Shown: positions 1 to 64,000 of the stretch, piece by piece
Numbering within the stretch: position 1 is the first letter of the stretch
How the letters are laid out: each line of letters starts with the position of its first letter
Source of the DNA: Candidatus Colwellbacteria bacterium
GTDB lineage: Bacteria > Patescibacteriota > Minisyncoccia > UBA6257 > Colwellbacteraceae
Direction of reading: 5' to 3'
Length of the DNA stretch: 64,000 nucleotides
NCBI GenBank assembly: GCA_030700125.1
Contig: JAUYKE010000021.1
Span: 2,492 to 66,491, forward strand
Translations under genes and position numbers: made by a program
Notes under the pieces: generated by a model
What the model was told of the DNA's origin: nothing
Databases searched by the model: none
The model's input: only the letters and a program-made list of their open reading frames with translations

Positions 1-541
1 TAAAGGCAACGTTATTGATCCTTTGGGAGTAGCGGAGATTTATGGGACGGACGCCCTGCGGATGGCACTGACCGTCGGCAATATGCCCGGGAGTGATACG
101 GCTATCTCCGAAGACAAAATCCGAGGATACCGGAATTTTACGACCAAGATTTGGAATGCTTCGCGGTTTGTCATTTCAAGCTATGACAAAAAGCTGAAAG
201 TTAGACCAAGATATACAAAAGCTGATCGAGCACATTTAAAAAAGCTGCAAGAAATAAAGAAACAAGTAACAAGTGATTTGGAAAAATTTAGATTTCATCA
301 TGCCGCCGAAACTCTTTACCATTATTTCTGGCACACTTTTGCCGACAAGATTATTGAAGTAAATAAATCACGTTTGCAGGGAGACGATTTGGCGGACAGG
401 GCGGCGGCCCAAGCGGCACTTTTAGAGATTCTTGAAGAGAATCTAAAGATGCTCCATCCTTTTATGCCATATGTCACCGAAGAGATCTGGGCTAGATTGC
501 CTCATAAGCCACGGGGTATGCTCATGATTGAAAAATGGTAA
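1..541 (+). CDS. valS: valyl-tRNA synthetase, C-terminal fragment (5' end outside window)
   Basis: In-frame continuation upstream of the listed ORF (KGNVIDPLGVAEIYGTDALRMAL... class-I aaRS 'GxDALR' region plus anticodon-binding/coiled-coil tail); no upstream stop in frame to position 2. Confidence 0.7.
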   Translation, partial: KGNVIDPLGVAEIYGTDALRMALTVGNMPGSDTAISEDKIRGYRNFTTKIWNASRFVISSYDKKLKVRPRYTKADRAHLKKLQEIKKQVTSDLEKFRFHHAAETLYHYFWHTFADKIIEVNKSRLQGDDLADRAAAQAALLEILEENLKMLHPFMPYVTEEIWARLPHKPRGMLMIEKW

Positions 542-1206
542 TTATTCCTTCGATTTTAGGTCTTCTCCCGGCAGTTCTCTGGCTTATTTTCTTTCTCCGC
601 GAAGATGCTACTCGGCCGGAACCGAAAAGAATGATTATTTATGTGTTTATCGGCGGGGCTTTGGCAGCTGGCGTATCGGTTATCCCTGAATTTTATCTCC
701 AAAAATATTTTCCTCCCTCAATCGGCGAGCCGTCTTATGCCTCCCCACTTCTCGCAGCATTTGCTTTTATTGAAGAGCTTACTAAGTTCCTGATTGTTTA
801 CCTCATTATTAAGAAAAGTAAATATTTTGACGAAGGGGTGGATGGAATGATTTACATGATTACCGCCGGACTGGGATTCGCTGCGGTGGAGAACATATTG
901 AATTTAATCGGCGCTGAGTCGGTCTTTGAAACCTTTACCTTAAGAGCAATCGGAGCAACCTTGCTTCACGCCATGGCAAGCGGCATCCTCGGTTTTCACT
1001 GGGTTAGAGGGTACCTTATCCCGGGGATTGTGGCAGCCACCCTGCTTCACTGGGGATTCAATTACCTCGTTCTTCTTTTTCAAAATATAGAAATCTATAC
1101 TACGGGGTTGCTGCTTCTTGCCGCCATTTTTCTCTTTCATGATTTTGAAATCCTAAAAGCCCGAGACCGAATGATGGCTCGACTCAGACGCCCCCAGCAA
1201 CAATAG
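535..1206 (+). CDS. PrsW-family intramembrane protease (membrane protein)
   Basis: Multi-TM 223 aa; motifs FIEELTKF (EExxK), AAVENILN (FxxxN), HAMASGILGFHW (H-motif) typical of PrsW/CPBP-like proteases. Confidence 0.6.
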   Translation: MVIIPSILGLLPAVLWLIFFLREDATRPEPKRMIIYVFIGGALAAGVSVIPEFYLQKYFPPSIGEPSYASPLLAAFAFIEELTKFLIVYLIIKKSKYFDEGVDGMIYMITAGLGFAAVENILNLIGAESVFETFTLRAIGATLLHAMASGILGFHWVRGYLIPGIVAATLLHWGFNYLVLLFQNIEIYTTGLLLLAAIFLFHDFEILKARDRMMARLRRPQQQ

Positions 1207-1212
1207 TGTATA

Positions 1213-1251
1213 ACCCCGCACCTTTTCAAACAAAAAGGTGCGGGGTATAAT
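1213..1251. promoter_or_regulatory. 14-bp perfect inverted repeat (ACCCCGCACCTTTT-caaaca-AAAAGGTGCGGGGT) fused to a TATAAT box, immediately upstream of hsp20; terminator for prsW and/or operator/promoter of hsp20
   Basis: Seen directly; TATAAT at ~1246-1251, ATG of hsp20 at 1266. Confidence 0.5.
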
Positions 1252-1265
1252 ATTTCCATAAGACC

Positions 1266-1703
1266 ATGTTTAATAAACTTTTTGGTAAGCCCGGAAAATT
1301 AGAAACAAATAAGCTACGAGCTAAAGAAAGTGATCTGCCGGAAACGGGCATCGCTGAAGAAATGGAGGGGCAGCTGGCAATTGACGTTTATCAAACACCG
1401 GATGAAGTTGTCGTTGAGTCAACTATTGCCGGAGTTAGGATTGCCGATCTTGATATTGATGTTTCAAGCGAAAAGATAACGGTTAGAGGGGAACGTCATC
1501 GCGACAGTAAAATCGCCGGCCATGATTATTTCTGGCAAGAATGTTTCTGGGGAAAGTTTTCTCGTTCCGTTATTCTCCCTGAAGAAATTGATCCTGATAG
1601 GGCTCACTTCACACTAAAAAGAGGAGTGCTCACAATTCACCTGCCAAAAGTTCATAAAGACAGGGTAAGGAAAATCGAGGGGAAAGAGATCAAAGACGAC
1701 TAA
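1266..1703 (+). CDS. Hsp20/alpha-crystallin family small heat-shock protein
   Basis: 145 aa; AIDVYQT...VRGER...LTIHLPK alpha-crystallin domain pattern. Confidence 0.8.
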   Translation: MFNKLFGKPGKLETNKLRAKESDLPETGIAEEMEGQLAIDVYQTPDEVVVESTIAGVRIADLDIDVSSEKITVRGERHRDSKIAGHDYFWQECFWGKFSRSVILPEEIDPDRAHFTLKRGVLTIHLPKVHKDRVRKIEGKEIKDD

Positions 1704-1763
1704 AGCCCGCTGCTCCACAGCGGGAAATCCCAAATTACAAAATCCAAGTTACAAACCGTTTTG

Positions 1764-2573
1764 TTATTTGGTGCTTGGATCTTGGTGCTTTGAATGGGAA
1801 ATTCTATCAATGAAATTTCCCATGAGCTGGTGGGCTTTGCCTGCGTGCTTATCTACGGTAAAAACGTGATAAGAATTTTCAAAAAAGACGAGCTCTTTCT
1901 CTTTGGAACCGACGTTATCATAAAGATATTCCGAGCTTTTGGGCAGGACGATGCTATCCGGTCTTGAATGCATTATGAGAATTGGCGCCGTGATTTTAGG
2001 GATGATTTTCTTGGTGGGGGAAGTCATTCTAGAGGCTTCCAGTATGCTTCTTGGCGGAAATTCAGCATAATGTACTTTCTTCTGGGCAACTTCCCTATCT
2101 TCCCTCCTGCGATACATTTTCTTGAGCAATTTCCGATTTCTTAAAATCCAATAGAGGACTCTGATTATTACTCGCCATCGCAGTTTAGTAAAAATCGGTG
2201 TTCCCATGGCAATAATACCTTCGACTTCTCTTTTTTGAGAAAGATTTAAAGCCAGAAGGGAGCCGGTGGACATTCCGCCGACAACAATTTCGGAGGCATA
2301 TTGCGAGAACCAATCGTAAGCTCCGCAAACATCCTCCAGCCAATCCTCCCACTTTAAGCCGATTAAATCGCGCGGTTCTGTCCCGTGCCCCCGGAGAAGC
2401 GGAGCGTATACCGAATAGCCGAGACCGTTTAGATAATTAGCTGTGTTGCGAAGCTCTTGAGGGGTGGATGACCAACCGTGAATTAATAAGACGCCGGTTT
2501 TTTTGCTACCTTTCAAAAAAATCGGCTCTCCGCCTTTGAGAATTTCTTTATTAGTCCAAAGTGGGGGTTTCAC
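1764..2573 (-). CDS. alpha/beta-fold hydrolase (esterase/lipase-like)
   Basis: VLLIHGW...HG motif, GMSTG nucleophile elbow (GxSxG), 269 aa. Confidence 0.7.
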   Translation of the reverse strand: MKPPLWTNKEILKGGEPIFLKGSKKTGVLLIHGWSSTPQELRNTANYLNGLGYSVYAPLLRGHGTEPRDLIGLKWEDWLEDVCGAYDWFSQYASEIVVGGMSTGSLLALNLSQKREVEGIIAMGTPIFTKLRWRVIIRVLYWILRNRKLLKKMYRRREDREVAQKKVHYAEFPPRSILEASRMTSPTKKIIPKITAPILIMHSRPDSIVLPKSSEYLYDNVGSKEKELVFFENSYHVFTVDKHAGKAHQLMGNFIDRISHSKHQDPSTK

Positions 2574-2706
2574 TTTATCTGATACTTAATTTCCTCAAGC
2601 CCAATTTTCCCCAAAATGGCGACGAGGGCGGCAAAGACAGCGGCTAAGAGAGCATAAATAATCCAGGCAGGCATAAGCTTAATAATACCAGATTGATTTT
2701 ATTCTG

Positions 2707-2778
2707 TGCGCGCTCGAGGTATCGAACCCCGGACCTACTCGGTGTAAACGAGTCGCTCTACCACTGAGCTAAGCGCGC
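2707..2778 (-). tRNA. tRNA-Val (anticodon TAC)
   Basis: Cloverleaf on minus strand: GCGCGCT-TA-GCTCAGTGGTAGAGC-...anticodon loop TTTACAC...-GGTTCGATACC; no encoded CCA. Confidence 0.8.
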
Positions 2779-2781
2779 CCT

Positions 2782-2856
2782 TGGTCGGCCCGGTAGGACT
2801 CGAACCTACAACCGCCAAGATATAAGCTTGGTGCACTGCCATTGTGCTACGGGCCG
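2782..2856 (-). tRNA. tRNA-Ile (anticodon TAT, reads AUA) with encoded CCA
   Basis: CGGCCCG-TA-GCACAATGGCAGTGC-A-CCAAG-CTTATAT-CTTGG-...-GTAGGTTCGAGTCCTAC-CGGGCCG-A-CCA; anticodon loop gives UAU. Confidence 0.7.
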
Positions 2857-2871
2857 CACTTCAGGTTCAGA

Positions 2872-4728
2872 TTATGCCTTAATCCCTCTTAGTTTAAAAG
2901 GCTTAATAATGGCGTAGAATTCTTCTTGTTCCAGCACCTCTTTTTCAATAAGCGCCCTAGCTATCGCTTTAAGTGCCGCCTTGTTTTTAGTGACAATTTG
3001 GACCGCTTTTCTGTAGGCATTATCAATAAAACTTCTGACTTCTCTATCAATTTCCGCCGCTACTTCCTCTGAATAATTTTTTTCGGTTGTAATCTCTCTT
3101 CCCAAGAATATCAGATCCTCGGTCTTGCCAAAAGTTAAAGGGCCCATTTTTTCACTCATGCCGTATCGGGTAACAAGCCGCCGGGCTAAAGTTGACGCTT
3201 GCTTTAGATCGTTCGAAGCGCCGGTCGTAATCTCTTTAAACATTATTTTTTCCGAAGCGTAGCCGCCGAGCATCATCGCTAAATCAGCCAAGAACTGCGA
3301 TTTGGTAACAAGCCGCCGGTCTTCCAAGGGTAAATTAATGGTATATCCTCCGGCCTGCCCGCGGGCAATGATTGAAACTTTGCTTATCGGATCGGCGTCT
3401 TTCAAGCCGGCCGCGACAAGCGCGTGGCCGGCTTCGTGGTAGGCCGTAATCTCTTTTTCTTTATCTGAGACTATGCGGCTTCGCCTCGCCGGCCCTAAAA
3501 TAACTTTTTCAATTGATTCATAAAGCTGAAGCTGGCCGACCTCGGTATGCTTTTCCTGAACAGCGAGAATCGCCGCCTCGTTAACAAGATTTGCCAGATC
3601 AGCGCCGGAAAAACCGGGAGTTCTCGCCGCCACCCTGGAGAAATCAACGTCTTTTGCCAAGGGCTTACCTTTGGCGTGAATCTTTAAAATTTCTTCCCGC
3701 TCCCTAATGTCCGGCAGATCAAGCACCACCCTTCGGTCAAACCGCCCAGGGCGCAAGAGTGCCGCGTCAAGCACGTCAGGCCGATTGGTTGCCGCGAGCA
3801 CTATCACTCTGGTGCCCTGATCGAAGCCGTCCATTTCAACCAAAATTTGGTTTAGGGTCTGCTCCCTCTCATCATGTCCACCGCCTAAGCCGGCGCCTCT
3901 TTCCCGGCCAACCGCGTCAATTTCATCGATAAAGAGGATGGAAGGAGCCGCCTTTTTAGCTGTTAAAAAGGCGTCCCGAGTCCGGCTAGCTCCAACTCCG
4001 ACAAACATCTCTACGAACTCTGATGCCGAAATGTGAAAGAATGGCACCCCGCTCTCACCCGCGACTGCCCTCGCCAACAACGTCTTTCCGGTTCCCGGCG
4101 GCCCCATCAAAAGTACGCCGCGAGGGATTTTGGCTCCCATCTCAGTGTATTTTTTCGGCTCCTTCAGAAAATCAACAATCTCTTCAAGTTCTTTTTTGGC
4201 TTCTTTTAGGCCGGCCACGTCAGCAAAAGTAGTCTTCTCTTTTTGGCCGCCGAATAGATGAACGTTCGCTCGCCCAAAAGTGAAGGCTTGGTTAACTCCG
4301 GTTTTGGCTTGCCGAATGAGAAACCAGAAGATGGCCACGATAAAAATCAGGGGCAAAAGAGCCGGAAGAATAATGCTTAGCCAAAAGCCAATCCCCGATT
4401 GTTCTTTTGATTCTATTCCCACCCCGCCCAAAGCCTCGGGCGCGACCCCGTAGTTAACAAGGGTTTGGGTCAAGCCGGCTTCAACCTCCTTTTTGGAAAC
4501 GAGCTTCTCGCCGTTTTTAAGTTCAATTTTCAAGTTGTCTCCGGCGACTATAATCTTCATCACCTCACCGGCGGTGATCTTGTGAGCCAGTTCAGTAATA
4601 TTAATCGTTGCCGGTTCGTCCCGGGTTTCGTAAATCAAAGAGGAAACAAAAGCCAGCGCAATTAGCGCGATAACCACCCGAATGATGCCCCGATAAAATA
4701 TTTTTTTGTTGGGACCCTGGTCCTTCAT
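2872..4728 (-). CDS. ftsH: ATP-dependent zinc metalloprotease FtsH
   Basis: AAA+ Walker [24 protein letters not shown] region, HEAGHALVA zinc motif; start set at internal Met (MKDQG...) to avoid overlap with next gene; upstream Arg-rich extension in the ORF track unlikely. Confidence 0.9.
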
Positions 4729-4738
4729 GGACTTAAAA

Positions 4739-5944
4739 TTATTCAACCGCCACCGGAGGCTCTCCAATTGACGTGGCCTGCCCCGGCGGCGTCTTCGAGG
4801 TAAGTTTAAGAATAATCCTTTTTTCATCGGGCTTAACGGAGTCAATCAGAAACTCGTAGGATTTGCCCGGCTCGAGATTTTTCTTTAATTCCTCCACCGA
4901 GCCAAACTCGGAGACATGAATCAGTCCCATAATATCCTGGTCAAGCTTAATAAAAGCGCCGAAAGGATTAAGTTTGTGAACGATTCCATGCACCGTCACT
5001 CCTTCCTTGAAACGTTCACTCACTTTCTCCCAGGGGTTTGGTTGGAGAGTTTTGATTGAAAGGGATACTCGGCCGTCTTTGATCTCAATAATTTTGGCTT
5101 GAACCATATCGCCGATTGCCACTACTTCCTTAGGGTGGTCAATTATATTATGGCTTAGTTCAGAGATGTGAATCAGTCCTTCGATTTCGGGATTGTCGGC
5201 AAAACGGGCAAAAGCGCCGAAATTAGCCACCCCGGAGATAATCCCCGAAACAACTTGCCCTACCGAATACTGGACTAAGAGTTCCTTCACATTCTCGGTT
5301 ACCACTTCTCTCTCGGAAACTATTAATTTATTGTTTCGCGGATTGACGTTAATGATCTTTACCGTGAGTTCGGTGCCGATGAACTGATTCAGGGTCTCTA
5401 GTATCTTCTGGCGATTGCCGTCGGCGTTTTGAGGATAATGCTCGTTGGAGAGTTGAGAGGCCGGTAAAAAGGCCTGAAGACCGGCAATGGCGGAAATCAA
5501 CCCGCCGGTATTAGCCGCCGTAATCTGAACTTTAATCGGTTCTCCCTGATCCTTTAGTTCTTTGACTTCCTGCCAAGCCTTCTGTTTGCCTGCTTCGGTC
5601 AAAGATAATTCTACAAACCCCTCGTCGTTTTCCGGGGCAAGCACCTTAGCGGTTACGACCTCGCCGATCTCAAGTTTTTTTAGAATTCCTTTGGCATTTA
5701 AAAATTCCACTCCATAGACAATACCGGTTCCGATTTTGGGAATTTCAAAATAGGCCGCCCGGCCGCCCCTCTCCATTAGGGAAACATCAACAAGATCGCC
5801 TTCCTTAAGAAGAATCATGAGCGAGGGGTTCGCTTTGAGCATTTGCAGTTCTAGATGATTACCGTTCTTTTGCATTGCTTGGAGATTATAGAGAAATGGA
5901 TTTGTGTCTGCAAGTTTCAGAAGCTTGTCGAAAGCCCCAATCAT
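4739..5944 (-). CDS. S1 RNA-binding domain protein (ribosomal protein S1-like, ~4 S1 repeats)
   Basis: Repeated S1-domain signatures (G.V.G.V..F.L......GLIH.SE). Confidence 0.75.
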   Translation of the reverse strand: MIGAFDKLLKLADTNPFLYNLQAMQKNGNHLELQMLKANPSLMILLKEGDLVDVSLMERGGRAAYFEIPKIGTGIVYGVEFLNAKGILKKLEIGEVVTAKVLAPENDEGFVELSLTEAGKQKAWQEVKELKDQGEPIKVQITAANTGGLISAIAGLQAFLPASQLSNEHYPQNADGNRQKILETLNQFIGTELTVKIINVNPRNNKLIVSEREVVTENVKELLVQYSVGQVVSGIISGVANFGAFARFADNPEIEGLIHISELSHNIIDHPKEVVAIGDMVQAKIIEIKDGRVSLSIKTLQPNPWEKVSERFKEGVTVHGIVHKLNPFGAFIKLDQDIMGLIHVSEFGSVEELKKNLEPGKSYEFLIDSVKPDEKRIILKLTSKTPPGQATSIGEPPVAVE

Positions 5945-5961
5945 CCGGTAAAATTAATTGG

Positions 5962-6531
5962 ATGATAGTGAGCTTATCGTCTCCTGGCTGTAAGTGCCAA
6001 GTGGGAGACTTTGTTATGTTTGTTGACCCCGCCTCCGACAGGAAGGCCGATTTAATTTTGAAAACCAAAACTGACTTGCCGATCGGCTTCCCTCTTTCGC
6101 CGGAAGTTGTCGCCGGATCCGGTGAATATGAGATCGGAGGAGTGAGAGTGAAGGGTATGAGTTTAGAGAACGAAGCTAACGGCCAAACCATAAGGACGAT
6201 TTATGCGGTTCTACTTGAAGGAGTCAAGCTCGCCTTTCTGGGGGAGCTCCAAGACGAACCTGACGAAGAATCCTTAGGTAAATTGGGGAAAGCTGATATT
6301 CTATTTCTCTCGGCTGACTCAGGTAAGCTAAAAGCCAAACAACTCACCTCCCTCATTAAGCAAATTGATCCCAAAATTATCATTCCGATTAGCGATAAAA
6401 CAGCGAAATTGCTGGCTGAAGAGTTGGGGCAGAAGGTCAAAGCGGAAGAAAAATTAGTTATCAAGAAGAAGGATTTAGATAAAGAGCAAATTGTAAGTAA
6501 ATTAGTATGGCTAAAGAGCGGGACGAAATAA
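5962..6531 (+). CDS. hypothetical protein (weak resemblance to MBL-fold hydrolase segment, lacks HxHxDH)
   Basis: ORF; start moved to internal Met to avoid overlap with S1 gene; 3' end overlaps gyrA start by 25 nt. Confidence 0.4.
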
Positions 6532-8942
6532 ACAGAGGAGGCAAAATTGAGCCGAGAGAAATTACCGCGGAGTTGCGCGAGTCCTATTTGGATTATGCGA
6601 TGTCGGTTATCGTCGGTCGCGCCTTGCCCGACGTTCGAGACGGCCTAAAACCGGTTCACCGCCGGATTTTATGGGCAATGCAGGAGCTGGGATTAACTGC
6701 CGGCAGCAAATTTATGAAGTCCGCAAGAGTGGTTGGTGAAACTATGGGTAAATTCCATCCGCACGGGGATGCGGCGGTCTACGACGCCTTGGTAAGAATG
6801 GCCCAGCCGTTCTCATTACGTTATCCGCTTATTACCGGACAAGGAAATTTTGGGAGTGTTGATGGGGATGGAGCTGCGGCACAAAGGTATACCGAGGTAA
6901 AATTATCTCCAATCGCCGAAGAGCTTTTAACCGATATTGATAAAGATACCGTTGATTTCGCCCCTAACTACGACGACTCTCGCAAAGAGCCGGTAGTAAT
7001 GCCGGCCAAATTCCCCAATCTCTTAGTGAACGGTTCCGAGGGAATTGCCGTAGGAATGGCGACTAAAATTCCGCCCCACAACCTAAGCGAGGTAATTAAC
7101 GCCAGCATCCACTTGATTGATAGTCCGAAAGCTACCGCCGAGGAGCTAATGGGGTTTGTCCAAGGACCGGACTTTCCCACCGGCGGGATAATTTACGACC
7201 GGAAGGCAATTGTCGAGGCCTACATTTCCGGCCGGGGTAGTGTCACATGCCGAGCTACGGTTGAGGTTGAAGAGAAAAGAATCGTTATTAGCGAAATTCC
7301 TTACCAGGTTAACAAATCCGAACTTATCATACGGATGGCCGAGCTTGTCCAGGAGAAGCGAATTGAAGGGATTAGGGATCTTCGAGATGAATCCGATAAA
7401 GATGGATTGCGAATTACGATTGATCTGAAGTCCGATTCCGTCCCGGAAAAAGTATTAAACCAGCTCTGGCGGCATACCGACCTCCAGAAGGACTACCATC
7501 TAAACATGGTGGCCCTAGCTGAAGGGCTCCAACCCCAGACAATGTCCATTCGGGACGTTCTCTTGGGTTTTGTTCTACACCGCAAGGAAGTCGTCACTCG
7601 CCGAACCAAGTTTGAACTAAAGCGAGCCGAAGAGCGGGCCCATATTTTAGAGGGACTAGCCAAGGCCTTATCTCAAATTGATAAAGTGATTGCCGCCATT
7701 AAAAAATCGGCTGATAGAGCCGAGGCCCACACGAATTTAATAAAGCAGTTTGATTTAAGTGACCGCCAGGCAACGGCCATATTAGAAATGCGGCTCCAAA
7801 CCTTGGCGGCTCTCGAGCGGCAAAAGATTGCGGATGAGTTAAAAGAGAAACTCCAATTAATTAAGGACTTGAAGCTTCTTTTGAAGAGTCCGGAAAAAAT
7901 TCTGGGAATCATCAAAAGAGAATTGAAAGAACTTGATAGCCGTTTTGGCGACGAGCGCCGCACCAAATTGAAGGTCGGCGCGTTGAAAGAGTTGGCGGAT
8001 GAAGACATGATTCCTCAAGAAGAGGCGATTATCACGCAGACCCACGACGGCTACATTAAGCGTCTGCCCCCCGGAACTTTCAAGCATCAGCGGCGAGGAG
8101 GCAAAGGCGTGAAAGGTGGAATCACCAATGAAGCTGATGTTTTGACGCACTTCATCGGCGCCCATACCCACGATGATATTCTCTTCTTTACCGACAAAGG
8201 ACGTGTTTTTCAAACAAAAGTCTACGAAATCCCGTCCGCTTCGCGCGTGAGCAAAGGTCAGATGATTCATAATTTCTTGGGTATTCCAGCCAACGAAAAG
8301 GTTAGCGCTATTGTAGCTTACGGCAGCGAAGAGAAGAAAAACAACCCTTATTTAGTGATTGTCACCGCCGGCGGAGTAATAAAGAAAACCGGGCTTGATA
8401 AATTTGAGAATGTCCGGCGAAGCGGCATCCTCGCCGTGAACCTTAGTAAAGGAGATGAACTGAAGTGGGCCAAGCTCGCCGGGCCCAAGGACGAGATTGT
8501 GATGACTACCGCGGCAGGCCGGGCAATCAGATTTAAGGGAGGGGACGTAAGAGCTATGGGGAGGACGGCCGGAGGTGTCAGGGGCATCACTTTGAAAAAA
8601 GACGACAGAGTCAGTTCCTTTGACTTGGTGGCACCGATGAAAGCTGCGAGGTTCCTCACGGTGATGGTAAATGGATACGCTAAGCAAACCCCGCTTAAGG
8701 AATACAAGCTTCAGCGGCGCGGCGGTCAGGGGATTTTAACCGCCAAAGTGACCAGCAAAACCGGTCAAGTAGTTTCAGCTCATGTTATAATTGAACAGAC
8801 TGAACTGTTAGCGCTTTCAGCCAAGGGATTGGTGTTGCGCACAAGCATTAAAAGTATTAGATCTGCCGGCCGAGCCACCCAAGGAGTGCGTATCATGAAG
8901 CTCGGCGCCGGCGATAAAATTATCGGAACAGTTTGTCTTTAG
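6507..8942 (+). CDS. gyrA: DNA gyrase subunit A
   Basis: N-terminus ...[33 protein letters not shown] near-identical to canonical GyrA; 811 aa with C-terminal beta-pinwheel repeats. Confidence 0.95.
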
Positions 8943-8999
8943 ACATCAGACAACAGTAATCAGACATCAGAAGCCCCAATTACTAATAACTATTAATTA

Positions 9000-10283
9000 A
9001 TGTCTTTTACTCGTCAGCAACTTATCTTCCTCGGCGTTGTCGGCGCCATTGTTTTAATATTTCTCATCATCTTTTTTGCTGGAGGCAGGAGATCATCAAC
9101 TGAGAGAGTAGAACTCACTGTTTGGGGAATAGATGACAAAGTAGCTTGGCGTGACACTATTTTTCAGTACCGAAGGCTCCACTCAAACGTCAGAATAGAA
9201 TATACCCAGATTGACCCGGAAAATTATGAGAAGGAACTTGTAAATGCCCTGGCTGCGGATCGAGGTCCGGACATTTTTATGTTTAACAGTCGCTGGCTTT
9301 ATAAGCACGGCGATAAAATTGCCGCTTTTCCCTCGGAGACGATGAGTCTTAGCGCCTTTAGTGAACTCTTCCCGAAAGTGGCGGAACAGGACTTTCTTTA
9401 TAATGGGCAAATTTATGCCCTGCCTCTTTCAGTCGATACCCTGGCTCTTGTTTACAACCGGGATATTTTTGATGGGCGAGGCGTGGCTCTATCGCCGAAG
9501 ACCTGGGAAGAATTCCAATCTCTTGTTCCCCGCTTGAGAACTATTAATAAACAAGGAAGCTTGACGCTTGCCGCTGCTTCAATCGGCGGCCCTTCAGAGA
9601 ATATACCGAATGCTGCTGATATTTTATCCCTTTTAATGTTCCAGGCAGGTGCCACTCAAACGGATGAAGAGCTTGGCACGACCAGGATTAATCCTAACAC
9701 GAAGGAGGGCGAAAACGCTCTTAGCTTTTATGCTCAATTCGCCAGTCCAACCAGTACTTACTATGCTTGGAGTAATTCTTTTGAATCCTCTACCGAATCT
9801 TTTGCCGAGGGTAAAACAGCAATGGTTTTCGTTTATGCCTACCAACTCCCCCGGATTAAGGAAAAAAATCCTTTTCTGGATTACGCTATTGCGCCAGCAC
9901 CGCAAATCAATCCCGATAACCCAATAAACATTGCCAACTATTGGGGATTGGCAGTTTCTACGAAAAGCTTAAGCCAAAACGTGGCCTGGGATTTTGTGAC
10001 GTTTGCTGCAACCGACAAGGATAATGCGGCCAATTATCTCAAGACTACCTCCCGCCCGCCGGCTTTGAGATCCCTAATCAATGATCATCTAAGTGATAAA
10101 GATCTTGGCGTTTTTGCCAGTCAGGCGTTAACCGCCAGAACTTGGTTTCAGGTTGATGATATAGCTTTTCAAAGGATTCTTAACGGGGCGATAAAAAGAG
10201 CGCTGGGAGGAGCCCCTCTCTATCAAGTTTTAAGGCAGGTCGATGCCGAAATAATCCAACTGGAAAGAGAGTTAACAAGATGA
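9000..10283 (+). CDS. extracellular solute-binding protein (ABC transporter family-1 SBP), N-terminal membrane anchor
   Basis: 427 aa; signal-anchor then typical sugar-type SBP pattern (LTVWG...DIFMFNSRWL...); no permease/ATPase adjacent. Confidence 0.7.
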   Translation: MSFTRQQLIFLGVVGAIVLIFLIIFFAGGRRSSTERVELTVWGIDDKVAWRDTIFQYRRLHSNVRIEYTQIDPENYEKELVNALAADRGPDIFMFNSRWLYKHGDKIAAFPSETMSLSAFSELFPKVAEQDFLYNGQIYALPLSVDTLALVYNRDIFDGRGVALSPKTWEEFQSLVPRLRTINKQGSLTLAAASIGGPSENIPNAADILSLLMFQAGATQTDEELGTTRINPNTKEGENALSFYAQFASPTSTYYAWSNSFESSTESFAEGKTAMVFVYAYQLPRIKEKNPFLDYAIAPAPQINPDNPINIANYWGLAVSTKSLSQNVAWDFVTFAATDKDNAANYLKTTSRPPALRSLINDHLSDKDLGVFASQALTARTWFQVDDIAFQRILNGAIKRALGGAPLYQVLRQVDAEIIQLERELTR

Positions 10284-10654
10284 CGGATTTCCTAAGCTTT
10301 ATAGGGGTAAAAATAGCGCTGGCGCAAGGGCTTGTCCCCAATTGCTCTCCGACTGAATGCGGGGAAGAGCAGCTTCTTCAATTAGGCGTAAATGTCATCA
10401 ATTTTATGATTCAGTTTCTCGCTTTCCCCCTCGTCGTTGTCTTTTTCCTTTGGGGCGGCTTTCTTCTTCTCACCTCCGGCGGTTCGCCTAACCGGGTAGA
10501 GCAGGGTAAAAAAGCGATCACTGGTGCTATTATCGGATTGGTGATTGTTCTCACTTCGGTGGTAGTGATTAACACCCTTCTTGGTACCTTTACTAGCTGC
10601 GAAGTCAAATTGAGCCAAATCGGTAAAGTTAATTGTCCAGGTATCACAGATTAG
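10280..10654 (+). CDS. small two-TM protein, T4SS-pilin-like (TrbC/VirB2-type 'pilin' fold candidate), paralog 1
   Basis: 124 aa; hydrophobic helix - WGGFLLLTSGGSPNRVEQGKKAITGAIIGLVIVL - second helix; ATGA start overlap with SBP gene. Confidence 0.5.
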   Translation: MTDFLSFIGVKIALAQGLVPNCSPTECGEEQLLQLGVNVINFMIQFLAFPLVVVFFLWGGFLLLTSGGSPNRVEQGKKAITGAIIGLVIVLTSVVVINTLLGTFTSCEVKLSQIGKVNCPGITD

Positions 10655-10701
10655 CAATTTGTTATTATGAAATTAAGCCTCCACCGCCATAAGAGATAAA
10701 A

Positions 10702-11112
10702 ATGAAACATTCTATCCAGTCACTTTTCATTATTCTCCTAGCTTTGTTCGCATTCGGATTTCTAAATCCGGCTCTTAGTCCTGCCCAGGCTCAAGTAGGC
10801 GGCGGGAATCCTAACGGATTAGTTATCGAAAATCCCCTCAACTTCGGCACCATCCCAGAGATCCTTAATGCCGTTGCGGGATTTCTCTACGTAACTGCCC
10901 TTGCCGTAGTAACCGTTATGGTTCTTTGGGGAGGTTTCCAGATTCTTACTGCCGCCGGCAGTCCGGAAAGGATTGATAAAGGCAAGAAGACGCTTTTATA
11001 TGCTGTCATCGGGACAGTAGTTATCATCATCGCTGGCGGGATGGCCGATCTTACCGCTAATATTCTCGGAGGGGGAACCCAGCCGGGTCCTCCTGCTGGC
11101 TCACTACCATAG
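10702..11112 (+). CDS. small secreted two-TM protein, T4SS-pilin-like, paralog 2
   Basis: Signal peptide (…LNPALSPAQA/QV), then LWGGFQILTAAGSPERIDKGKKTLLYAVIGTVVIII motif shared with neighbours. Confidence 0.5.
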   Translation: MKHSIQSLFIILLALFAFGFLNPALSPAQAQVGGGNPNGLVIENPLNFGTIPEILNAVAGFLYVTALAVVTVMVLWGGFQILTAAGSPERIDKGKKTLLYAVIGTVVIIIAGGMADLTANILGGGTQPGPPAGSLP

Positions 11113-11182
11113 CCGTTCGCTCTCCACAAGGACTTTATGCTATCATTAGGGAAACCCAAAAGGTCGGAAGCTAAGATCGTGT

Positions 11183-11542
11183 TTGATGAGCAAGTTCAAC
11201 TTACAGAAACTGACAACGAAAATTAACTCCGCCTACGTTGGTGCTGTCCTTGTCCAACCAGCAAGAGCACTAGGAGAACCAACAGCACCCATTAAGACTG
11301 CTCAAGGGGTTGTAGACGCAATTAACCAAGTAGCCAATTTCTTATTTGCAGTCTTCCTTGCTTTGGCCGTTATCTTCTTGATTGTAGCGGCACTTTTTTA
11401 TCTGACTGCAGCAGGCAATCAGACCCAGCTTGATAAGGCAAAGAATACTTTAATTTATTCCATCGTCGCCATTGTAATCGCCTTGATTGCGGGCGGATTA
11501 ACAGCCTTTATCGGCGATATTTTAGGAACAAGAGCCTTGTAA
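11183..11542 (+). CDS. small two-TM protein, T4SS-pilin-like, paralog 3
   Basis: LFYLTAAGNQTQLDKAKNTLIYSIVAIVIALIAGG motif shared with the two upstream genes. Confidence 0.5.
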   Translation: MMSKFNLQKLTTKINSAYVGAVLVQPARALGEPTAPIKTAQGVVDAINQVANFLFAVFLALAVIFLIVAALFYLTAAGNQTQLDKAKNTLIYSIVAIVIALIAGGLTAFIGDILGTRAL

Positions 11543-11561
11543 TTATACTTGGATACTAGGA

Positions 11562-11602
11562 GGCCCCGGACACGCTTGTACGCGCCGGGGCCTTTCGTTT
11601 TT
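11562..11602. terminator. rho-independent terminator (GGCCCCGG...CCGGGGCC + TTTCGTTTTT), bidirectional between pilin-like operon and convergent GC-rich gene
   Basis: Hairpin plus T-run seen directly. Confidence 0.7.
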
Positions 11603-11624
11603 CATCACCTCCTTTCTAGCTGGT

Positions 11625-12536
11625 CTAGCTGGTCGTGACGGTGGCATCCTCCGCCCCTTGATTGTTGCGAAGACGGAAGATGCCGCGCTTGGTGCCAACG
11701 TACTGCGGCGCTCCCTGCTTGAAGACAAGCGCCGTCCCGTCCCAGAACTCGATTCCGGCCGTCGACCCAAGGGGGTCGAGGTCAACCCGATAGCTCGACC
11801 CTGGCGGGGTTGTGACCCATCCGGTCCAACACCCGCTCTGGAGCTGAACTGTGATCTGCGTCACTCCCTCGCCGAAGTTGTAGGAATCAGGCTCGCCGGG
11901 ACAGACATTGACGTCTATCCCTTTGACCTCCGCCGGCGCCGCCTTCGCGTTCTCGGTTTGCCAGTTCTGGTACCACGGCTCCTTGGAAAAGAAGTGGAGC
12001 GTGAGACCTACGAGAACGATGACGGGAAGCCAGAAAAAGATGATTCTCCAGCCCTTTGATAGACCCAAAGAGAAGAGCATGAGTGCAGCCAGGATCGGGA
12101 TCCCAAGGACAAGTCCCCTGTTGTTCTCGACCGGGACGAAGAAGAAGTACGCCCCGATGGCGATCTCCGTGAGGAGGATGATCCTCAATCCTCGCAATCC
12201 GCTCGCGATGAGGTTCCGGATATCGCCCAGCTTATTGACTGTCGCGATGCCGCCACCGACCACCAGCCCTCCAGCCAGGTAATCCTGGTAGCGAGGTTGG
12301 GTGATCGCCCAGATCACCCAACCGAGGGCGGCAAAGGCTGCGAAGATCACGAGCCCGGTAAGCGCGTGAATCCCCGTCAGGGCCGCCAATGTGAGGGCAA
12401 TTGGTAGCCCGACGATGACCACCGCCGTGTAGCGGATCGCCAGCCGGGCCCATCTGCCACCATGTTCCCATCCGAGCCGGAGGAAGCTAATGGCGTTCCG
12501 AAGCTCTTCGAATAGCCACTGTCCTATAGTTCTCAT
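11625..12536 (-). CDS. hypothetical polytopic membrane protein with Cys-containing C-terminal extracytoplasmic domain (GC-rich island)
   Basis: 303 aa, ~6 TM helices; GC-rich codon usage distinct from flanking genes. Confidence 0.5.
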   Translation of the reverse strand: MRTIGQWLFEELRNAISFLRLGWEHGGRWARLAIRYTAVVIVGLPIALTLAALTGIHALTGLVIFAAFAALGWVIWAITQPRYQDYLAGGLVVGGGIATVNKLGDIRNLIASGLRGLRIILLTEIAIGAYFFFVPVENNRGLVLGIPILAALMLFSLGLSKGWRIIFFWLPVIVLVGLTLHFFSKEPWYQNWQTENAKAAPAEVKGIDVNVCPGEPDSYNFGEGVTQITVQLQSGCWTGWVTTPPGSSYRVDLDPLGSTAGIEFWDGTALVFKQGAPQYVGTKRGIFRLRNNQGAEDATVTTS

Positions 12537-13213
12537 CGCATCCTCCTTTCTCGGAGCTCAGTGAGTCGCCGCTCCCGTTCCTCACGGGATTCCTGGAGTC
12601 GCTGTGCCGACTCGGTAGCCTTCGCGTCGAGTTTCCGAAGCAGCCCAGACTTCCGCTTGGTACCATGGAGTCGCTTTTTCGCACCGTTCTTGAGTCCTTG
12701 CCAGTCGGTCGGCCGACGAGGAGACTTCGGCGGTTTCATGGAATCGCTTAGCTCTTTAAGGAACCTTCGCGTTTCCATGCTCTCCTGCCACTCAGCCTTG
12801 AGCCGCTCGCGCTCAGCATCCTTGTCAGCCGCATTGCGGAGTCGCTCCGCCGCATCTTTGACAAACCGCTCCCCCTCCGTTTTCATGTAGTTCTCATAGA
12901 GGACGGTCCCCGGATCCTTCTTCTTCCGGAAATAGACAGTGCCGAAAATATCGCTAGCATCGCTAGCTATTGCCTCGACACTTGTACCTAGCCATCCTCC
13001 CCGAACTTCGGCTTTCTTCTCAGCCTCGTTGATAACGACAGTGAAAACACGTTCAGCTAGTCCCCCCCGCGACCAGTGGTCGTCCGGGTAACGAGCGGCA
13101 AGCCATTCTGCTCCCCGCTCGATATTCATTCTCATCTCTGGACGTACGGCACTGATGAACCCTCGTAGCGCTCTCGCGCCACCATCCTTTTTGTTTTCTT
13201 TCTCGTCTGGCAT
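12533..13213 (-). CDS. hypothetical protein with highly charged K/R/E-rich C-terminal coiled-coil tail (GC-rich island)
   Basis: 226 aa; 4-nt overlap (ATGA) with downstream membrane-protein gene implies operon. Confidence 0.5.
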   Translation of the reverse strand: MPDEKENKKDGGARALRGFISAVRPEMRMNIERGAEWLAARYPDDHWSRGGLAERVFTVVINEAEKKAEVRGGWLGTSVEAIASDASDIFGTVYFRKKKDPGTVLYENYMKTEGERFVKDAAERLRNAADKDAERERLKAEWQESMETRRFLKELSDSMKPPKSPRRPTDWQGLKNGAKKRLHGTKRKSGLLRKLDAKATESAQRLQESREERERRLTELRERRMR

Positions 13214-13226
13214 CTTAGTTCCCTTT

Positions 13227-13595
13227 CTACTCCGATTCCTCTTCGTCTGATTCTACAGCGGCATTTTCCATCTGGATTTCCACCAGACTGTCTATCTCCC
13301 AGCGAATCTCAGGACAGACATTGCCGCAGACCATGCAGACACCCAGCGTCACAAGCGATCCTTCAGGATCAATTGTGAATTCGGGCATCCAGAGAACAGA
13401 GTGGGTCCCTCGCTCCTCGCACTTAGCGCAAAGAGTTGAGAGAATTGTCCATTCGGGACGAGCCATCTCCCTCTCCTTTCGTCCGTCGTAAGTATTACAG
13501 AGGTGATATTGTTGATTGTTTTTAAAGACCCCCTGCCCATTGCTGGACAGCCTCTCGAGCACAAGGCTCAAGACACCCATTTCTACCATATCCAA
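13227..13595 (-). CDS. hypothetical Cys-rich protein (CxxC…CxxC zinc-ribbon-like) with acidic C-terminus (GC-rich island)
   Basis: 122 aa; CAKCEERG … CMVCGNVC motifs. Confidence 0.45.
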   Translation of the reverse strand: MDMVEMGVLSLVLERLSSNGQGVFKNNQQYHLCNTYDGRKEREMARPEWTILSTLCAKCEERGTHSVLWMPEFTIDPEGSLVTLGVCMVCGNVCPEIRWEIDSLVEIQMENAAVESDEEESE

Positions 13596-13601
13596 ACTTA
13601 T

Positions 13602-13631
13602 TTGTCAATGATTTAAAATTTGATGTATAAT
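13602..13631 (+). promoter_or_regulatory. sigma-70-like promoter (TTGTCA-18nt-TATAAT) driving leader + tRNA-Leu
   Basis: Consensus hexamers seen directly upstream of structured leader. Confidence 0.5.
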
Positions 13632-13653
13632 ATCGACACTGGGCAGGTGGCGA

Positions 13654-13708
13654 AATGGTATACCCCAGTAGTAGTCCGCCGGAGGCGGACACTACGGGGC
13701 AGGCGCGC
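13654..13708 (+). ncRNA. conserved structured leader element, copy A (AAUGGUAUA-CCCC(A)GUAG-UAG-hairpin-CA-CUACGGGG-CAGGCGCGC), directly 5' of tRNA-Leu
   Basis: Closing helix CCCC-A-GUAG/CUACGGGG plus inner hairpin UCCGCC-GGA-GGCGGA; two related copies elsewhere in window. Confidence 0.45.
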
Positions 13709-13712
13709 AATT

Positions 13713-13794
13713 GCCCCCGTGGCGGAACTGGTAGACGCGCATGGTTTAGGACCATGTCTCGAAAGAGGTAGGGGTTCAAATCCTCTCGGGGGCA
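13713..13794 (+). tRNA. tRNA-Leu (anticodon TAG), long variable arm, no encoded CCA
   Basis: GCCCCCG-TG-GCGGAACTGGTAGACGC-...CATGG-TTTAGGA-CCATG-variable arm-GGGGTTCAAATCCTC-TCGGGGGC-A. Confidence 0.85.
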
Positions 13795-13816
13795 CAAAAA
13801 TTTTATCAAAAAGAAA

Positions 13817-13849
13817 ACCCCACCAGTCCGGGACGGACTGGCGGGGCGC
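13817..13849 (-). terminator. hairpin (CCAGTCCG-GGA-CGGACTGG, extended) followed on the minus strand by T-runs; terminator for the metallophosphoesterase gene
   Basis: Seen directly. Confidence 0.5.
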
Positions 13850-15219
13850 TAGAAGTGACAAGAACTTTCACGGAGCTCACCCGGCCCGTCAAAGAGCATG
13901 AGGCAGGCCGAGGCGAATGTCTTTGTCTTCGCCTCGAATTCAACGAGGGCAAATCCGTAAAGCTGCTCTACCGCGTGAACGAAACCGCCGGCACCGCTCG
14001 TTCCCGGTGAGACAGAAATCACCGTACCGGATCTTTCAAAGAACTGACGGTGATCATGCCCCGAGACAAAAACGAGCGGCAACTCGATTTCCTCCGCGTA
14101 GCGTGCCGCACATTCACCGACCTCGGGATTGTGGACGAGGATAATCAGTGCATCTGTTTTCGCAAACTCCCTCTCGAGCTTGCGGCAGATTTCCGAAAAC
14201 GACATTTCTGCCAGTTTCGGATCCCGGTCGTCAATGCCTCCAAGCGGATCGCTCTCGCCGATGATTCTTATGCCGCGAATTTCGGTAAGAGCGCCGTTCT
14301 CGAGCAGGCGGATGTTGGACGCCTCCTTCACTCTCTGGATAGCCGCTTCGTCCTCGTGATTTCCGGCGACAAGGATGTAGGGTATCCCATTGTCGCTACT
14401 CCGGACGAAGAAATCGGCTTCCATTGCTGTTCCTCGATCGGTGAAGTCACCGGCATCGAGAACAGCATCTACCTTGAAGCTCTTCGCTAACTCGCGCGCC
14501 ATCGCCATCCCCAGCGGGTTATTGTGGAGGTCTGAAACGAGCAGGAACTTGACGGTTGGAGGTGTTGGCACCTCTGCCCCGGTTGTTACCTGTTCGTGGA
14601 GACGCACAAGCCCGGCGATCACTTCGTTGAAGGTAAGCTGCGCCTTATCCCAGTCTTCTTGGATTTCCGTCACTAGCCGGAAAATCCGCGGGGCATCTTG
14701 AATCGGCCCCCTATAGGACGGGTTGCGAAGCGATTGAGGGTTAAAGGTGAGGGCGGCTACAGTTCCGAGGATTGTCACAACGACAAAAGTCGAAACGATA
14801 GAGAGGGCGGCTCCGATAATCCGCCTCCGTGGCGGACCATTAATGGCGACTACTCCGAAGAGGCCGCCAAAGAGCAGAAGCCAGAGCAACTTAGCCCAGA
14901 TTAGCTTCCACGTCAGACCGCCGAAATCCTCCGGTTGGGGCAGAGTCTCGGCGCTATCTCCGACAACAAACACCGCCTCGACGTTCAAGGGGCCATAGTG
15001 GGTTCCCCAGGATAGCTCACCGAGCGGACCGAGACCGAGCTTGAGCTCGCCTCCGGGGATGGCTGGTGCCAGCCGTAATGAGAGCTTGCCCGTTTCAAGA
15101 TGAAACACCGTCGGGCTTACGAGCTCCACGCTGACGAAAACCAAAAAAGCCACCAGCACGATTCGAATGATTGCCGATTTCACATTCACCTCCTTCCTGT
15201 CAAAGGGCTTAATTACCAT
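13849..15219 (-). CDS. membrane-anchored calcineurin-like metallophosphoesterase (GC-rich island)
   Basis: N-terminal TM segments then LLVSDLHNN, GDFTDRG, VAGNHED, GHDHRQ metallophosphoesterase motifs. Confidence 0.75.
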   Translation of the reverse strand: MVIKPFDRKEVNVKSAIIRIVLVAFLVFVSVELVSPTVFHLETGKLSLRLAPAIPGGELKLGLGPLGELSWGTHYGPLNVEAVFVVGDSAETLPQPEDFGGLTWKLIWAKLLWLLLFGGLFGVVAINGPPRRRIIGAALSIVSTFVVVTILGTVAALTFNPQSLRNPSYRGPIQDAPRIFRLVTEIQEDWDKAQLTFNEVIAGLVRLHEQVTTGAEVPTPPTVKFLLVSDLHNNPLGMAMARELAKSFKVDAVLDAGDFTDRGTAMEADFFVRSSDNGIPYILVAGNHEDEAAIQRVKEASNIRLLENGALTEIRGIRIIGESDPLGGIDDRDPKLAEMSFSEICRKLEREFAKTDALIILVHNPEVGECAARYAEEIELPLVFVSGHDHRQFFERSGTVISVSPGTSGAGGFVHAVEQLYGFALVEFEAKTKTFASACLMLFDGPGELRESSCHF

Positions 15220-15295
15220 GCGGTAATAACTGCCAGGATGCTATTTTGTGCCTTCCACGTCAAGCCATTCCCTCCTCCGGCACAATTTCAAACCT

Positions 15296-15324
15296 TTGAC
15301 AAAAAAATTAAAAGTTGGTATCAT
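15296..15324 (+). promoter_or_regulatory. sigma-70-like promoter (TTGACA-17nt-TATCAT) for rpsO
   Basis: Seen directly 11 nt upstream of rpsO ATG region. Confidence 0.5.
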
Positions 15325-15334
15325 TAAAGTCCGT

Positions 15335-15610
15335 ATGATCACTCCAAAAAAGAAAAAGGAAATTATCAATGAATTCGGAATTCACGAGACAGACACCGGC
15401 TCAGCCCAAGTTCAGGTCGCTGTAAACACTCGTCGGATTAAGGAGCTCGTATCTCACCTAAAAAAACACCCCAAAGACAAACACTCTCGCAGAGGTCTTT
15501 TAGCTATGGTCAACCAGAGGAGAAAATTTTTAAATTATCTTTTTAGCACCTCGCCCAGAAGCTATAACGCCATTATTAAAAAGCTGGGACTTAAAAAGAG
15601 AACGTCTTAG
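15335..15610 (+). CDS. rpsO: 30S ribosomal protein S15
   Basis: …GSAQVQVAVNTRRIKELVSHLKKHPKDKHSRRGLLAMVNQRRKFLNYL matches S15; start at internal Met (MITPKKKKE) rather than the longer ORF. Confidence 0.9.
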   Translation: MITPKKKKEIINEFGIHETDTGSAQVQVAVNTRRIKELVSHLKKHPKDKHSRRGLLAMVNQRRKFLNYLFSTSPRSYNAIIKKLGLKKRTS

Positions 15611-15619
15611 CCCAGAGAA

Positions 15620-16225
15620 ATGTCACTTATTCCCAATAAGGAACAACGAGTCGGGATTTTCATTGATATTCAGAATCTCTACCACTCGGCTAAAAACCTC
15701 TATGGCGGCCGCGTCAACTATAATGAGCTTATCAAACAGCTTATCGACGGTCGCCGATTGGTAAGAGCCCTCGCTTATGTGGTAAAAAGCACTCCTGAAA
15801 CCGGCGAGGAAAGCTTTTTCGACGCCCTAGAGAAGTCCGGTATTGAACTCCGAAGCAAAGAAATTCAGGTTTTCTCAAGTGGCGTGAAGAAAGCCGATTG
15901 GGACGTTGGGATTGCCGTCGACGCCATCAGAATGGCCGACATGCTGGACGTTGTAATTCTTGTTTCCGGTGACGGCGATTTCCTCCCTCTGGTAAATTAC
16001 CTCCAGTGGGGATTAGGAAAAGGAGTGGAGGTGGCCGCTTTTGGCCGCACTTCCTCTTCCCGCCTTAGAGAATCGGCCGATCGGTTTCTTGACTTGGATA
16101 GCGCCCCTCGCATGGTGTTCAAAACAACTAGGAAAACGAATTTAAACTCAGGCATAGTAAGACCGACCCGAAAAATCCGCATTCCGCGCGCCGCCGAAGG
16201 CGGGCCTCGCCAAAGGCAGGAATAA
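15620..16225 (+). CDS. NYN-domain (LabA-like, PIN-fold) protein
   Basis: GIFIDIQNLYHS…VILVSGDGDFLPLV pattern typical of NYN/LabA. Confidence 0.65.
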   Translation: MSLIPNKEQRVGIFIDIQNLYHSAKNLYGGRVNYNELIKQLIDGRRLVRALAYVVKSTPETGEESFFDALEKSGIELRSKEIQVFSSGVKKADWDVGIAVDAIRMADMLDVVILVSGDGDFLPLVNYLQWGLGKGVEVAAFGRTSSSRLRESADRFLDLDSAPRMVFKTTRKTNLNSGIVRPTRKIRIPRAAEGGPRQRQE

Positions 16226-16295
16226 CCCGCAGTTGCTTTTGGATAACTCCGATACGGTCGGTTATTAGGGTTGTCATTAAGAATATTTAGAAGAA

Positions 16296-18404
16296 ATGGA
16301 TTTAAAAAGAAAAAAATTTACTAAGAAAATAGCTGATCAAGATCTTACTCTTGAGATTTCCCCATTAGCGGAGAGAACCAACGCGGCAGTACTCGCCACT
16401 TATGGCGAAACATCAGTGCTCGTAACCGCCGTTATGGAGCCGAAAGATCGAGAGATTAATTACCTGCCGCTCGCCGTTGATTACGAAGAAAAATTCTACG
16501 CCGCCGGAAAAATCTTGGGCAGTCGCTTTATTCGGCGGGAAGGGAGGCCATCGGATGAAGCCATTTTATCCGGCCGGGTGATTGACCGGACGATTAGGCC
16601 CCTTTTTGACCATCGGATTAGGCGACCTCTCCAAATAGTGGTAACCGTTCTTTCCTATGACGAAGAAAACGATCCGGTTTTTCCGGCGCTTATCGCCGCC
16701 TCCACCGCACTGGGCATTTCAGATATTCCTTGGAATGGCCCGGTTGCGGGTGTAGGAGCGGCTAAAGTTGGTGATCAAATCATTCTTAATGCGAGGAATA
16801 GCGACCTAAGGAACGGCGGCTTGGAGTTTGACGCTTTTATTGCCGGCACGGATAGCGCCATTAACATGATCGAGCTTGCCGGGGACTCTGCCCAAGAAGC
16901 GAATGTTGTGGAAGCCGCCGGCAAGGCTCTCGCTAGCATCAACGAATTAGTTTCTTGGCAGAACGAAATTATTAGAGAGATTGGCCAGCCCAAAGCAGAA
17001 TTGAAACTTAAAGAGCCGAAAGCGGAACTCGTAGAAGCGGTAAAATCATTTTTGCGAGATAAGCTCGAGGCCGCGGTTTACGTAAAAGGAGATGGGCATT
17101 ACTCCGAAGCATTAAATAAAGTCAAAGCTGATCTAATCGACCACCTGCAATCATTGAACCTCGGCAATGAAGATCTAGAGGATGCTGATTCGCTTTTTGA
17201 GGATGAATTAGAAGAATTGGTCTCGCGGAATGTTCTTGACTCCGGCCGACGCCCCGACGGGCGGAAACCGAATGAAGTTCGACTTCTCCACTCCGAAGTG
17301 GCGCTTTTCCCGCGAGTCCACGGTTCGGCCCTTTTTATTCGGGGAAATACCCAGGCTTTGGCTATGAGCACCTTAGGAGCGCCCGGCGCCGAGCAATTAA
17401 TTGAAACAATGGAGCTCTCCGGTAAAAAAAGATTCTTGCTCCACTACAATTTCCCTCCATATTCAGTTGGAGAAGCAAGATCTTTCCGAGGGCCGGGAAG
17501 AAGAGACATCGGCCACGGAGCACTCGCGGAAAAAGCCATCCTTCCCCTTATTCCCACGGCAGATAAGTTTCCTTATACGGTGCGGGTTGTCTCAGAAATT
17601 TTATCCTCTAATGGTTCCTCCTCAATGGCTACCGTTTCAGCGGTGAGTTTAAGCTTGATGGACGCCGGCGTGCCGATTAGAGAACCGGCGGCTGGCATTG
17701 CTATCGGACTGATCACTGCCGCTGACGGCCGCTATAAATTACTGACTGATATTCAAGGCCCCGAAGACCACCACGGTGATATGGATCTCAAGGCCGCTGG
17801 TACAAAGAACGGTATTAACGCCATTCAAATGGATGTGAAGATTAACGGCATTACTTTAGAGATATTAAAAGGAGCGCTTGATGAGGCGAAGAGTGCCCGG
17901 CTTCATATTTTGGACCATATGGGTCAAGTCCTCCCCAAGCCAAGAGCCGAACTATCTAAATACGCTCCTAAGATTATTACTTTCAGCATTGACCCGACTC
18001 GTATCGGCGAGGTTATCGGTCCGGGCGGAAAAATAATTAATGGCATCATCGCGAGAACCGGAATCAAGTCAATTGACATTGACGACAACGGCCAGGTGTT
18101 CGTCTCCGGTCACGATATGGAACTTGTTAATCAGGCCGTTTCAGAGATTAAAGCCATAGTAAAAGAGTTTGAAGTGGGCGAAATAGTTAAAGGAAAAGTA
18201 TTTAAAGTTTTCGACTTCGGGGCATTGGTGGACATCGGTGGAGGCAAAAGCGGTCTAATCCACGTTTCCGAACTGAAAAACGAATTCGTCAAAGAAGTAA
18301 CTGACGTAGTGAAGATCGGCGACTCTGTCACCGCCAAGGTAATTAAGATAGAGAACGGAAGAGTGGATCTTTCCCTCAAGCGAATGGAATCTACCCAATC
18401 TTAA
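16296..18404 (+). CDS. pnp: polynucleotide phosphorylase
   Basis: Two RNase PH domains, KH and C-terminal S1 domain; 702 aa; downstream of rpsO. Confidence 0.95.
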   Translation: MDLKRKKFTKKIADQDLTLEISPLAERTNAAVLATYGETSVLVTAVMEPKDREINYLPLAVDYEEKFYAAGKILGSRFIRREGRPSDEAILSGRVIDRTIRPLFDHRIRRPLQIVVTVLSYDEENDPVFPALIAASTALGISDIPWNGPVAGVGAAKVGDQIILNARNSDLRNGGLEFDAFIAGTDSAINMIELAGDSAQEANVVEAAGKALASINELVSWQNEIIREIGQPKAELKLKEPKAELVEAVKSFLRDKLEAAVYVKGDGHYSEALNKVKADLIDHLQSLNLGNEDLEDADSLFEDELEELVSRNVLDSGRRPDGRKPNEVRLLHSEVALFPRVHGSALFIRGNTQALAMSTLGAPGAEQLIETMELSGKKRFLLHYNFPPYSVGEARSFRGPGRRDIGHGALAEKAILPLIPTADKFPYTVRVVSEILSSNGSSSMATVSAVSLSLMDAGVPIREPAAGIAIGLITAADGRYKLLTDIQGPEDHHGDMDLKAAGTKNGINAIQMDVKINGITLEILKGALDEAKSARLHILDHMGQVLPKPRAELSKYAPKIITFSIDPTRIGEVIGPGGKIINGIIARTGIKSIDIDDNGQVFVSGHDMELVNQAVSEIKAIVKEFEVGEIVKGKVFKVFDFGALVDIGGGKSGLIHVSELKNEFVKEVTDVVKIGDSVTAKVIKIENGRVDLSLKRMESTQS

Positions 18405-18460
18405 AAAAGAAGACGCCCTCGTTTTGCTCTTCGGGGTTTGTCATTTGGTGCTTGTGATTT

Positions 18461-19543
18461 GTGATTTTCCAAAACTGTCCACAGTTTTGGTGTGCTATCA
18501 TTAACCTAATGAATGGAGAGAATAAGCCGATAGGGCCGGCACCTTTGCCCGACAATACACCTTCACCATTTGGCGGACCGCCTACGCCACCCCCGCCACC
18601 GTCATCGGGGTCAAGTAGATCTACCCCAGCCGGAGCGTCGGGACCTCCGCCTCCGCCTCAAATTGATATTAGGACCATGGCCAGTGATAGAGAATCACTC
18701 CAGCGGAGCGGCGGCCTCGGCACCGAACCAAAAACTTTCAGCCCGGCTGATCTGTCCAAAGAGCCAGTCTTCAATACAGGGATTACATCCCCTGCCGGCG
18801 TTGTCGAAAAAGGTGCGGGTGGTAAGAAAATAGGGATAGCAGTCGGCGCTATTGCCATTCTCGCCCTCGCCGGCGCTATCGGTTATTACCTTGTTTGGCC
18901 CAACTTTTCCGGCAAAGAAGAGCCACAAGTTACTAAAGTCACTCCTCCGGCACTTCTTCCCGCCGAACCAACCCCACCCGCCCCAACTTCTCAAAGCTTC
19001 TTCACTAAGCCAGCGGCTAGCACTGAGCAGATAAACTTAAGTACCTTAACGCTTGCGGAGCTCTCTGGTGCTTTGAAGACTCAACCGGGAGAAGAATCAA
19101 TGGCTGCCGGAACAGTTAAAGAAGTTATTTTGAAAGTTAATAATGCCTCGGCGACCTCTTCAGCCCTACTTAATGTTCTCGTTCCGGGAACCGGTCTTGA
19201 ATCAATGCTTGAGTCAGGCGCTACGAACTTCGTCTATTACGACGCTAAAGGAGCTTGGCCCGGCTACGTCTTCAAGCTTAAAAGCGGCACCAACCCTGCT
19301 GCCGCCCAAACATCAACCGCAAAAATAGAGCAGTCAACAAGTCTCGCCGCTCTCTACCTAGCGAGTCCTGGCACGGCAAGCACGGGTGGTTTTAAGAACG
19401 GCTCTGCCGGCGCAATAAAGACTCGCTACCTCTCCTTCGCTAGCGGCGCCTCATTTAATTACGGCTGGGTCAATAATTACTTAGTGATAAGTACTTCTTT
19501 CGACGGCTTCAAGAAAGCGGCTGCATTACTGCCATCCCAATAG
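18461..19543 (+). CDS. hypothetical proline-rich membrane-anchored protein (start uncertain, possibly Met17 at ~18509)
   Basis: PPTPPPPPSSG low-complexity N-region, one TM, ~200 aa extracytoplasmic domain. Confidence 0.5.
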   Translation: MIFQNCPQFWCAIINLMNGENKPIGPAPLPDNTPSPFGGPPTPPPPPSSGSSRSTPAGASGPPPPPQIDIRTMASDRESLQRSGGLGTEPKTFSPADLSKEPVFNTGITSPAGVVEKGAGGKKIGIAVGAIAILALAGAIGYYLVWPNFSGKEEPQVTKVTPPALLPAEPTPPAPTSQSFFTKPAASTEQINLSTLTLAELSGALKTQPGEESMAAGTVKEVILKVNNASATSSALLNVLVPGTGLESMLESGATNFVYYDAKGAWPGYVFKLKSGTNPAAAQTSTAKIEQSTSLAALYLASPGTASTGGFKNGSAGAIKTRYLSFASGASFNYGWVNNYLVISTSFDGFKKAAALLPSQ

Positions 19544-19621
19544 GTTTGACTTTTCGTTAAAGTTAAATTACACTGTTGCTATTGATGAAAGTCCGCTTTA
19601 AGCGGACTTTCTACTTTAATC

Positions 19622-20926
19622 ATGGACCTAAAAGCATTAGTTCAAACAGTTAATCAAATTGCCGAAGAAAAAGGGATTGAATCGGCACGAGTGCTCGAGG
19701 CAATCGAGAGCGCTCTCGCTTCCGCTTACAAAAAAGAATACGGCAAGAGAGAATACAACATTAAAGCCAAACTGGATTCAGAAACCGGTGAGGTAAACTT
19801 CTTTCAGGTTAAGGAAGTGGTTGATGAGACTACTGTTAATACTTCTGTCGATGAGGAAGAAATCGAAAGCGCTGAAACGCATCCGTCTCCGCCAGCTGAC
19901 GGATCGGGCGGAGAAGTAAAGCTGCCTCGCTACAACGAACACCGGCATATCTTCTTAAAAGAAGCCCTAGAAATTAAGCCCGATGCCAAACTTGGTGATG
20001 AACTGGAATTTCCTTTACCTGAAGAGGCAAATTTTGGCCGGATTGCGGCGCAAACGGCCAAGCAAACCATTCTCCAGCGCTTGCGAGAGGCCGAGCGGGA
20101 GTCAATTATGTCCGAGTTCAAAGACAGAGAAGGCGACATTGTAAGCGGCGTAATTCAGCGGTTTGAACGAGGTAACGTCTACATTGATCTGGGGCGCACC
20201 AACGGCATTATGTTTGCCAATGAATCCATCCCGGGCGAGCATTATCGAGTGGGAGAGAGATTAAGATTTTATGTTCTGGGAGTTCAGAGCGAGTCAAGAA
20301 CCCCCGGCATTATTCTCTCGAGAGCCCATCCTAATTTTGTAGCCAAGCTTTTTGAACGGGAGATTCCGGAAATTACCGACGGCGTAGTGGAGATTAAAGC
20401 AATTGCGAGGGAGGTCGGATCCCGAACCAAGGTAGCTGTTAGGTCAAATACTGAAGGAGTTGACCCTGTGGGCAGTTGCGTCGGCCAGCGGGGCACAAGA
20501 ATCATGGCAATTACCAACGAGATTGGCCAAGAAAAGCTTGATGTTGTTTTATGGTCCGATGACCCGGCCGAATTTGTCGGCAACGCTTTGAATCCCGCTA
20601 AGGTAAAATCCGTAGAGGTTAGCGGTGCGAGAGAGGCGAGAGTCCTTGTGATCGATGATCAGTTGAGTTTAGCCATTGGAAAAGGCGGTCAGAACGTTCG
20701 ACTAGCGGCTAAATTAACCGGCTGGAAAATTGATGTAAGGCCGCAAGCCAGGCCGGAAGAAGTGCAAGCTGGCGGAGTGGCTGAAAGAGAGGTAGAAGCC
20801 GAAGATAGTGAAACCACGGAAGCCATGGATTCGGCCCATTCAACAAGTTCAGGGCAAGCAAGCTCACCACGGGTTGAAGAAGAAGAGAAACCAATCTATC
20901 ATAAGCCTGTTGAAGACGACGAATAG
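19622..20926 (+). CDS. nusA: transcription termination/antitermination factor NusA (acidic C-terminal tail)
   Basis: N-terminal NusA domain, S1 and two KH domains. Confidence 0.9.
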   Translation: MDLKALVQTVNQIAEEKGIESARVLEAIESALASAYKKEYGKREYNIKAKLDSETGEVNFFQVKEVVDETTVNTSVDEEEIESAETHPSPPADGSGGEVKLPRYNEHRHIFLKEALEIKPDAKLGDELEFPLPEEANFGRIAAQTAKQTILQRLREAERESIMSEFKDREGDIVSGVIQRFERGNVYIDLGRTNGIMFANESIPGEHYRVGERLRFYVLGVQSESRTPGIILSRAHPNFVAKLFEREIPEITDGVVEIKAIAREVGSRTKVAVRSNTEGVDPVGSCVGQRGTRIMAITNEIGQEKLDVVLWSDDPAEFVGNALNPAKVKSVEVSGAREARVLVIDDQLSLAIGKGGQNVRLAAKLTGWKIDVRPQARPEEVQAGGVAEREVEAEDSETTEAMDSAHSTSSGQASSPRVEEEEKPIYHKPVEDDE

Positions 20927-20948
20927 CTCGACAAACTCATCATAAATA

Positions 20949-21419
20949 ATGACCATCGAAGTTCTCATAGAAATTCCCCGGGGATCTCGCAATAAATACG
21001 AACTGGATAAAAAGAGCGGCCGAATTAGATTAGATAGAGTTCTTCACAGCTCCGTTACCTATCCAGCTGATTATGGTCTTATCCCTGACACGGAATCTGC
21101 AGACGGTGATCCGTTAGATGTATTGGTAATTACTCGGTTCCCAACCTTCCCCGGCTGCGTAGTTGAAGCAAGACCTATCGCTTTAATAGACATGATTGAC
21201 ACTAAACAAGGGGATGAGAAAATTATTGCCGTCCCGGAAGGCGATCCTCAATTTGCTTCCTGGAACGATTTAAGCGATATCCCCGAAGCGCTCAAGAACG
21301 AGATAAATGAGTTTTTCAGGACCTATAAAAATCTCGAACCGGACAAATTCGTCGAAATTCAGGGTTGGAAAGGGAGAAAGGAGGCCGAAGAGATGGTAAA
21401 GAAATCAATGAAATCATGA
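20949..21419 (+). CDS. ppa: inorganic pyrophosphatase
   Basis: [15 protein letters not shown]…[10 protein letters not shown] family-I PPase motifs. Confidence 0.9.
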
Positions 21420-22060
21420 ATCCGAAAAACTTCGAACAATTCAATCAATACCTAATCCCTACCGTTATTGAAAAATCCCCTTCTGGCGAGCGGGCTTATG
21501 ACATTTATTCCCGCTTGCTCAAAGACAACATTATTTTCTTGGGTGGTCCCATTAACGACCCTGTGGCTAACGCCGTTATTGCCCAAATGCTTTTCTTGCA
21601 GAGTCAGGATCCGAAAAAAACCATTCAGCTCTACATTAATTCCCCGGGCGGGTCAGTGACGGCCGGCATGGCCATTTACGACACCATGCAATATGTGAAA
21701 CCCGACATAAGCACTCTTTGTATCGGTATTGCCGCCTCCATGGGAGCGTTTCTCTTAGCCGCTGGTGCTAAAGGAAAACGGCATGCTCTACCGAATTCAG
21801 AAGTTTTGCTCCACCAAGTGATGGGAGAGGCCGGCGGACAAGCAGCTGACATTGAAATTACCGCTCGGCAGATCGTGAAAACCAAGGAGAAGATGAATAA
21901 ACTTCTAGCCAAGCACACCGGCCAGCCGTTATCTAGAGTTGAGAAAGACACCGATCGTGACTTCTGGCTCTCCGCCGAAGAAGCTAAAAAATATGGCCTC
22001 ATTGATGAAGTGATTCTGAACGCCGCTAAACTCACTCCCGCAAAAAGCAGTAAAAAATAA
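21416..22060 (+). CDS. clpP: ATP-dependent Clp protease proteolytic subunit
   Basis: [21 protein letters not shown]…[15 protein letters not shown]…HQVMG (Ser-His-Asp triad context); ATGA overlap with ppa; start at internal Met. Confidence 0.9.
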
Positions 22061-22066
22061 TTCCTG

Positions 22067-23296
22067 ATGAAGGTTGACACCAACCCTCGAAAGATTAAAG
22101 CGCTAGTTGATAGCCGCTTTATTGATAAGATTTATCCTTCTCGTGCCAAGCTTGAAGAAGCACTCCGCTCCGGAAAGCGACTCACTATTTATCACGGCGT
22201 AGATCCCACTGCGCCGGATCTCCACTTAGGCCACTCCACTAATTTTTTACTCCTTCGTGAACTCCAAAAACTTGGCCATCGCATCATTTTATTAGTCGGA
22301 GATTTCACCGCTCGCATTGGTGATCCAACAGATAAGTTGTCTGCCAGAAAACCTTTTACTGAAAAAGAGGTTAAAAATAACAGTAAAACTTATAAAAATC
22401 AGGCCGGTAAAATTCTAAGCTTTACTGGCGCCAATCCTGCCGAAATTGCTTTCAATAGCCGCTGGTTAAAGCGGATGAATTTTGAGGACCTGATTAAATT
22501 GAGCGCTAAATTAACACACGCTCAAATTATTAAGCGCGACATGTTCCGTCGCAGGATAAAAGAGGATAAAGAGATTTTTCTCCACGAATTTCTTTATCCC
22601 CTAATGCAAGGATATGATTCAGTCGCTCTAAAAACTGACGCGGAGGTTGGCGGTACGGATCAAACGTTCAACATGCTGGTCGGTCGCGATTTAGAAAAAG
22701 CCTATTTGAATAAAGAGAAGTTTGTAATCACGACTCCCCTGCTTGAAAATCCGAAAACTGGCAGAAAATTGATGTCCAAAAGCGAAGGCGGCTACATCAG
22801 CCTGCAGGACTCTCCAGCAGAAATGTATGGCAAATTGATGGCTTTACCAGATGAAGTTATTATCCCCTGTCTTGAATTGTGTACTGAGTACCCCCAAGAG
22901 CAGATTGAGGGGATCAAAAAGGGATTTAAGAGGGATCCAACCAACCCGCGAGACGCAAAGCTTATATTGGGATATGAAGTAGTTAAGATTTACTACGGAA
23001 AAGAAAAGGCACAAGACGAACAAAATAAATTCATAAATACCATTCTAAAAAAAGGCTTACCAAAAGAAAAAGCGGTCCATTCTTTAACACTTGAGCTTCC
23101 TTTTAGAGATATCATTTATGTATTAGTAAACGGAGGCCTTGCTTCCAGTAAAAGTAGTGCTTGGAGACTTGTGAATCAGGGAGCAGTTAAAATCGACAGT
23201 GAGAGAATTGATAATCCTAAGCATATGCTCGCAGGCGGTGAGTTAATCGAGGTAGGAAAAAAGCGGCATTTTCTGCGAGTAAGATACAGGAAGTAG
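22067..23296 (+). CDS. tyrS: tyrosyl-tRNA synthetase
   Basis: HIGH-type DLHLGH, GDFTARIGDP, KLMSKSEGG (KMSKS), C-terminal S4-like domain. Confidence 0.85.
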   Translation: MKVDTNPRKIKALVDSRFIDKIYPSRAKLEEALRSGKRLTIYHGVDPTAPDLHLGHSTNFLLLRELQKLGHRIILLVGDFTARIGDPTDKLSARKPFTEKEVKNNSKTYKNQAGKILSFTGANPAEIAFNSRWLKRMNFEDLIKLSAKLTHAQIIKRDMFRRRIKEDKEIFLHEFLYPLMQGYDSVALKTDAEVGGTDQTFNMLVGRDLEKAYLNKEKFVITTPLLENPKTGRKLMSKSEGGYISLQDSPAEMYGKLMALPDEVIIPCLELCTEYPQEQIEGIKKGFKRDPTNPRDAKLILGYEVVKIYYGKEKAQDEQNKFINTILKKGLPKEKAVHSLTLELPFRDIIYVLVNGGLASSKSSAWRLVNQGAVKIDSERIDNPKHMLAGGELIEVGKKRHFLRVRYRK

Positions 23297-23303
23297 AAAT
23301 AAT

Positions 23304-23377
23304 TGGCGGGAGTTGAGGGAATCGAACCCCCGACCGCGGTTTTGGAGACCGCCGTTATGCCACTTAACTAAACTCCC
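23304..23377 (-). tRNA. tRNA-Trp (anticodon CCA), encoded CCA
   Basis: Anticodon loop CTCCAAA; standard cloverleaf. Confidence 0.8.
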
Positions 23378-23380
23378 AAC

Positions 23381-23454
23381 TGGAGCGGGGTACGAGAATT
23401 GAACTCGCGTCTCGACGTTGGCAACGTCGCATACTACCACTGTACTAACCCCGC
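23381..23454 (-). tRNA. tRNA-Gly (anticodon GCC), encoded CCA
   Basis: CGACG-TTGCCAA-CGTCG anticodon arm; GTTCAATTC T-loop. Confidence 0.8.
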
Positions 23455-23524
23455 CTCTGGATTCACTTAATAAGTTAAGTTAGTATTTATCTGTTGTAAA
23501 GGACGTCTGACGTCCCAGAACTGT

Positions 23525-24169
23525 ATGAACGTCAAAAAAGTCAGTGGCTTTATCAGAAAATATTTAAAATCCACCGGCCGGCGGAGGAAAGCATTATATG
23601 TCGCCGGTTTGGCGGCTATTCTTCTAGCCGGCGGCTGGTATTGGTACGACCAAAGTCAGGGGGCTTACGTCCCGCCGGATTTTTTTGAAGCCAGGAATCG
23701 CGCTGGTGAAGTCTCAGTGAGAATATTGCAACTTACCGATGCCTCGGTGCAAACCCTGCGACTCATTAGCACCGCCGATGAAAAAGGCAATTATAAGCGC
23801 GGCCTGGATTTAGTTTTAGAAGAAGTTGATAGAAACGAAGCAACAAGAGCTGAAGCGATTAAATTATCGGAAGAATTAAAAAATATGGCCATTAATCTCG
23901 GCGCAATTCGGCCAGAGAAAGCAGCTCAGGTTGGACTTCAGACCACCACCAGCGGTCTGGAGCTGGTCCAGCACTTAATTAATTACAACAATTACACTCA
24001 AGAATTACTAGGCGTTCTCCAAACACGGCTTAAAAGCAACGGCTCTCCTGAAACCAGGCAAAGGATTGAACAAATTATTTTGAGAATGAATCAAGAGGCA
24101 GAAGCCGTGAATGAATTGAATGATCGGTACAAGGAAGAGATGAGAGAATTCGACCGGCTGACTTCTTAG
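23525..24169 (+). CDS. hypothetical membrane-anchored protein
   Basis: 214 aa, single N-terminal TM. Confidence 0.5.
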   Translation: MNVKKVSGFIRKYLKSTGRRRKALYVAGLAAILLAGGWYWYDQSQGAYVPPDFFEARNRAGEVSVRILQLTDASVQTLRLISTADEKGNYKRGLDLVLEEVDRNEATRAEAIKLSEELKNMAINLGAIRPEKAAQVGLQTTTSGLELVQHLINYNNYTQELLGVLQTRLKSNGSPETRQRIEQIILRMNQEAEAVNELNDRYKEEMREFDRLTS

Positions 24170-24182
24170 TACTTTTATTTAG

Positions 24183-24253
24183 TCGGGGCGCCGAGACTCG
24201 AACTCGAACTAAATCCTCCCAAAGGACTCGTGCTGCCATTACACTACGCCCCG
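24183..24253 (-). tRNA. tRNA-Pro (anticodon TGG)
   Basis: CGGGGCG-TA-GTGTAATGGCAGCAC-G-AGTCC-TTTGGGA-GGATT…TTCGAGTC…CGCCCCG-A. Confidence 0.8.
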
Positions 24254-24670
24254 ATACTTATATTTGTTTTTCAATAATTCCTCTAATCTACTGCTTAGCT
24301 TCAGGTAGGTGGCTTTATCGGAATATCTAATTTTACATGTTCCCATACTTTTCCCGACCTTATTACCTTGAGGTCTAACTATAGTTTTTGTAAATCTATT
24401 TTTTGGAATTCTAGTTACTTCTGACCAATAATTCTCTATGTATTCTTTGTCATCTCCTTCGTGAATTTGAAGTTGTAATTTTAAACGTGGCTCATCTATC
24501 CTGATATCGTTCCTTAAGAAATCTAAGAACAATTTTATTATGTCCGGATTTGTATTAGTAACGTCAACATTGCGTATCCAGGTGTTTTTCCACCGTTTAT
24601 CTTTATATGCTTTAGTCCCTTCTGTCCACCAAATTATTATACCTATAACTTCTCTCAGACTATATCCCAT
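24239..24670 (-). CDS. AT-rich hypothetical protein inserted within a tRNA operon (3' end overlaps tRNA-Pro by ~15 nt)
   Basis: 143 aa, K/N/I/Y-rich, composition distinct from the neighbourhood. Confidence 0.45.
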   Translation of the reverse strand: MGYSLREVIGIIIWWTEGTKAYKDKRWKNTWIRNVDVTNTNPDIIKLFLDFLRNDIRIDEPRLKLQLQIHEGDDKEYIENYWSEVTRIPKNRFTKTIVRPQGNKVGKSMGTCKIRYSDKATYLKLSSRLEELLKNKYKYRGVV

Positions 24671-24737
24671 ATACTACTATCCTAGCATAGCACATGCTAT
24701 TCAGCAAGTTGATAAATGCATAATAATCAGCCCAGCA

Positions 24738-24806
24738 CGCGCCTGCCCCGTAGCGAGCCATGCCGTGTGGCGAGCTTTGCTCTGCTACTGGGGTACCACC
24801 ATCACC
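24738..24806 (-). ncRNA. conserved structured element, copy C (GGUGAUGGUGGUA-CCCC(A)GUAG-CAG-hairpin-CUACGGGG-CAGGCGCG), between tRNA-Arg(TCT) and the AT-rich ORF
   Basis: Same closing helix and flanks as copy A at 13654. Confidence 0.45.
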
Positions 24807-24855
24807 TTCCTGCGCTAAAGCTACGAACGGGCACAGTACGCCAGCCCGTTCTTTG

Positions 24856-24927
24856 TCTCCCCGGCAGGAATCGAACCCGCATTTAGAGGTTAGAAACCTC
24901 TTGTTCTGTCCGTTGAACTACGGGGAG
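24856..24927 (-). tRNA. tRNA-Arg (anticodon TCT)
   Basis: AGAGG-TTTCTAA-CCTCT anticodon arm; D/T arms identical to tRNA-Arg(GCG) at 47211. Confidence 0.8.
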
Positions 24928-24933
24928 GGCCTG

Positions 24934-25005
24934 TGCCGGAGCGGTGAATCGAACACCGGACGCTCGCCTCTTCAGGGCGACGCTCTACCACTGAGCTACT
25001 CCGGC
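24934..25005 (-). tRNA. tRNA-Phe (anticodon GAA)
   Basis: GCCGGAG-TA-GCTCAGTGGTAGAGC…TCGCC-CTGAAGA-GGCGA. Confidence 0.85.
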
Positions 25006-25079
25006 AAGCGTAAAAATTTTAGCGAGCTTTATTAAAAATTGCAATTGATTGAAGATTTGAATATATTTTGAATAGCTTC

Positions 25080-25152
25080 GCCCTTGTAGTTCAACGGATA
25101 GAACGCGGGTTTCCTAAACCTGAAATCGAGGTTCGATTCCTCGCAGGGGCAC
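25080..25152 (+). tRNA. tRNA-Arg (anticodon CCT)
   Basis: CGGGT-TTCCTAA-ACCTG anticodon arm. Confidence 0.8.
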
Positions 25153-25196
25153 AATTGATTTTAATATCCCAAATTGTTATTCTCAGCTTGAAATTA

Positions 25197-25273
<77 letters not shown>

Positions 25274-25299
25274 AAAATTAAATCTGGTATAATTTTAAT

Positions 25300-25434
25300 A
25301 TGATGAACTGGGGAGGAGGATACGGAATGATGGGCGGAGGATGGGGCCTTTGGGGTTCTATCTTCTGGCTCGTGCTTCTCGTAGACCTCGTTTTGTTAGG
25401 CGTCTGGCTTTGGAAGCAGATCAATAAGAAATAG
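25300..25434 (+). CDS. putative 44-aa Gly/Trp-rich single-TM peptide (MMNWGGGYGMMGGGWGLWGSIFWLVLLVDLVLLGVWLWKQINKK)
   Basis: Below the ORF-track size cutoff; TATAAT box ~7 nt upstream suggests leaderless start; no SD. Confidence 0.3.
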   Translation: MMNWGGGYGMMGGGWGLWGSIFWLVLLVDLVLLGVWLWKQINKK

Positions 25435-25550
25435 AGATTGCGTTTCTAAAAAGAAGATGCCCCGCCCCTCCTTCGTCTGCTGGTTGGCGGACTTCGGACG
25501 GGCGAGGCGTGCTGCGGAGTAACAGAGCGTCTCCTCCGTGCTGGGCGAGA

Positions 25551-25781
25551 CTAGTGACCGACGGGGGTCTTGGAGGACTCCCTTTTCGCTTTGCGGAGCG
25601 CCATCATGCTTTGGATATCCCCTAGCGCAAAGGCTCCTAGAGACAATGGGACAAGGATGATTCCGCCGAAAAAGCGCCGAAGGAAAGCGAGTCTCCCATC
25701 CCCTCGGTGCTGCAAGAACCAGACGCTGATGAAACCCAGCACAAGCCAGACGGTAACGAGTATCAATGCCCACTGAGGCAT
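25551..25781 (-). CDS. small two-TM membrane protein (GC-rich)
   Basis: 76 aa; strong GAGGGAGG Shine-Dalgarno 7 nt upstream of ATG. Confidence 0.55.
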   Translation of the reverse strand: MPQWALILVTVWLVLGFISVWFLQHRGDGRLAFLRRFFGGIILVPLSLGAFALGDIQSMMALRKAKRESSKTPVGH

Positions 25782-25868
25782 GTTTAACCTCCCTCGGATA
25801 GACGAAGAGCTATCTTATTTATTAAGCAAGAGGCTGATTCAGTCAAATTGTGGTAGAATTGGGAACCT

Positions 25869-26552
25869 ATGAATAGAAGAAATTTAATTTTACTGCTCGT
25901 CGTTATTTTAATTATTGCCGGTGGGGCGGGATATTACTTTTGGAATAAAAAGGGTATATCAGATGTTCCCGATGCCTCCAGTGAAGGAGGGGCTGTATCG
26001 CAAGAAGGCCCCTCGTTCTTTGACACTTTTTTTGAAAAGCTTGGGTCCTCTGACGAGTCGAAAAAACAAGCGGGCCTCAAAGAATACAAAGATCCTACTG
26101 GCACATTCAGAATTATGCACCCTCCCGCTTGGATTGTGCGCGGCGAAGAGGGAAGATTGTTAAAAGGGGCGAGCTTGACCTCTCCCGAGCTACTCAACCA
26201 ATACTCCGCTGAAGAACAGCAATTCGTAAAGGGGTTAGTTGTTGCCGCTGCTGAATCCGAAGAAACACCCGAGGCCTACTATAAGAATCTGATAGCCGGG
26301 GCGGAGACCGGCCAAACCGAAGCCAGGAACTTAACTGTTAACGACTACCCCGCCTATCTTGTAAAAGGAAGTGTTAGGGGTATCTCTTACACAATTTACA
26401 TCGTCTCTCATAATAACCGGATTGTTTACTTCAACTATCGCAGCCTGGAAGAGACAAGCGCTCACCAAAATGACATCAAGAGGGCCATTGATTTCGGTCC
26501 ATATCTCACGGACTTTGAGGCCGCCGTTAACTCCATTAAGTTTCTTAAATAA
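25869..26552 (+). CDS. hypothetical membrane-anchored extracytoplasmic protein
   Basis: 227 aa, N-terminal TM. Confidence 0.5.
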   Translation: MNRRNLILLLVVILIIAGGAGYYFWNKKGISDVPDASSEGGAVSQEGPSFFDTFFEKLGSSDESKKQAGLKEYKDPTGTFRIMHPPAWIVRGEEGRLLKGASLTSPELLNQYSAEEQQFVKGLVVAAAESEETPEAYYKNLIAGAETGQTEARNLTVNDYPAYLVKGSVRGISYTIYIVSHNNRIVYFNYRSLEETSAHQNDIKRAIDFGPYLTDFEAAVNSIKFLK

Positions 26553-26573
26553 GCGACCTGGTATAATTAAAGG

Positions 26574-27152
26574 GTGATGAAGATTAAGTATCCCAATATC
26601 ACTCTCTTTGTCTTGTCGCTTGTTATAGCCGTCATTTTGTCTTGGACCGGCGTGTTTGACTCCTTCGCCGAGCTTGGTAAATTAGATTATTTAGGAGCCC
26701 TCATTGCCGGACTTCTCTGGCCCTTTACGTTCGCTACCCCCTTGGCAGCCGCCAGCTTTTTCTATTTAGGACAGACCGCCAATATCTGGATGATTGTTGC
26801 TGTTGGTAGTATCGGTTCTCTTTTTTCGGATATAATTATCTGGAAGTTTTTTAAGGGAGGTATTTTTACCGAATTCGAAAAAATCTGGGAAGATTATAAG
26901 AATCATCACCGCCGCCCTTTCCGCCGTGAACACCGGTTTCACTTGATTCAACTTTTCCACTCACGTCCCTTCCATTTCATCACCCTCTTTTCGGGCGTTA
27001 TCGTACTATTTTCTCCTTTACCGGATGAAATCGGGCTGGAGATGCTTGCTTATTACAAGCTAAGCCCAGCAAAATTTGTCTTTCTTTCCCTGGCTTCAGC
27101 CGCTTTTGCTATCTGGGTTGTAACGGGCGCCGGCCGTCTGGCTTTAGGCTAG
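26574..27152 (+). CDS. hypothetical polytopic membrane protein
   Basis: 192 aa, 4-5 hydrophobic helices. Confidence 0.5.
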   Translation: MMKIKYPNITLFVLSLVIAVILSWTGVFDSFAELGKLDYLGALIAGLLWPFTFATPLAAASFFYLGQTANIWMIVAVGSIGSLFSDIIIWKFFKGGIFTEFEKIWEDYKNHHRRPFRREHRFHLIQLFHSRPFHFITLFSGVIVLFSPLPDEIGLEMLAYYKLSPAKFVFLSLASAAFAIWVVTGAGRLALG

Positions 27153-27174
27153 AATCTGGTCTAATCTAAATCCA

Positions 27175-27852
27175 ATGTCGTCCTACGAAGTAGAGATTAA
27201 GTGTCTTTTGGGAGGGAAAGAAAGCGCTGACGGCTTGCTCGCGCGCATGAAAGAAAAAGATCCCGGCCTGCAGCAGGTAAGCTCTCACAAACAGCTAAAT
27301 CATTATTTTATGGGCGGCGACCTGAATCAGCTTTATGAAAACATTGCCCCACTTCTTAAAGAAGAAGAGAAAGAGGCCATCCAGGCCCTTCTCAAAAATG
27401 CAAAAAACTTCTCCCTAAGAACTAGGCAGGCCGATGAAAAGGTGATTCTGGTGCTTAAGGTTTCGGTGGACGAGGGGACGAGCGCCAATACCGTCGGCCG
27501 TATTGAATTTGAAGCAGAAACCCCAAAATTATCTTTGGAAGAACTGGACCAACTGGTGCTCAAATCCGGCCTTGAGTACCAAGCCAAGTGGTCCCGGGAA
27601 CGAACCGAGTATAAATATCTTGGAGCCAATGCCACAATCGATAAAAACGCCGGCTACGGCTACCTAGCTGAATTTGAAAAAATAATTAATGACGAAGCTA
27701 AGGTGGCTGAAGTAAAAACCCAGTTGAGAAAGATAGTTAACGAACTCTCGCTGGAAGAGCTGGATCAGGCGCGCCTTGAGCGGATGTTCGCATATTATAA
27801 CGCCAACTGGCAGGACTATTATGGAACCGATAAAGTTTTTGTAGTGGAATGA
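27175..27852 (+). CDS. CYTH-domain protein (triphosphate tunnel metalloenzyme)
   Basis: N-terminal EVEIK (ExExK) signature and acidic patches. Confidence 0.6.
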   Translation: MSSYEVEIKCLLGGKESADGLLARMKEKDPGLQQVSSHKQLNHYFMGGDLNQLYENIAPLLKEEEKEAIQALLKNAKNFSLRTRQADEKVILVLKVSVDEGTSANTVGRIEFEAETPKLSLEELDQLVLKSGLEYQAKWSRERTEYKYLGANATIDKNAGYGYLAEFEKIINDEAKVAEVKTQLRKIVNELSLEELDQARLERMFAYYNANWQDYYGTDKVFVVE

Positions 27853-28859
27853 TGGTTCGACAAAGCTCACCACAGGCGGATCACCCGGAGTATCAATATT
27901 TAAATCTCCTAAAAGAGATCATTGCCGATGGTGTGAAAAATGTTGACCGCGGCACAGGGATGGCTTCATATAGCTTATTCGGCAGACAAACCCGGTACGA
28001 CTTATCAAAAGGGTTCCCGCTTCTAACGACGAAAAAAACCTACTGGCACGGGATTCTGCATGAGCTTTATTGGTTCTTGTCCGGCCAAACAAATATTAAA
28101 TATCTAATTGATAATAACGTCCATATTTGGGACGACTATCCTTACAAGATTTATAAAAAGAAGGCTAAGGGAGCGGATATAAAAGAGCTAAGCAAGGAAG
28201 AGTTTATCAATAAAATCGCGACTGATGCTAAGTTTGCTAAGGAGCACGGAGAACTACCTCGAATTTACGGAGAGATGTGGCGCAAGTGGCCCACTCGTAC
28301 ACCGGGCCGCACTATCGATCAGCTAAAGTGGGTAATTGATGAGATTAAGGAAGACCCATACGCCAGAAATGCGATAGTCACTTCTTGGAATCCGGAATAT
28401 CTCTACACAATGGCAACTCGTGAAGATACGAGCTACTTCCCAATTTGCCACAACATGTACCAGATTAGTGTTAAAGACGGCAAGTTATCCCTACAACTCT
28501 ATCAAAGAAGCGCCGATATGTTTTTGGGAGTACCGTTCAATATTGCGAGCTACGCTCTCTTAACTCATATTCTAGCTCGCGTGACCGGATACGAGCCGGG
28601 AGATTTTATCCACACTTTTGGCGATGTTCATATCTACGAAAATCATCTAGAGCAATCAAAGGAGCAGATCACTCGCGAGCCAAGACCTCTCCCCTCTTTA
28701 AAAATTAATCCATCAGTGAGAAGCTTTGACGACTTTAGGCCGGAGCACGTGATTCTCGAAGGATATGACCCTCACCCGCCAATTAAAGGAGATTTTACAG
28801 TCGCCGGCGGCTTTTATGAATCAGAAACAGCTAGACAGAATCTAGAATTTAGAAAATAG
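27849..28859 (+). CDS. thyA: thymidylate synthase (ThyA)
   Basis: …SWNPEYLYTMA…FPICHNMYQISV…LYQRSADMFLGVPFNIASYALLTHILA core motifs; ATGA overlap with upstream gene. Confidence 0.9.
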   Translation: MMVRQSSPQADHPEYQYLNLLKEIIADGVKNVDRGTGMASYSLFGRQTRYDLSKGFPLLTTKKTYWHGILHELYWFLSGQTNIKYLIDNNVHIWDDYPYKIYKKKAKGADIKELSKEEFINKIATDAKFAKEHGELPRIYGEMWRKWPTRTPGRTIDQLKWVIDEIKEDPYARNAIVTSWNPEYLYTMATREDTSYFPICHNMYQISVKDGKLSLQLYQRSADMFLGVPFNIASYALLTHILARVTGYEPGDFIHTFGDVHIYENHLEQSKEQITREPRPLPSLKINPSVRSFDDFRPEHVILEGYDPHPPIKGDFTVAGGFYESETARQNLEFRK

Positions 28860-28872
28860 AATCTAGAATATT
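28838..28872. repeat. TCTAGAAAATAGAA-type repeat block, copy 1 (overlaps thyA stop, upstream of folA)
   Basis: gaatctagaatttagaaaatagaatctagaatatt; related copies at 30022 and 30597. Confidence 0.6.
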
Positions 28873-28875
28873 GTA

Positions 28876-29367
28876 ATGCGACCGAAAGTCTCTATCATTG
28901 CTGCTATCTCTGAAAATGGAGCGATTGGAAAAGATAATCAGCTTTTATGGCACATTCCAGGGGACATGCGCCGCTTCAAGGAACTGACCACGGGCCACGT
29001 GGTCATCATGGGTCGAAAGACATATGAGACAATCGGAAAACCGCTTCCGAATCGAACCAATATCATCCTTACAAGGGATAAAAACTACAGCGCCCCTGAC
29101 TGCCTTGTAGTCCCCTCTTTGGAAGAGGCCCTAGAGAAAGCTAAAGAGATAGAAAACGACGAAATCTTCATTATGGGCGGCGGGGAGATTTACCGTCAGG
29201 CGATCGGCAAAGCCCACAAGCTTTATCTCACCTTGGTCCACCAGAATTTTGAAGGAGATGTTTTCTTCCCTGATCATTCGCAATTTAAAAAGGAGGTCTT
29301 TCGCGAAGAAGGCGAATCCGCTAACGGACTCAAATTCACTTTCCTGGAACTTGAAAAGTTGCTATAG
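28876..29367 (+). CDS. folA: dihydrofolate reductase
   Basis: ISENGAIGKDNQLLWHIPGDMRRFKELTTGHVVIMGRKTYE…IMGGGEIY. Confidence 0.9.
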   Translation: MRPKVSIIAAISENGAIGKDNQLLWHIPGDMRRFKELTTGHVVIMGRKTYETIGKPLPNRTNIILTRDKNYSAPDCLVVPSLEEALEKAKEIENDEIFIMGGGEIYRQAIGKAHKLYLTLVHQNFEGDVFFPDHSQFKKEVFREEGESANGLKFTFLELEKLL

Positions 29368-29371
29368 CTCA

Positions 29372-29411
29372 CTACTAAACAAATTCCGCGATCGCGGAAT
29401 TTGTTTAGTAG
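29372..29411. terminator. 40-nt perfect palindromic hairpin (CTACTAAACAAATTCCGCGATCGCGGAATTTGTTTAGTAG) between convergent folA and dcd; bidirectional terminator
   Basis: Seen directly. Confidence 0.65.
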
Positions 29412-29414
29412 ATG

Positions 29415-30008
29415 TCATTTTCCCTTCTTTATTTCTTGCTTAACTTCTTTTCCGAGCTTGGAGGCATCGGCGTTCTTCGCCCCGGCGTATTTGGCGCCCT
29501 TCTTTTTGGAATAAGGCACCTCTACTTTGCTAGAAACCTCCTCAAAAGTGAAGGCGCAGATTCTCATTCCCGGATAAAGCGTCACTGGCATCACTCCTAA
29601 ATTCCCGAGCTCCATCGTTGGTTTGCCGTCCCAGCCAGGATCAAAAAGCCCGGCGGTGCTGTGGACAATAATTCCCAGTCGCCCCAGCGAACTTCTGCCC
29701 TCAATCCGACCGGCAATGTCCGAGGCGAGCTTCAAGCGCTCGACCGTGGTGGCAATGGCAAAATCCCCCGGTTGAAGAATAAAGGGCTTCCCCTTGGGTA
29801 TCACGACTTCTTCCATAATGCTTGCCACATCAACATCGCCCATTAAATCAATGAAAGGATGAGTCGAATGTTTAAAGACACGGAAACGGTTTCCCAAATG
29901 AAAATCAATGGAGCAGGAGCCCAGCTGCTTTGAATAATCCGGTTTGGGGGTGATTTTTATTCTGCCTGAAGCGATGGCTTTTTTGATGTCCCTGTCAGAG
30001 AGAACCAT
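29415..30008 (-). CDS. dcd: dCTP deaminase
   Basis: MVLSDRDIKKAIASGRIKI… dUTPase-fold dCTP deaminase signature. Confidence 0.85.
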   Translation of the reverse strand: MVLSDRDIKKAIASGRIKITPKPDYSKQLGSCSIDFHLGNRFRVFKHSTHPFIDLMGDVDVASIMEEVVIPKGKPFILQPGDFAIATTVERLKLASDIAGRIEGRSSLGRLGIIVHSTAGLFDPGWDGKPTMELGNLGVMPVTLYPGMRICAFTFEEVSSKVEVPYSKKKGAKYAGAKNADASKLGKEVKQEIKKGK

Positions 30009-30021
30009 GGACCAATTGTAG

Positions 30022-30049
30022 CTAGAAAATGGAATCTAGAAAATAGAAG
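30022..30049. repeat. TCTAGAAAATAGAA-type repeat block, copy 2 (between divergent dcd and GC-rich ORF)
   Basis: ctagaaaatggaatctagaaaatagaag. Confidence 0.6.
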
Positions 30050-30123
30050 ACTGCTTTACGAGAAGAAACGAATGTGGTAAACGTGAGGGCTGTACCGTAA
30101 CACAATTTTGAGGAGGAACAACT

Positions 30124-30543
30124 ATGTCGGGAGTCAGTGGAGCAAGTCTCTTCCGTAACAAATTGAGGGAGAGAGGATTGCTCCCCGTTCAGATCGCAGC
30201 AAAACCAGTTCCCATCAGTGCCCTCGAGCTTGTCCCCATCTGCGGGGACGACGAACTCTGGATCTCCGGCGAGGATCTGCTGATGCGAGCTCGGGAAGTC
30301 GAGGCTGATTTCGGCCAAGATCAGATCGAGTACATGTTGGAACGCCGCGATGAGTTTCCGGAAGAATGGGGGATCATCTCCTTCCTTCTCTTTCCAGACG
30401 TAGTCAGGAGAGACCAGCCCGGGAACCTGTATTTCCCCTTCATCTACTGGAACGGGGAGTGGAATCTGGAGTTCTGCTTACTCGATAGTCGTCACCCCCC
30501 GAGTGGGCGACTGGTCCGGCGTCGTAAGCGTCCACGCGAGTAG
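30124..30543 (+). CDS. GC-rich orphan hypothetical protein (139 aa, W/F-rich, Arg-rich tail)
   Basis: Strong GAGGAGG SD 8 nt upstream; followed by compound hairpin terminator (~30556-30592); GC content clearly above that of flanking nucleotide-metabolism genes. Confidence 0.55.
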   Translation: MSGVSGASLFRNKLRERGLLPVQIAAKPVPISALELVPICGDDELWISGEDLLMRAREVEADFGQDQIEYMLERRDEFPEEWGIISFLLFPDVVRRDQPGNLYFPFIYWNGEWNLEFCLLDSRHPPSGRLVRRRKRPRE

Positions 30544-30596
30544 CTGAACCCTCAACCGAAGCCCGTCCCGATGCACTGTCATCGGGCGGGCTTCTC

Positions 30597-30635
30597 TACT
30601 TCTAGATTCTATTTTCTACTTTCTAGATTTTTGCT
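30597..30635. repeat. TCTAGAAAATAGAA-type repeat block, copy 3 (inverted relative to copy 2; upstream of glyA)
   Basis: tacttctagattctattttctactttctagattttt. Confidence 0.6.
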
Positions 30636-30646
30636 ATTCTTGACCC

Positions 30647-31903
30647 ATGGCTTTTCGCGACCCGATTTTAGAGAATTTAATAAAAAAGGAAATTAAGCGG
30701 CAAAGGGAGACCTTGGCTTTAATCCCTTCTGAAAATTTCGCTCCCCTAGAAACGCTGAAAATTTTAGGTACTCCTCTATCCAATAAATACTCCGAAGGGT
30801 ATCCCGGAAAGCGCTATTATCCCGGTAATTTTTATTACGATAAAATTGAAACTCTTGCCCAGAAGCGAGCTTTAAAAGTTTTTGGTTTAGATCCAAGAAA
30901 ATGGCACGTGAATGTTCAGCCCTATTCCGGTTCGCCGGGAAACCTCGCAGTTTATTTTGCCTTGGCAGAACCGGGCGAAACGATTATGGGGATGAAGCTT
31001 GCCGATGGCGGACACCTCACTCACGGGCATAAAGTTTCGGCTACCGGAAAATTTTGGAAGAGTGTTCAGTTTGGCATCAATCCTAAAACGGGATTGATTA
31101 ACTACGCTGAGGTGGCAAAGCTGGCAAGGAAACATAGGCCCAAAGTTATTGTTTCAGGATTTACCGCTTATCCCAGAAAAGTTAATTTCAAAAAATTCGG
31201 CGAGATTGCAAAGAGTGTCGGGGCATATCACCTAACCGATATCTCTCACATTGCGGGGCTCATAGCCGGCGGAGTGCATCCTGCGCCTTTTCCCCACGCC
31301 GACGTGGTAATGACTACCACTCACAAATCACTCCGAGGACCCAGGGGAGCTATTCTTTTTATTAATCGGGCGTCCCCCGTCGCAAAGAAAAACAAAGTTG
31401 ACCTCCCGGCTTTAATTGACAGGGCAGTTTTCCCGGGTCTCCAAGGCGGGCCACATAATAACACCACCGCCGCCATGGCAATGGCCTTTTTGGAAGCCAG
31501 TCAGCCCTCTTTTAAGGCTTATGCCAGGCAAATCGCTAAAAACGCAAAAGCCCTCGCGGCAGAGCTTAAGCAACTGGGCTTTAATCTGGTAAGCGGAGGA
31601 ACAGACAGCCATCTTATTCTCATGGATGTGAGAAACTTTGGCCTTGACGGCATGGAGGCGGAAAAACAACTAGAGAAAGCAGGTATTATTGCTAACAGAA
31701 ATTCGGTTCCCGGAGATCCTTCACCTTTTAAACCCTCCGGCATAAGAATGGGAACGCCGGCTCTCACTTCGCGCGGGATGAAAGAAAAAGAAATGGTTGA
31801 AGTGGCACGACTCATCCATCAAGCGCTCCACAAAAAGGCGGGAGCAAAAGCAGCTGTCTTAAAGCTCTGTCGTAAATTCCCGGCCAGAAGATTTTTAGGA
31901 TAA
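30647..31903 (+). CDS. glyA: serine hydroxymethyltransferase
   Basis: …LIPSENF…SNKYSEGYPGKRYY…TTTHKSLRGPRG (PLP-Lys region). Confidence 0.95.
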   Translation: MAFRDPILENLIKKEIKRQRETLALIPSENFAPLETLKILGTPLSNKYSEGYPGKRYYPGNFYYDKIETLAQKRALKVFGLDPRKWHVNVQPYSGSPGNLAVYFALAEPGETIMGMKLADGGHLTHGHKVSATGKFWKSVQFGINPKTGLINYAEVAKLARKHRPKVIVSGFTAYPRKVNFKKFGEIAKSVGAYHLTDISHIAGLIAGGVHPAPFPHADVVMTTTHKSLRGPRGAILFINRASPVAKKNKVDLPALIDRAVFPGLQGGPHNNTTAAMAMAFLEASQPSFKAYARQIAKNAKALAAELKQLGFNLVSGGTDSHLILMDVRNFGLDGMEAEKQLEKAGIIANRNSVPGDPSPFKPSGIRMGTPALTSRGMKEKEMVEVARLIHQALHKKAGAKAAVLKLCRKFPARRFLG

Positions 31904-32265
31904 TGCCAAAAGAAAAGAGGTTAGCTAAAGGCTTTGGAGCTGCCCTCGACGGCTTTAGAGAAACTATCCTCTACGAAAAAAGCTTTAAGGTGATGCTAGT
32001 TATCGCTGCCGTTGTTGTCGCAGCTATGTTCTATTTTCCCACCGGCCCTCTTGAAAAAGTAGTGCTTCTCGCTGCGATCTTTGCTGTTTTGGTGCTTGAG
32101 CTTTTGAACTCTGTCGTTGAACGAGTAATGGATTTTTTGTCGCCGGAATACAATGAGCAGGCAAGAATAGTAAAGGACTTAATGGCCGCCATCGTGTTTT
32201 CGGCTTCCGTCGGCGCCGTTATTATTGGATTAATGATTTTCGTCCCTTATATACTAAGTTGGTGA
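31903..32265 (+). CDS. dgkA: diacylglycerol kinase family protein (DgkA/undecaprenol kinase-like)
   Basis: 120 aa, 3 TM, ELLNSVVE motif. Confidence 0.7.
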   Translation: MPKEKRLAKGFGAALDGFRETILYEKSFKVMLVIAAVVVAAMFYFPTGPLEKVVLLAAIFAVLVLELLNSVVERVMDFLSPEYNEQARIVKDLMAAIVFSASVGAVIIGLMIFVPYILSW

Positions 32266-33074
32266 AAATAGACGGTCATTCTATCTCGAAAGAGATAATC
32301 GAACATCTTAAAAAATTACCAAAACCGGAAAAGATTTTTGCGGCCATTCTTGTCGGTGATGATCCCCGTTCAGCCAGTTTTCTAAAACAAAAGGAACGGG
32401 TGGCTAAAGAGCTGGGAGTTGATTTCCGGCTCTATAATCTACGGGCTGAACTTGGCAATGACGGTTTGCGGCAGGAGGTAAGGCGGCTCGTGGGAAAAAA
32501 CCCGGTCGGCGGAACCGTTTTCCAGCTGCCTCTTCCGCAAGGACTCAATCCCCACTATGTTTTGAATGCCATTCCGCGCAAGAAGGACGTTGATGTCTTG
32601 ACCGAGCGAGCACTAGGCGCCCTTTACAATGGCCGAAATCCGGTTTTTCCTCCGGCAGTCGCGACTGTAAAAACTATTTTAGAAAAAGTTAATTTTGACT
32701 TAGAGAAAGCAGAAGTAGCAGTAGTCGGGCTGGGTAATTTGGTAGGTAAGCCGGTTAGTGTCTGGCTCACAAGAAAGTGTAAAAACCTCTTTTTATTGAG
32801 GAGGGGCAGCGATTTGGAATTGCTTAAGCGGGCGGATCTTATTATTACTGGAGTCGGCCAGGCAGGACTCATTAAATCAGATATGCTAAAATCCGGCGCA
32901 GGCGTTATCGACTTCGGATATTATTATTCTCCCGATGGCGAAGTGTCCGGCGATTTTTCGGCGGAAGATGGGGGAAAACTAAGTTTTTACACCCCCACGC
33001 CGGGAGGCACAGGCCCGATTTTAGTAGCCGAGCTGTTTCGTAATTTTTATATTTTGAATAGTCAAGAAAGATGA
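32259..33074 (+). CDS. folD: bifunctional methylenetetrahydrofolate dehydrogenase/cyclohydrolase
   Basis: AAILVGDDPRSASFLKQKERVAKELG…VVGLGNLVGKPVSVWL… typical FolD. Confidence 0.8.
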   Translation: MVKIDGHSISKEIIEHLKKLPKPEKIFAAILVGDDPRSASFLKQKERVAKELGVDFRLYNLRAELGNDGLRQEVRRLVGKNPVGGTVFQLPLPQGLNPHYVLNAIPRKKDVDVLTERALGALYNGRNPVFPPAVATVKTILEKVNFDLEKAEVAVVGLGNLVGKPVSVWLTRKCKNLFLLRRGSDLELLKRADLIITGVGQAGLIKSDMLKSGAGVIDFGYYYSPDGEVSGDFSAEDGGKLSFYTPTPGGTGPILVAELFRNFYILNSQER

Positions 33075-33946
33075 GAAAAACCTTAGTTATTTTTACTTTG
33101 GCTGCGGTGGCAGGACTCCTAATCGGCGGGATATTATTCTGGCAAAGAGTCTATTTTTTTAACGGCAAAATCGGAATAAGCCAGGATTTGGCTCTACTAG
33201 TTCTGGGACAAGTTTCTCCCGGAGAAGGAGGCCAGTGGCACAATGCTCCCGAGCTGGCTGATTCCATTGTCCTTGTTTACTACAACGCCGACACAAAAAC
33301 GGTAAACCTTATTTCTTTACCCCGCGACCTCTACGGCACTTTCGGCGGCGAGAGTTTTAAATTAAACGAAGTTGCTAAACGTAAAAAAGTTGATGATCTT
33401 CTCGTCAAGATGCCCGAAATAACCGGAGTGGAAACGGAAAAATATGTCATCGTTAACTTGGGAATCGTGGAGAAAGTAGTTGATAACTTGGGCGGGGTGG
33501 ATGTTGTCCTTGAAGCTCCGGTTACTGATCCGGTAAGCGGCTTTACCCTTAAAAAGGGCTTAAATCATTTAAACGGTAACCAGGCGGCTTTCCTCGTTAG
33601 AAATAGATTCGCGCCGGAAGGAGATTTCTTCCGGGAAAGACACCAGCACCTTTTGATAAAAGCTATTTTTGACAAACTAAGCGAGCAAGGTTCCGCCGAC
33701 CGCACAAAATTTTTCTTCCAGATTTTGCCGGAAGTCGCTAGATCCCAATCAAACTTTAGTGTTGGAGAGCTTATTCCCCAGTTAGGTAATATTAATGTAG
33801 AGAAATTTAATAGCATCACCCTGGATTTCCAAACCGGTGTTCTTGTGAGTTCCCAAGACCCAATCGGCGCCTACATCCTAATCCCCAAAGAAGGAATCGA
33901 TAACTACGCCGGCGTAAGAAAATTTATTGAGAGCAAGCTGAAGTAG
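33071..33946 (+). CDS. LytR-CpsA-Psr (LCP) family protein
   Basis: N-terminal TM then LCP core (…ADSIVLVYYNADTKTVNLISLPRDLY…). Confidence 0.75.
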   Translation: MRKTLVIFTLAAVAGLLIGGILFWQRVYFFNGKIGISQDLALLVLGQVSPGEGGQWHNAPELADSIVLVYYNADTKTVNLISLPRDLYGTFGGESFKLNEVAKRKKVDDLLVKMPEITGVETEKYVIVNLGIVEKVVDNLGGVDVVLEAPVTDPVSGFTLKKGLNHLNGNQAAFLVRNRFAPEGDFFRERHQHLLIKAIFDKLSEQGSADRTKFFFQILPEVARSQSNFSVGELIPQLGNINVEKFNSITLDFQTGVLVSSQDPIGAYILIPKEGIDNYAGVRKFIESKLK

Positions 33947-33948
33947 CT

Positions 33949-34452
33949 CTAGATATATCTGTCTGCCACCGAGGAGGCGGCGTAGGCCTCGGGCTTAGTT
34001 TTGACCTCAAGGTTGTTGGCGCGAATCATTCCCACCAATTCTTGGATCATTTTACTTGATTGGCCGTTAGTGCCGACATCAACGTGAACTTCTAGATCAT
34101 ATTGAGGAGTATCAAATTGTCTTAGATAACTCAAAACTGTTTTCGCAATTTCAATAGATACAATCACCTCCTGCATTATTCTGTCTCTCATCGTGTAGAG
34201 CTTGTGAAGCTCATCTCGCCGCCAAAAGAATCGGCCGCCGTTGCCGATGCGATGAACAACGATGGCGGTGACAAAATCAGCCGAGGTTTTATCAAATACT
34301 TCCGAATCAGTACCAATAGTTACCTTGTAAGAACGGCCGGGCTCCGCCTGCATAAAGGCGATAACTTCAGTTGCCGCTTCCTTGACGGTAAGCTTGCCGC
34401 CGCTGGAATTGTTAAAAAGGGGTTCTGTCATTCTGGCCTCTATGGTAAGCAC
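33949..34452 (-). CDS. hypothetical protein (possibly YkuK/DUF458 RNase-H-like family)
   Basis: 167 aa; weak family recollection only. Confidence 0.35.
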   Translation of the reverse strand: MLTIEARMTEPLFNNSSGGKLTVKEAATEVIAFMQAEPGRSYKVTIGTDSEVFDKTSADFVTAIVVHRIGNGGRFFWRRDELHKLYTMRDRIMQEVIVSIEIAKTVLSYLRQFDTPQYDLEVHVDVGTNGQSSKMIQELVGMIRANNLEVKTKPEAYAASSVADRYI

Positions 34453-34489
34453 AGTTTAAATTAAAGGCAATAGCTGTTAAATTTAAGAG

Positions 34490-36571
34490 GTGGCAAGAAA
34501 AAGAAGGAAGAGACGAAATAAATTTCCGGAGCCGAATCTTCCTAAGAAGACTTTGCATAGCGAAACCAAAATGAGCATTGTGGCTATCGCCCTTTTGGGC
34601 TTAGCTATTCTTCTTGTCCTCGCAGGTTTCGAGGCAGCCGGGCCAGCGGGTGATTTTATCTTTAGCGCTCTTCAAAAACTCCTCGGCTGGGGCTATTTTC
34701 TCGCCCCTCTAATCCTCTTTCTGATTGGATTAAATCTCCTTACTCAAGCCAAGCGGGTGGTGATGGGTCCAGCGCTTATCGCTTCCGCTTTCTTTGTGAT
34801 GGCTGGCTTGGGGGTTATTGATCTTATCTCCTCCGAAAGCGGAGGCCTTTTGGGTAGCACCTTAGGCAGCTTAGGTCTTCTTTTCGGCACCGCCGCGGCC
34901 TTAGTCATCAACTTTACGATTCTCATAGTAACTGTCCTCGTCATTTTAAATGCTCCTTTAAATCTCCACCTCCCATTCTTAAAACCTAAAGAGCCGAAGA
35001 TTATTATGCCGGGGGCGCCCCCGACGGGTGCTTCTGACGAGGTTCAGTCAGAAGAAAAGAAAGAGGAGATTGAAAAGCCGAGGATAGTTGAGCCCTCTAC
35101 CTCCGTTGCCGCATCCTCGCCGCTCCCCTTGGCACTTGAGAAAGAAGTGATCCACAAAAGCCGAACCTACGTGCCGCCGCCCTTGAATCTTTTAAAATCA
35201 TCGACCGAAAAGCCAGTCGTCGGCGACTTGCGAGCCAATGCCAATATCATTAAAAGAAGCCTGGAGAGTTTCGGTATCCCGGTAGAGATGGGAGAAATTA
35301 CTATCGGCCCCAAGGTTACCCGCTACACTTTAAAACCGGCCGAAGGAGTAAAACTCTCCCGCATTATCGCTCTCCGGTCTGATCTAAGCCTAGCTTTAGC
35401 CGCCCATCCTATCAGGATTGAAGCTCCTATTCCCGGCCGTTCTTTAGTCGGAATTGAAATTCCAAATAAAGTCGGCAGCATTGTCCGGCTTGGCGCCATC
35501 CTCGCTTACCCCGAGTTTAAAAAATCGGCTAATCTGGGCTTTCCTTTAGGGAGGGACGTCGCCGGTGAGCCGATTTTCGTAAATCTCTCCCGCATGCCTC
35601 ACTTTTTGATCGCCGGGTCAACCGGCTCCGGAAAATCCATTGCCATCCACTCCCTTATTCTCTCCATGCTCTATAAAAACTCACCCGAGATTCTCCGCTT
35701 TATTCTTATTGACCCCAAGCGAGTGGAGCTCTCCGTCTACGAAGGCATTCCTCATCTTCTGACACCTGTCATTATCGATGGTAAAAAAGCCATCGCAGCT
35801 CTCGGATTTGCCATTCACGAGATGGAACGGCGCTACGAAGTGTTACTCAAAGCCGGCAAAAGAGACATTGCCGGTCATAATGCCGAGCGGCGTAACGACC
35901 CTATGCCATATCTTGTAATCATCATAGATGAATTGGCCGACCTTATGAGCGCTTACGGCAGAGAGATTGAAGGGTCAATTGTTCGGTTGGCGCAGATGGC
36001 GCGAGCTACGGGTATTCACTTGGTTGTCTCCACCCAAAGACCTTCGGTGGAAGTCATCACGGGGCTAATCAAGGCCAACATTTCTTCAAGAATGGCTCTC
36101 CAGGTTGCGAGTCAGGTTGACTCCCGCACTATACTGGACATGGCCGGGGCGGAAAGCCTCTTGGGCGGAGGAGATATGCTATTTCTTTCGGCCGAGATGA
36201 GTAAGCCCAGAAGAATTCAAGGGACCTATGTAGGCGAGGAGGAAGTGAAGAGCGTAGTTGAATTTATTCGGAGAGAGAATCCGGCTTTTGAGAGTAACCA
36301 TCTTGGCGAAGAGGCAGCCAGAAGCTTAAGTCGGCCAAGGGTTGATCATTTTGGAGAGGAAAATGGTATAGACGACGATCTTTACGAAGAGGCGATAAGA
36401 GTCGTAAAAGAGGCCAAGAAGGCCTCGGCCTCTCTCCTCCAGCGACGGCTAAAAATTGGTTACGCCAGGGCCGCCAGATTAATTGATATAATGGAAGAGC
36501 GCGGCATAGTGGGCTTCGCCGAGGGAGCTAAACCCCGTCCGGTTTTTATCAATGAGGAAAATCAGGAATAG
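34490..36571 (+). CDS. ftsK: DNA translocase FtsK/SpoIIIE
   Basis: N-terminal TM domain, linker, motor domain with Walker A GSTGSGKS, C-terminal gamma (winged-helix) domain. Confidence 0.9.
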   Translation: MARKRRKRRNKFPEPNLPKKTLHSETKMSIVAIALLGLAILLVLAGFEAAGPAGDFIFSALQKLLGWGYFLAPLILFLIGLNLLTQAKRVVMGPALIASAFFVMAGLGVIDLISSESGGLLGSTLGSLGLLFGTAAALVINFTILIVTVLVILNAPLNLHLPFLKPKEPKIIMPGAPPTGASDEVQSEEKKEEIEKPRIVEPSTSVAASSPLPLALEKEVIHKSRTYVPPPLNLLKSSTEKPVVGDLRANANIIKRSLESFGIPVEMGEITIGPKVTRYTLKPAEGVKLSRIIALRSDLSLALAAHPIRIEAPIPGRSLVGIEIPNKVGSIVRLGAILAYPEFKKSANLGFPLGRDVAGEPIFVNLSRMPHFLIAGSTGSGKSIAIHSLILSMLYKNSPEILRFILIDPKRVELSVYEGIPHLLTPVIIDGKKAIAALGFAIHEMERRYEVLLKAGKRDIAGHNAERRNDPMPYLVIIIDELADLMSAYGREIEGSIVRLAQMARATGIHLVVSTQRPSVEVITGLIKANISSRMALQVASQVDSRTILDMAGAESLLGGGDMLFLSAEMSKPRRIQGTYVGEEEVKSVVEFIRRENPAFESNHLGEEAARSLSRPRVDHFGEENGIDDDLYEEAIRVVKEAKKASASLLQRRLKIGYARAARLIDIMEERGIVGFAEGAKPRPVFINEENQE

Positions 36572-36583
36572 TTTAAAATAATC

Positions 36584-37213
36584 TTGGAACGGGAAGAACG
36601 TCAAAACATAACATCAATCTTGAAGGAGCTCATGGAATCCAAGGGGATGGACGCCGGTAAGCTTTCTGATCTAACTGACGTGCCGCAACGTTTTATCGTA
36701 TCTTTGGTCAGCGGCGACTTCAAAAATCTCCCTTCCGAGCCCTATATCAGAGGGTATCTTTTTAAGGTCGCCGGCGTCCTAGATGCTGATCCCAACTTTC
36801 TCTGGCGGAGTTTCCGCCAGTCCTCCGAGATCCATTCTTCTGGCTCTGCGGATTTACTGCCCGCCAACCGCTTTAGCCTGCAAAGAATTAGCAGCAAGAA
36901 AGTTTGGATTGTCTTCATAGTTCTCATCGTGCTGGGCTTCCTTGGCTTCCGGGTAGACAGCATCTTGGGAATGCCGACTCTTGATGTAACTCTCCCTGAA
37001 ACAACTACCAGTCAGACTATTAACGTCACTGGCAAAGTAAATCCCGGAGACACTCTTACCTTAAACAACGAAGTGGTTTATCCTGACGAGAGAGGTCAAT
37101 TTGAAAAGGAAGTTCAGCTGGAAACGGGCTTAAATACCCTGGAGTTTAGAGCCAAACGTTTCCTCGGTCGGGAAACGAGGATAGTAAAACAGGTGTTCTA
37201 CCAACCCCAATAA
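36584..37213 (+). CDS. RodZ-like cytoskeletal protein (N-terminal XRE-type HTH + TM + C-terminal domain)
   Basis: [35 protein letters not shown] then [18 protein letters not shown]. Confidence 0.6.
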
Positions 37214-38214
37214 TGGTTAAAAAAGAAAAAGTGCAAGAAAAATCAGGTGATCTGGATTCACTTCTCCAGGCTCTGCGAACCAAGTTTGGCGAAGAAGCAG
37301 TTATGAAGTTAGGGGAAATTCGGGGCGTAAATGTTGAAGTTATTCCGACGGGTTCATTGTCGCTTGACCTCGCCTTGGGGGTCGGCGGTCTGCCTAAGGG
37401 GCGAATCGTTGAAATCTTTGGTCCCGAATCTTCCGGCAAAACCACCTTGGCGTTGAATGTCATCGCCCAAGCGCAAAAGCAGGGTGGCCGCGCGGCTTTT
37501 ATTGACGCCGAGCACGGCATGGATCCGGATTACGCCAAGCGCATAGGCGTGAATGTGAATGAACTTTTAGTCTCTCAGCCCTCGAGTGGAGAAGAGGCGT
37601 TAAATATTCTGGAGAGTTTAGTCCGCTCCGGAATTATCGATGTTATCGTGGTTGACTCTGTGGCAGCGTTAACTCCCCAGCGAGAAATCGACGGTGAGAT
37701 GGGAGACCAGCACATAGGACTCCAAGCTCGGATGATGTCCCAAGCCCTAAGGAAGCTCACTGCCATCGCGGCGAAGAGTGGAACTATGATTGTCTTTATC
37801 AATCAGCTAAGAGAAAAGATAGGCGTAATGTGGGGGAACCCGGAAACGACTCCCGGCGGCCGGGCGCTTAAATTTTATTCTTCAGTGAGAATTGATATTC
37901 GCCGAATAGCTCAAATAAAGAAGGGAGATCAGGCAGTTGGAAATCGGGTAAAAGCCAAAGTAGTTAAAAATAAAGTTGCTCCGCCTTTTAGGGTAGCGGA
38001 GTTCGATATTATCTTCGGCGAAGGGATTTCTTACGAAGGTGATGTGTTGAATATGGCCCTGAATCAAGGAGTGGTGAAAAAGAGCGGCGCGAGCTACAGC
38101 TTCGGCGAGGAAAAGCTCGGTGTAGGCCTTGAGACCGTCCGCAAAAAACTTGAAGAAGATAAAAAACTGCTGAATCAGATCAAGAAGAAAGTTTTAGAGG
38201 TGGTAAAATCATAA
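37213..38214 (+). CDS. recA: recombinase RecA
   Basis: …[17 protein letters not shown]… and full-length RecA core. Confidence 0.95.
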
Positions 38215-38234
38215 TTTTTGCTACCCCATTTTCT

Positions 38235-39440
38235 ATGGAGAAAGTCTATCTTGACTATTCCGCCTCCACCCCAGTAGCTCCGGAAGTAAGAGAAGCGATG
38301 GAGCCATATTTTAGCGAGCATTTTGGTAATCCCGGCTCAATTCATTCCTGGGGACAAAAGGCGCAGGCCGCCTTAGACCATTCCCGAGAAATTATTGCCG
38401 ATGAATTAAATGTAAAATTCAGCGAAGTTGTTTTTACCGGTTCGGCCACCGAGGCTAATAACTTAGTAGTTAGAGGAGTAGCGGCAGGCAGCAAGGGAAT
38501 TGATAAACCAAGAATTATAGTTTCGGCGATTGAGCATCCTTCAGTTTTGGAAACCGCCCGTACGCTCACGGCCGACGGAGTAGAAGTGGTCTGTCTCGGA
38601 GTAAACAGGGAGGGATTCATAGATCCCCAAGCGCTAAAAAATTCCCTGAACGAGCGGACGGTGCTTGTTTCTATCATTTATGCCTCAAACGAGATTGGCA
38701 CCATCCAGCCAATTAAAGAAGTCGCGAGAATAATTTCCGAATTTCGGGAAAGCAAGAAAAAACTTTCTTTGGGGCAGCGCAGCGGGTTGAGGGAAGAAAA
38801 TTTTCTCTTGCAGTACCCTCTCTTTCACACCGATATTGTTCAAGCTTTTCAGTTCTTTAAGATGGACTTGCAAGAGCTTGGGGTGGATGCGTTTTCAATC
38901 TCCGGTCATAAAATTTATGGTCCCAAAGGGGTGGGGATATTAGTTTTAAGAAACGAATGGGAGCCTTATCTCGGCCGGATTATTACCGGCGGCCACCAGG
39001 AGCTCGGCCTCCGCGCCGGAACAGAAAATGTGCCGGCAATTGTCGGCTTAGGTAAGGCGGTAGAGCTCGTGAGCCACGATCGCGAAGAAGAAGCAAAGAG
39101 AATTGGGAGTTTAAGGGATTATTTTTGGGAAAAGCTGAAGAGAGCCGTACCGGAGATTGAGCTTAATGGCTCACTGGGCAACCGCCTGCCGAATAACCTC
39201 AACATCTGTTTTCCTAACAAAGAGGGTGGGGATCTCTTGATTAAGTTAGATCAAGCGGGGGTGGCGGTCTCCGCGGGTTCGGCGTGTTCAGCAAAAGCGC
39301 CAAAGCCCTCCCATGTTATCACCGCCCTGGGAATGGGCGAGAAACGAGCAAAGCAGAGTTTACGTTTCACTTTAGGTAGACCGACCACAAAAGAAGAAAT
39401 TGATATGGCGCTAGAACGCATCATTAAGTTAGTAAGTTGA
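38235..39440 (+). CDS. cysteine desulfurase (class-V aminotransferase, IscS/NifS-like)
   Basis: YLDYSASTP…SISGHKIYGPKGVGIL (PLP-Lys)…catalytic Cys region SAGSACS. Confidence 0.85.
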   Translation: MEKVYLDYSASTPVAPEVREAMEPYFSEHFGNPGSIHSWGQKAQAALDHSREIIADELNVKFSEVVFTGSATEANNLVVRGVAAGSKGIDKPRIIVSAIEHPSVLETARTLTADGVEVVCLGVNREGFIDPQALKNSLNERTVLVSIIYASNEIGTIQPIKEVARIISEFRESKKKLSLGQRSGLREENFLLQYPLFHTDIVQAFQFFKMDLQELGVDAFSISGHKIYGPKGVGILVLRNEWEPYLGRIITGGHQELGLRAGTENVPAIVGLGKAVELVSHDREEEAKRIGSLRDYFWEKLKRAVPEIELNGSLGNRLPNNLNICFPNKEGGDLLIKLDQAGVAVSAGSACSAKAPKPSHVITALGMGEKRAKQSLRFTLGRPTTKEEIDMALERIIKLVS

Positions 39441-39483
39441 ACTTGACATTTTAAGAAATTTACTCTAATACTGTTCTTATAAG

Positions 39484-42126
39484 ATGAATCCTTTTAATCG
39501 TTTCACTATAAAAGCTCAAGAAGCTCTCCAGCGGGCCCAAGATCTGGCTGTGGCCCAAAACCACGGTGAGTTTAAAGCCCTCCATCTCTTGTCAGCCCTC
39601 ATCGCTGACCCTGACTCCTTAGTCAGGCCTATTATTACTCATGCCGGCGTCAATTTAGAGGTCTTAAACGACGCGATTGATGAGGAGCTAAAGAAGCTTC
39701 CAAAAGTTTTTTCAACGGCTGCCGTTGGTCAGCTTTATCTTTCGCAGGAGGTAATGCTTGTTATCGATCGAGCCGCTAAAGCTGCCGCGGGCGCCAAGGA
39801 TGAATTTATTTCACCCGAGCACCTGCTTCTGGGAATCTTGACGGTGGAGTCAGCCGCCCAACTTATTCTTGAGCGTTTCGGATTAAGGCGGGAGTCAGTT
39901 CTCCGTAGTGTAGCCAAGCTTCGCGGCGGAGCTCGGATTACTGATGAAATGCCTGAGAGTAAGTTTCAAGCGCTTGAGAAATATTCAATCAACCTCACCG
40001 ATTTTGCGAGAGACGGCAAACTCGATCCGGTTATCGGTCGAGAGGAGGAATTGCGCCGAGTGATTCAGATTCTCTCTCGCCGAACCAAAAACAACCCGAT
40101 TCTAATCGGTGAACCGGGAGTTGGTAAAACCGCTATTGTTGAAGGCTTGGCACAGAGGATTGTCTCCGGCAACATTCCTGAAACACTCAAAGACAAAGAA
40201 GTGGTCACTCTTGATTTAGGGGCCTTGATTGCCGGCACCAAATTTAGGGGCGAATTTGAAGATCGCCTGAAGGCCTTCATCCGTGAAATCCAGAATTCTG
40301 CCGGCCGAATCATTCTTTTCATTGATGAGATTCACACTATTGTCGGCGCTGGAGCGGCCGAAGGGGCAATTGACGCTTCTAATCTTTTAAAACCCGCTTT
40401 GGCACGAGGCGAGCTTCATGCTATTGGCGCCACTACTCTTAAAGAATTTCAACGCCATATTGAAAAAGACCCGGCCCTAGAGCGCCGGTTCCAGCCGGTC
40501 TTAGTGGAGGAGCCGACCATTGAAGATAGCATTACTATCCTCCGCGGTCTCAAGGAAAAATATGAGCTCCACCATGGTCTTCGCATTAGCGACGAGGCAT
40601 TAATTTCAGCAGTCAACCTCTCTGCCCGTTACATCAGCAACCGCTTCTTGCCGGACAAGGCAGTGGACGTAATAGACGAAGCAGCCGCGGCAAGAAAACT
40701 GGAAAGCGCCAGCTTACCGAAAGACATTGGTGAGGTTCGCCGCGAAATCACCTCCTTAGAGATAGAAAAAGCCGCTCTTAAAAGTGAGACTAGTAAGGCG
40801 GGCACTCTAAGAGTCAAAGTAATTGAGAAGCGGCTAGAAGAGTTACGAAGCGAGAATGAAGACCTCTCAGCTGAATGGGAGGCCGAGAGAATGCTATTCG
40901 AAAAATTAAACGCCCTCCGAGAACGGGTGGATGTTCTAAAAAGAGAAAAGGAAGTGGCCGAGCGGGAAGGCGACTTGGAGCGGGTGGCAAGAATCATTTA
41001 TGGCGAGTTACCAGCCGCCACTAAAGAGTATAAATCGTTTGAGAAGAAATATTTCTCTAAGCCGGCCCAAGGAAAGAGTAGGGGGAAGCGCCAGTTTTTG
41101 AAACAAGAAGTTGACGAAGAGGATGTGGCGGAAGTGATTACCCGCTGGACAGGCGTTCCAATGCAAAATATTTTGGAATCCGAAGGTCAGAAACTGAAGA
41201 GAATTGAAGAGGTTTTGAGAGAGCGAGTTATCGGCCAAGACGAAGCCATTAGAGGCGTTTCAAGCGCTCTCCGGAGAGCGAGAACGGGGCTAGCTCCTCT
41301 TGATCGGCCGCTGGGATCATTTATGTTCCTGGGGCCAACTGGAGTTGGAAAAACCGAGCTAGCAAGGGCTCTAGCCGAATTTATGTTTGATGACGAAAAA
41401 GCGCTTGTCCGAATTGACATGTCCGAATACATGGATCGCCACACCACTTCTCGGCTTGTAGGAGCCCCGCCCGGATACGTTGGTTTTGAGGAAGGCGGAC
41501 AGCTCACAGAGATCATTCGCCACCGCCCTTACAGCTTGATTCTTTTTGATGAGATTGAAAAAGCTCATCCGGAAGTTTTTAACATGCTTCTCCAAGTGCT
41601 GGATAACGGCCGATTAACCGACGGCAAGGGGCGAACGGTAAACTTCCGTAACACTATCATCATTATGACCTCTAATGTCGGCAGTGAATTCTCCCGCGCC
41701 ATGTCGCGCATGGGTTTTGCCGCCTCGGAGGAATCAAACGATAAAGCTAAAGAGGAAGAGTATCGAAGTCGCATTCAAGAATCACTCCGAAGCCAGTTTC
41801 GACCGGAATTCTTAAACCGCTTGGATGAAACCATTATTTTTAATGCGCTTGACAGGAAGGTCATCTCCCAGATTGTAGAGATTCAACTGAAACAACTTAC
41901 CGAACACCTGAAGGATCGGGGAATGAAATTGGCCATTGACTCCTCAGCTAAGAAATATATTACCGAGCATGGATTTGACCCCGAATACGGCGCTCGACCC
42001 ATCAAGCGACTCATTCAAAAGGCGATTCTCGACAATTTAGCCGACAGAATAATTAAGGGAGAGATTAAGGATGGCAGCAAAATTAGAGTTAGGGGGGAGG
42101 CATCCGGTATTAGGGTTACTGCTTAA
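39484..42126 (+). CDS. clpB: chaperone ClpB (AAA+ disaggregase)
   Basis: N-domain, two AAA+ modules ([15 protein letters not shown]; [15 protein letters not shown]) and long middle coiled-coil. Confidence 0.95.
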
Positions 42127-42787
42127 GACCCTCGTCGTTGCTTTTGGGATCTACTTCCTCCGGCGAGGAGGTCCCGAGTGGGGGGCGCTTTTTTTGTTTT
42201 TTGCTCTCTTCTTGGTTGTCTACCTCCGACCCCCTCTTAACAATCGGAAGTTTTTGGTTTCAGCACTGGGTCTTATGGCTCTGCCGATTCTTCTCCCGCC
42301 GATGGGAGTTGGGTTAGAGAGGATTTTAATCATTGTATGGACTGGTGCTTTATTTTTCCTCCTCGGAGTTAAAAACTTAATCCTTCTCCGAAGACAAGGG
42401 AGCTATGAGATTGTCCATCTCCTTGTCGTCTTCGGATTAGGAGCTTTATACCTCTTAAATTTTATTCCCTTCGCCCCCCAAATTATTCTTTTCCTTGCCT
42501 TTTTTCTCCTTTTTAGGGAGTTTTATTTTGTCTTGGCGCCTCATTATCCCCAGCGGTTGACCTTGGTTGCGGTTGTTGAGGCCTTCCTATTAGTAGAGGT
42601 CGCTTGGATCCTGTTTTTCCTGCCGATTAACTTCTTGGCTGGGGCCGCCCTCTTGGCGCTTATCACATTTATTTTCCACGATCTTATCCTTCATCATCTC
42701 CAAGGGACGCTCTCCCGCCAAATCATTCTCCGCAACGTCACTTTATTCGTTGCCCTCTCAATTCTCCTCGCCATCCTCCCCGCTTGA
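42071..42787 (+). CDS. hypothetical polytopic membrane protein (start uncertain; listed ORF overlaps clpB 3' end)
   Basis: Very hydrophobic 238 aa. Confidence 0.45.
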   Translation: MAAKLELGGRHPVLGLLLKTLVVAFGIYFLRRGGPEWGALFLFFALFLVVYLRPPLNNRKFLVSALGLMALPILLPPMGVGLERILIIVWTGALFFLLGVKNLILLRRQGSYEIVHLLVVFGLGALYLLNFIPFAPQIILFLAFFLLFREFYFVLAPHYPQRLTLVAVVEAFLLVEVAWILFFLPINFLAGAALLALITFIFHDLILHHLQGTLSRQIILRNVTLFVALSILLAILPA

Positions 42788-42881
42788 TACCCTCTTTAGG
42801 GTTGGGCGACCTTTTGACAAGTTTGAGCTGCCCCTATATTATTATTTCGTCCAATGAAAAAATTAATTACTTATAACAACT

Positions 42882-44405
42882 ATGACCTACACACTACCTT
42901 TTGTGGCCGGCTTGGTTATTGTCGGCATAATTGCAGGCTACTTCGTTCGCTACTTATTCGCCGCCCGGCGAATTGATTCTCTTGAGCGCCGCCTAAAAGA
43001 AGACATCCGTAAAGCCAAAAGCGAGGCTCAGGACATCGTACTAGAGGCCAAGAATAAGGCAGTTGGTCTTTTAGACGAAACCAAAGAAGATCTTAAAGAA
43101 CGAAAGACAGGCCTCGACCGGCTAGAAGAGCGTCTCTTCAAGAAAGACGAAGAGTTAGTTAAGCGTGAAGGTGGACTAAGGACTGAAAGAGAAGAGCTTG
43201 CAGGAGAGATAAAAAAGATAGAGGGAAGAAACCTGGAGTTAGAAGAGATTAAGACCAATGTCCGTGAAGAACTCTCGCGGGTTGCCGGACTCACCTCCGA
43301 AGAAGCCAAAGAGAAATTAATGAAGGAGGTAGAGGAGAAGCACAGCGAAGATTTAACAAAAGCGCTTGCCGCGCTTACTAGGGAAAAACGGGAAGAGATC
43401 GAAAAGAGAAGTTTGGGGATTATGACTGAGGCGATTCAGCGCTACGCCAGGAGTCACGTGGCCGAGATGACTACCTCGGTCCTTACCCTCCCATCGGAGG
43501 ACTTAAAAGGGAAAATCATTGGCCGGGAAGGAAGAAATATCCGGACATTGGAGCGATTAACTGGGGTGGAGCTCATCATTGATGAAACACCGGAAACAAT
43601 TATCATTTCCTCTTTTGATCCGATGCGACGCGAGGTCGCCAGATTAGCCCTTCAGAAATTAATTAAAGACGGCCGAATCCAGCCGGCAAAAATTGAGGAA
43701 AAAGTAGAAGAAGCCAAAGCGGAAATTGACACACGGATTTTTGAGATCGGCGAAGAAGCCTCATATGAGGTTGGCATCTTGGGTTTGCCAAGAGAGATTA
43801 TTCAGCTTTTGGGGCGGTTAAGCTTCCGGACCAGTTTTGGCCAGAACGTTTTAGTCCATTCGATAGAAATGGCTCACCTAGCCGGCATGATGGCCGCCGA
43901 GCTGGGGGTAAATGTTGAGGTTACTAAAACCGGGGCACTCCTGCACGACATTGGTAAAGCCATTGACCACGAAGTCCCGGGGACACACGTTGAGCTGGGA
44001 AGAAAAATATTGAAAAAGTATGGCATTGATGACCAAATCATCGCCGCCATGGAATCACACCATGAGGAGTACCCCTTCTCAACTCCTGAATCGTTTATCG
44101 TAGCAGCAGCCGACATTCTCTCCGCCGCCCGGCCGGGAGCAAGGCGCGGCACCTTAGAGAACTACTTAAAACGACTGGAAGACCTGGAAAAGATTGCCAC
44201 TAGTTTTGACGGTGTTAAGCAGGCCTACGCCCTTTCCGCCGGCAGAGAAGTTCGAGTTTTCGTTGTCCCTGAGAAAATTGATGATTTTCGGGCCCTCCAG
44301 CTGGCCAGAGACATTGCCAATAAGATTGAATCGGAACTCAAGTACCCGGGCGAGATTAAAGTGAACGTTGTTCGGGAGAGCCGGGCTGTGGAGTACGCCA
44401 AATAG
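42882..44405 (+). CDS. rny: ribonuclease Y
   Basis: N-terminal TM, coiled-coil, KH domain, HD domain (LLHDIGKAIDHE). Confidence 0.9.
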   Translation: MTYTLPFVAGLVIVGIIAGYFVRYLFAARRIDSLERRLKEDIRKAKSEAQDIVLEAKNKAVGLLDETKEDLKERKTGLDRLEERLFKKDEELVKREGGLRTEREELAGEIKKIEGRNLELEEIKTNVREELSRVAGLTSEEAKEKLMKEVEEKHSEDLTKALAALTREKREEIEKRSLGIMTEAIQRYARSHVAEMTTSVLTLPSEDLKGKIIGREGRNIRTLERLTGVELIIDETPETIIISSFDPMRREVARLALQKLIKDGRIQPAKIEEKVEEAKAEIDTRIFEIGEEASYEVGILGLPREIIQLLGRLSFRTSFGQNVLVHSIEMAHLAGMMAAELGVNVEVTKTGALLHDIGKAIDHEVPGTHVELGRKILKKYGIDDQIIAAMESHHEEYPFSTPESFIVAAADILSAARPGARRGTLENYLKRLEDLEKIATSFDGVKQAYALSAGREVRVFVVPEKIDDFRALQLARDIANKIESELKYPGEIKVNVVRESRAVEYAK

Positions 44406-44473
44406 TCCCGCACCCTTCGAGGATTTGCGCTTCGCGCATTTGGTACGGAGTACTCATCCTCGAAGGGTGCGGG
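44406..44473 (+). other. long stem-loop immediately after rny stop (19-bp stem TCCCGCACCCTTCGAGGAT…ATCCTCGAAGGGTGCGGGA, ~30-nt loop); terminator or processing/regulatory structure
   Basis: Seen directly; no clear U-tract. Confidence 0.45.
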
Positions 44474-44556
44474 ATAGCGTGTTTAAGCCATTTTTGCTAT
44501 AATGGCTTCACGAATTGGCTTAAATAAAGGTCGGATTTATTTTTCGGAATAAGCAG

Positions 44557-44832
44557 ATGAAGAAATCAGAATTAGCAGAAGCAGTAATGTCTAAAGCTAG
44601 CCTTGAGTCCAAGCGTCAAGCCGAGGCCGTTGTTGATGCAGTTTTCGACACCATTACTAAGGCCATGAGCCAAGGTGAGGATGTTGCCATTACAGGTTTC
44701 GGTACCTTTAGAGTAAGGAAGAGAGCGGCAAAGATCGGTATTAACCCGAGAACCGGAGAAAAACTTCAGGTTCCGGCAAAAACTGTTCCTAAATTCTCAG
44801 CTGGCAAGGCCCTAAAAGAGGCCGTCGCCTAG
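44557..44832 (+). CDS. hup: DNA-binding protein HU
   Basis: 91 aa; …GFGTFRVRKRAAKIGINPRTGEKLQVPA… HU/IHF signature. Confidence 0.9.
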   Translation: MKKSELAEAVMSKASLESKRQAEAVVDAVFDTITKAMSQGEDVAITGFGTFRVRKRAAKIGINPRTGEKLQVPAKTVPKFSAGKALKEAVA

Positions 44833-44844
44833 CAAATAAAAAAA

Positions 44845-44869
44845 CCTCTGGGATTCCAGAGGTTTTTTT
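44845..44869. terminator. rho-independent terminator (CCTCTGG-GATT-CCAGAGG + T7), bidirectional between hup and convergent gene
   Basis: Seen directly. Confidence 0.8.
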
Positions 44870-44879
44870 ATTTCAAAAC

Positions 44880-45665
44880 TTATATCCCGAGGGCCTCTTT
44901 GACTAATTGATTGAGTTCAAGGAATATCCCGTAAACGGTTTTAACGTTATTCAAGCTTTGCTCAATCATGTCTTTAGCTGAGGGTTCTTCGCTTTTTCCT
45001 GGATCAGTGGAAGTAGCTAAGATTATTTTTTTGGCTTCTCCTTGGAGGTCGGCGGCTTCTTTAAGAAGACTGGTCACCTCGTCTAGTTTCTCTTGGAAAT
45101 CACCTTCTCTGACTACGCCTAGTTTATCGAGTTTCTTGATATCGGCCCCGATTTTACTAAACCGGTCGTTGGCCACCCCCAAAACTTCTTCGTTATAAAA
45201 AACTAAGATAAACCTTATGGTCTCCTCAACCCCCGGGGTGTAGGTAGTATCGCGGTATTCCTTGATCTCTTTAGCCAGATCTTTTACTTCGTCCAAACTC
45301 CCCTTCTTATCCAAATTTTCCTTGGCGTTCAAGTAATACTCGGCATAAGTATCAAGGTCGCCCAACGCTTCGTTCTTCAACGTTTGCTCCCGGCTATCCT
45401 CAGGGAAATTTAGCTCGTTTAGCCTGTTCTTTAAGCTCTCCACTTTCTTTAAAGATAAATCGAGGGCCCTAACCAAATCTTCTTTGGCCTTGGCTAATTT
45501 CTCTTCAGGAGCCAGGGAGGCGCTATCAACTGAAAGAAGATCAACCGAAAGAAGAGTTGAACTGGTGCTCTCGGCTCGGGCCGTTCCTACGTTGAAACTC
45601 ACAAACGCTCCCGTCAAAGGAATTGCTAGCCCAACCAGTAAGATGGTTCGCTTGAGCCGCCTCAT
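44880..45665 (-). CDS. secreted coiled-coil protein (DUF5667-like; commonly downstream of ECF sigma/anti-sigma pairs)
   Basis: Signal peptide, acidic/K-rich helical repeats. Confidence 0.5.
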   Translation of the reverse strand: MRRLKRTILLVGLAIPLTGAFVSFNVGTARAESTSSTLLSVDLLSVDSASLAPEEKLAKAKEDLVRALDLSLKKVESLKNRLNELNFPEDSREQTLKNEALGDLDTYAEYYLNAKENLDKKGSLDEVKDLAKEIKEYRDTTYTPGVEETIRFILVFYNEEVLGVANDRFSKIGADIKKLDKLGVVREGDFQEKLDEVTSLLKEAADLQGEAKKIILATSTDPGKSEEPSAKDMIEQSLNNVKTVYGIFLELNQLVKEALGI

Positions 45666-46156
45666 TAGTATTCGTTAATTACCTGATTTAATAGTTTATC
45701 GATTTCTTGATCGGTGACGGCTTCGGTGAGAAGAAGCTTTTCTTTCTGGGATTGAACCCTTTCAGCATCAAGAGCCACCACTCTTTCAGTACTTGTTTTA
45801 TGAACGCCGAAGTAAGCAATCTCATTTAGCTGAAGATTGATATCTTCATTAATGGCATCAGCTTCGGTGAGAAGCGCTTTCTCATCAATTCCCTGAAGAG
45901 GGGGGAGAAAAAAAGACTTTGATAAACCGAAGAGTCCGCCAAGAATCACCACCAGGAAAAGTGCCGCTACCAAAGTAGTCTCAAAAGCGAAGCTAAAACT
46001 TCGAACTACCTGAACCAAAATGCCCGGTTGCGGTTCGCGGTAGTCCGCTCTCTGCGTCAAGATTAAGCGACGCGAATTACGGATATATTCGGCATCCGGT
46101 TCTATTCTCCGTAATCCTTGCAGATTTTTAGTTATTTCTTCGTTAGTTAATCTCAT
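45665..46156 (-). CDS. putative anti-sigma factor (single-pass membrane protein)
   Basis: 163 aa, central TM, position between ECF sigma and DUF5667-like gene, ATGA-type overlaps on both sides. Confidence 0.5.
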   Translation of the reverse strand: MRLTNEEITKNLQGLRRIEPDAEYIRNSRRLILTQRADYREPQPGILVQVVRSFSFAFETTLVAALFLVVILGGLFGLSKSFFLPPLQGIDEKALLTEADAINEDINLQLNEIAYFGVHKTSTERVVALDAERVQSQKEKLLLTEAVTDQEIDKLLNQVINEY

Positions 46157-46691
46157 TTTTTTTGAGAATTCCTTTTAGGTTTTTGAGGGCCCGGTGCTGG
46201 ATGAGCTTTACCGCTCCCTCACTCTTGCCGACTATTAGAGCTGCTTCCTGGTGAGTCAAATCTTCAACGAATCGCAGAATGAGTACCTCCTGTTCAACCT
46301 CTTTTAATTCTCTCATTGCCGTAAGAAGCAATTCCCACTCAATTTTCATATCCAGAAAATCTGACTGTGATTGCTCCTCGGCGGCTAAGTAAGAGGTAAC
46401 CTCTTCGATATTCACTTGCGGATTGGCTTTCCGGTGACTGTCAATAATGGTGTTTCTGGCAATCCGGTAAAGCCAGCTGCCAAAGGGATATCCTTTAGAC
46501 TCGTACTGCTCGATCCGCTCCCAGGCTTTTAAAAAAGTTTGGTGGGTGATGTCCTCAGCTTCCTCACGATGGCTTACTCGAAACAAGACGAAACGATAGA
46601 TCGGGGGCAAATAATGATCATAAAGTAAGCCAAAAGCCTCGGCCTCCCCACCTTTTGCCCGTTCAACTATCCTCGGCTCGTCCTCTATCAT
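46143..46691 (-). CDS. ECF-type RNA polymerase sigma factor (sigma-70 regions 2 and 4)
   Basis: …YRFVLFRVSHREEAEDITHQTFLKAWERIEQY… (region 2), …LTHQEAALIVGKSEGAVKLIQHRALKNL (region 4 HTH). Confidence 0.85.
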   Translation of the reverse strand: MIEDEPRIVERAKGGEAEAFGLLYDHYLPPIYRFVLFRVSHREEAEDITHQTFLKAWERIEQYESKGYPFGSWLYRIARNTIIDSHRKANPQVNIEEVTSYLAAEEQSQSDFLDMKIEWELLLTAMRELKEVEQEVLILRFVEDLTHQEAALIVGKSEGAVKLIQHRALKNLKGILKKNEIN

Positions 46692-46746
46692 TTAAAACGA
46701 AATTTAGCTCTATTTAGTTACTAGATTTAGACCCCATGGTCAAGGG

Positions 46747-47046
46747 TTATTCGATCGGATTTTTTAGAAGATCGAGGCCGGCTTTGATGCCTTCCAGCCC
46801 CTCCTGGAGTTCGTTCTCTTTGAATCCCCCTAAAGAAGGAGTGGTGGTTGCGGATGAGTTCGCGGCTAATTTCTCGTCCGGGGTTTTTGGGGCGGCTGAT
46901 TCCTCATTATTAAAATCAGCAATTGTTGCCGTTTGAGGAAGGAGTGAATCGACCTTCCTCTCCGAAAGATGCGAATAAGCGTAAAAGAAGGCAATAAAGA
47001 TAATTATAATCGTGAGGGATCCTAATATGGCAGTGGGTAATTTCAT
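46747..47046 (-). CDS. small membrane-anchored hypothetical protein
   Basis: 99 aa, N-terminal TM. Confidence 0.45.
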   Translation of the reverse strand: MKLPTAILGSLTIIIIFIAFFYAYSHLSERKVDSLLPQTATIADFNNEESAAPKTPDEKLAANSSATTTPSLGGFKENELQEGLEGIKAGLDLLKNPIE

Positions 47047-47070
47047 ACTCTTATTTTAACAAATTAACTA

Positions 47071-47144
47071 TGGAGCGGGTAAGGGGAGTCGAACCCCTGT
47101 CAACAGGTTGGAAACCTGTGGTAATGCCGTTATACCATACCCGC
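47071..47144 (-). tRNA. tRNA-Gly (anticodon TCC), encoded CCA
   Basis: ACAGG-TTTCCAA-CCTGT anticodon arm. Confidence 0.8.
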
Positions 47145-47154
47145 TTTTACACGT

Positions 47155-47205
47155 GCCCCCGAGAGGAATCGAACCTACATTATGAGCTCCGCCCCGCACC
47201 ATGCT
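47155..47205 (-). pseudogene. tRNA 3'-half-like fragment (T-arm + 3' acceptor: GTAGGTTCGATTCCTCTCGGGGGCA) without a 5' partner; last 14 nt identical to 3' end of tRNA-Leu(TAG) at 13713
   Basis: Cannot be folded into a full cloverleaf; only ~55 nt available between flanking tRNAs. Confidence 0.4.
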
Positions 47206-47210
47206 TTTTG

Positions 47211-47282
47211 TACCCCCAGCAGGAATCGAACCCGCATCACGAGCTCCGCAAGCTCGCATTCTGTCCGTTGAACTATGGGGGC
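47211..47282 (-). tRNA. tRNA-Arg (anticodon GCG)
   Basis: CGAGC-TTGCGGA-GCTCG anticodon arm; D and T arms identical to tRNA-Arg(TCT). Confidence 0.7.
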
Positions 47283-47347
47283 ATGTGCGGGATTACGGTT
47301 TTTATCTCCGACTTACGTCAGAGAAAAACCGGGAACAATCTTCGTGT

Positions 47348-47399
47348 TCTGCCTGCCCCGCACCGAACTTCGTTCTGGTGCTGGGGTCCATTAAACTAC
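47348..47399 (-). ncRNA. conserved structured element, copy B (UAAUGGA-CCCC(A)GCA-CCAG-GAAC-GAA-GUUC-GG-UGCGGGG-CAGGCAG), ~65 nt upstream of tRNA-Arg(GCG)
   Basis: Closing helix shows compensatory change (GCA/UGC instead of GUAG/CUAC) relative to copies A and C. Confidence 0.45.
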
Positions 47400-47434
47400 G
47401 AGGGCAGGACTCTCTTATTATTCACGTCTTACGA

Positions 47435-47559
47435 CAGCGAATCAATATCTCTTTTCCCAAACCCCCAAATAATAAACCAGGAGCCCAGTAGCTTGCTGTC
47501 GTGCGGAAGCTCTTATAGCAGCTAAGCGAAACCAATATCTCTTCTCCGAAACCTCCGGA
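47435..47559. repeat. pair of ~31-nt direct repeats (GCGAAtCAATATCTCTTtTCCcAAACCcCC / GCGAAaCCAATATCTCTTcTCCgAAACCtCC) 89 bp apart in an ORF-poor 650-bp region
   Basis: Seen directly. Confidence 0.5.
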
Positions 47560-47973
47560 GGCGAGCGGGCATGGTTCGAGCAATAGCGAGAGAGCGAGCC
47601 GAGGACAAGCGCAGTTTCCTCGCTGGGGAAACAAGCGGGTTGAGGGAAGAAATATTGGTGAGCGGTTTCTCATAGACAGCGAGATGCTGGACGACCAAAC
47701 TCTTATCCACATCCCCCAATTGACTTTCAAGCAAGATCAGGGTAAAAAGAGAATTGAACATTAAAAGGGTTCCTCGAAGAAGAATTCTGGAAAGGAAAGG
47801 GGAGTTTCACTGCAATTGCCATCTGGCCGCTATAGCTTATCAGTAATCCATAGTTATCAGATGGCAGTTGCAGAAACCGCCACTCTATCCCTAAGAGCGC
47901 TTTGGCGTCGGGGATTAGAAATGGCGGTTTTTGCGTTTTTATATGGCCACCGCTGGATTACAGGGAGGCGAAG

Positions 47974-48183
47974 ATGTCTATCAGTCAGAGACTCCGCGAA
48001 GACCAGCTCGGGCCTACTCAAGAAGTTCTTGACTGGCGTTTCCAGGTGCTCCTGGAAGCCCGCTATCCGAGGGAGGATGCGTGGGAGATTGCGAGTGAAC
48101 TTTCTGTCGACCTCCATGAGGCAGCGGACCTAGTAGTAAAGAAAGGGTGTCCGCCAGAGATGGCGGCAGCTATCCTTCTATGA
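47974..48183 (+). CDS. GC-rich small hypothetical protein (69 aa)
   Basis: GGGAGG SD 5 nt upstream of ATG; compositionally distinct. Confidence 0.45.
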   Translation: MSISQRLREDQLGPTQEVLDWRFQVLLEARYPREDAWEIASELSVDLHEAADLVVKKGCPPEMAAAILL

Positions 48184-48196
48184 GAAGGGGGCGGTC

Positions 48197-48433
48197 ATGT
48201 CGAGCCAGGTAAGGCCAACCATCGGAGAGGTGGTGGACGACTGTCGGATGGTGCTAACTTGCCCGGAACTTGATGAGGCTTCGATGAACGGAGTCACATC
48301 TTCCGGGCTGGATAGAAGAGACATGGTTTCCATCATTTGCAGTCACACCCATTCTCCTGATGCAGGATGCGGGTGTGCCCAGAAGATCGATCCGAACACT
48401 CTCACTTCCTATGCGGAGGAGGTAGGGCTATAG
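48197..48433 (+). CDS. GC-rich small Cys/His-rich hypothetical protein (78 aa; C17,C22,C48,H49,H51,H53,C58,C60)
   Basis: AAGGGGGCGG SD before ATG; followed by hairpin terminator ~48458-48487. Confidence 0.45.
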   Translation: MSSQVRPTIGEVVDDCRMVLTCPELDEASMNGVTSSGLDRRDMVSIICSHTHSPDAGCGCAQKIDPNTLTSYAEEVGL

Positions 48434-48593
48434 AGTAAACCGTCAACAACTAAGAAAAGGGGACAACCGAGGTATGTCCCCTTTCGAACATTTATGAGAT
48501 CTGGCGCTTGTCTGTTTGAAAATATCCCTGCCTACCGGCAGGCAGGCGAACTGAACTGGCTGGGCCCCGCGGGCGGAGTAAATGACAAAAAAA

Positions 48594-48884
48594 TCAATCA
48601 GTGATAAATAAAGAATGGAAAATGATAAAAAGAATCACACACAACCCTAAAAGAATAGATAGGAGAACTGAAATAGAGCCATCTTGATATTTCCTTTTAG
48701 CAATTATTCCGATGATAAAGGCAATGATGCTTGCGGAGAACACAATAGGCACGGTTACATCCCACCAATGATCATCAAAATTTAGTACTTTCAAAATTTG
48801 AGCAAGAAAGATTGAAGCGATAATTGCGATCAGGAAAAAGATGTGTAGTCCAACTGACCATTTACCTAATTTAGTTCTTGGCAT
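48594..48884 (-). CDS. small AT-rich membrane protein (3 TM)
   Basis: 96 aa hydrophobic. Confidence 0.45.
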   Translation of the reverse strand: MPRTKLGKWSVGLHIFFLIAIIASIFLAQILKVLNFDDHWWDVTVPIVFSASIIAFIIGIIAKRKYQDGSISVLLSILLGLCVILFIIFHSLFITD

Positions 48885-48969
48885 AAATTACCCTTATTAT
48901 ATGTGTTCCACTTCAAAGTTTTTCTTCCTAGAGCGTTCCGAGCAACGCTCGGAGTAGCTTGGCGGCAAA

Positions 48970-49278
48970 TTACTTTAACTCAACTATCAAAACATGGGTC
49001 TCGGTTTCTCCAATATTTTCACCTATATGAATTTGGGCCTCAGACCAAATAATGTCACCGGCTTTGAATTCGCGCGGTATAACTTTTCCATTGTCTAAAT
49101 GTATGTTCCGCTTGAAAGCACCTAAAGCATAGAGCACAAAAGCAGGATGTTTATGTCTATTTGTCTTTTCGCCAGGCTTATCGCGATAATCTAATACCCG
49201 TACCCGTTCATTTTCGTATATAACCTTATACTTATCAGGATCAGTTGTTACTGCATCTTGAACTGGTTGTGTATCCAT
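48970..49278 (-). CDS. cupin-domain protein
   Basis: 102 aa; …HKHPAFVLYALGAFKRNIHLDNGKVIPREFKAGDIIW… cupin-2-like beta-barrel pattern. Confidence 0.55.
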   Translation of the reverse strand: MDTQPVQDAVTTDPDKYKVIYENERVRVLDYRDKPGEKTNRHKHPAFVLYALGAFKRNIHLDNGKVIPREFKAGDIIWSEAQIHIGENIGETETHVLIVELK

Positions 49279-49456
49279 ATTTTTTATTTCCTTTTAGTTT
49301 AATTTTATATAATCGACCTTTTCGTTATACCAAATCTTCCATTGGAACGCCTAACGCTTTGGCGACTAATCTTTAAATGAATTTTTATCGAGGCAACTCG
49401 GTCGCTGACTCGCCTCGGCTGAGTCGGTCCCTCGATAAAAAATGTTGTCTGGCTAA

Positions 49457-49480
49457 ATCAAAATTCTTAAGAATTTTGAT
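49457..49480. promoter_or_regulatory. 24-bp perfect palindrome ATCAAAATTCTTAAGAATTTTGAT in the ATPase upstream region; candidate operator
   Basis: Seen directly. Confidence 0.5.
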
Positions 49481-49494
49481 CGCCCGATCGCTTA

Positions 49495-49610
49495 TAGCGA
49501 TTTAGGGCGGGACATTCGGGTTAAGTAGCCGGAGTATCCAATCAGTATAAGGGTTTTCGAGAGGTTATTCCAGAAAGCAATTTGAGGTGTCTCGGTCAAG
49601 ATTAAGCGAG
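49495..49610 (+). repeat. ~110-bp direct repeat, copy 1 (…GGGCGGGACATTCGGGTTAAGTAGCCGGAGTATCCAATCAGTATAAGGGTTTTCGAG…ATTTGAGGTGTCTCGGTCAAG…), leader of the P-type ATPase gene
   Basis: ~80-90 % identical to 53375-53485; contains a possible -10 (TATAAG). Confidence 0.6.
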
Positions 49611-52319
49611 ATCGCGGTTTCTGGTAAACTTAGCCGAATGGGAAATAATTGGTCAATGAAGCCAGTTGTAAAAATTATGGAGCAATTTGCTTCCAGCGAA
49701 CGCGGATTAGATGCCCAAGAAGCAAAGCGACGTTTACAAGAATACGGACCCAATAAATTACCAGCAGGGAAAACAAGCAGCTTAGCTCTTATATTTTTAA
49801 GACAGTTTCAAAGCCCTTTAATTTACATCCTCTTTATAGCAAGCTTGATTGTTTTTGTGATAGGAGAAGTAACTGACGGTTCTATTATTCTCTTCGTTCT
49901 TTTATTTAATGCGGTTGTGGGCACTTTTCAGGAGGGTAAAGCCCAGAATACGCTTTTAGCGTTAAAGAAACTTATCAGGGCCGACTCGGCAGTTTTACGA
50001 GGCGGAAAAGAAGTGTTATTACCGGACGAGGAAGTGGTACCAGGAGACATCCTTGTTCTTCAGGCCGGCGAGATGATCGCGGCTGACGCTAGAATAATTA
50101 CAGCTAAAAATCTTAAGGTAGACGAAGCGATATTAACTGGTGAGTCAGAACCAGTTCATAAAGTTTCCGAAATACTGGCAAGAAAAAAGAAATCGGCGCT
50201 CAATCCGAGTAATATAGTTTTTCAGGGCACTTATGTTGTCGCCGGCAATGGCAAGGCCGTAGTGGTAGCCACGGGCACCGAGACTGCGATTGGGAAAGTT
50301 GCTAAAAAAATTACGACCATTGACACCGAAATCCCTCTTAAGGTTAACATCCGCCATCTTTCTCGGCTGATTATCCTCGCGGTTGCAGGTATCGTTACTT
50401 CATTATTTTTCCTCGGTATTGCTTTGGGGAAATCGGCGAGGGAGATGTTCACTACGGCTGTATCCCTATCTGTGTCAATCATTCCTGAAGGACTGCCGAT
50501 TGTTATAACCCTGGTGTTGGCGACAGGAGTTTGGCGGATGAGCAAGAGAAATGCTTTGGTAAAGCGGCTCCAGGCAGTGGAGGCATTAGGGCAGGCGCGC
50601 ATTATCGCCATAGATAAAACCGGGACAATCACCAAAAACGAGATGGTGATTCAAAGAGTCTATATAGAGGACAAGCTTTTCGAAGTTACCGGTACTGGTT
50701 ACGACCCTAAAGGAGAAGTAAGGATTGAAGGTAACATTGTTAATCCACCTAATCATCCCGAGTTGCTCCTAGCCGGGAAAATAGCGGCTTTTTGCGCTAA
50801 CAGCCGGGTTGTAAATGATGAAAAGACTAATCAGTGGCGGATAGTTGGCGATCCGACAGAGGCAGCCATGCTTGTCTTCGCTGAAAAAATGGGATTTCAC
50901 AAAGATGATTTAGAGCGGGAGTCGCCGGAGACTGACGAAATCCCCTTTGATTATAAGCTTAAATATCACGCTACAGTCCATAAAGTCGGCAGCAAGAGAT
51001 TCCTTGCTGTAGTTGGCACACCAGAAGTCATCTTAGATCTTTCGTCAAGGATATGGCAAAAAGGCGAAGCTCATTCTCTATTTAAAGAGGAGAAAGAGGA
51101 GCTTGAAAAAACATTTATTAGGCTCTCCGAAGAAGGATTTCGGGTTTTAGCTTTTGCGATAAGTCACGATGTACCGGAGAATATCACTCCGGAGAAGATC
51201 CAGAAGCTCACTTTTGCGGGATTCTTCGGTATGAAAGATGCCCTTAGGCCGGAAGTTAAGGAGGCAGTGGAGAAAGCCAAGTCAGCCGGCATCAGGGTGA
51301 TAATGATTACCGGGGATCATAAAATTACTGCTCAGGCTATTGGGAAAGAAGCCGGCATTTACAGGGATGGCAGTGAGGTTTTGATTGGCGAGGAGGTTGA
51401 TAAGCTTTCTGACGCTGAACTTGCGTTTCGTCTTCCAAAAATCTCGATCTTTGCTCGAGTAACTCCCGATCATAAATTAAGGATTATTAATGCCTATAGA
51501 GCCCGGGGTGAGATTATTGCCATGACGGGAGACGGGGTCAATGATGCGCCGTCGTTAGTAGCCGCCGATCTTGGCATAGCGATGGGTAAAATCGGCACCG
51601 AAGTAGCCAAAGAGGCATCCGACATTGTTCTTTTGGACGATAATTTCACCAGCATTGTCTCGGCCATAGAAGAGGGGAGAAATATTTATAAGACCATTAA
51701 AAAGGTTGTCCTCTATTTGTTTTCAACGAGCGTCGGTGAAGTTCTTACGATTTCCGGAGCTCTCTTTCTCGGCTACCCCTTACCGCTGTTGGCTGCTCAA
51801 ATTATTTGGTTAAACTTGGTAACTGACGGCTTTTTGGATGTCGCTCTAGCGATGGAACCCAGGGAGAAAGGACTGCTTCAAGGTAATTTTGAACGACCCA
51901 AAAAGTATCTGATAGATCGGTTGATGGGAAAGCGGATAATTATAATGGCCATTTCGATGGCGATAGGAACCTTGTTTCTTTTCAAGGGATATTTTGAGGC
52001 TGATATTACTAAGGCCTGGACAATATCGCTTACAACTCTGGCAGTTTTTCAATGGTTTAATGCTTGGAACTGTCGCTCTGAAGAAAAATCTATTTTCCAG
52101 ACGAATCCGTTTTCAAATAGGTTCTTAGTGGGAGCAACGGTCATTGTAGTTCTCCTTCAATTGTTAGCAGTCTATAACCCTTTAATGCAGAAAATTTTGC
52201 ACACCACCTCACTTGAATTACGCGAATGGTTGCTGATTATTGCCGTAGCGGCCTCTATTATCCTTGTAGAGGAGATAAGAAAAAATTTCTATCGCAGGAG
52301 GTTGGCTTTATCCCGTTAG
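49587..52319 (+). CDS. P-type cation-transporting ATPase (type IIA/Ca2+- or Mg2+-ATPase-like); true start probably at an internal Met (~49638/49656)
   Basis: Cation_ATPase_N-like N-term (LDAQEAKRRLQEYGPNKL), TGES, DKTGTIT phosphorylation site, MTGDGVNDAPSL hinge, 10 TM. Confidence 0.9.
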   Translation: MSRSRLSEIAVSGKLSRMGNNWSMKPVVKIMEQFASSERGLDAQEAKRRLQEYGPNKLPAGKTSSLALIFLRQFQSPLIYILFIASLIVFVIGEVTDGSIILFVLLFNAVVGTFQEGKAQNTLLALKKLIRADSAVLRGGKEVLLPDEEVVPGDILVLQAGEMIAADARIITAKNLKVDEAILTGESEPVHKVSEILARKKKSALNPSNIVFQGTYVVAGNGKAVVVATGTETAIGKVAKKITTIDTEIPLKVNIRHLSRLIILAVAGIVTSLFFLGIALGKSAREMFTTAVSLSVSIIPEGLPIVITLVLATGVWRMSKRNALVKRLQAVEALGQARIIAIDKTGTITKNEMVIQRVYIEDKLFEVTGTGYDPKGEVRIEGNIVNPPNHPELLLAGKIAAFCANSRVVNDEKTNQWRIVGDPTEAAMLVFAEKMGFHKDDLERESPETDEIPFDYKLKYHATVHKVGSKRFLAVVGTPEVILDLSSRIWQKGEAHSLFKEEKEELEKTFIRLSEEGFRVLAFAISHDVPENITPEKIQKLTFAGFFGMKDALRPEVKEAVEKAKSAGIRVIMITGDHKITAQAIGKEAGIYRDGSEVLIGEEVDKLSDAELAFRLPKISIFARVTPDHKLRIINAYRARGEIIAMTGDGVNDAPSLVAADLGIAMGKIGTEVAKEASDIVLLDDNFTSIVSAIEEGRNIYKTIKKVVLYLFSTSVGEVLTISGALFLGYPLPLLAAQIIWLNLVTDGFLDVALAMEPREKGLLQGNFERPKKYLIDRLMGKRIIIMAISMAIGTLFLFKGYFEADITKAWTISLTTLAVFQWFNAWNCRSEEKSIFQTNPFSNRFLVGATVIVVLLQLLAVYNPLMQKILHTTSLELREWLLIIAVAASIILVEEIRKNFYRRRLALSR

Positions 52320-52530
52320 GTCGCTTGATAGTTCGATAGGCTCACCGCAAGTAAAAAATGTTGTCTGCGGAGGAGTAGTGGACGATGTTAGAACCTATTG
52401 GATGACCACTGCCGAGAGGTTTTTCATTCCAAGCTTAACGTTAGAGGTCGCTCGAATCAAATAATGATTTCCTACCCTTCTTTTCGTGAGCCAGAATTTT
52501 TACCCTATTATTGATTATAAAGTGAAAAAT

Positions 52531-53349
52531 TTATGTAATAAAAATTGATAACCACTCTGGATGATGGGCTTCAATAAGCGCCAGAAAGAGGATTAAATCA
52601 AGCGTCAAGTGAATCGTAATTATATAAAGGAGAGATTTGGTTTTCATAAAGATGTAACCTTGAGTAAGAGCAAAGATAAATATTAAAATAAAACCCCAGC
52701 CGGTGAAGCCAAGTTCATATAAAAATGAAGTGAACAAGACGCTTTGAATTAAGTTTGCCCAGCCAAATTTTATATGCCGGATGAGTATTCCAAGAACAGT
52801 ATTTACGAAGAAAAGTTCATCCCAAATACCCAGCGCATTAGTTCCGATAAAGAGCCTGATGATATTACTTAAGCCCGGTTCTACATTCCAATTCAGATAT
52901 GCCCCCGTATTTAGAAGGTAGAAAGGGAGTAAAAAGTAGGAAAGAATAGCTGTTATAACAATATAGAGAATTTCACTCCGAAACCAACGTCGCCCATGAT
53001 GAAACGTGTAAGGAATTAATGCCTTATCTTTATAGAATTTGCGGGCGATAGTTAACGGAATTATGAGAACTAAGACAAGGGCTAATCCCATCTCGAACAT
53101 GTGTCGATAGCTGATATCAGTGGTGATGGCAGTAATACCAAGAAGAGCTATAGCCACATAAACAAGTAAGAGATGCTTGGCGAATTGCCGCTCGGCAAAA
53201 ACTAAAGATAGTAATCCAGCGCCATATACTAGCCAGCCATAGGGCTTAACTTGCAGGGCAATAAGAATTATGCCGGTAGCCGAAAGGAGGATAAGCGAAA
53301 AGATATTAAAAATTTTAGTTCGCATTGAAGATACAAATAAGCATATCAT
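52531..53349 (-). CDS. CPBP-family (CAAX/Abi-like) intramembrane metalloprotease-like protein
   Basis: Polytopic; WDELFF (EExxxR-like), HLTLDL (HxxxD) motifs; AT-rich. Confidence 0.5.
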   Translation of the reverse strand: MICLFVSSMRTKIFNIFSLILLSATGIILIALQVKPYGWLVYGAGLLSLVFAERQFAKHLLLVYVAIALLGITAITTDISYRHMFEMGLALVLVLIIPLTIARKFYKDKALIPYTFHHGRRWFRSEILYIVITAILSYFLLPFYLLNTGAYLNWNVEPGLSNIIRLFIGTNALGIWDELFFVNTVLGILIRHIKFGWANLIQSVLFTSFLYELGFTGWGFILIFIFALTQGYIFMKTKSLLYIITIHLTLDLILFLALIEAHHPEWLSIFIT

Positions 53350-53374
53350 TTAAGGTATGCCCATTCTGCATTTG

Positions 53375-53485
53375 CGGGACGTTCGGGTTAAGTAGCCAGA
53401 GTATTCAATCAGTATAAGGGTTTCTCGGGGCTCGGGCGAGGAGCTATTTTGAGGCACGTGGGTCAGGGTTAAATGGGACAAATGG
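53375..53485 (+). repeat. ~110-bp direct repeat, copy 2, upstream of helicase gene; followed by AAATGGGACA tandem and GGGACAC…GTGTCCC hairpin
   Basis: Seen directly. Confidence 0.6.
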
Positions 53486-53629
53486 GACACGAAAACAGGG
53501 TTTTTGGGAGTGTCCCATTTTGCAACCTGAGTAGTTGCCAGGCGGTTGACTAATGGCATTAAATATGCCATTCTTTGGTGTCCTTTAATAGCGTATTCTC
53601 TCCACCGAAAGCGAAAGGAGGTGGTCGAC

Positions 53630-56017
53630 ATGATCCCAATGCTACACCAGCAGGACTGCCTGGACCGCCTCCAGGCGGTTCGTAAGCAAGGCCATGAACG
53701 TGCCCTCATCGTGGTTGCAACTGGCCTTGGTAAGACTGTCATTTCGGCTCTCGACATAAAGCAGTTTCGGAAGCTGAAGCGTGGTGGTCGAGTGCTCTAC
53801 CTCTGTCACCAGAAGGATATCCTCCGGCAGGCTCGGAGGACCTTCGAGCTCGTGCTCGGAGAGGAGGCGACCTACGGGTATTTCCACGGCATGGAAAAGC
53901 ATTTCCACGACGTGGATTGTCTCTTTGCCTCGTTCCAAAGCATGCGCGAGTGGCGTGAGGCTTTCCTTCCGGATGAGTTCGACTACATCGTGATTGATGA
54001 GAGTCATCATGGTCCGGCGCCGACTTACCGCCCCACGATCGAGTACTTTGAACCCAAGTTCTTGCTTGGAATCACCGCTACTCCGGATCGGACCGATCTC
54101 CAGGATATTCGGGAGATCTACGGACGGGAGGTCTACTCGCTTCCCATCGAGGAGGCTCTAGCCAAGGGGCTTCTCACAAGGGTGGACTATCGACTCATCA
54201 CAGATGAACTCGTCGATCTCAAGGTACTCGAGACGCCAGTTGGTAAGCTCAGCATAACCGAGCTCAACAAGAGGCTCTTCGTACCGAAGCGAGACGAGGA
54301 AATCGCACAGATCATCCAGAAGCGCATCAAGAAGATCAAGGACCCTCGGGTTATGATTTTCTGTCCTTCAGTGGACTACTGTATTCGACTCTCGGCGCTC
54401 TTGCCAGAAGCGATACCCATCCATTACCGGCTTTCCGGGAAAGACCAGGAAATTCGGCTTGAGTTATTCCGGCAGGGCCGGGTCAGGTCAGTCCTCACGG
54501 TCGATAAGTTCAACGAAGGGATTGATATCCCAGAAGCGAACGTAATTGTCTTCCTCCGCTCGACTGCTTCTCGGATGCTCTTCTTCCAGCAGCTTGGGAG
54601 GGGACTCCGGAAAGTTGAGGGGAAGAAGAAGGTTCTCGTGCTCGACTTCGTGGGTAACTGCGAGCGGCTCGAGCTGGTCCACTATCTGTGGTCTGAGGTG
54701 ATGACGTATCACTCTCATAAGATCTCGGGTAATGGACCGGCTCCAATCGAGATTGATGTCGGAAGCCTCAAATTCTCCGAGGTGACCAAGAACGTTCTGG
54801 ACGTCATCATGGCGGTTCGGGGCGGTTACACTAAGGAGATTTTGATCAAGCAGCTCAGGCAACTTGCCGAGCGGATCGGACGAATCCCTAGAAGAGTCGA
54901 CGTAGACAAGGCATCTCATGAAGGTCGATGCGCACACAGCGTGACTTTCACAAGGGTCTTTGGATCATTCCCTAAAGCTCTGCTGGCAGCGGGGTTTGAG
55001 CCGAACTATATTCGCTCTCTCCTCCCAAGTAAAGAGGAAATGATTCGTCTCCTCCGGGAACTCGGAGATAAACTGAAAAGAGTTCCCAGTCGGGAAGACA
55101 TTCGGCAGGCAAACAAGGAAGGGTTCTGCCCAAGCTGCTGGTACTACGAGCAACAGTTTGGATCACTTCCAGAAGCTCTCACACGTGCCGGCTTTAATCC
55201 TCGGAGATCAATCCGGCACACTCCGGAAGAGCTCATCGAAAGGCTCCAGTGGCTCACCAGAGAGCTAGGTCATCAGCCTTCGCATAGAGAGTTAAGGAAA
55301 GTAAGTAAGGAGATCAATGGTTTCCCGACCATTCTTCCTTTCCTGCGTGCTTTTGGCAATCTTGATGAGGCATTCGAAGCAGCAGGCCTCAGTAGAAGGC
55401 GAGGTATCGAGAAATATAAATCCTCGTACACGGAAGATGAGATTGTCTCTTACCTTCAGAGTCTTGCCAAGCAACTTGGTAAGACACCTAGCGCAGCTGA
55501 CGTAGGCCAAGCAAGTGCCGGCGGCAAGGGGCCAGGATCCTCCGCTATCGCCCGACGCTTTGGCAGTTTCAATGCAGCGCTTGAAGCAGCTGGATTACTA
55601 CCATTAAAGAGAAACTACACCGACGAAGAGCTTATTGATCTGCTCCGGCAGTGTGCTGAGGAGATCGGTAAAGTTCCCGGAAAGCAAGACCTCCTACACC
55701 ACGGCTGGCCAAGCCCTAACACATACCGACAACACTTCGGCTCGTATGCCATCGCGCTTGAGAGAGCTGGGCTTACGCCGACTGCTCGAAGCATCGCAAG
55801 AAGCATCTATAGCTTCGAGGATATAGTCAGGGCTGTCCGAAAGGTAGCGGAAAACCTAGGCCGAGTTCCTACTCTAGGTGAGTACGAATCACTCCGTGCC
55901 GTTGGCGAACCTACTCGCTACACGATTAGTAGGCGACTAGGCGATTGGAAGTCTGTACTAAAAGCCGCTGATCTTACAGGGGAAAACGAATCCCTGAACA
56001 CCCGGTTGGAGGGATAA
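53630..56017 (+). CDS. SF2 (ResIII/DEAH-like) helicase fused to six C-terminal homing-endonuclease-associated (HEAR-type) repeats; GC-rich
   Basis: Walker A ATGLGKT, Walker B DESHH, motif III GITATP, helicase-C motifs; C-terminal six ~50-aa repeats ending …FGS(F/W/L)xxALExAGL; AAGGAGG SD before ATG at 53630. Confidence 0.8.
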   Translation: MIPMLHQQDCLDRLQAVRKQGHERALIVVATGLGKTVISALDIKQFRKLKRGGRVLYLCHQKDILRQARRTFELVLGEEATYGYFHGMEKHFHDVDCLFASFQSMREWREAFLPDEFDYIVIDESHHGPAPTYRPTIEYFEPKFLLGITATPDRTDLQDIREIYGREVYSLPIEEALAKGLLTRVDYRLITDELVDLKVLETPVGKLSITELNKRLFVPKRDEEIAQIIQKRIKKIKDPRVMIFCPSVDYCIRLSALLPEAIPIHYRLSGKDQEIRLELFRQGRVRSVLTVDKFNEGIDIPEANVIVFLRSTASRMLFFQQLGRGLRKVEGKKKVLVLDFVGNCERLELVHYLWSEVMTYHSHKISGNGPAPIEIDVGSLKFSEVTKNVLDVIMAVRGGYTKEILIKQLRQLAERIGRIPRRVDVDKASHEGRCAHSVTFTRVFGSFPKALLAAGFEPNYIRSLLPSKEEMIRLLRELGDKLKRVPSREDIRQANKEGFCPSCWYYEQQFGSLPEALTRAGFNPRRSIRHTPEELIERLQWLTRELGHQPSHRELRKVSKEINGFPTILPFLRAFGNLDEAFEAAGLSRRRGIEKYKSSYTEDEIVSYLQSLAKQLGKTPSAADVGQASAGGKGPGSSAIARRFGSFNAALEAAGLLPLKRNYTDEELIDLLRQCAEEIGKVPGKQDLLHHGWPSPNTYRQHFGSYAIALERAGLTPTARSIARSIYSFEDIVRAVRKVAENLGRVPTLGEYESLRAVGEPTRYTISRRLGDWKSVLKAADLTGENESLNTRLEG

Positions 56018-56056
56018 CCAACCCCGGTCTGGCATCGACGACTAGATCGGGCTACT

Positions 56057-56098
56057 GGCCCACCGAGGATTAATTCCAAAGTGGGCCTTTTCGTTTTT
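56057..56098 (+). terminator. rho-independent terminator after helicase gene (GGCCCAC…GTGGGCC + TTTTCGTTTTT)
   Basis: Seen directly. Confidence 0.7.
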
Positions 56099-56305
56099 AT
56101 AATACTTTAGATACAACCGCTAAATTAATTTGGTTCTAACGTCCCACTCGGGGTATTGAAAGAAGTCTCTGAAATTGAGGTTAATTCTCTGGTGGAGGAG
56201 GTGGGAATCTCACTACTCACTTGTTTCACTCGTTGCGCTTTCAGAACCCTCGGTTCTAAATAATCTCCAACACGGAGGGGGCCCGGTGGCTTCCCCTCCG
56301 ACCCA

Positions 56306-56325
56306 CCCCTCGTTCAAATCCCACC
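56306..56325 (+). pseudogene. inverted partial copy of the tRNA-Ser 3' region (CCCCTCGTTCAAATCCCACC vs CCCCCTCGTGGGTTCGAATCCCACC)
   Basis: Seen directly ~45 bp from the 3' end of tRNA-Ser. Confidence 0.35.
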
Positions 56326-56369
56326 AAGTACAAAATAAATACATCGCAAGGATGTACTTATTTTGTACG

Positions 56370-56455
56370 CGGAAGGGGTGGGATTCGAACCCACGAGGGG
56401 GACAAGCCCCCACGGGTTAGCAACCCGTCGCTTTGGACCGCTCAGCCACCCTTCC
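56370..56455 (-). tRNA. tRNA-Ser (anticodon GCT), long variable arm
   Basis: GGAAGGG-TG-GCTGAGCGGTCCAAAGC-G-ACGGG-TTGCTAA-CCCGT-variable arm-GTGGGTTCGAATCCCAC-CCCTTCC-G. Confidence 0.85.
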
Positions 56456-56561
56456 AGGCAATAAAAGTTTAGTTGAATCGTGTTTTTTATTCAATAAATC
56501 TTGCATGGGGCACCTCGAGATGCTTGCGCTGAGTGTGCCGAAATGATAGTTTTCTAAAACA

Positions 56562-58046
56562 ATGCCTGTTAAGAATCAAGAGAAAAATTTCCAGCATCGT
56601 CCCCCGGTAGTAGCTGTGGTGGGGCATGTTGATCACGGCAAAACCACTCTTTTGGACTACATTAGAAAAACCAATGTCGCTACCAAAGAGGTCGGCGGCA
56701 TTACTCAATCGACCGGTGCCTATGAGATAGAACACTCTTCGACAAGCTCAGGGCAAGCTCACAAAATTACCTTCATTGATACCCCGGGGCATGAGGCATT
56801 TTCCCTGATGCGGGCTCGGGGTGCTGCCGCCGCCGACTTGGCTATCTTAGTGGTAGCGGCTGATGAAGGGATAAAGCCCCAAACAACGGAAGCGATCGGA
56901 ATTTTAAAAAGCACGGAAACACCGTTTATCGTTGCCATAACCAAGATTGATAAACCAAACGCCAACATTGATAAAGTTAAAAACGAACTTCAGAGCGCCG
57001 AGGTTTTACTCGAGGGCTACGGGGGTGATGTTAGCTGGCACGGTGTCTCCGGAGTTTCCGGCGAAGGGGTTAATGAACTTCTTGATTTAATTGTGCTTAC
57101 CGGTGAGGTTGCCGGTCTTACTTTTGATCCAGAAGCCAAGGCAAGAGGGTTCGTTATTGAATCGAGGAAAGAAAATCGACGGGGAATTATTGCTCACCTT
57201 GTTTTGAAGGACGGAGTGCTCAAGGCGGGAGAGAACATCGCTACTCCTAGCGCCTCGGGCAAAATAAAAATACTGGAAGATTTTCTTGGCCACCGAGCTA
57301 AGGAACTTTGGCCATCCGCTCCGGCACTCGTAGTCGGATTTGAAAAACTTCCTCGAGCCGGAGAGGAGTTTACGGTTGGCAAGACTAATACGCCTCAAGT
57401 TAAAATTACGCCGGCACCAAAAACTGCCGCCCCCAAGAGAGGCAAGCCTCTCAACTTTAGAGTAATTCTAAAAGCTGATACCACCGGCTCATTAGAAGCG
57501 ATGGAAGCACTACTCAAGAATTTAGTGGAGATTGGAGAAGCGTCGGTCGGTGAGATTTCAGACAGTGACGTGAATTTTGCCAAATCTACCAAGAGTGTGA
57601 TCGTCGGATTCAATGTTCTGCCCGGCAAGTCCGCTGCCCGACTAGCCGATGCCCAGCGAGTTAAGATTATTACTTCAAGCATTATCTACAAAGTGGCAGA
57701 TGCGGTCTCCGAAATGCTGAAAGCGGAGGAAGAAGAAAAAATCAAAGGGTCACTGGAGGTCATGGCTGTCTTTAGTATTGCCCGCGCGAGAAAAACAATC
57801 GGAGGCAAAGTGTCAGAGGGCGTACTTAGGGTCGGCAATAATGTTGAGATCGAGCGAAACACGGCCGCCCCTGATGGGGGCGAGCCTCGCCCAGAAGCTG
57901 GGCGGGAGGTAGTCGGAAAGGGTAAAATCACGAATCTTCAGCGTGACAAGGAAGATGCAAGAGAAGTGCCTCAAGGGAATGAGTGCGGACTTGTTGTTGA
58001 GACCCCCGTTAATATAGAAGTTGGAGACACCTTAAAAGTGGTTTAA
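56562..58046 (+). CDS. infB: translation initiation factor IF-2 (short form lacking long N-terminal region)
   Basis: G-domain VVAVVGHVDHGKTTLLD, DTPGHEAF, ITKIDK; beta-barrel domains; followed by rbfA. Confidence 0.85.
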   Translation: MPVKNQEKNFQHRPPVVAVVGHVDHGKTTLLDYIRKTNVATKEVGGITQSTGAYEIEHSSTSSGQAHKITFIDTPGHEAFSLMRARGAAAADLAILVVAADEGIKPQTTEAIGILKSTETPFIVAITKIDKPNANIDKVKNELQSAEVLLEGYGGDVSWHGVSGVSGEGVNELLDLIVLTGEVAGLTFDPEAKARGFVIESRKENRRGIIAHLVLKDGVLKAGENIATPSASGKIKILEDFLGHRAKELWPSAPALVVGFEKLPRAGEEFTVGKTNTPQVKITPAPKTAAPKRGKPLNFRVILKADTTGSLEAMEALLKNLVEIGEASVGEISDSDVNFAKSTKSVIVGFNVLPGKSAARLADAQRVKIITSSIIYKVADAVSEMLKAEEEEKIKGSLEVMAVFSIARARKTIGGKVSEGVLRVGNNVEIERNTAAPDGGEPRPEAGREVVGKGKITNLQRDKEDAREVPQGNECGLVVETPVNIEVGDTLKVV

Positions 58047-58387
58047 TGAAACCGTATCGCAGAGAACAATTATCCAGTTTAATCCAGAAAGAGTTAGGTG
58101 AGCTCGTTATAAGAAACATAGAATTTCCACCAGGATCCCTGGTCACGATAAGTGAAGTTGAGATATCGAGGGACTCCAAAAGAGCCGCAGTTTGGATAGG
58201 GGTTATCCCCGGAGAAATGAGCGATACGGTCTTAGGAATTTTAGAAAAAGCGAGAGGATCTCTTCAGTATGAATTAGGCGAGATGTTACGAGCGAGGATC
58301 GTCCCAAGAATAGAATTTGTGATTGATCGAGGTGCGGAGCACGCTGCCCTGATAGAGAAGATCTCGCTTGAGAAAGATAAAGAATAG
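58046..58387 (+). CDS. rbfA: ribosome-binding factor A
   Basis: 113 aa; RREQLSSLIQKELGELV… KH-like RbfA pattern; start overlaps infB stop. Confidence 0.8.
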   Translation: MKPYRREQLSSLIQKELGELVIRNIEFPPGSLVTISEVEISRDSKRAAVWIGVIPGEMSDTVLGILEKARGSLQYELGEMLRARIVPRIEFVIDRGAEHAALIEKISLEKDKE

Positions 58388-58411
58388 TTATAAGTTTTAG
58401 TTGTAAGTTTT

Positions 58412-58483
58412 GGCCTGGTAGCCAAGTGGTAAGGCAGGGGACTGCAAATCCCCTACACGCGGGTTCGATTCCCGCCCAGGCCT
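58412..58483 (+). tRNA. tRNA-Cys (anticodon GCA)
   Basis: GGGGA-CTGCAAA-TCCCC anticodon arm. Confidence 0.8.
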
Positions 58484-58550
58484 CCCTGGAACAATTGCTT
58501 TGCAATTGTTCGGGCGATCAAGCGCCTACGCTTGATTTAGCCGTTGATTT

Positions 58551-58631
58551 GCCTGGGTGGTGGAACGGTATACACGCATCACTTAAAATGATGTGCCGAA
58601 AGGCATGTGGGTTCGAGTCCCACCCCGGGCA
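58551..58631 (+). tRNA. tRNA-Leu (anticodon TAA), long variable arm
   Basis: CATCA-CTTAAAA-TGATG anticodon arm; spacer to tRNA-Cys contains two perfect hairpins. Confidence 0.8.
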
Positions 58632-58733
58632 CTGCTAAACAACTCAAGGAAATTTTCCCAGAATTTTCGCGCGATTATTTTTAATTAGCGGAGATGCTGG
58701 ATGCTCTTATATCACATATGATATACTTGCCGT

Positions 58734-60251
58734 ATGACGCATATTTCGGAATGGGCAAAAATTGGCAGTAAAATTACCGCACATCGTGAGCAGAAGGGTA
58801 TGACCCAAGCTGGGCTTGCCCGGCTTCTAAAAACGAGTCAAAGCGCCGTTGCCCGAATGGAGGCAGGCGAACAAAATTTCAGCACCGGGACGCTTTTAAA
58901 AATCGGCAAGATTCTTGATAAAGAGTTAATTACTCTTTCCGATGAAACAGTTAATTTTAAAGTTGAAGGCGGCCACAAGCTAAAAGGGGAGGTAAAAGTA
59001 AATACCTCAAAAAACGCCGCTGTCGCGCTGCTTTGCGCTTCGCTCCTCAACAAAAATAAAACCGTCTTAAAGCGAATGCCTCGAATTGAAGAAGTCTATC
59101 GAGTGATTGAAGTGCTCGTTAGCTTGGGTGTTTCGATTAGATGGCTTGGCAATGATGTTGAAATTATTCCGCCGAAGAAAATCAATCCGCGGCATATCAA
59201 TGTTGAAGCGGCAATGAAAACCCGGAGCGTGCTTCTTCTCTTGGGGCCGCTAATTCATTTATTGCCGGCCTTTAGAATTCCTCAACCGGGGGGGTGTAAG
59301 CTCGGCGGGAGAACTGTCCGACCCCATCTTCTTGCCCTGGAGAAACTGGGAATAAAGATTGATACCAAAGCGAATTATTACGAAGTCTTGCACAAGAGAC
59401 TTCGACCGGCGGAGATTGTGCTCTACGAATCGGGCGACACAACTACGGAAAATGTTTTAATGGCGGCCGCCAAGATAAAGGGTAAAACTGTAATCAAGTT
59501 TGCTTCGGCTAACTATATGGTCCAGGATCTTTGCGACTTCCTTACCCAATTGGGGGTAAAGATAGACGGGGTCGGGACAACTACCCTTACGGTCTATGGC
59601 ACTCCGGAAATAGACAAGCCGATTACTTACTACCCGAGCGAAGATCCGATTGAGGCGATGCTTTTCCTCTCAATCGCCGCCACCACCAACTCTTCAATAA
59701 CCATAAAGGGCTGTCCGATTGATTTTCTCGAGCTTGAACTCTTGAAGTTGGAAAAAATGGGCTTCAAATTCAAAATCTTGAGGCGCTATAAATCCGCCAA
59801 CAATTTCACTAACTTGGTAGATATCCGGACTCTCCCTTCGAAGCTCCATGCCCTGGAAGAGAAAATTTACGCCCGGCCTTTTCCGGGACTAAATATCGAT
59901 AATCTCCCTTTCTTCGTGCCGATTGCCACCCAAGCGGAAGGTCAAACTCTGATTCACGACTGGGTGTACGAAAATAGGGCCATCTATTATATGGAGCTAA
60001 ATAAGCTTGGGGCTGACATTATTCTGGCTGATCCGCACCGCATCTATGTTAATGGACCGACCAGACTAACCGGAGCTGAAATAATCTGCCCGCCGGCTCT
60101 CCGGGCAGCGGCTATTATTTTAACCGCCATGCTCGCCGCCTCCGGCACCTCGGTTTTGCGGAATGTTTATTCAATTAATCGCGGCTACGAGGATCTGGCT
60201 AACCGATTAGGTAAACTGGGAGCGCGGATTAAAACATTACGTAGTTTTTAA
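58734..60251 (+). CDS. murA: UDP-N-acetylglucosamine 1-carboxyvinyltransferase (MurA) with an N-terminal XRE-type helix-turn-helix domain fusion
   Basis: N-terminal ~65 aa GMTQAGLARLLKTSQSAVARMEAG HTH; then full MurA (KLKGEVKVNTSKNAAVALLCASLL…, active-site loop PQPGGCKLGGRTVRPH, C-term …RGYEDLANRLGKLGARI). Confidence 0.8.
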   Translation: MTHISEWAKIGSKITAHREQKGMTQAGLARLLKTSQSAVARMEAGEQNFSTGTLLKIGKILDKELITLSDETVNFKVEGGHKLKGEVKVNTSKNAAVALLCASLLNKNKTVLKRMPRIEEVYRVIEVLVSLGVSIRWLGNDVEIIPPKKINPRHINVEAAMKTRSVLLLLGPLIHLLPAFRIPQPGGCKLGGRTVRPHLLALEKLGIKIDTKANYYEVLHKRLRPAEIVLYESGDTTTENVLMAAAKIKGKTVIKFASANYMVQDLCDFLTQLGVKIDGVGTTTLTVYGTPEIDKPITYYPSEDPIEAMLFLSIAATTNSSITIKGCPIDFLELELLKLEKMGFKFKILRRYKSANNFTNLVDIRTLPSKLHALEEKIYARPFPGLNIDNLPFFVPIATQAEGQTLIHDWVYENRAIYYMELNKLGADIILADPHRIYVNGPTRLTGAEIICPPALRAAAIILTAMLAASGTSVLRNVYSINRGYEDLANRLGKLGARIKTLRSF

Positions 60252-61213
60252 TTTGAAGCGCACGTATTAAACGCAGCTATCTGGTTGTTATATCGACTAA
60301 TTATAGTTCTGGTTTCGCCTATAAGGTTGTTGTACTCCTTAACAAGTAAGTTGTAGGTTTCGACTTTAGTGTTGTAATCGGGATCCGTATCGGGGTCACT
60401 TGCCTCAATTTCCGACTTTAAAACGACCAGTTTGTCTCTCATGTCGGCTAGCTCAAGTTTATTCTCGTCAATCGAGCGGCTGAGGGCGGCATCCGGCCTG
60501 GGGCAATCGGAAACGGGCTTGCCAAAATGCTGGACTGCGAGCCAAGTTGATCGTCCTTCAAAAACGCATCTTGTTACCCCGACTCCGATTTCGGTGAAGC
60601 GGGAGTTTAGAATATTGGCTCGGTGGCCGGGACTATTCATCCAAGCTTCAACCACAACTTGGTCGCTGGTAAAAGAGCCAAGGGCCAAATTTTCCCCAAC
60701 TGAAAGATAGTCATAGCCAAAACTGTCAGCTAAATCCCCTGATCCAACCCCGCTTGGTGAAGTGTGGGCAAAGTATTGTTTCTCGCACATATCGTCAGCT
60801 TTCTTTCCAGCCATGGCATTTAAGATAACGTTTTCTTTAAGAAACCCTATGCTGTTTTCTTGTCTTTGAAGATTAGTTTGGAGGATAATGCCCGATTGGG
60901 TTAAGCCGGAGACAGGTCCCGGCTCCGGCGTTGGCTCTGGCGTCGGCGGCGGAGTGGTAACACGGAGAGGTGCGGGAGCAGAAACTTCTTTTTTGGGTTC
61001 TATCGGTTTTGCTCCGGGAGCTTTGGGTAAAGAAGGGAGCTCTTGTTGAATTAAACCTTTTCTATCGGCCTCCTGGTTACCCTGGGTTGCCTCTTTTTCT
61101 ACCCTCGCGTTTTGTCCATCTTCGAGGCTCCCTGATGGTGCTTTTTCCTTTTGGTAAATTAAAACGGCCCCTAGGAGGACAATGAAAATGGTAAATAAGA
61201 GTCGCAGTTTCAT
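60248..61213 (-). CDS. secreted CAP/SCP (PR-1-like, YkwD-type) domain protein with Pro-rich linker
   Basis: Signal-anchor, PPPTPEPTPEP linker, CAP motifs (…AHTSPSG…SPGHRANILN…). Confidence 0.65.
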   Translation of the reverse strand: MKLRLLFTIFIVLLGAVLIYQKEKAPSGSLEDGQNARVEKEATQGNQEADRKGLIQQELPSLPKAPGAKPIEPKKEVSAPAPLRVTTPPPTPEPTPEPGPVSGLTQSGIILQTNLQRQENSIGFLKENVILNAMAGKKADDMCEKQYFAHTSPSGVGSGDLADSFGYDYLSVGENLALGSFTSDQVVVEAWMNSPGHRANILNSRFTEIGVGVTRCVFEGRSTWLAVQHFGKPVSDCPRPDAALSRSIDENKLELADMRDKLVVLKSEIEASDPDTDPDYNTKVETYNLLVKEYNNLIGETRTIISRYNNQIAAFNTCASN

Positions 61214-61229
61214 GGCTGGTATTTTAATA

Positions 61230-61790
61230 CTATGACTTAATACTTATCGCAAGCTTAAGTGTCTTTTCTATTAGTTTTTTAAGAGTTTCCAGGGTCTTAG
61301 CCTCCGTCAATGAACCGTCGGGCCTAAAAGCTTCTTCGGCTCTCGAGATAAGAACTTGGGGCTGGGGGAGAATTAAGACGTTGACTGAAGCCAGAATCTG
61401 GCGAAGCTGAAATTGACCTCGGAGGGTGCCAAACCTGCCGGTGGAAGCGCCAAAAACTACCGCAACTTTGCCGCTTAGCGAATTGCCTTCCCGCGAAGCC
61501 CAGTCGATCGCGTTTTTTAATGCACCGGAGACAGAATAGTTATATTCCGGTGAAGCAATTATTAAAACATCAGTGCCCTCAACGGTTTTTTTTAGTTTTT
61601 GGACAGATTCCGGCAGGCCTTGATCCTGAATATCTTTGTCATAAATCGGCAAATCAAGTTCTCGCAGGTCCAGCTCTGTAACCTCGGCGCCTAAATCAGC
61701 CGCAATACGCATGGCAATTTGGAGCGCTTTGCGATTGTAAGATTCGCTTCGCAGACTTCCGGAAATAGCTAAGACTTTTAAATTGTTCAC
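61230..61790 (-). CDS. NAD(P)H-dependent FMN reductase family protein
   Basis: KVLAISGSLRSESYNRKAL… flavodoxin-like FMN_red signature. Confidence 0.75.
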   Translation of the reverse strand: MNNLKVLAISGSLRSESYNRKALQIAMRIAADLGAEVTELDLRELDLPIYDKDIQDQGLPESVQKLKKTVEGTDVLIIASPEYNYSVSGALKNAIDWASREGNSLSGKVAVVFGASTGRFGTLRGQFQLRQILASVNVLILPQPQVLISRAEEAFRPDGSLTEAKTLETLKKLIEKTLKLAISIKS

Positions 61791-61907
61791 TGAAAGAGTC
61801 CTTTGACTATAAAATAAAGACCGACGAGCACCGCGAGAAAGATAAGAAGCGGCCCCAGCTGATCTACAATTTCCAAAATCATTTCTTTATTCTAGTATAC
61901 TCGAAGT

Positions 61908-62609
61908 ATGGCTAAAATTCTCTCGCCCCGACACGTTGCTATTATCCCTGACGGAAATCGGCGGTGGGCGAAGCGCCGCGGGTTTCCCAGCTGGAGGGGA
62001 CACTTCGAAGGCGCTAAGCGGATGGAAGAAATTGCCCGAGCGGCAGTTGATCTAGATATCAAATACTTCACCCTTTGGGGCGGATCTTATGACAACCTCA
62101 CTAAGCGGTCAAAAGGGGAAATTATTGTTTTAAACCGGGTCTACAAAGAGCTGGTGCGAAAACTGCTTAAGGATAAAACTATCCATGAAAATAAGGTAAG
62201 AGTGAGGTTTCTAGGTGAGTGGCCGAAGTTATTGGATAAAGGAGTGGTTGAAGCCATTAAGAGAGCCGAGAGAGAAACTGCCCGATACACAGGTTATGAA
62301 CACTCATATCTTATTGGATATAACGGGGATCGGGAGATGTTGGATGCCATGAATCGGCTTTTAAAAACCGGCCACGGGCGGGTCACCGCTCCACTATTAA
62401 AATCATATCTCTGGACTGCTGATCTGCCACCGGTTGACCTAGTAATAAGGACTGGCGGCGAGCCTCATCTTAGTAATGGCTTTATGATGTGGGATGCGAG
62501 AGATGCCCAGCTCTATTTTACCGATAAGTTTTGGCCTGACTTTACCAAGAAAGAGCTCATCCTCGCACTTGAAGATTATTCTCATCGGGAACGGAGGTTT
62601 GGCCGGTAG
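61908..62609 (+). CDS. uppS: undecaprenyl diphosphate synthase (cis-isoprenyl transferase)
   Basis: HVAIIPDGNRRWAKRRG… and C-terminal RFG motif. Confidence 0.9.
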   Translation: MAKILSPRHVAIIPDGNRRWAKRRGFPSWRGHFEGAKRMEEIARAAVDLDIKYFTLWGGSYDNLTKRSKGEIIVLNRVYKELVRKLLKDKTIHENKVRVRFLGEWPKLLDKGVVEAIKRAERETARYTGYEHSYLIGYNGDREMLDAMNRLLKTGHGRVTAPLLKSYLWTADLPPVDLVIRTGGEPHLSNGFMMWDARDAQLYFTDKFWPDFTKKELILALEDYSHRERRFGR

Positions 62610-62698
62610 AATTTCATGGGGAAATAGTGTGGAAATCATTCGGAAATTTCCGAATTAATTTCCGAATGAGGTTTTATGGGACGATCGGGTTCTTGGCG

Positions 62699-62870
62699 AC
62701 TAAAAACCCGATCGTCGCATAGATACTAGCTTTTTGGAAATCTTGTGAAACATTGACGAACCTTGTGAAACATCGTGAAAATTGCAAAACCCGATCGTGG
62801 CTTAAATACTAGAGATTTGACAATGTATTCTAAAAAGGGTGTTTTGTGAAACAATGCTTGACTGTTAAAC
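62699..62870. repeat. repeat-dense region: two copies of AAAACCCGATCGTnGCnTAnATACTAG (first within a 12-bp-stem hairpin) interleaved with at least three CTTGTGAAACA iterons plus degenerate TTAAACAATG copies
   Basis: Seen directly; a fourth CTTGTGAAACA copy in inverted orientation lies at ~63341-63351 on the other side of the LAGLIDADG-like ORF. Confidence 0.6.
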
Positions 62871-63329
62871 AATGAATTTTTTAAACAATCCGCCTCGGCA
62901 GAGCTCCTTCCTAAAATAGCCAGATTTGTGGAGACGGTAGAGAAGTTTATAGCTTTCGGGCACAAACGGATCAGTCTCTATCCTTTCTAGCCACTCACTA
63001 AATTGCTCTGCTCTGGCACCTATCAACCTGTCGTAAAATAAAGGGATAATTATATTTTTTAGTGATCCGAGCTCCCTAATTATTAAAATTGCGACCGGCC
63101 TTCTCTTTGCTTTATCTTTTCCGGGGTAGTGATAAATATAGATTTTATTTTTTAACTTGAGCTTATTTCTAATTGCCTTGAGTAGCTCTTCATCTTCGGC
63201 CGGCATTCTTAGCTGAAATGATGGAATTCTTCTTGGTTTCAAACTGCCAAGGTTACTGGAGGTTGTAAAAGTAAATGTCCCTGTGCCCTGGACTAGCCCC
63301 CGGATGTAGTCATAGCTGATGTTTGTCAT
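62865..63329 (-). CDS. LAGLIDADG-family homing-endonuclease-like protein (single-motif type; motif reads IRGLVQGTG, second acidic residue not conserved)
   Basis: 154 aa AT-rich; N-terminal LAGLIDADG-like helix followed by pattern consistent with the I-CreI-like fold. Confidence 0.5.
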   Translation of the reverse strand: MTNISYDYIRGLVQGTGTFTFTTSSNLGSLKPRRIPSFQLRMPAEDEELLKAIRNKLKLKNKIYIYHYPGKDKAKRRPVAILIIRELGSLKNIIIPLFYDRLIGARAEQFSEWLERIETDPFVPESYKLLYRLHKSGYFRKELCRGGLFKKFIV

Positions 63330-63492
63330 AGTTGTTTCACAAGCAACTCGATATGACGTTTACCTGGTAAACACTTTAATTATACCAAATTGTGGATAAA
63401 TTGTTAAGAATTAGGTAGTAGCCCGCCTAAGGTGGATCACTGCCCGGTGTAAACAAAATCAACCCATAAATGGGCTGATTGAAAACTGCGGG

Positions 63493-63522
63493 GCTGCGGG
63501 GCGCTCAAGGGCGCCCCGCAGC
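63493..63522 (-). terminator. GC hairpin (CTGCGGGGCGC-tcaag-GCGCCCCGCAG) downstream of minus-strand GC-rich ORF
   Basis: Seen directly. Confidence 0.5.
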
Positions 63523-63549
63523 AGCTCTTCTGGTCAAGGACGACTTTCC

Positions 63550-63861
63550 CTACCGTTGGCGAGGGTGGTGAAAGCCGATCTTGAACTGGGGAGGCAGATG
63601 GGGTAGGTGGGGGTGAGTCAGGTGGTCCAGAGCTTCTCGAACCCGGTGATGATGGCCGTGCGATGGGATATAGATGATGATCTTGTCACCGTACCCGTAG
63701 AAGGTATGGGTGGTGAGCTCGTGGTCACCCCGACCACGAGTTATCCCTTCCCAGACCACTTTCACGTTTTGTTTTCCTCTGTGGTCTGCATAGATCACCG
63801 CCAATTCTGCCGAAGTGGGCCTGCGGTCAGCGATAAAGTAGATTATCGTTTCCGGCGACAT
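63550..63861 (-). CDS. GC-rich hypothetical protein with His-rich C-terminus
   Basis: 103-aa ORF with downstream hairpin; an overlapping plus-strand ORF (63607-63978) is the alternative reading. Confidence 0.3.
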   Translation of the reverse strand: MSPETIIYFIADRRPTSAELAVIYADHRGKQNVKVVWEGITRGRGDHELTTHTFYGYGDKIIIYIPSHGHHHRVREALDHLTHPHLPHLPPQFKIGFHHPRQR

Positions 63862-64000
63862 ATCTCTTCCTCTCTTTTCTTTGTCTTAAGGGACGGTTCC
63901 GATCTAGTTGCAATCGGGTTGAAGCGCTATATACTGGCATGTTTCGGTCTCTTTGCGCAGATCTTGTGCCACTCGTAGCTCTGCACGGTCACAACCATAC

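What the first reader, a model, noticed from the sequence alone, without database searches (positions are those of the whole stretch)
28838..30635. TCTAGAAAATAGAA-type repeat upstream of folA, dcd and glyA; inverted copies flank a GC-rich orphan ORF
Three blocks of 28-39 bp built from TCTAGAA(A)AT(A/G)GAA units occur within 1.8 kb and nowhere else in the window. Copy 1 is at the thyA stop, upstream of folA. Copy 2 lies between divergent dcd and a GC-rich 139-aa orphan gene. Copy 3, in inverted orientation, is just upstream of glyA. Copies 2 and 3 therefore form ~30-bp imperfect inverted repeats bracketing the GC-rich ORF and its terminator (30022-30635, ~610 bp), which is MITE/TIR-like. Alternatively, the palindromic XbaI-like cores could be operators of a common regulator of the thymidylate/one-carbon genes (thyA, folA, dcd, glyA, folD are clustered here).
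Basis: seen in the sequence. Interest (0 to 1): 0.55.

Follow-up and report, generated by a model that had tools for sequence, protein, structure and literature searches.

The report
TAGAA heptad-repeat arrays at gene boundaries
The three repeat blocks are real: each is four tandem 7-base units (nnTAGAA), a little-understood type of intergenic repeat that in other candidate-phyla bacteria flanks small four-helix-bundle genes, so they are neither a classic transposon nor a demonstrated thymidylate-specific operator.

Summary
Three blocks, each of four contiguous heptads nnTAGAA, lie at 28841-28868 (+), 30021-30048 (+) and 30600-30627 (-). There are no others in the 64 kb, and shuffles give none at 17 or more of 20 core matches.

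They sit on the start boundaries of folA, dcd and glyA. None of these three has a Shine-Dalgarno sequence, and each has a -10-like hexamer exactly 6 nt before its ATG, which suggests leaderless mRNAs.

The GC-rich "orphan" is a conserved gene of a larger unnamed family (591 profile hits). It is syntenic in every genus-level relative, so it is not a recent MITE insertion.

The arrays themselves turn over. C1 is an insertion specific to this lineage. C2 is present or absent between strains. C3 is replaced by ATTTG-type heptads in sister species, yet the 62 nt before the glyA ATG are invariant in five strains whose 4-fold sites are 65% polymorphic.

Four-copy period-7 arrays are strongly over-represented in Patescibacteria DNA. 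TAGAA arrays occur in at least 120 metagenome contigs next to unrelated genes. Inverted heptad arrays bracket PF05635 four-helix-bundle genes on both sides in 13 of 14 distinct loci.

Best reading: a selected, probably protein-bound, gene-boundary/promoter element of the heptanucleotide-repeat class. Its function is unproven.

The parts
28841..28868 (+). C1: heptad array TCTAGAA TTTAGAA AATAGAA TCTAGAA. Degenerate heptads extend it to 28834-28875. It contains the thyA stop codon (28857-28859).
   Evidence: It is absent from L004 and L005, where thyA ends at ...GGF and folA follows within 0-3 nt. C1 is therefore a lineage-specific insertion of about 55 nt that adds 16 residues to ThyA.
28864..28869 (+). 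-10-like hexamer TAGAAT, 6 nt before the folA ATG (28876). There is no SD.
   Evidence: Read directly from the sequence. TANNNT hexamers peak at a spacing of 6 nt before start codons in this window.
30021..30048 (+). C2: heptad array GCTAGAA AATGGAA TCTAGAA AATAGAA, between the divergent dcd and orphan-family genes.
   Evidence: Relatives L084, L086, L004 and L006 keep it with point changes and 4-5 heptads. L005, L085, L002 and L003 lack it.
30015..30020 (-). -10-like hexamer TACAAT, 6 nt before the dcd ATG (30008) and abutting C2. There is no SD.
30071..30103 (+). Conserved box AATGTGGTAAAyGTGAGGGCTGTACCGTAACAC upstream of the orphan's SD (GAGGAGG, 30110-30116).
   Evidence: Conserved in all genus-level relatives, although the protein is only 63-79% identical. 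No Rfam match.
30124..30543 (+). GC-rich 139-aa gene (the 'orphan'), a member of an unnamed family of about 100-residue domains.
   Evidence: There are 9 close homologues, all syntenic. Substitution patterns fit a coding sequence. A profile search gives 591 hits at E<=1e-3. No Pfam or PDB match.
30558..30594 (+). Intrinsic-terminator-like hairpin after the orphan gene.
   Evidence: Fold energy -29.2 kcal/mol for 30550-30612. The stem is conserved across relatives and differs at a few positions between them.
30600..30627 (-). C3: heptad array, on the - strand TCTAGAA AGTAGAA AATAGAA TCTAGAA. It is the inverted partner of both C1 and C2.
   Evidence: Together with the rest of the 62 nt before the glyA ATG it is invariant in the window, L084, L085, L005 and L006, while 34 of 52 4-fold sites in glyA segregate. 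It is 28/28 identical to an array in the unrelated contig L205.
30635..30640 (+). -10-like hexamer TATTCT, 6 nt before the glyA ATG (30647). There is no SD.
   Evidence: In L001 and L208 a -10-like hexamer sits exactly 6 nt before the glyA ATG despite different heptads upstream; in L086 and L004 the spacing is less clear.
27849..33074 (.). Thymidylate/one-carbon gene cluster: thyA 27849-28859 (+), folA 28876-29367 (+), dcd 29415-30008 (-), glyA 30647-31903 (+), dgkA 31903-32265 (+), folD 32259-33074 (+).
   Evidence: Pfam.

Best explanation
The three blocks are copies of one cis-element: a TAGAA-class heptad array of four contiguous 7-bp units.

It belongs to the widespread but functionally unsolved class of intergenic heptanucleotide tandem repeats. 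These sit at gene boundaries, typically right before SD-less start codons.

In this Patescibacteria genome the arrays lie on or directly upstream of the -10 region of three probably leaderless transcription units: folA; dcd with the divergent orphan-family gene; and glyA-dgkA-folD.

The likely history:
- C2 and C3 came with, or formed around, an accessory gene inserted between dcd and glyA in the ancestor of the genus.
- C1 is a later inverted copy of C3, dropped between thyA and folA.

The most likely mode of action is at the DNA level. The array would be a platform for a protein that reads one heptad per subunit, in either orientation, as the omega/ribbon-helix-helix repressors do. Binding there would affect transcription initiation of the adjacent genes.

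Shown: the structure, the positions, membership of the repeat class, the evolutionary turnover and the purifying selection. Inferred: leaderless promoters, protein binding, and any co-regulation.

The confidence given (0.45) is for the whole statement including the mechanism. The class identification alone I hold at about 0.9.
For: **Structure and non-randomness.**

**Promoter context.**
- -10-like hexamers lie exactly 6 nt before the three ATGs, and none of the three genes has an SD.
- TANNNT peaks at 6-nt spacing before start codons, and only 9 of 49 genes have an SD-like motif.

**Selection.**
- 0 of 62 sites upstream of glyA vary among five strains, whereas 34 of 52 4-fold sites in glyA do.
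- C2 and its flank differ at about 3 of 60 positions between the window and L084, against about 28% at 4-fold sites.

**Class membership.**
- Four-copy arrays in 841 kb of Patescibacteria loci: 37 at period 7, against 4 at period 6, 3 at period 8 and at most 1 at periods 9-15.
- Of 47 period-7 arrays across all the loci held at that point, about 70% are intergenic although 90% of the DNA is coding, and many end 0-25 nt before a start codon.
- A published analogue exists: TAACTGA heptamers of 2-6 copies before RBS-less starts, some overlapping the end of the upstream ORF (PMC4679880).

**Orientation independence.** 21 forward against 21 reverse relative to the nearest start. This fits DNA-level recognition better than RNA-level recognition.

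**Sequence-specific conservation across genomes.**
- C3 is 28/28 identical to an array in the 60%-GC contig L205.
- L205's partner array uses C2's heptads GCTAGAA, AATGGAA and AATAGAA.
- L226 uses TCTAGAA TTTAGAA, as C1 does.
Against: - No binding protein was identified. No ribbon-helix-helix or PF05635 gene was found among the window ORFs that were scanned.
- Several different heptad classes occur within short distances in other small genomes (L082, L212). That is many specificities for genomes with few regulators.
- Arrays also lie between convergent gene ends, where there is no promoter (L010, L012).
- C2 is dispensable in some strains, and C3 is replaced by ATTTG-type heptads in sister species.
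- Transcription start sites are inferred from sequence only.
- Mosaic identity between the related contigs means that recombination sweeps could account for part of the apparent conservation.
Confidence: 0.45

Rival explanations
1. IVS-like or mobile cassette boundaries. Inverted heptad arrays are the ends of small gene cassettes, classically carrying a PF05635 four-helix-bundle gene. C2 and C3 would be the ends of such a cassette carrying the orphan-family gene, and C1 a solo end. The arrays would serve recombination or mobilisation, or RNase III excision of the transcript.
For: - Inverted arrays bracket PF05635 genes on both sides in 13 of 14 distinct loci. Nine of the 14 were found by protein homology alone.
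- L205 has the same heptad set as C2 and C3, in the same frame.
- dcd and glyA are adjacent, without the gene or the arrays, in more distant relatives.
- The orphan plus the downstream spacer is 99.8-100% identical between contigs whose dcd and glyA are 85-92% identical.
- 'Empty' inverted pairs 12-60 nt apart exist (L094, L102, L188, L196).
- The predicted C2:C3 duplex is -27.5 kcal/mol and C1:C3 is -40 kcal/mol.
Against: - No recombinase, transposase or target-site duplication.
- The gene is fixed and syntenic in every genus-level relative.
- The left array is missing in some strains, and the right array differs in sister species.
- A terminator lies between the gene and C3, and there is no room for a promoter upstream of C2. 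One RNA carrying both arms is therefore unlikely.
- The mosaic identity also affects dcd and dgkA, so it looks like general recombination or assembly chimerism.
Confidence: 0.2
2. Operators of a dedicated regulator of the thymidylate cycle. One transcription factor binds the arrays before folA, dcd and glyA and co-regulates dTMP synthesis.
For: - In about 100 kb of genus-level sequence, TAGAA arrays occur only before thymidylate-cycle genes, and at four different positions in different species. These are folA, dcd and glyA in the window, and thyA and dcd in L004.
- They overlap the presumed promoters.
- C3 is under strong constraint.
Against: - All the sites lie within one 4-kb cluster, so local copying explains the pattern equally well. 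Same-unit arrays cluster locally around unrelated genes in other genomes (L072, L036, L043, L111, L212).
- The same array class precedes rplK, flanks rplV/rpsS and tmRNA, and lies next to many other genes elsewhere.
- Only 2 of 120 TAGAA contigs carry thyA-folA, and not next to the array.
- The glyA site is replaced by unrelated heptads in sister species.
- The arrays have no dyad symmetry, and no regulator was found.
Confidence: 0.12
3. An RNA-level element. The heptads are transcribed and act in the 5' leader or intercistronic RNA, as proposed for TAACTGA repeats. They would give SD-independent ribosome recruitment or re-initiation, place stop codons in all three frames, or bind a UAG-N4-type RNA-binding protein.
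For: - The arrays abut SD-less start codons.
- C1 supplies thyA's stop codon and puts TAG in all three frames 7 nt before the folA ATG.
- UAG at 7-nt spacing resembles HutP-type sites (own knowledge).
- The TAACTGA precedent (PMC4679880).
Against: - There is no orientation bias relative to the downstream gene.
- Two of the three arrays here are antisense to the gene they precede.
- If the -10 assignment is right, C2 and C3 are not in the dcd and glyA mRNAs at all.
Confidence: 0.12
4. Selectively neutral heptanucleotide microsatellites, produced by replication slippage and ectopic copying and merely tolerated in intergenic DNA.
For: - Heptanucleotide repeats are the most abundant long simple-sequence-repeat class in many prokaryotes. 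This was attributed to polymerase slippage (Mrazek 2007, as summarised in PMC4679880).
- Gain, loss, replacement and 4-versus-5 copy variation occur between relatives.
- Unit sequences are diverse.
Against: - Zero variation in 62 nt across five strains whose synonymous sites are near saturation.
- Imperfect arrays keep the same order of variant heptads in C1, C3 and the unrelated L205.
- Strong positional bias to start codons in genomes that are 90% coding.
- Systematic pairing with PF05635 genes.
Confidence: 0.08

Closest known systems
TAACTGA intergenic heptamer direct repeats of Beggiatoaceae, Cyanobacteria and Bacteroidetes (MacGregor 2015, PMC4679880)
   Same: - 7-nt unit, in sets of 2-6 copies.
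- 'Split' sets containing related heptamers.
- Mostly intergenic, ending a few nt before start codons that lack a ribosome-binding site.
- Some overlap the end of the upstream ORF.
- Found next to ribosomal-protein genes.
- The unit contains stop codons.
- Function unknown.
   Different: - The unit here is TAGAA-based.
- There is no forward-orientation bias (1 of 3 here; 21 against 21 in metagenomes).
- Inverted pairs are common and bracket small genes, whereas only one inverted set was reported in BOGUAY.
- The host is a Patescibacterium with probable leaderless promoters.
Heptanucleotide long simple sequence repeats, and the cyanobacterial STRR repeats (Mrazek 2007 as cited in PMC4679880; STRR from own knowledge)
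   Same: Tandem 7-nt units, over-represented relative to other periods, and located in intergenic DNA.
   Different: The arrays here are short (4 units) and imperfect, with a conserved order of variant heptads. They are sequence-conserved between strains and between distant genomes, which is unlike hypermutable microsatellites.
Omega repressor (ribbon-helix-helix) heptad operators of pSM19035-family plasmids (own knowledge)
   Same: Contiguous 7-bp heptads in direct or inverted orientation overlapping promoters, with one dimer per heptad. This is the only well-studied system that reads DNA with a 7-bp period.
   Different: - The omega heptad is WATCACW, not nnTAGAA.
- No RHH gene was found here.
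- Binding is untested.
- This is a 'works like' comparison only.
23S rRNA intervening sequences encoding PF05635 proteins (Leptospira, Coxiella; own knowledge)
   Same: A small ORF bracketed by inverted repeats that can form a long stem. The same protein family (PF05635) is bracketed by the same heptad arrays in 13 of 14 distinct loci examined here.
   Different: - The window's bracket holds a non-PF05635 gene.
- It lies between protein-coding genes, not inside rRNA.
- The arms are tandem heptads.
- RNase III processing is untested and, given the terminator, unlikely here.
MITEs
   Same: Roughly 600-bp unit with imperfect terminal inverted repeats of about 28 nt.
   Different: - It carries a conserved protein-coding gene with an SD and a terminator.
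- No target-site duplication.
- Not polymorphic as a unit among close relatives.
- The arms are tandem heptads shared with non-bracketing copies such as C1.

Membership tests
Intergenic heptanucleotide tandem repeats (TAACTGA/LSSR type) | Tandem copies of a 7-nt unit, including variant ('split') heptads | tested here: met
   Four contiguous nnTAGAA heptads in each block. TRF reports period 7 for C1 and C3, and period 14 for C2.
Intergenic heptanucleotide tandem repeats (TAACTGA/LSSR type) | Intergenic, ending a few nt before a start codon that lacks an RBS; may overlap the end of the upstream ORF | tested here: met
   The arrays end 7, 12 and 19 nt from the folA, dcd and glyA start codons. None of the three genes has an SD. 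C1 contains the thyA stop codon.
Intergenic heptanucleotide tandem repeats (TAACTGA/LSSR type) | Forward orientation toward the downstream start codon (as in BOGUAY) | tested here: not met
   Only C1 is forward. C2 and C3 are reverse relative to dcd and glyA. In metagenome contigs the count is 21 forward against 21 reverse.
Intergenic heptanucleotide tandem repeats (TAACTGA/LSSR type) | Many sets dispersed over the genome | not testable with these tools
   Only 64 kb of this genome is available. It holds three TAGAA sets and one AGACATC set.
MITE | Terminal inverted repeats | tested here: met
   C2/C3 are 28 nt at 79% complementarity, or 44 nt at 73%.
MITE | Target-site duplication flanking the TIRs | tested here: not met
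   The flanks are AATTGTA|GCTAG... and ...TCTAGA|TTTTTGC, with no direct duplication.
MITE | Non-coding, non-autonomous short element | tested here: not met
   It contains a conserved 139-aa gene with an SD and a terminator. Homologues are 63-79% identical, and the substitution patterns fit a coding sequence.
MITE | Presence/absence of the whole unit among close relatives | tested here: not met
   The gene is present and syntenic in all 10 genus-level protein variants looked at. It is absent only in relatives whose Dcd is 64-69% identical.
Palindromic transcription-factor operator / regulon | Dyad symmetry of the site | tested here: not met
   The blocks are direct heptads. The TCTAGA palindromes are only part of some of the heptads.
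Palindromic transcription-factor operator / regulon | Site conserved at orthologous promoters in related species | tested here: inconclusive
   The dcd site is kept in four relatives and lost in four. The glyA site is invariant within one clade and replaced by ATTTG heptads in L086, L004, L001 and L208. The folA site is unique to the window, whereas L004 has an array before thyA.
Palindromic transcription-factor operator / regulon | Motif restricted to functionally related genes; cognate regulator present | tested here: inconclusive
   The restriction holds within this genus, but all the sites are in one cluster. It does not hold across other organisms. No regulator was found in the window.
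Omega/RHH heptad operators | Two or more contiguous 7-bp heptads, direct or inverted, at a promoter | tested here: met
   Four heptads abut or overlap the -10-like hexamers. The promoters themselves are inferred.
Omega/RHH heptad operators | Heptad consensus WATCACW and a cognate RHH gene | tested here: not met
   The heptad here is nnTAGAA. No RHH domain was found in the small ORFs that were scanned.
PF05635 (23S rRNA IVS protein) cassette with inverted arms | Inverted arms able to form a long stem around one small ORF | tested here: met
   The C2:C3 duplex is -27.5 kcal/mol. The bracketed segment contains one 139-aa ORF.
PF05635 (23S rRNA IVS protein) cassette with inverted arms | The bracketed ORF is a PF05635 four-helix-bundle protein | tested here: not met
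   The orphan has no Pfam hit. An hmmsearch with a four-helix-bundle profile finds none in the window.
PF05635 (23S rRNA IVS protein) cassette with inverted arms | Excision of the RNA by RNase III | not testable with these tools
   This needs transcript-end mapping.

The most novel reading that the evidence does not exclude
Heptad arrays containing TAG are the cis sites of an unrecognised, widespread system centred on the PF05635 four-helix-bundle (Avd-like, '23S rRNA IVS') proteins. Each such gene is flanked by inverted arrays of its own heptad.

The four-helix-bundle protein would either be the trans-acting factor that reads the heptads, one subunit per 7 bp, or be the cargo of an IVS-like mobile cassette.

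Solo or re-used arrays, like the three here, would then wire housekeeping genes (the thymidylate cycle in this genome) or other accessory genes (the orphan family) into that system.
Probability: 0.2. Interest if true: 0.8.

Novelty: new variant of a known kind. Interest (0 to 1): 0.55.

Why it matters
Heptanucleotide repeats are the commonest long simple-repeat class in many bacteria, and their function has been open for decades. This case adds three things.

1. Such arrays are specifically enriched at gene starts in the tiny, regulator-poor Patescibacteria genomes.
2. One array is under strong purifying selection, so it is not junk.
3. The arrays are systematically paired, in inverted orientation, with the equally enigmatic PF05635 four-helix-bundle genes.

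Point 3 gives a concrete candidate partner to test. It could explain both what the repeats do and what the 'IVS protein' family is for.

For this locus it also implies that dTMP-cycle genes in this lineage are expressed from unusual, rapidly rewired, probably leaderless promoters.

Tried and rejected
- **Rfam.** A scan of 28700-30800 at E<=10 gave only noise hits. A scan of 20 array-bearing contigs gave only a tmRNA next to one array.
- **Structure of the orphan.** The AlphaFold2 model has mean pLDDT 46 and is unusable, so no fold search was run. A PDB profile search found nothing. Pfam finds nothing on the orphan or on its distant homologues, except a PAS-HAMP fusion.
- **Search for a regulator.** No RHH or PF05635 gene was found among the window ORFs scanned. 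The only DNA-binding domains seen were HU (44557-44832) and an HTH_25 protein.
- **Thymidylate linkage in other organisms.** Only 2 of 120 TAGAA contigs carry thyA-folA, and the array is 2-8 kb away from them.
- **Orientation bias.** Tested to detect an RNA-level role; none was found.
- **Arrays as -35 elements.** The matches are poor, so this was rejected.
- **Stop codon in every heptad.** It is common, but only modestly above expectation for AT-rich heptamers. It was judged by eye and not pursued.
- **Arrays around other orphan-family genes.** The result is inconsistent. L212 has direct CTATAAC arrays around a three-gene block, and L216-L218 have none.
- **Literature.** Searches for heptamer repeats in Patescibacteria, and for PF05635 with inverted repeats, found nothing relevant.
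- **Protein search that failed.** A seven-sequence four-helix-bundle alignment was too divergent for the locus search. A three-sequence alignment worked.

Full report
**1. The observation**

The three blocks exist where stated. Read in register, each is four contiguous 7-nt units with the core TAGAA:
- C1, 28841-28868 (+): TCTAGAA TTTAGAA AATAGAA TCTAGAA.
- C2, 30021-30048 (+): GCTAGAA AATGGAA TCTAGAA AATAGAA.
- C3, 30600-30627, read on the - strand: TCTAGAA AGTAGAA AATAGAA TCTAGAA.

A scan for 4x nnTAGAA finds exactly these three sites at 18/20 or better. Forty dinucleotide-preserving shuffles gave none at 17/20 or better.

C1 and C3 are the closest pair: 37 nt, 86% complementary. C2/C3 is 28 nt at 79%. 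An independent assembly (L087) carries C2 and C3 unchanged.

Pfam confirms the genes in order: CYTH, thyA, folA, dcd (-), an ORF with no hit, glyA, dgkA, folD. By its Dcd relatives the organism is a Patescibacterium close to Doudnabacteria.

**2. Local anatomy**

The thyA stop codon lies inside C1, and the folA ATG follows 7 nt after the array. C2 starts 12 nt from the dcd start codon. C3 ends 19 nt before the glyA ATG.

None of folA, dcd and glyA has a Shine-Dalgarno sequence. Each has a -10-like hexamer exactly 6 nt before its ATG: TAGAAT, TACAAT and TATTCT.

Across the window, TANNNT hexamers peak at this 6-nt spacing, and only 9 of 49 genes with an upstream gap have an SD-like motif. The three genes therefore look like leaderless transcription units, with the arrays lying on or immediately upstream of the -10 region. 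This step is an inference from sequence.

The orphan ORF is different. It has a strong GAGGAGG SD, a 33-nt upstream box conserved in all relatives, and a stable terminator hairpin (-29.2 kcal/mol) that ends just before C3.

**3. The 'orphan' gene**

It has nine close homologues (63-100% identity), all located between dcd and glyA. P0010 is a further syntenic relative. Its substitution patterns fit a coding sequence.

A profile search of 1.8 billion representatives finds 591 proteins at E<=1e-3. These include tandem duplications and a PAS-HAMP fusion. None has a Pfam or PDB match, and AlphaFold gave no usable model.

Family members are GC-richer than their host contigs in three of the four other contexts seen: 0.60 against 0.42, 0.57 against 0.47, and 0.32 against 0.25. 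The GC excess is therefore largely a family trait rather than proof of recent transfer.

More distant relatives (L034, L054, L057) have dcd and glyA directly adjacent and divergent, with neither the gene nor arrays. The gene therefore entered this position in the ancestor of the genus.

**4. Evolution of the arrays**

C1 is absent from L004 and L005. There thyA ends at ...GGF and folA follows within 0-3 nt. The insertion in the window extends ThyA by 16 residues.

C2 is kept, with point changes and 4-5 heptads, in L084, L086, L004 and L006. It is deleted in L005, L085, L002 and L003, even though L005/L006 and L084/L085 encode identical orphan proteins.

C3 is identical in the window, L084, L085, L005 and L006. 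In L086, L004, L001 and L208 the same position carries ATTTG-type heptads instead.

L004 has an ATTAGAC-type array directly before thyA.

The 62 nt before the glyA ATG show no variable site among five sequences, whereas 34 of 52 4-fold sites, and 95 of 390 sites overall, vary in the adjoining glyA. That is strong constraint.

One caveat applies. The related contigs are mosaics. For example, orphan plus spacer is 100% identical while dcd and glyA are 85-92% identical, and another pair has dcd at 99.8% with the orphan at 85%. Recombination or assembly chimerism could therefore contribute to the apparent conservation.

**5. The wider class**

In 841 kb of Patescibacteria loci, four-copy arrays at 80% or better self-identity number 37 at period 7. 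The counts are 13, 4 and 3 at periods 5, 6 and 8, and at most 1 at periods 9-15.

Of 47 period-7 arrays across all the loci then held, about 70% are intergenic in DNA that is 90% coding, and many end 0-25 nt before a start codon. Unit sequences differ between species. The same unit tends to recur in neighbouring spacers.

Their GC content ranges from 25 to 68%. Findings from those contigs:
- Only 12 of 146 arrays are inside ORFs.
- Orientation relative to the nearest start is 21 forward against 21 reverse.
- Neighbours include rplK, rplV/rpsS and tmRNA.
- Only two contigs carry thyA-folA, and not next to the array.

The literature has a close analogue: TAACTGA heptamers in sets of 2-6 before RBS-less starts in Beggiatoaceae, Cyanobacteria and Bacteroidetes, function unknown. 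It also records the general excess of heptanucleotide repeats (PMC4679880).

**6. The link to four-helix-bundle genes**

Seventeen of the 120 contigs have inverted TAGAA pairs. These are either 12-60 nt apart or 335-560 nt apart around a single small ORF. In L205, L096, L109 and L190 that ORF is a PF05635 '23S rRNA intervening sequence protein'.

L205's left array is 28/28 identical to C3 and contains the stop codon of the upstream gene, just as C1 does for thyA. Its right array is built from C2's heptads.

Loci that were not selected for arrays show the same bracket:
- L043: GTAGTGA-type arrays.
- L135: TAATAAC-type arrays.
- All five viral-collection loci found by protein homology alone: TGTAGGG and GAGTAGG types, in contigs of 55-68% GC.
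- Both L205-clade proteins whose contexts were looked up: P0241 between rplU and recR, with TCTAGAA TTTAGAA; and P0251, with AATAGAA x4 on both sides.

In total, 13 of 14 distinct loci have inverted arrays on both sides. The fourteenth lies at a contig end and has an array on the one side that can be seen. I found no description of this pairing. The window itself has no PF05635 gene.

**7. Interpretation**

The MITE label fails on four defining features: target-site duplication, non-coding content, polymorphism of the unit as a whole, and integrity of the arms. The underlying idea, inverted arrays bracketing an inserted gene, matches a recurrent architecture.

The palindromic-operator label fails on symmetry and on specificity outside this genus. 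Within the genus, every TAGAA array does lie before a thymidylate-cycle gene, so a local regulatory role is not excluded.

The reading I commit to is this. The blocks are TAGAA-class heptad arrays, selected cis-elements at gene-start boundaries. They most probably act on DNA as a binding platform read with a 7-bp period, in either orientation, and so influence initiation at the adjacent leaderless promoters.

The class identification I hold at about 0.9, and the mechanism at about 0.45. The rivals are cassette or IVS-like ends (0.2), a dedicated thymidylate regulon (0.12), an RNA-level element (0.12) and neutral slippage products (0.08).

**8. Novelty**

This is a new variant of a known but unexplained repeat class. 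The systematic pairing with PF05635 genes and the evidence for selection are the new elements. They make the long-standing question of what heptanucleotide repeats do experimentally approachable.

Noticed in passing
L205:2065-2468; L096:8677-9293; L109:3347-3829; L190:26-550; L043:1580-2015; L135:7423-7887; L221:2466-2879; L224:2445-2890; L226:1470-1900; L235:1430-1910: PF05635 four-helix-bundle ('23S rRNA IVS protein', Avd-like) genes are bracketed by inverted heptad arrays on both sides in 13 of 14 distinct loci. The arrays usually contain TAG and often abut the ATG with no SD. This holds across contigs of 30-68% GC and for loci chosen by protein homology alone.
   Followed up: partly
window 30071-30103: A 33-nt box (AATGTGGTAAAyGTGAGGGCTGTACCGTAACAC) upstream of the orphan's SD is conserved across all genus-level relatives, more strongly than the protein itself. 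It could be an extended -10 promoter (TGnTAAA) plus a leader element. It has no Rfam match.
   Followed up: partly
window 27175-30008 and L007-L082: A CYTH-domain gene directly precedes thyA (overlapping it, ATGATG, in this window), and CYTH-thyA-folA-dcd linkage recurs in dozens of Patescibacteria species. This suggests that the CYTH triphosphatase belongs to the dTMP pathway, for example in dUTP or dNTP hydrolysis.
   Followed up: no
window 28812-28859: The C1 insertion removed the ancestral thyA stop codon. ThyA here carries a 16-residue C-terminal extension (YESETARQNLEFRK), partly encoded by the repeat. The C-terminus is important for catalysis in thymidylate synthases (own knowledge).
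   Followed up: partly
window 8941-8971: A second heptad array with a different unit (AGACATC AGACAAC AGTAATC AGACATC AGA) lies between gyrA and a solute-binding-protein gene, about 28 nt before its ATG.
   Followed up: no
window 18430-18467 and 1768-1790; L086:2560-2600; L208:1880-1925: TTTGTGA/TTGGTGC-type heptads lie before the gene at 18461 and at 1768-1790. They resemble the ATTTG-type arrays that replace C3 upstream of glyA in sister species. TGTGATT also matches the omega-repressor heptad WGTGATW.
   Followed up: no
L084/L085, L005/L006, L085/L005 (aligned to window 29400-31100): The Hainich groundwater contigs show strongly mosaic identity. Orphan plus spacer is 99.8-100% identical while the flanking dcd and glyA are 85-92% identical. 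Another pair has dcd at 99.8% with the orphan at 85%. The breakpoints fall in the array-bearing spacers. This indicates frequent recombination between co-existing strains, or chimeric assemblies.
   Followed up: partly
P0010-P0158 (profile hits of window 30124-30540): The 'orphan' belongs to a large uncharacterised family: 591 hits, a domain of about 100 residues, and the motif LELVxF...SGEE...ANLGQ..AEYLLEHQ.EIP.EWR.YYLVFPGT.WRD. The domain is sometimes duplicated in tandem (P0012, P0013) or fused to the C-terminus of a PAS-HAMP sensor (P0109), which hints at a signalling output domain. The genes are GC-richer than their host contigs in most contexts seen.
   Followed up: partly
window 29372-29411: A perfect 18-bp-stem palindrome lies between the convergent folA and dcd genes. 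It looks like a bidirectional terminator.
   Followed up: no
L212:388-425, 2316-2348, 2530-2560, 5849-5901: In another small-genome contig, direct TAGTGAC arrays flank a nucleotidyltransferase gene pair. Direct CTATAAC arrays flank a block containing an orphan-family gene and an HATPase_c_3 gene. Heptad arrays may generally delimit accessory gene blocks.
   Followed up: no
L010:10626-10653; L012:10617-10644: In two species, TTTTAGG-type heptad arrays fill the spacer between the convergent stop codons of dcd and folA. Arrays are therefore not confined to promoters. This unit gives stop codons on both strands.
   Followed up: no

Follow-up and report, generated by a model that had tools for sequence, protein, structure and literature searches.

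We have analysed a 64-kb stretch of DNA (the window), from a Candidatus Colwellbacteria MAG, that carries a P-type ATPase, an Rce1/CPBP-like protease, a ResIII helicase with six HNH_repeat (HEAR) units and a tRNA-Ser gene; all four identities, proposed in an earlier note on this DNA, were confirmed. The ATPase most likely starts at the ATG at 49638 (MGNNWSMK), as in its orthologs, and the CPBP protease most likely at 53325. The features considered below are:

48594..49278, - strand: two small AT-rich ORFs without a Pfam match (102 and 96 aa), on the far side of c1 and the trailer
49387..49436, no strand: long inverted repeat (ATCGAGG ... CCCTCGAT) between runs of T and A, read from the sequence
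49418..49451, + strand: tRNA-Ser 3' trailer in opposite-strand reading, including the first 16-mer (49436-49451)
49452..49507, + strand: 56-nt insertion between trailer and c1, inverted ends matching at 7/8 positions (GCTAAATC ... GATTTAGG)
49507..49598, + strand: element copy c1, 92-nt core, 93.5 bits with covariance model (CM) R1, 39 nt upstream of the ATPase start
49638..52319, + strand: P-type (Ca/Mg-type) cation ATPase (Pfam), module between c1 and c3
52352..52367, + strand: second 16-mer copy (tRNA-Ser trailer), following the ATPase stop and preceding c3
52368..52465, + strand: decayed copy c3, a tRNA-Ser fragment plus a part resembling the 3' half of c1
52531..53325, - strand: CPBP/Rce1-like intramembrane protease (Pfam), module between c3 and c2
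53374..53465, + strand: element copy c2, 92-nt core, 88.6 bits (CM R1), between the divergent CPBP and helicase genes
53480..53521, no strand: hairpin AAAUGGGACAC ... GUGUCCCAUUU with A and U runs on its flanks, 15 nt beyond c2
53630..56017, + strand: ResIII/DEAD helicase with six HEAR units (Pfam), module between c2 and tRNA-Ser
56369..56455, - strand: tRNA-Ser(GCU), the array anchor (ARAGORN and Rfam)

The tRNA-Ser gene is oriented as the reverse strand of c1, c2 and c3, all of which lie on its 3' side. Read along the minus strand, tRNA-Ser is followed by the helicase (opposite strand), c2, CPBP, c3 with trailer, the ATPase (opposite strand) and c1, and then by the 56-nt insertion, the original tRNA-Ser trailer with its hairpin and the small ORFs. 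The helicase ATG (53630) is 165 nt from c2, with an 11-bp-stem hairpin in between (-20.7 kcal/mol; z = -2.3 on the + strand and -3.4 on the - strand) that is terminator-like on both strands. The inverted repeat at 49387..49436, beyond the trailer, is terminator-like in both directions, and the related locus L003 has an analogous hairpin ahead of its trailer. In the ATPase 5' leader, c1 and its orthologs are followed by a small hairpin (UCUCG...CGAGA).

Two intact copies and a decayed third

The earlier note had described a repeat of ~110 bp with 80-90% identity. The direct repeat exists (~49497-49615 and 53365-53480, both on the + strand) but is less uniform than claimed, with 68 of the 92 core positions identical between c1 and c2 (74%). 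Identity is split unevenly, 47/50 in the 5' part, a gapless stretch of 94% identity in the pairwise alignment, and 21/42 in the 3' part. These were the only two matches in the window, with none in 100 shuffles. The most conserved block contains the hexamers TATAAG (+ strand) and TATACT (- strand).

Comparison with related loci revealed that c1 is chimeric. Over its 5' 50 nt it matches c2 at 94% identity, and in L002 and L003 the ATPase-linked copies are the orthologs of its 3' part (90.6% identity to the downstream L003 copy); homology between the window and L002 begins in mid-element, at 49539. Copy c2 is 88% identical to its ortholog L024:551-642, with 86% in the 5' half, lower than the 94% between the 5' halves of c1 and c2.

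The third copy, c3 (~52368-52465), had been overlooked and was not detected by the covariance model. It lies immediately past the second of two copies of the 16-mer TAAAAAATGTTGTCTG (49436-49451 and 52352-52367), previously reported as a 15-mer. Positions 52368-52397 are the reverse complement of a tRNA-Ser fragment from the T-loop to the 3' end, and 52413-52454 resemble the 3' half of c1 (p about 0.04). The reverse strand of c3 matched the L003 tRNA-Ser 3' end plus trailer with z = 12.8 and an identical run of 21/21, so that the tRNA-Ser 3' end and trailer are duplicated at c3. The position of c3 corresponds to that of the intact copies L003:3870-3961 and L024:1505-1596. The 16-mer itself is the native tRNA-Ser 3' trailer, as seen in L003, where positions 4795-4821 (TCGGTCCTCGATAGAAAATGTTGTCTG) directly adjoin the tRNA-Ser 3' end. 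The 24-bp perfect palindrome already noticed at 49457-49480 is part of the separate 56-nt insertion, which is 54/56 identical to L002:3345-3400, there in the copy downstream of the ATPase.

A family of elements beside tRNA-Ser

Pattern scans and CM R1 yielded 14 copies at 10 loci in Parcubacteria-type (CPR) genomes and metagenomes, scoring 51-94 bits and with a constant core length of 91-93 nt. The loci share sequence blocks and this strict length despite pairwise identities of only 50-75%. The 92-nt element is non-coding, previously undescribed and specific to one group among the CPR bacteria of Parcubacteria type. An Rfam search gave no match at E<=10, and phage, plasmid and viral collections yielded no copies. 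Folding energies were no better than those of shuffles (mean z about 0, both strands), and the element has no canonical attC boxes at its ends, whole-site hairpin, closing stem, terminal inverted repeats or target-site duplication. Loci carry 1-3 copies.

A tRNA-Ser gene was present 0.04-3 kb from the element and co-oriented with its reverse strand in 6/6 loci with enough context: the window (GCU), L003, L013 (GGA), L017 (UGA), L018 (CGA) and L007 (CGA, 37 nt away). It was the sole tRNA in L013, L017 and L018. The element lay on its 3' side in five of the six, as in the window, L003, L013, L017 and L018, the exception being L007, where it is 5' of the tRNA gene. Intact elements do not reproduce the 3' end of the neighbouring tRNA (no nhmmer match; global-alignment z about 0).

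The copies separate single genes, namely ATPase, CPBP protease, NUDIX, HNH, GrpB and methyltransferase. In nine cases (GrpB, HNH, methyltransferase, a 155-aa ORF, NUDIX, a 95-aa ORF, CPBP twice and a 171-aa ORF) a reverse-strand ORF ended between 22 nt inside the element and 66 nt before it, the next reverse-strand ORF starting 2-62 nt past it. NUDIX (L017) and CPBP (L024) each lie between two direct copies. The L024 CPBP ortholog, from another sample, has both flanking copies intact within a different gene neighbourhood; the part in common with the window is only the element, CPBP and 38 nt (75% nt identity), and synteny breaks sharply, exactly at the GGTCA edge of c2 (53467). The window, L002 and L003 have the ATPase and its flanking copies in common within a syntenic backbone (tRNA-Gly/Arg ... 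tRNA-Ser), and their other cargo differs.

The earlier note had named relatives with the ATPase but without the repeat as evidence against its proposal. Such relatives exist (L004, L021, L022 and L023, with ATPases at about 70-73% identity), and hence ATPase genes do not generally have the element as their leader; in orthologs of 95% and 85% identity the flanking copies are retained. Of the two options then offered, an acquired cassette 3' of tRNA-Ser came closer to the evidence: the tRNA-Ser link held at every locus with context. A single 3.9-kb cassette with two LTR-like ends did not hold, since c1, the decayed c3 and c2 instead delimit single-gene modules (ATPase, CPBP and helicase).

Possible nature of the element

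Our preferred explanation, held tentatively, is that gene modules are stacked next to tRNA-Ser and that the elements are their att- or attC-like recombination joints, with gene conversion homogenising the copies. We favour it over a shared regulatory leader because the element always lies near tRNA-Ser and separates single accessory genes.

A small structured RNA on the + strand, while rather unlikely, is a serious rival. It would either stand alone as an sRNA of ~100-160 nt or act in cis as a leader or attenuator (e.g., of the ATPase and helicase), by means of one hairpin (P2) whose 3' arm would alternatively pair with the 3'-terminal GUGGGUCA. P2 is kept with different sequences in the subtypes, has G-U pairs possible only on the + strand and pairs in 77% of cells vs. 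33-50% in slid controls, with a covariation score reached by 17/500 shuffles; the alternative helix was no better than shuffles (132/500) and the closing stem is unsupported. Conservation of blocks and length across diverged loci would suit an RNA, as would the extra hairpins inserted in L002 and L003 with the core undisturbed, whereas the Rfam and folding results would not. Also in its favour, several copies have, by inspection, AT-rich -10-like hexamers 5-8 nt before GCGG, and c2 and L011 combine a divergent gene upstream with a hairpin plus U-run 15-60 nt downstream (+ strand); copy b of L017, however, lies just 9 and 16 nt from the ORFs on either side, too close for a promoter or terminator of its own. 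Like metal-ion riboswitch leaders (M-box, yybP-ykoY), c1 and its orthologs occupy a P-type ATPase 5' leader with a small hairpin next; unlike them, the element has no Rfam match, is missing from ATPase orthologs of ~70% identity and mostly does not lie in leaders. Such inconsistent gene context, and a tRNA-Ser linkage left unexplained, argue against an RNA.

It is improbable that the element derives from, or is a relic of, tRNA-Ser on the reverse strand (a pseudo-tRNA or tRNA-like module) travelling with or preceding each downstream gene, possibly as a processing or expression signal in transcripts starting at tRNA-Ser. Neither ARAGORN nor the Rfam tRNA model recognised it, and by inspection the acceptor stem cannot form and the loop is not a T-loop. 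Its 92 nt and its orientation do match tRNA-Ser (85-93 nt), and its place before CPBP is taken in L031 by a genuine tRNA-Ser(CGA), with the CPBP homolog 46 nt after it. The ending ...CCGCCA of some copies (L017a, L018) coincides with a local tRNA-Ser that has CCA encoded as well, and there are collinear local matches, including CTCGAAA..TTATACTG. The first 30 nt weakly resemble reverse-complemented tRNA 3' ends, the four best of 33 tRNAs all being Ser, against which stand the negative nhmmer and global alignments and substitutions that favour pairing on the opposite (+) strand.

A selfish miniature repeat without host function, spreading in intergenic DNA of variable regions, is more doubtful still. 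As in REP/BIME and MITE repeats, the copies are short, multiple, intergenic and partly hairpin-forming, they lie near accessory and homing-endonuclease-type genes (HNH, GIY-YIG, HEAR), and a true miniature insertion with inverted ends adjoins c1. The 92-nt element differs in its few copies, lack of terminal inverted repeats and target-site duplications, strict length and blocks across diverged loci, fixed linkage and orientation to tRNA-Ser, and absence from the mobile-element collections.

Hardly any credence can be given to the other option of the earlier note, a duplicated sigma-70-type promoter or shared 5'-UTR co-regulating ATPase and helicase. Both copies do lie upstream of + strand genes and contain the two hexamers, but there is no conserved -35 at the right distance (the variable P3 region sits there), and between c2 and the helicase stands a terminator-like hairpin. 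The majority of the family does not precede a co-directional gene (the next gene is convergent after 7/14). The absent Rfam match, leaderless ATPase orthologs and folding z about 0 weigh against a regulatory RNA as well.

Returning to recombination joints, we counted in their favour the family itself with its tRNA-Ser linkage and cassette-like packing, the signs of module mobility or shuffling (the element and CPBP in a different neighbourhood in L024, differing cargo on the backbone of the window, L002 and L003, and the CPBP homolog after tRNA-Ser(CGA) in L031), the tRNA-Ser 3' end and trailer at c3, which may represent an att-type scar, and the chimeric c1 with the mid-element start of L002 homology, suggestive of recombination within the element. 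Counted against them were the absence of any tyrosine or serine recombinase among ~35 larger window ORFs and ~25 ORFs of related loci, an intact element that is no tRNA 3'-end copy, the missing attC boxes, whole-site hairpin and closing stem, the short arrays and the placement in L007. In addition, an RNA would account at least equally well for the long conserved, apparently unpaired blocks and for the + strand substitutions compatible with G-U pairing, and mosaics would also be expected if dispersed copies of any repeat underwent homologous recombination.

Two known systems are comparable. Integron gene-cassette arrays carry species-specific attC repeats, e.g., the Vibrio cholerae VCR array, and integrase-less attC clusters are termed CALIN. 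Similarities are direct repeats of about 60-140 nt between single, mostly co-oriented accessory ORFs, beginning just past the stop codon, resemblance among repeats of one lineage, cassette-type cargo (NUDIX, GrpB, methyltransferase, with glyoxalase nearby) and a better-pairing strand that is the complement of the ORF strand. The element differs in having no RYYYAAC/GTTRRRY boxes at its two ends, no whole-site imperfect palindrome and long unpaired blocks conserved between genomes; no IntI or attI was found here, the anchor is a tRNA-Ser gene, arrays are short and some modules are large and inverted (ATPase, helicase). Genomic islands at tRNA gene 3' ends show tandem accretion, and remnants that lack an integrase but have att repeats at their flanks are known as CIME-type elements. 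As in these, modules lie co-oriented on the 3' side of a tRNA gene, its 3' end and trailer are duplicated at an internal joint (c3), and cargo varies among close relatives within a conserved backbone. The intact repeat, unlike theirs, is not a tRNA 3'-end copy, the modules are single genes without integrase, and the same element lies beside four different tRNA-Ser isoacceptors.

That the joints arise through site-specific and not through homologous recombination of the repeats is our inference, as would be any choice of enzyme or crossover position. Each module would consist of one gene plus one element and would be inserted, exchanged or lost through recombination at or within the element. 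The primary insertion point would be the 3' end of tRNA-Ser and its trailer, and gene conversion would homogenise the copies inside one genome.

A repeated 92-nt element and its family

A repeat search of the window revealed a gapless 50-nt core, present at 49507-49556 and 53374-53423 with 94% identity, and the alignment of both copies showed that the shared blocks run on to ...GGTCA. A 42-nt degenerate pattern had two matches in the window, one at each copy, and none in 100 shuffles. Over the whole 92-nt cores, 68 positions are identical (74%), with agreement at 47 of 50 positions in the 5' part and at 21 of 42 in the 3' part. The repeat described in the earlier note is hence real, and the 80-90% identity that it gave over about 110 bp is too generous for the 3' half, where only 21 of 42 positions agree. 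A short repeat claimed on both sides of the ATPase gene corresponds to a 16-mer (49436-49451 and 52352-52367), a 24-bp perfect palindrome is present at 49457-49480, and the P-type ATPase, CPBP protease, HEAR helicase and tRNA-Ser had been called correctly. The features are as follows.

49507-49598, + strand: conserved core of c1, the copy before the ATPase gene (92 nt, covariance-model alignment)
53374-53465, + strand: conserved core of c2, the copy between the CPBP and helicase genes (92 nt, covariance-model alignment)
49638, + strand: most likely start (ATG) of the P-type ATPase, from ortholog comparison
53325, - strand: most likely start of the Rce1/CPBP-like protease
53630-56017, + strand: ResIII helicase with six HEAR repeats
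56369-56455, - strand: tRNA-Ser(GCU)

A record from a Candidatus Colwellbacteria MAG has exactly the CPBP protein of the window, and the relatives of the ATPase are all Parcubacteria/Paceibacterota. The G+C content is 0.36-0.47 over the small ORFs, ATPase and CPBP (window 48400-53400) and 0.51-0.56 in the flanking 47.8-48.6 kb and the helicase, so the modules, that is, the single genes between element copies, differ in composition. The window carries 15 tRNA genes per 64 kb, several of them tightly paired, and a short IF-2 (494 aa) followed by rbfA, which is compatible with a reduced CPR genome. Immediately 3' of c2 there is a tandem duplication, AAATGGGAC AAATGGGAC (53470-53495); GGGAC also starts the element core (GCGGGAC), and GTGTCCC ends the hairpin next after c2.

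A gapped search pattern was designed from the first four sequences. Its one true match in species-representative genomes was a locus of Candidatus Wolfebacteria GW2011_GWB1_47_1 (L007), and five distinct true matches came from metagenome contigs (L011, L013, L017, L018 and L020). The other pattern matches had no likeness outside the pattern itself. Viral contigs gave no true match to this pattern, and searches of phages, plasmids and viral contigs found no relatives of the element. A covariance model (R1), built on 11 sequences, added a second copy in L003 (directly 3' of the ATPase stop), a second copy in L017 and two copies in L024. The family thus totals 14 copies at 10 loci, scoring 51-94 bits, with cores of 91-93 nt; the exception in length is the L002 copy, into which a 21-nt GC hairpin is inserted. 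The common blocks are GCGG.., (Y)GGGTTAAGT, CA(A/G)NCAGTATAAGG(G/A)TTT, ATTTGAGGC and (G/C)NNGGTCA, and two subtypes are set apart by the first hairpin and by having GUGGGUCA or CUCGGUCA. A coding function was rejected, as most members have stops in every frame. Rfam 15 at the gathering threshold matched only tRNAs in the whole window and neither copy, and neither was matched at E<=10 over 49300-53700. The searchable literature (CPR riboswitches, integrons, motif strings) yielded nothing relevant. The element was therefore found described neither in Rfam nor in that literature.

Linkage to tRNA-Ser and single-gene modules

ARAGORN located a tRNA-Ser near the element in all six loci with enough flank, always in R orientation, that is, on the reverse strand of the element. 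The element lies on the 3' side of the tRNA gene in five of these loci and on its 5' side in L007.

tRNA-Ser genes linked to the element
Window: tRNA-Ser(GCU), 2.9 kb from c2
L007: tRNA-Ser(CGA), 37 nt from the element
L017: tRNA-Ser(UGA), then HNH, copy b, NUDIX, copy a
L018: tRNA-Ser(CGA), then a 95-aa ORF, the element
L013: tRNA-Ser(GGA), then a methyltransferase, the element
L003: tRNA-Ser, partial at the contig end, then two ORFs, the copy downstream of the ATPase

In L013, L017 and L018 this is the sole tRNA of the locus. Since Ser accounts for roughly one in ten tRNAs, the linkage cannot be chance.

The element is tightly packed between genes. Nine R-oriented ORFs have their ends between 22 nt within it and 66 nt ahead of it, and the next R-oriented ORF begins 2-62 nt past it. 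Two direct copies bracket a NUDIX gene in L017, where the spacers on the sides of copy b are only 9 and 16 nt, and a CPBP gene in L024. The part that L024 shares with the window consists of the element, CPBP and 38 nt (549-1477 in L024, 53467-52494 in the window; 75% nucleotide identity), with the CPBPs 86% identical. This homology ends precisely at the GGTCA edge of c2, and different genes lie on either side. The ATPase and its flanking copies are common to the window, L002 and L003, which otherwise carry different cargo; L003 also has the window backbone of tRNA-Gly, tRNA-Arg ... tRNA-Ser. CPBP homologs of 58-70% identity occur in many CPR classes (Komeilibacteria, Pacebacteria, Wildermuthbacteria, Kerfeldbacteria), with one labelled Desulfosarcina, and this distribution suggests that the single CPBP gene has spread horizontally.

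The neighborhoods hold further genes of note. Homing-endonuclease-type genes stand beside tRNA-Ser in three independent loci, namely an HNH gene (L017:1805-2431), a GIY-YIG gene (L018:5449-5802) and the helicase with six HEAR repeats (window 53630-56017), and in these bacteria tRNA-Ser may serve such genes as a target or landing pad. The Wolfebacteria locus has, about 1.3 kb away from the element, an ORF (L015:93-503) resembling bAvd, which is an accessory protein in diversity-generating retroelements. At L031, from another CPR lineage, genuine tRNAs alternate with single ORFs in a layout like that of the element arrays (676-2933: Ser(UGA), Ser(GCU), ORF, Arg(GCG), ORF, Ser(CGA), CPBP homolog). 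There the CPBP homolog (69% identity) follows the genuine tRNA-Ser(CGA) by 46 nt and no element is present; a duplicate of the tRNA-Ser 3' end after this gene, suspected by eye, found no support (p = 0.85).

Traces of tRNA-Ser itself were found at the window copies. In L003, TCGGTCCTCGATAGAAAATGTTGTCTG adjoins the 3' end of the real tRNA-Ser. The same trailer follows c1 in the window after a 56-nt insertion, and the 16-mer trailer core follows c3, the decayed copy after the ATPase gene; judged by its sequence, the 16-mer is the tRNA-Ser trailer. On the R strand, the part of c3 next to the second 16-mer (52368-52397) is a tRNA-end scar, a decayed tRNA-Ser from T-loop to 3' end joined to the trailer, and compared with the tRNA-Ser end of L003 it gave z = 12.8 and a run of 21/21 identical positions. 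The remaining half of c3 has a weak likeness to the 3' half of c1 (p ~0.04). The covariance model did not detect c3, which occupies the position of the intact copies in L003 and L024.

The copies are also mosaic. The insertion next to c1 is the following feature.

49452-49507: 56-nt insertion holding the 24-bp palindrome, with inverted ends matching at 7/8 positions (GCTAAATC ... GATTTAGG)

It directly abuts the trailer (..TGTCTG) on one side and the element (GCGG..) on the other, and is 54/56 identical to L002:3345-3400, where it belongs to the copy downstream of the ATPase. From this shift in position, it is either a tiny site-specific mobile insertion or the outcome of exchange between copies. 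Homology between the window and L002 starts in the middle of c1, at 49539. Over its 3' part, c1 shares 90.6% identity with the L003 copy that follows the ATPase. In their 5' halves c1 and c2 agree at 94%, compared with 86% between c2 and its L024 ortholog, which points to gene conversion within the genome.

RNA and tRNA readings of the element

We considered it credible that the element encodes a small RNA on the + strand. Its blocks are conserved, hairpin insertions are tolerated, and c2 and L011, both with a divergent gene upstream, are soon followed by a hairpin with a U-run. The predicted hairpin P2 has the same position in all members and differs in sequence between subtypes; several of its changes allow G-U pairs on the + strand only. 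With 14 sequences only, P2 is paired in 77% of cells (33-50% with a slid partner), three pairs show double changes, and its covariation score was reached by 17/500 shuffles. The score of the whole structure model was likewise reached by 17/500 shuffles. A further, variable hairpin (P3) is plausible. An equally good potential partner for the 3' arm of P2 is the 3'-terminal GUGGGU (79% paired); this alternative helix did not beat shuffles (132/500), and it survives in copy 1 of L024, where the 5' arm of P2 is mutated. For a candidate pseudoknot joining the P2 loop UUAAGU to AUUUGA, pairing is 71%, with conservation on both sides and a single one-sided change. Thermodynamically the fold is not strong: the folding energy of 12 cores against dinucleotide shuffles had a mean z of ~0 on both strands. 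A closing stem (P1) between the flanks, seen by eye, was discarded because its duplex energies were no better than those of shuffles, as was a hammerhead or other ribozyme, since the GAUGAG seen by eye in L002 is not family-wide and had no Rfam match. Overall, the structural evidence modestly keeps the RNA reading alive but does not establish an RNA, and such an RNA would leave the tRNA-Ser linkage and the tight squeeze between ORFs unexplained.

P2 (GGGUUAAGU(N)CCC; window 49515-49533 and other copies) is nearly identical to what we take to be helix 37 of E. coli 16S rRNA (GGGUUAAGUCCC), and the conserved AUAAGGGUU is complementary to what is presumably a nearby 16S stretch (AACCCUUAU). Both resemblances may be chance likeness.

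The length, orientation, position and ...CCGCCA ends of the element also suggest a tRNA-like module, derived from tRNA-Ser and read on the R strand. The tRNA finders gave it no support: neither ARAGORN nor the Rfam tRNA model at E<=10 detected a cloverleaf at any copy. A weak likeness to the reverse complement of tRNA-Ser 3' ends is confined to the first 30 nt, for which the four best-matching among 33 tRNAs were all Ser. Homology of the intact element to tRNA-Ser over its whole length found no support, with no nhmmer match and z ~0 in global alignments.

The earlier note had offered a regulatory leader or 5'-UTR shared by unrelated genes, and the gene contexts argue against it. A downstream co-directional gene exists only for c1, L002 and the upstream L003 copy (all ATPase), c2 (helicase) and L007 (a 194-aa ORF, 175 nt from the element), and a convergent gene faces 7 of the 14 copies. 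A related leader precedes the ATPase orthologs of L002 (95% protein identity) and L003 (85%), and none was detectable by the model at four orthologs of ~70-73% identity (L004, L021, L022 and L023). Because these four lack the element, an ATPase riboswitch was rejected as a general reading; the Rfam scan proposed for the ATPase leader (E<=10) matched neither copy. A promoter shared by the genes behind the copies is unlikely in the same contexts.

Relation to known systems and meaning

On the most economical reading, single-gene modules are stacked next to tRNA-Ser and the elements are their recombination joints. The option of an acquired cassette beside tRNA-Ser was thus the better of the two in the earlier note, and its single 3.9-kb cassette has to be redrawn, with three copies, single-gene modules and a tRNA-Ser link that extends across the family. 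Functionally, the joints would be comparable to integron attC sites or to the att repeats of tRNA-gene islands, and we infer that a site-specific enzyme makes them; the tRNA-Ser linkage, the packing, the tRNA-end scar, the synteny breaks at module level and the mosaic copies are directly observed.

As in an integron attC array, direct repeats part single ORFs and begin just after a stop codon (nine cases). Unlike attC, the element has neither R''/R' end boxes (RYYYAAC ... GTTRRRY) nor a whole-site imperfect hairpin, and a canonical attC was rejected on these grounds. Flank-to-flank duplexes were no better than shuffles, the sole GTTRRRY-like box (GTTAAGT) lies inside the element, within the P2 loop, and inspection revealed a 7-bp flanking inverted repeat in c2 only. 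No IntI, attI or Phage_integrase/recombinase domain was found in the scanned ORFs of the window and loci. As in tRNA-targeting islands, the array is 3' of the tRNA gene and co-oriented with it in 5/6 loci. The repeat of such islands is a copy of the tRNA 3' end, which the decayed c3 fits (z = 12.8), whereas the intact element is no detectable copy and gives a weak signal in its first 30 nt; islands also carry an internal integrase, whereas the modules here are single non-recombinase genes. Since the element fails the defining tests of both systems, it is assigned to neither, although it works like both.

A selfish MITE is unlikely: GCGGGAC... and ...GGGTCA, the two ends, do not form an inverted repeat, terminal inverted repeats and a target-site duplication are absent, and the inverted ends (7/8) belong instead to the neighboring 56-nt insertion. 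By inspection, a TR/VR pair of a diversity-generating retroelement was rejected, as the differences are not adenine-specific, the copies are non-coding and no reverse transcriptase lies nearby.

Building on the reading as recombination joints, we tentatively propose, as a rather improbable model, a tRNA-Ser-anchored, integron-like cassette system in CPR/Patescibacteria, with an attC-like 92-nt site and an unlinked recombinase. The element would then be a new cassette recombination site that functions like attC but is built differently, the primary integration site and perhaps also the promoter would be the 3' end of tRNA-Ser, and the putative unlinked recombinase would carry single-gene modules between genomes.

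CPR bacteria have tiny genomes and, to our knowledge, few recognized mobile elements or regulatory RNAs. If the element is an RNA, it would be among the first lineage-specific structured RNAs described for CPR. A conserved element that is tied to tRNA-Ser and divides accessory genes into exchangeable single-gene units would show how these bacteria gain and shuffle accessory functions such as ion pumps, membrane proteases and nucleases, and the covariance model would then offer a searchable marker for CPR variable regions.

What the first reader, a model, noticed from the sequence alone, without database searches (positions are those of the whole stretch)
53630..56017. SF2 helicase fused to six homing-endonuclease-associated repeats, in a GC-rich island next to tRNA-Ser
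The 795-aa product has a complete ResIII/DEAH-type helicase core (ATGLGKT, DESHH, GITATP, helicase-C motifs). It is followed by six tandem ~50-aa repeats ending in FGS(F/W)xxALExAGL, the signature I associate with repeats that normally accompany HNH/GIY-YIG homing endonucleases in phages. No nuclease domain is present. The gene is markedly more GC-rich than the chromosome background and has a strong SD. It ends 350 bp from tRNA-Ser(GCT), and an inverted partial copy of the tRNA-Ser 3' end lies ~45 bp from the tRNA (56306-56325). This arrangement is typical of integrase-mediated insertion scars, although no integrase is visible. The domain combination (translocase plus sequence-reading repeats without a nuclease) looks like an undescribed defence, anti-defence or mobile-element maintenance protein.
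Basis: partly seen in the sequence, partly recalled or inferred. Interest (0 to 1): 0.7.

Follow-up and report, generated by a model that had tools for sequence, protein, structure and literature searches.

The report
Nuclease-free DNA motor with HEAR repeats
This gene encodes an ATP-driven DNA motor that has no cutting domain and carries six small DNA-binding repeats; it belongs to a large, unstudied family in Patescibacteria whose genes often sit beside or are fused to sigma-70 transcription factors and lie just after tRNA genes.

Summary
ORF 53630-56017 (795 aa) has an intact SF2 DExH helicase core and six Pfam PF18780 'homing endonuclease associated repeats' (HEAR, E 3e-80). It has no nuclease domain. 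tRNA-Ser(GCT) lies 351 bp downstream.

The fusion is not a one-off. All 120 best database homologs, nearly all from Patescibacteria MAGs, share the architecture. The motor is closest to the restriction enzyme SauUSI (E 1e-55) but lacks its nuclease and its SRA domain.

Across the family the same motor carries alternative C-terminal modules: HEAR, INT_rpt, DUF4379 zinc ribbons, or sigma-70 regions 2-4. A modelled HEAR unit is a basic four-helix bundle resembling TetR-type HTH domains.

Two genomic contexts recur:
- A sigma-70 gene is fused or within 3 kb in 6 of 18 HEAR-type loci, and at least 12 distinct fusions exist.
- A tRNA gene lies within 600 bp in 9 of 38 loci, always with the helicase on its 3' side. 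In two loci att-like repeats bracket the helicase alone.

In this window the gene lies in a 9-kb segment that differs from relatives. The 'scar' belongs to a separate ~175-nt element. GC is only +1.2 SD.

Best reading: a DNA-anchored, non-cutting translocase, possibly sigma/RNAP-linked. Defence or mobile cargo remains a serious rival.

The parts
53472..53519 (.). Three copies of the 9-mer AATGGGACA, two in tandem and one inverted, 110-160 bp upstream of the start codon. This is a candidate operator in the region shared with the divergent Rce1-like gene.
   Evidence: 4 copies in the window against 0.31 expected, and 3 of them lie here. Sequence read. No function was tested.
53614..53622 (+). 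Shine-Dalgarno sequence AAGGAGGTG, 7 nt before the ATG.
   Evidence: Read directly.
53630..56017 (+). CDS of 795 aa: SF2 DExH translocase plus six HEAR repeats. NCBI annotates 792 aa from the second ATG.
   Evidence: P0001 is 100% identical.
53642..54091 (+). RecA-like lobe 1 (ResIII, residues 5-154) with Walker A GLGKT and motif II DESHH.
   Evidence: K35, T36, D123, E124, H126 and H127 are invariant or nearly invariant in 52 homologs.
54311..54610 (+). RecA-like lobe 2 (Helicase_C, residues 228-327) with motif VI QQLGRGLR.
54662..54826 (+). Helical connector, residues ~345-399. It occupies the position of the start of the SauUSI coupler domain.
   Evidence: The phmmer match to 7clg runs from query 2-427 to SauUSI 222-645. 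The coupler is residues 618-805 in SauUSI (PMC7913695). Model helices are listed.
54827..55003 (+). HEAR repeat 1 (residues 400-458).
55025..55201 (+). HEAR repeat 2 (residues 466-524).
55217..55393 (+). HEAR repeat 3 (residues 530-588).
55427..55603 (+). HEAR repeat 4 (residues 600-658).
55616..55780 (+). HEAR repeat 5 (residues 663-717).
55808..55978 (+). HEAR repeat 6 (residues 727-783), the most divergent; it has LGD in place of FGS.
56057..56098 (+). Terminator-like hairpin GGCCCAC...GTGGGCC followed by TTTTCGTTTTT.
   Evidence: Read. The scan tool did not list it because the loop exceeds 8 nt.
56194..56368 (+). A separate ~175-nt conserved non-coding element between the helicase and tRNA-Ser. 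Its left end (56194-56209) is a direct copy of a tRNA-Ser 3' end. It has a GC hairpin core, an inverted T-arm-like copy (56306-56325) and an AT-rich hairpin (56328-56368). It is not part of the helicase unit.
   Evidence: (z -4.66).
56369..56455 (-). tRNA-Ser(GCT). Its 3' end faces the helicase gene.
47283..56140 (.). Variable segment between two conserved syntenic blocks (tRNA-Gly/tRNA-Arg on one side, tRNA-Ser/IF2/RbfA on the other). It holds two small ORFs, a P-type ATPase, an Rce1-like membrane protein and the helicase.

Best explanation
The gene encodes a non-cutting, ATP-driven double-strand-DNA translocase. Its motor is of the SauUSI/RadD/HsdR/XPB class of SF2 DExH enzymes. Where SauUSI has a nuclease at the N-terminus and an SRA reader at the C-terminus, this protein has nothing at the N-terminus. 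At the C-terminus it has six basic, helix-turn-helix-like HEAR modules joined by flexible linkers.

It is one member of a large Patescibacteria (CPR) family. In that family the same motor carries interchangeable C-terminal address modules: HEAR arrays, INT_rpt arrays, DUF4379 zinc-ribbon arrays, or sigma-70 regions 2-4.

Proposed mechanism:
- The HEAR array holds the protein on duplex DNA, probably at preferred sites (inferred).
- The motor then pumps DNA and remodels or strips protein-DNA complexes rather than cleaving DNA (inferred from homology).
- The HEAR branch is fused to sigma-70-family factors or encoded beside them in about a third of loci. The complex most likely acted on is therefore RNA polymerase/sigma at promoters (inferred from gene context only).

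In this genome the gene is a solo copy with no sigma-70 partner nearby. It lies as accessory cargo in a variable, tRNA-flanked segment.
For: Motor:
- All helicase motifs are intact and conserved across homologs.
- The best solved relative is SauUSI, at E 1e-55 by sequence and E 3e-22 by Foldseek. Next come RadD, LlaBIII, HsdR, XPB and FANCM, all duplex-DNA translocases.
- SauUSI translocation was shown by triplex displacement (PMC7913695).

No nuclease:
- The PADLOC mREase_IV profile is matched only at positions 219-569 of 945.
- Pfam and NCBIfam find no nuclease.

HEAR as a DNA binder:
- The AlphaFold models have pLDDT 86.6 and 88.3. Each repeat forms four helices, and the linkers have low confidence.
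- The array has pI 9.6 and net charge +14. The mean is +3 per repeat across 76 repeats.
- Elsewhere HEAR arrays are joined to LexA DNA-binding domains, RHH domains, small terminase, and LAGLIDADG and HNH nucleases.

Swappable modules:
- Among 34 CPR helicases, 15 carry INT_rpt, 12 HEAR, 6 DUF4379 and 2 an N-terminal sigma-70.
- In at least 8 proteins, sigma-70 r2/r3/r4 sit in the same C-terminal slot.

Sigma link:
- At least 12 distinct fusions exist, in two orientations.
- A sigma-70 gene is adjacent in L001, L005, L156, L157 and L158.
- In total 6 of 18 HEAR-type loci have sigma-70 fused or within 3 kb. Chance expectation is roughly 2-6%.
- The window protein is 47-49% identical to sigma-linked members.
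Against: - There is no sigma-70-family gene next to the gene in this window. The only sigma nearby is an ECF type at 46143-46691, which belongs to the conserved syntenic block.
- Most helicase-linked sigmas are divergent: 22-47% identity to RpoD over r2-r4. Only L001 has a clear primary rpoD nearby, at 61%.
- Two sigma-fusion loci lie next to a TrwB-like coupling protein. A third locus (L156), where sigma-70 is adjacent rather than fused, lies near TrbC/TrbL genes. The sigma link may therefore reflect mobile-element biology rather than host transcription.
- The tRNA-3' position, the att-like repeats around the helicase alone in L009 and L012, and the different content of this locus in relatives all point to horizontally moved accessory DNA.
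- No biochemistry exists for any member of the family.
Confidence: 0.45

Rival explanations
1. The protein is a stand-alone conflict gene, either defence or mobile-element cargo. It would be a SauUSI-derived motor that recognises foreign or mobile DNA through arrays borrowed from homing endonucleases and integrases. It would block that DNA by translocation or protein displacement, or it would recruit a nuclease encoded elsewhere.
For: - The closest characterised relatives are restriction enzymes: SauUSI and PADLOC mREase_IV at E 9e-56, plus type I and ISP enzymes.
- 9 of 38 CPR loci have a tRNA within 600 bp (binomial P about 1.5e-4). In all 9 the helicase is on the tRNA 3' side (P 0.002).
- In L009 (18/18 nt) and L012 (16/17 nt), direct repeats of the tRNA 3' end bracket the helicase gene alone.
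- This locus is variable among relatives. One relative has a prophage-like element with a serine recombinase at the same tRNA-Ser.
- Genomes carry several paralogs, some in tandem, with 2-8 repeats per array.
- The array types are typical of mobile-element enzymes.
Against: - There is no nuclease or other effector domain.
- No neighbouring gene family other than sigma-70 recurs across 38 loci.
- Neighbours in the window have no PADLOC hits.
- No full-length relative is found in 2.9 million viral contigs or in 50,697 phage records; only distant helicase cores match.
- Many copies lie among housekeeping genes such as dnaG-rpoD, dnaE, priA and parAB.
Confidence: 0.3
2. The protein is a DNA repair or replication-restart helicase analogous to RadD. 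The HEAR array would serve as a general DNA clamp at forks or breaks.
For: - RadD is the second-best structural and sequence relative: E 5e-23, Foldseek E 1e-17, and the top NCBIfam hit.
- Some loci lie beside AddA-like UvrD/PD-(D/E)XK and RmuC genes, beside dnaE and RNase HII, beside dnaG or beside priA.
Against: - The RadD model scores 102 bits against a curated cutoff of 720.
- These neighbours do not recur across loci.
- Variable copy number, swappable arrays and island-like positions are unusual for a core repair factor.
Confidence: 0.1
3. The protein is an accessory or mobility factor of a single-gene integrative cassette. It would use HEAR or INT_rpt arrays to bind the same DNA sites as homing endonucleases or integrases. 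It would help or hinder their reactions at tRNA att sites, for example by loading or removing recombinases, or by protecting the site.
For: - In L009 and L012 the segment between the tRNA and its 3'-end direct repeat (2.5-3.1 kb) holds only the helicase gene and no integrase.
- The arrays are shared with integrase- and homing-endonuclease-type proteins.
- tRNA 3' ends in these genomes carry further small att-flanked inserts, in the window and in L016.
Against: - There is no strand-cleaving or strand-joining domain.
- In the window the direct repeat does not enclose the helicase.
- Only 2 of 9 tRNA-adjacent loci show bracketing repeats.
Confidence: 0.08

Closest known systems
SauUSI (Staphylococcus aureus type IV ATP-dependent restriction enzyme, PDB 7clg)
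   Same: - It is the best sequence and structure match. Query residues 2-427 align to SauUSI 222-645 at E 1e-55, with Foldseek E 3e-22.
- Both have an SF2 DExH duplex-DNA translocase motor.
- Both follow the general plan of a motor followed by a DNA-reading part.
   Different: - The N-terminal PLD nuclease (residues 1-191) and its linker are absent.
- The C-terminal SRA/DUF3427 5mC reader is replaced by six HEAR modules.
- SauUSI dimerises through its nuclease domains, so that dimer interface is missing here.
HEAR/HNH_repeat proteins (Pfam PF18780): repeat arrays of phage and bacterial homing-endonuclease-type proteins
   Same: - Six clear repeats score 264.8 bits against a cutoff of 26.
- The consensus is the same: Y-T-x-E-x-L-I...L-G-R-x-P...F-G-S-W-x-x-A-L-x-x-A-G-L.
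   Different: - The partner here is a helicase rather than an HNH or LAGLIDADG nuclease.
- Among 66 HEAR-rich representatives, 5 had HNH, 6 LAGLIDADG, 8 a LexA DNA-binding domain and 5 a helicase. Several are arrays alone.
- A Bacillus phage encodes a 172-aa protein of three repeats with no nuclease.
RadD (YejH) DNA repair helicase
   Same: It is the second-best relative of the motor. It is also an SF2 protein without a nuclease.
   Different: - It scores far below the family cutoff, at 102 against 720 bits.
- The C-terminal part is different.
RNA-polymerase-coupled translocases: RapA (bacterial Swi2/Snf2) and XPB in TFIIH. This is a functional analogy only.
   Same: - All are SF2 duplex-DNA translocases that act on transcription complexes.
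- XPB chains appear among the structural hits at E 1e-13 to 1e-15.
- Members of this family are fused to sigma-70 factors or encoded beside them.
   Different: - There is no membership. RapA scores 22.6 against 576 bits and XPB 44 against 610 bits. Pfam SWI2_SNF2 scores 25.5, just under its 26.7 cutoff.
- No interaction with RNA polymerase has been shown for any member.

Membership tests
SauUSI-type type IV restriction enzyme | N-terminal PLD-family nuclease domain (H-x-K-x4-E motif, residues 1-191 in SauUSI) | tested here: not met
   The protein starts at the helicase. The alignment begins at SauUSI residue 222. The PADLOC profile is matched only from position 219. There is no PLD hit in Pfam. 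Domain limits are taken from PMC7913695.
SauUSI-type type IV restriction enzyme | SF2 DExH helicase-like ATPase | tested here: met
   E 1e-55 to 7clg. Motifs are intact.
SauUSI-type type IV restriction enzyme | C-terminal SRA-like (DUF3427) reader of modified cytosine | tested here: not met
   The C-terminal 400 residues are six PF18780 repeats. There is no DUF3427 hit. The PADLOC match ends at profile position 569-644 of about 950.
HEAR / HNH_repeat (PF18780) repeat proteins | Matches to the PF18780 profile above the gathering score | tested here: met
   264.8 bits against a cutoff of 26, in six stretches.
Homing endonuclease | HNH, GIY-YIG, LAGLIDADG or other nuclease domain | tested here: not met
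   None is found in Pfam at E up to 0.1, in NCBIfam or in PHROGs.
RadD (NF053632) | Score above the curated equivalog cutoff | tested here: not met
   102.1 bits against 720.
RapA / Swi2-Snf2 ATPases | Match to the SNF2-type profiles above cutoff | tested here: not met
   PF18766 scores 25.5 against 26.7. RapA NF003426 scores 22.6 against 576.
Unnamed Patescibacteria helicase-plus-repeat-array family | N-terminal nuclease-free SauUSI-like motor followed by an array of HEAR, INT_rpt or DUF4379 units; 40% identity or more to many members | tested here: met
   120 of 120 best homologs carry ResIII + Helicase_C + PF18780, at 39-55% identity. The census of 34 loci is.
Integrase-mediated genomic island at a tRNA gene | Integrase or recombinase gene inside the island | tested here: not met
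   No recombinase is found among ORFs of 47.3-56.1 kb. A relative does have a serine recombinase at the same tRNA.
Integrase-mediated genomic island at a tRNA gene | Direct repeat of the tRNA 3' end at the far border, enclosing the cargo | tested here: not met
   The only direct copy (56194-56209) lies between the tRNA and the helicase. No copy is found beyond the helicase. The feature is met for homologs in L009 and L012.
Integrase-mediated genomic island at a tRNA gene | Segment absent or different in relatives, with conserved flanks | tested here: met
   The flanks are collinear with L149 and L147, while the content between tRNA-Arg and tRNA-Ser is different. The relatives are distant, with IF2 62-77% identical.
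Integrase-mediated genomic island at a tRNA gene | Deviant base composition | tested here: inconclusive
   The helicase is +1.2 SD in GC and GC3. The neighbouring genes of the same segment are at or below the mean, at 0.444 and 0.379.

The most novel reading that the evidence does not exclude
The HEAR-helicase family is an ATP-dependent partner of sigma-70-family factors in Patescibacteria. The array would bind DNA near promoters. The SF2 motor would pump DNA into, or strip, the RNA polymerase-sigma complex. This would be a bacterial counterpart of XPB in TFIIH, or of the ATPase activators of sigma-54, but acting on the sigma-70 family. The fusion proteins would then be single-chain versions of this machine.
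Probability: 0.12. Interest if true: 0.9.

Novelty: new variant of a known kind. Interest (0 to 1): 0.6.

Why it matters
Patescibacteria make up a large share of bacterial diversity and have very small genomes. Even so, many of them keep one or more copies of this 600-900-residue protein, sometimes in tandem.

The family shows how a restriction-type DNA motor can be stripped of its nuclease and re-addressed with exchangeable DNA-reading modules, including sigma-70 domains.

If the sigma link reflects a physical partnership, it would be a kind of ATP-driven help for sigma-70-type transcription that has not been described in bacteria.

If the family is instead conflict-related, it would be a defence or mobile-element protein that works without cutting DNA. 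In that case the single-gene, integrase-less inserts at tRNA 3' ends would need an explanation.

Either way, the HEAR repeat would gain a testable role as a modular DNA binder.

Tried and rejected
1. HEAR and INT_rpt as one superfamily. hhalign of 76 HEAR repeats against 12 INT_rpt repeats gave probability 1%. I make no claim of homology.
2. A solved HEAR structure by sequence. Nothing better than E 0.04 was found, and those hits were enolases.
3. The intergenic element as a known RNA. Rfam gave nothing at gathering or E-value thresholds.
4. A phage origin. There is no full-length relative in viral contigs or phage records, only distant helicase cores at 37% identity or less.
5. A multi-gene defence system. 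Clustering of neighbours over 38 loci gave no recurrent partner except sigma-70. PADLOC found nothing for the window neighbours.
6. A link between the ~175-nt element and the helicase. The three other copies, in L150-L152, have no helicase or HEAR ORF nearby.
7. TrwB-like coupling protein as a general neighbour. It is found only in L154 and L155.
8. The window as an 'empty site' for the L009 island. There are no shared flanking genes.
9. The apparent Sigma70_r3 hits in 12 of 66 HEAR-rich proteins. These fall inside the HEAR repeats themselves, so they are weak cross-similarity and not fused sigma domains.
Full report
**1. Checking the observation**

The ORF list gives 53546-56017 on the plus strand. 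The in-frame ATG at 53630 is preceded by AAAGGAGGTG at a good distance and gives 795 aa. NCBI's record for the same protein, from a Candidatus Colwellbacteria MAG, starts three codons later at 792 aa.

- Pfam finds ResIII (5-154, E 5e-34), Helicase_C (228-327, E 4e-12) and six stretches of PF18780 'Homing endonuclease associated repeat'. The whole-protein score is E 3e-80, at 264.8 bits against a cutoff of 26.
- The repeats lie at residues 400-458, 466-524, 530-588, 600-658, 663-717 and 727-783, so the period is about 64 residues.
- The motifs GLGKT, DESHH, TATP and QQLGRGLR are present. They fall in invariant or nearly invariant columns of a 52-sequence alignment.
- No nuclease family is detected in Pfam, NCBIfam, PADLOC or PHROGs.
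- tRNA-Ser(GCT) lies 351 bp downstream on the minus strand.
- The inverted T-arm-like copy at 56312-56325 is real. It matches at 13 of 14 positions, and the 14-mer is expected 0.03 times in the window.
- The GC claim is overstated. The gene is only +1.2 SD above the window's genes in both GC and GC3, and genes at 11.6-15.2 kb are richer.

**2. The motor**

The best solved relative is the type IV restriction enzyme SauUSI (7clg). Query residues 2-427 align with SauUSI 222-645 at E 1e-55. It is also the top Foldseek hit of the full-length model (E 3e-22), followed by RadD, LlaBIII, an HsdR fragment, XPB and FANCM.

SauUSI consists of a PLD nuclease (1-191), a linker, the SF2 ATPase, a helical coupler (618-805) and an SRA-type reader (806-953). 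It translocates on duplex DNA (PMC7913695).

The window protein corresponds only to the ATPase and the first part of the coupler. The PADLOC mREase_IV profiles are matched from position 219 to about 569-644 of about 950. It is therefore a SauUSI-class motor without the nuclease and without the 5mC reader. It fails the membership tests for SauUSI, RadD (102 against 720 bits) and RapA.

**3. The repeats**

AlphaFold models were made of the whole protein (pLDDT 86.6, pTM 0.58) and of residues 396-795 (pLDDT 88.3). In both, each HEAR unit forms four helices of about 15, 9, 8 and 7 residues. Confidence is low in the linkers, so the picture is beads on a string.

- The array is basic, with pI 9.6 and net charge +14. 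The mean is +3 per repeat over 76 repeats from relatives.
- No solved structure matches by sequence.
- In a library of 1.84 billion representatives, 4,959 proteins match the array at E 1e-3 or better, and 309 at E 1e-30 or better.
- Among 66 of the best of these, HEAR arrays occur alone or joined to other domains. Counts are LexA DNA-binding domains (8), LAGLIDADG (6), HNH (5), helicases (5), RHH domains (5) and small terminase (3).
- A Bacillus phage encodes a 172-aa protein of three repeats and nothing else.

Together this supports HEAR as a modular DNA-binding unit. It remains an inference.

**4. The family**

The fusion is common.

- All 120 best hits in the 5.8-billion-protein collection have ResIII, Helicase_C and PF18780. 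They are 530-1026 aa long and 39-55% identical. They carry only generic helicase names, and nearly all come from Patescibacteria MAGs.
- Repeat number varies from 2 to 8.
- A scan of species-representative genomes showed that the same nuclease-free motor carries other C-terminal arrays in these bacteria. Of 34 helicases, 15 have INT_rpt (PF14882), 12 HEAR, 6 DUF4379 treble-clef zinc ribbons and 2 an N-terminal sigma-70.
- Genomes can hold several copies, sometimes in tandem, as in L005, L037 and L156.
- Non-CPR hits in the same scan are ordinary SauUSI-like enzymes, with the helicase at residues about 200-600.
- I found no paper on this family.

**5. The sigma-70 link**

At least 12 distinct proteins join this motor to sigma-70 domains.

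- In P0046, P0246 and the L026 protein, sigma regions 1.2-4 come first and the helicase follows. P0046 then has HEAR repeats (Pfam finds 4).
- In P0267, P0272, P0275, P0276, P0277, P0279, P0281 and P0285, the helicase comes first. Sigma regions 2, 3 and 4 (or region 4 alone) then occupy residues about 470-730, which is exactly the slot of the repeat arrays.
- Separate sigma-70 genes lie next to HEAR-helicase genes in L001 (dnaG-rpoD, a 115-aa ORF and tRNA-Asn, then the helicase), L005, L156, L157 and L158.
- The last three loci were chosen only for contig length, and all three showed the pairing.

Overall, 6 of 18 distinct HEAR-type loci have sigma-70 fused or within 3 kb. The rough chance expectation is 2-6% (one search gives binomial tails for a comparable count).

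There are caveats.

- The linked sigmas are mostly divergent, at 22-47% identity to RpoD over regions 2-4. Only L001 has a clear primary rpoD, at 61%.
- Two fusion loci lie next to homologous TrwB-like coupling proteins, and L156 lies near TrbC/TrbL.
- The window itself has no such sigma partner.

**6. The tRNA link and the 'island'**

Relatives were identified through IF2 (77% and 62% identity). They keep tRNA-Ser(GCT), IF2, RbfA, tRNA-Cys and tRNA-Leu in the same order as the window. L149 also keeps ClpB, RNase Y, HU, an ECF sigma, tRNA-Gly and tRNA-Arg on the other side.

Between tRNA-Arg and tRNA-Ser the content differs.

- The window has 9.1 kb here: two small ORFs, a P-type ATPase, an Rce1-like membrane protein and the helicase.
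- L149 has 3.9 kb of other genes.
- L147 has a serine recombinase, terminase, ParB-methylase, a LexA-like repressor and a ThsB-TIR gene abutting the same tRNA-Ser.

The helicase therefore lies in a variable segment at an insertion hot spot. However, that segment has no integrase and mixed base composition.

Across the family, 9 of 38 loci have a tRNA within 600 bp (P about 1.5e-4). In all nine the helicase is on the tRNA's 3' side (P 0.002).

- In L009 a perfect 18-nt copy of the tRNA-Leu 3' end lies 216 bp beyond the helicase stop.
- In L012 a 16/17 copy of the tRNA-Glu 3' end lies 260 bp beyond the stop.
- In each case the repeats enclose only the helicase gene.

This is the classical signature of site-specific integration, yet with no recombinase inside. 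It remains unexplained.

**7. The 'scar' in the window**

- Its left end is a direct copy of a tRNA-Ser 3' end (15 of 20 positions against the window's own tRNA, read). The copy is closer to the L149 version of the tRNA than to the window's own.
- It contains an invariant GC hairpin core and the inverted T-arm-like piece. It ends in an AT-rich hairpin whose arms covary.
- It folds well, at -67.6 kcal/mol with z -4.66.
- L147 lacks it; there the same flanking motif abuts the tRNA directly.
- Its 34-nt core occurs in three more metagenome contigs. One is next to another tRNA whose 3' end it duplicates, one is next to a tmRNA gene, and one has no tRNA called. None has a helicase nearby.

So there is an insertion footprint at tRNA-Ser, but it does not delimit the helicase.

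**8. Weighing the explanations**

The molecular picture is well supported: an active duplex-DNA translocase, no nuclease, and a multi-module DNA-binding tail. I put it at about 0.8.

The biological role is open.

- The sigma-70 fusions in both orientations, and the frequent adjacency in the HEAR branch, are the most specific context signal. I therefore put first a role on RNA polymerase/sigma complexes.
- The restriction-enzyme ancestry, the tRNA-3' positions with att-like repeats, the variable locus, the paralogy and the mobile-element-type arrays argue for a conflict or mobile-cargo role. I keep this as a close rival.
- The two readings need not exclude each other, because mobile elements often carry their own sigma factors.
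- A RadD-like repair role and an integration-accessory role are less likely but not excluded.

**9. Novelty**

The parts are known, and the architecture is visible in public annotations. The following appear undescribed in the searchable literature:
- the family itself;
- its exchangeable address modules, including sigma-70 domains;
- its two recurrent genomic contexts.

I rate it a new variant of a known kind, namely SF2 translocases with DNA-reading appendages.

Noticed in passing
window 56194-56368; also L149 9661-9862, L150 7424-7600, L151 50-228 (minus strand), L152 2715-2895 (minus strand): A conserved ~175-nt non-coding element. Its left end copies the 3' end of the neighbouring tRNA. 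It has an invariant ~50-nt GC-hairpin core (CGGAGGGGaCCCGGTGGCTTCCCCTCCGACCCACCCCTCGTTCGAATCC) and a covarying terminal hairpin. It has no Rfam family. It sits next to tRNA-Ser, another tRNA, or a tmRNA. It may be an integrase-less mini insertion or an unknown tRNA-like RNA.
   Followed up: partly
L009 9551-12762 and L012 9642-12259: The helicase-HEAR gene is the only gene between a tRNA (Leu or Glu) and a 17-18-nt direct repeat of that tRNA's 3' end. These are single-gene, integrase-less att-flanked inserts of 2.5-3.1 kb.
   Followed up: partly
P0046, P0246, P0267, P0272, P0275-P0277, P0279, P0281, P0283, P0285; L026 8984-11374: Sigma-70/SF2-helicase fusion proteins occur in two orientations in Patescibacteria. 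In one orientation, sigma regions 2-4 replace the repeat array.
   Followed up: partly
window 53472-53519: Three copies of AATGGGACA (two tandem, one inverted) lie in the divergent promoter region between the Rce1-like gene and the helicase. There are 4 copies in the window against 0.31 expected.
   Followed up: no
L147 1-9716: In a relative, the same tRNA-Ser(GCT) is followed by a large serine recombinase, a GpA-type terminase, a ParB-N6/N4 methylase, a LexA-like repressor and a ThsB-TIR gene. This is a prophage-like element at the same site.
   Followed up: no
L016 12400-13720 (minus strand): Nested small duplications lie at the 3' end of tRNA-Asn. One is a perfect 20-nt copy of the tRNA end 172 nt downstream. 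The other is a second copy of the tRNA's downstream flank about 350 nt away. This suggests repeated small insertions at CPR tRNA ends.
   Followed up: no
L156 2715-5513 (minus strand): A 932-aa protein combines a DEAD/Helicase_C helicase with RNase III and a dsRNA-binding domain, a Dicer-like layout. It is encoded directly upstream of the sigma-70 gene and a helicase-HEAR paralog.
   Followed up: no
L154 251-3184 and L155 103-1836: Homologous TrwB-like coupling proteins (E 1e-87) lie next to two sigma-helicase fusion genes of opposite domain order. L155 also has an rve-type integrase.
   Followed up: partly
P0356 and other HEAR-rich proteins (alignment A6): The first helices of HEAR repeats give weak matches to sigma-70 region 3 (Pfam Sigma70_r3 in 12 of 66 proteins). 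The matches fall inside the repeats, so they reflect similarity and not fusion.
   Followed up: partly
window 11625-15219: A block of minus-strand genes has GC 0.50-0.60 and GC3 up to 0.75. This is the most compositionally deviant part of the window, far more so than the helicase.
   Followed up: no
window 58734-60251: The 505-aa ORF after tRNA-Leu begins with an XRE-type helix-turn-helix-like sequence (…QKGMTQAGLARLLKTSQSAVARMEAGEQN…). This is joined to what looks like a MurA-type enolpyruvyl transferase. I read it from the translation only.
   Followed up: no
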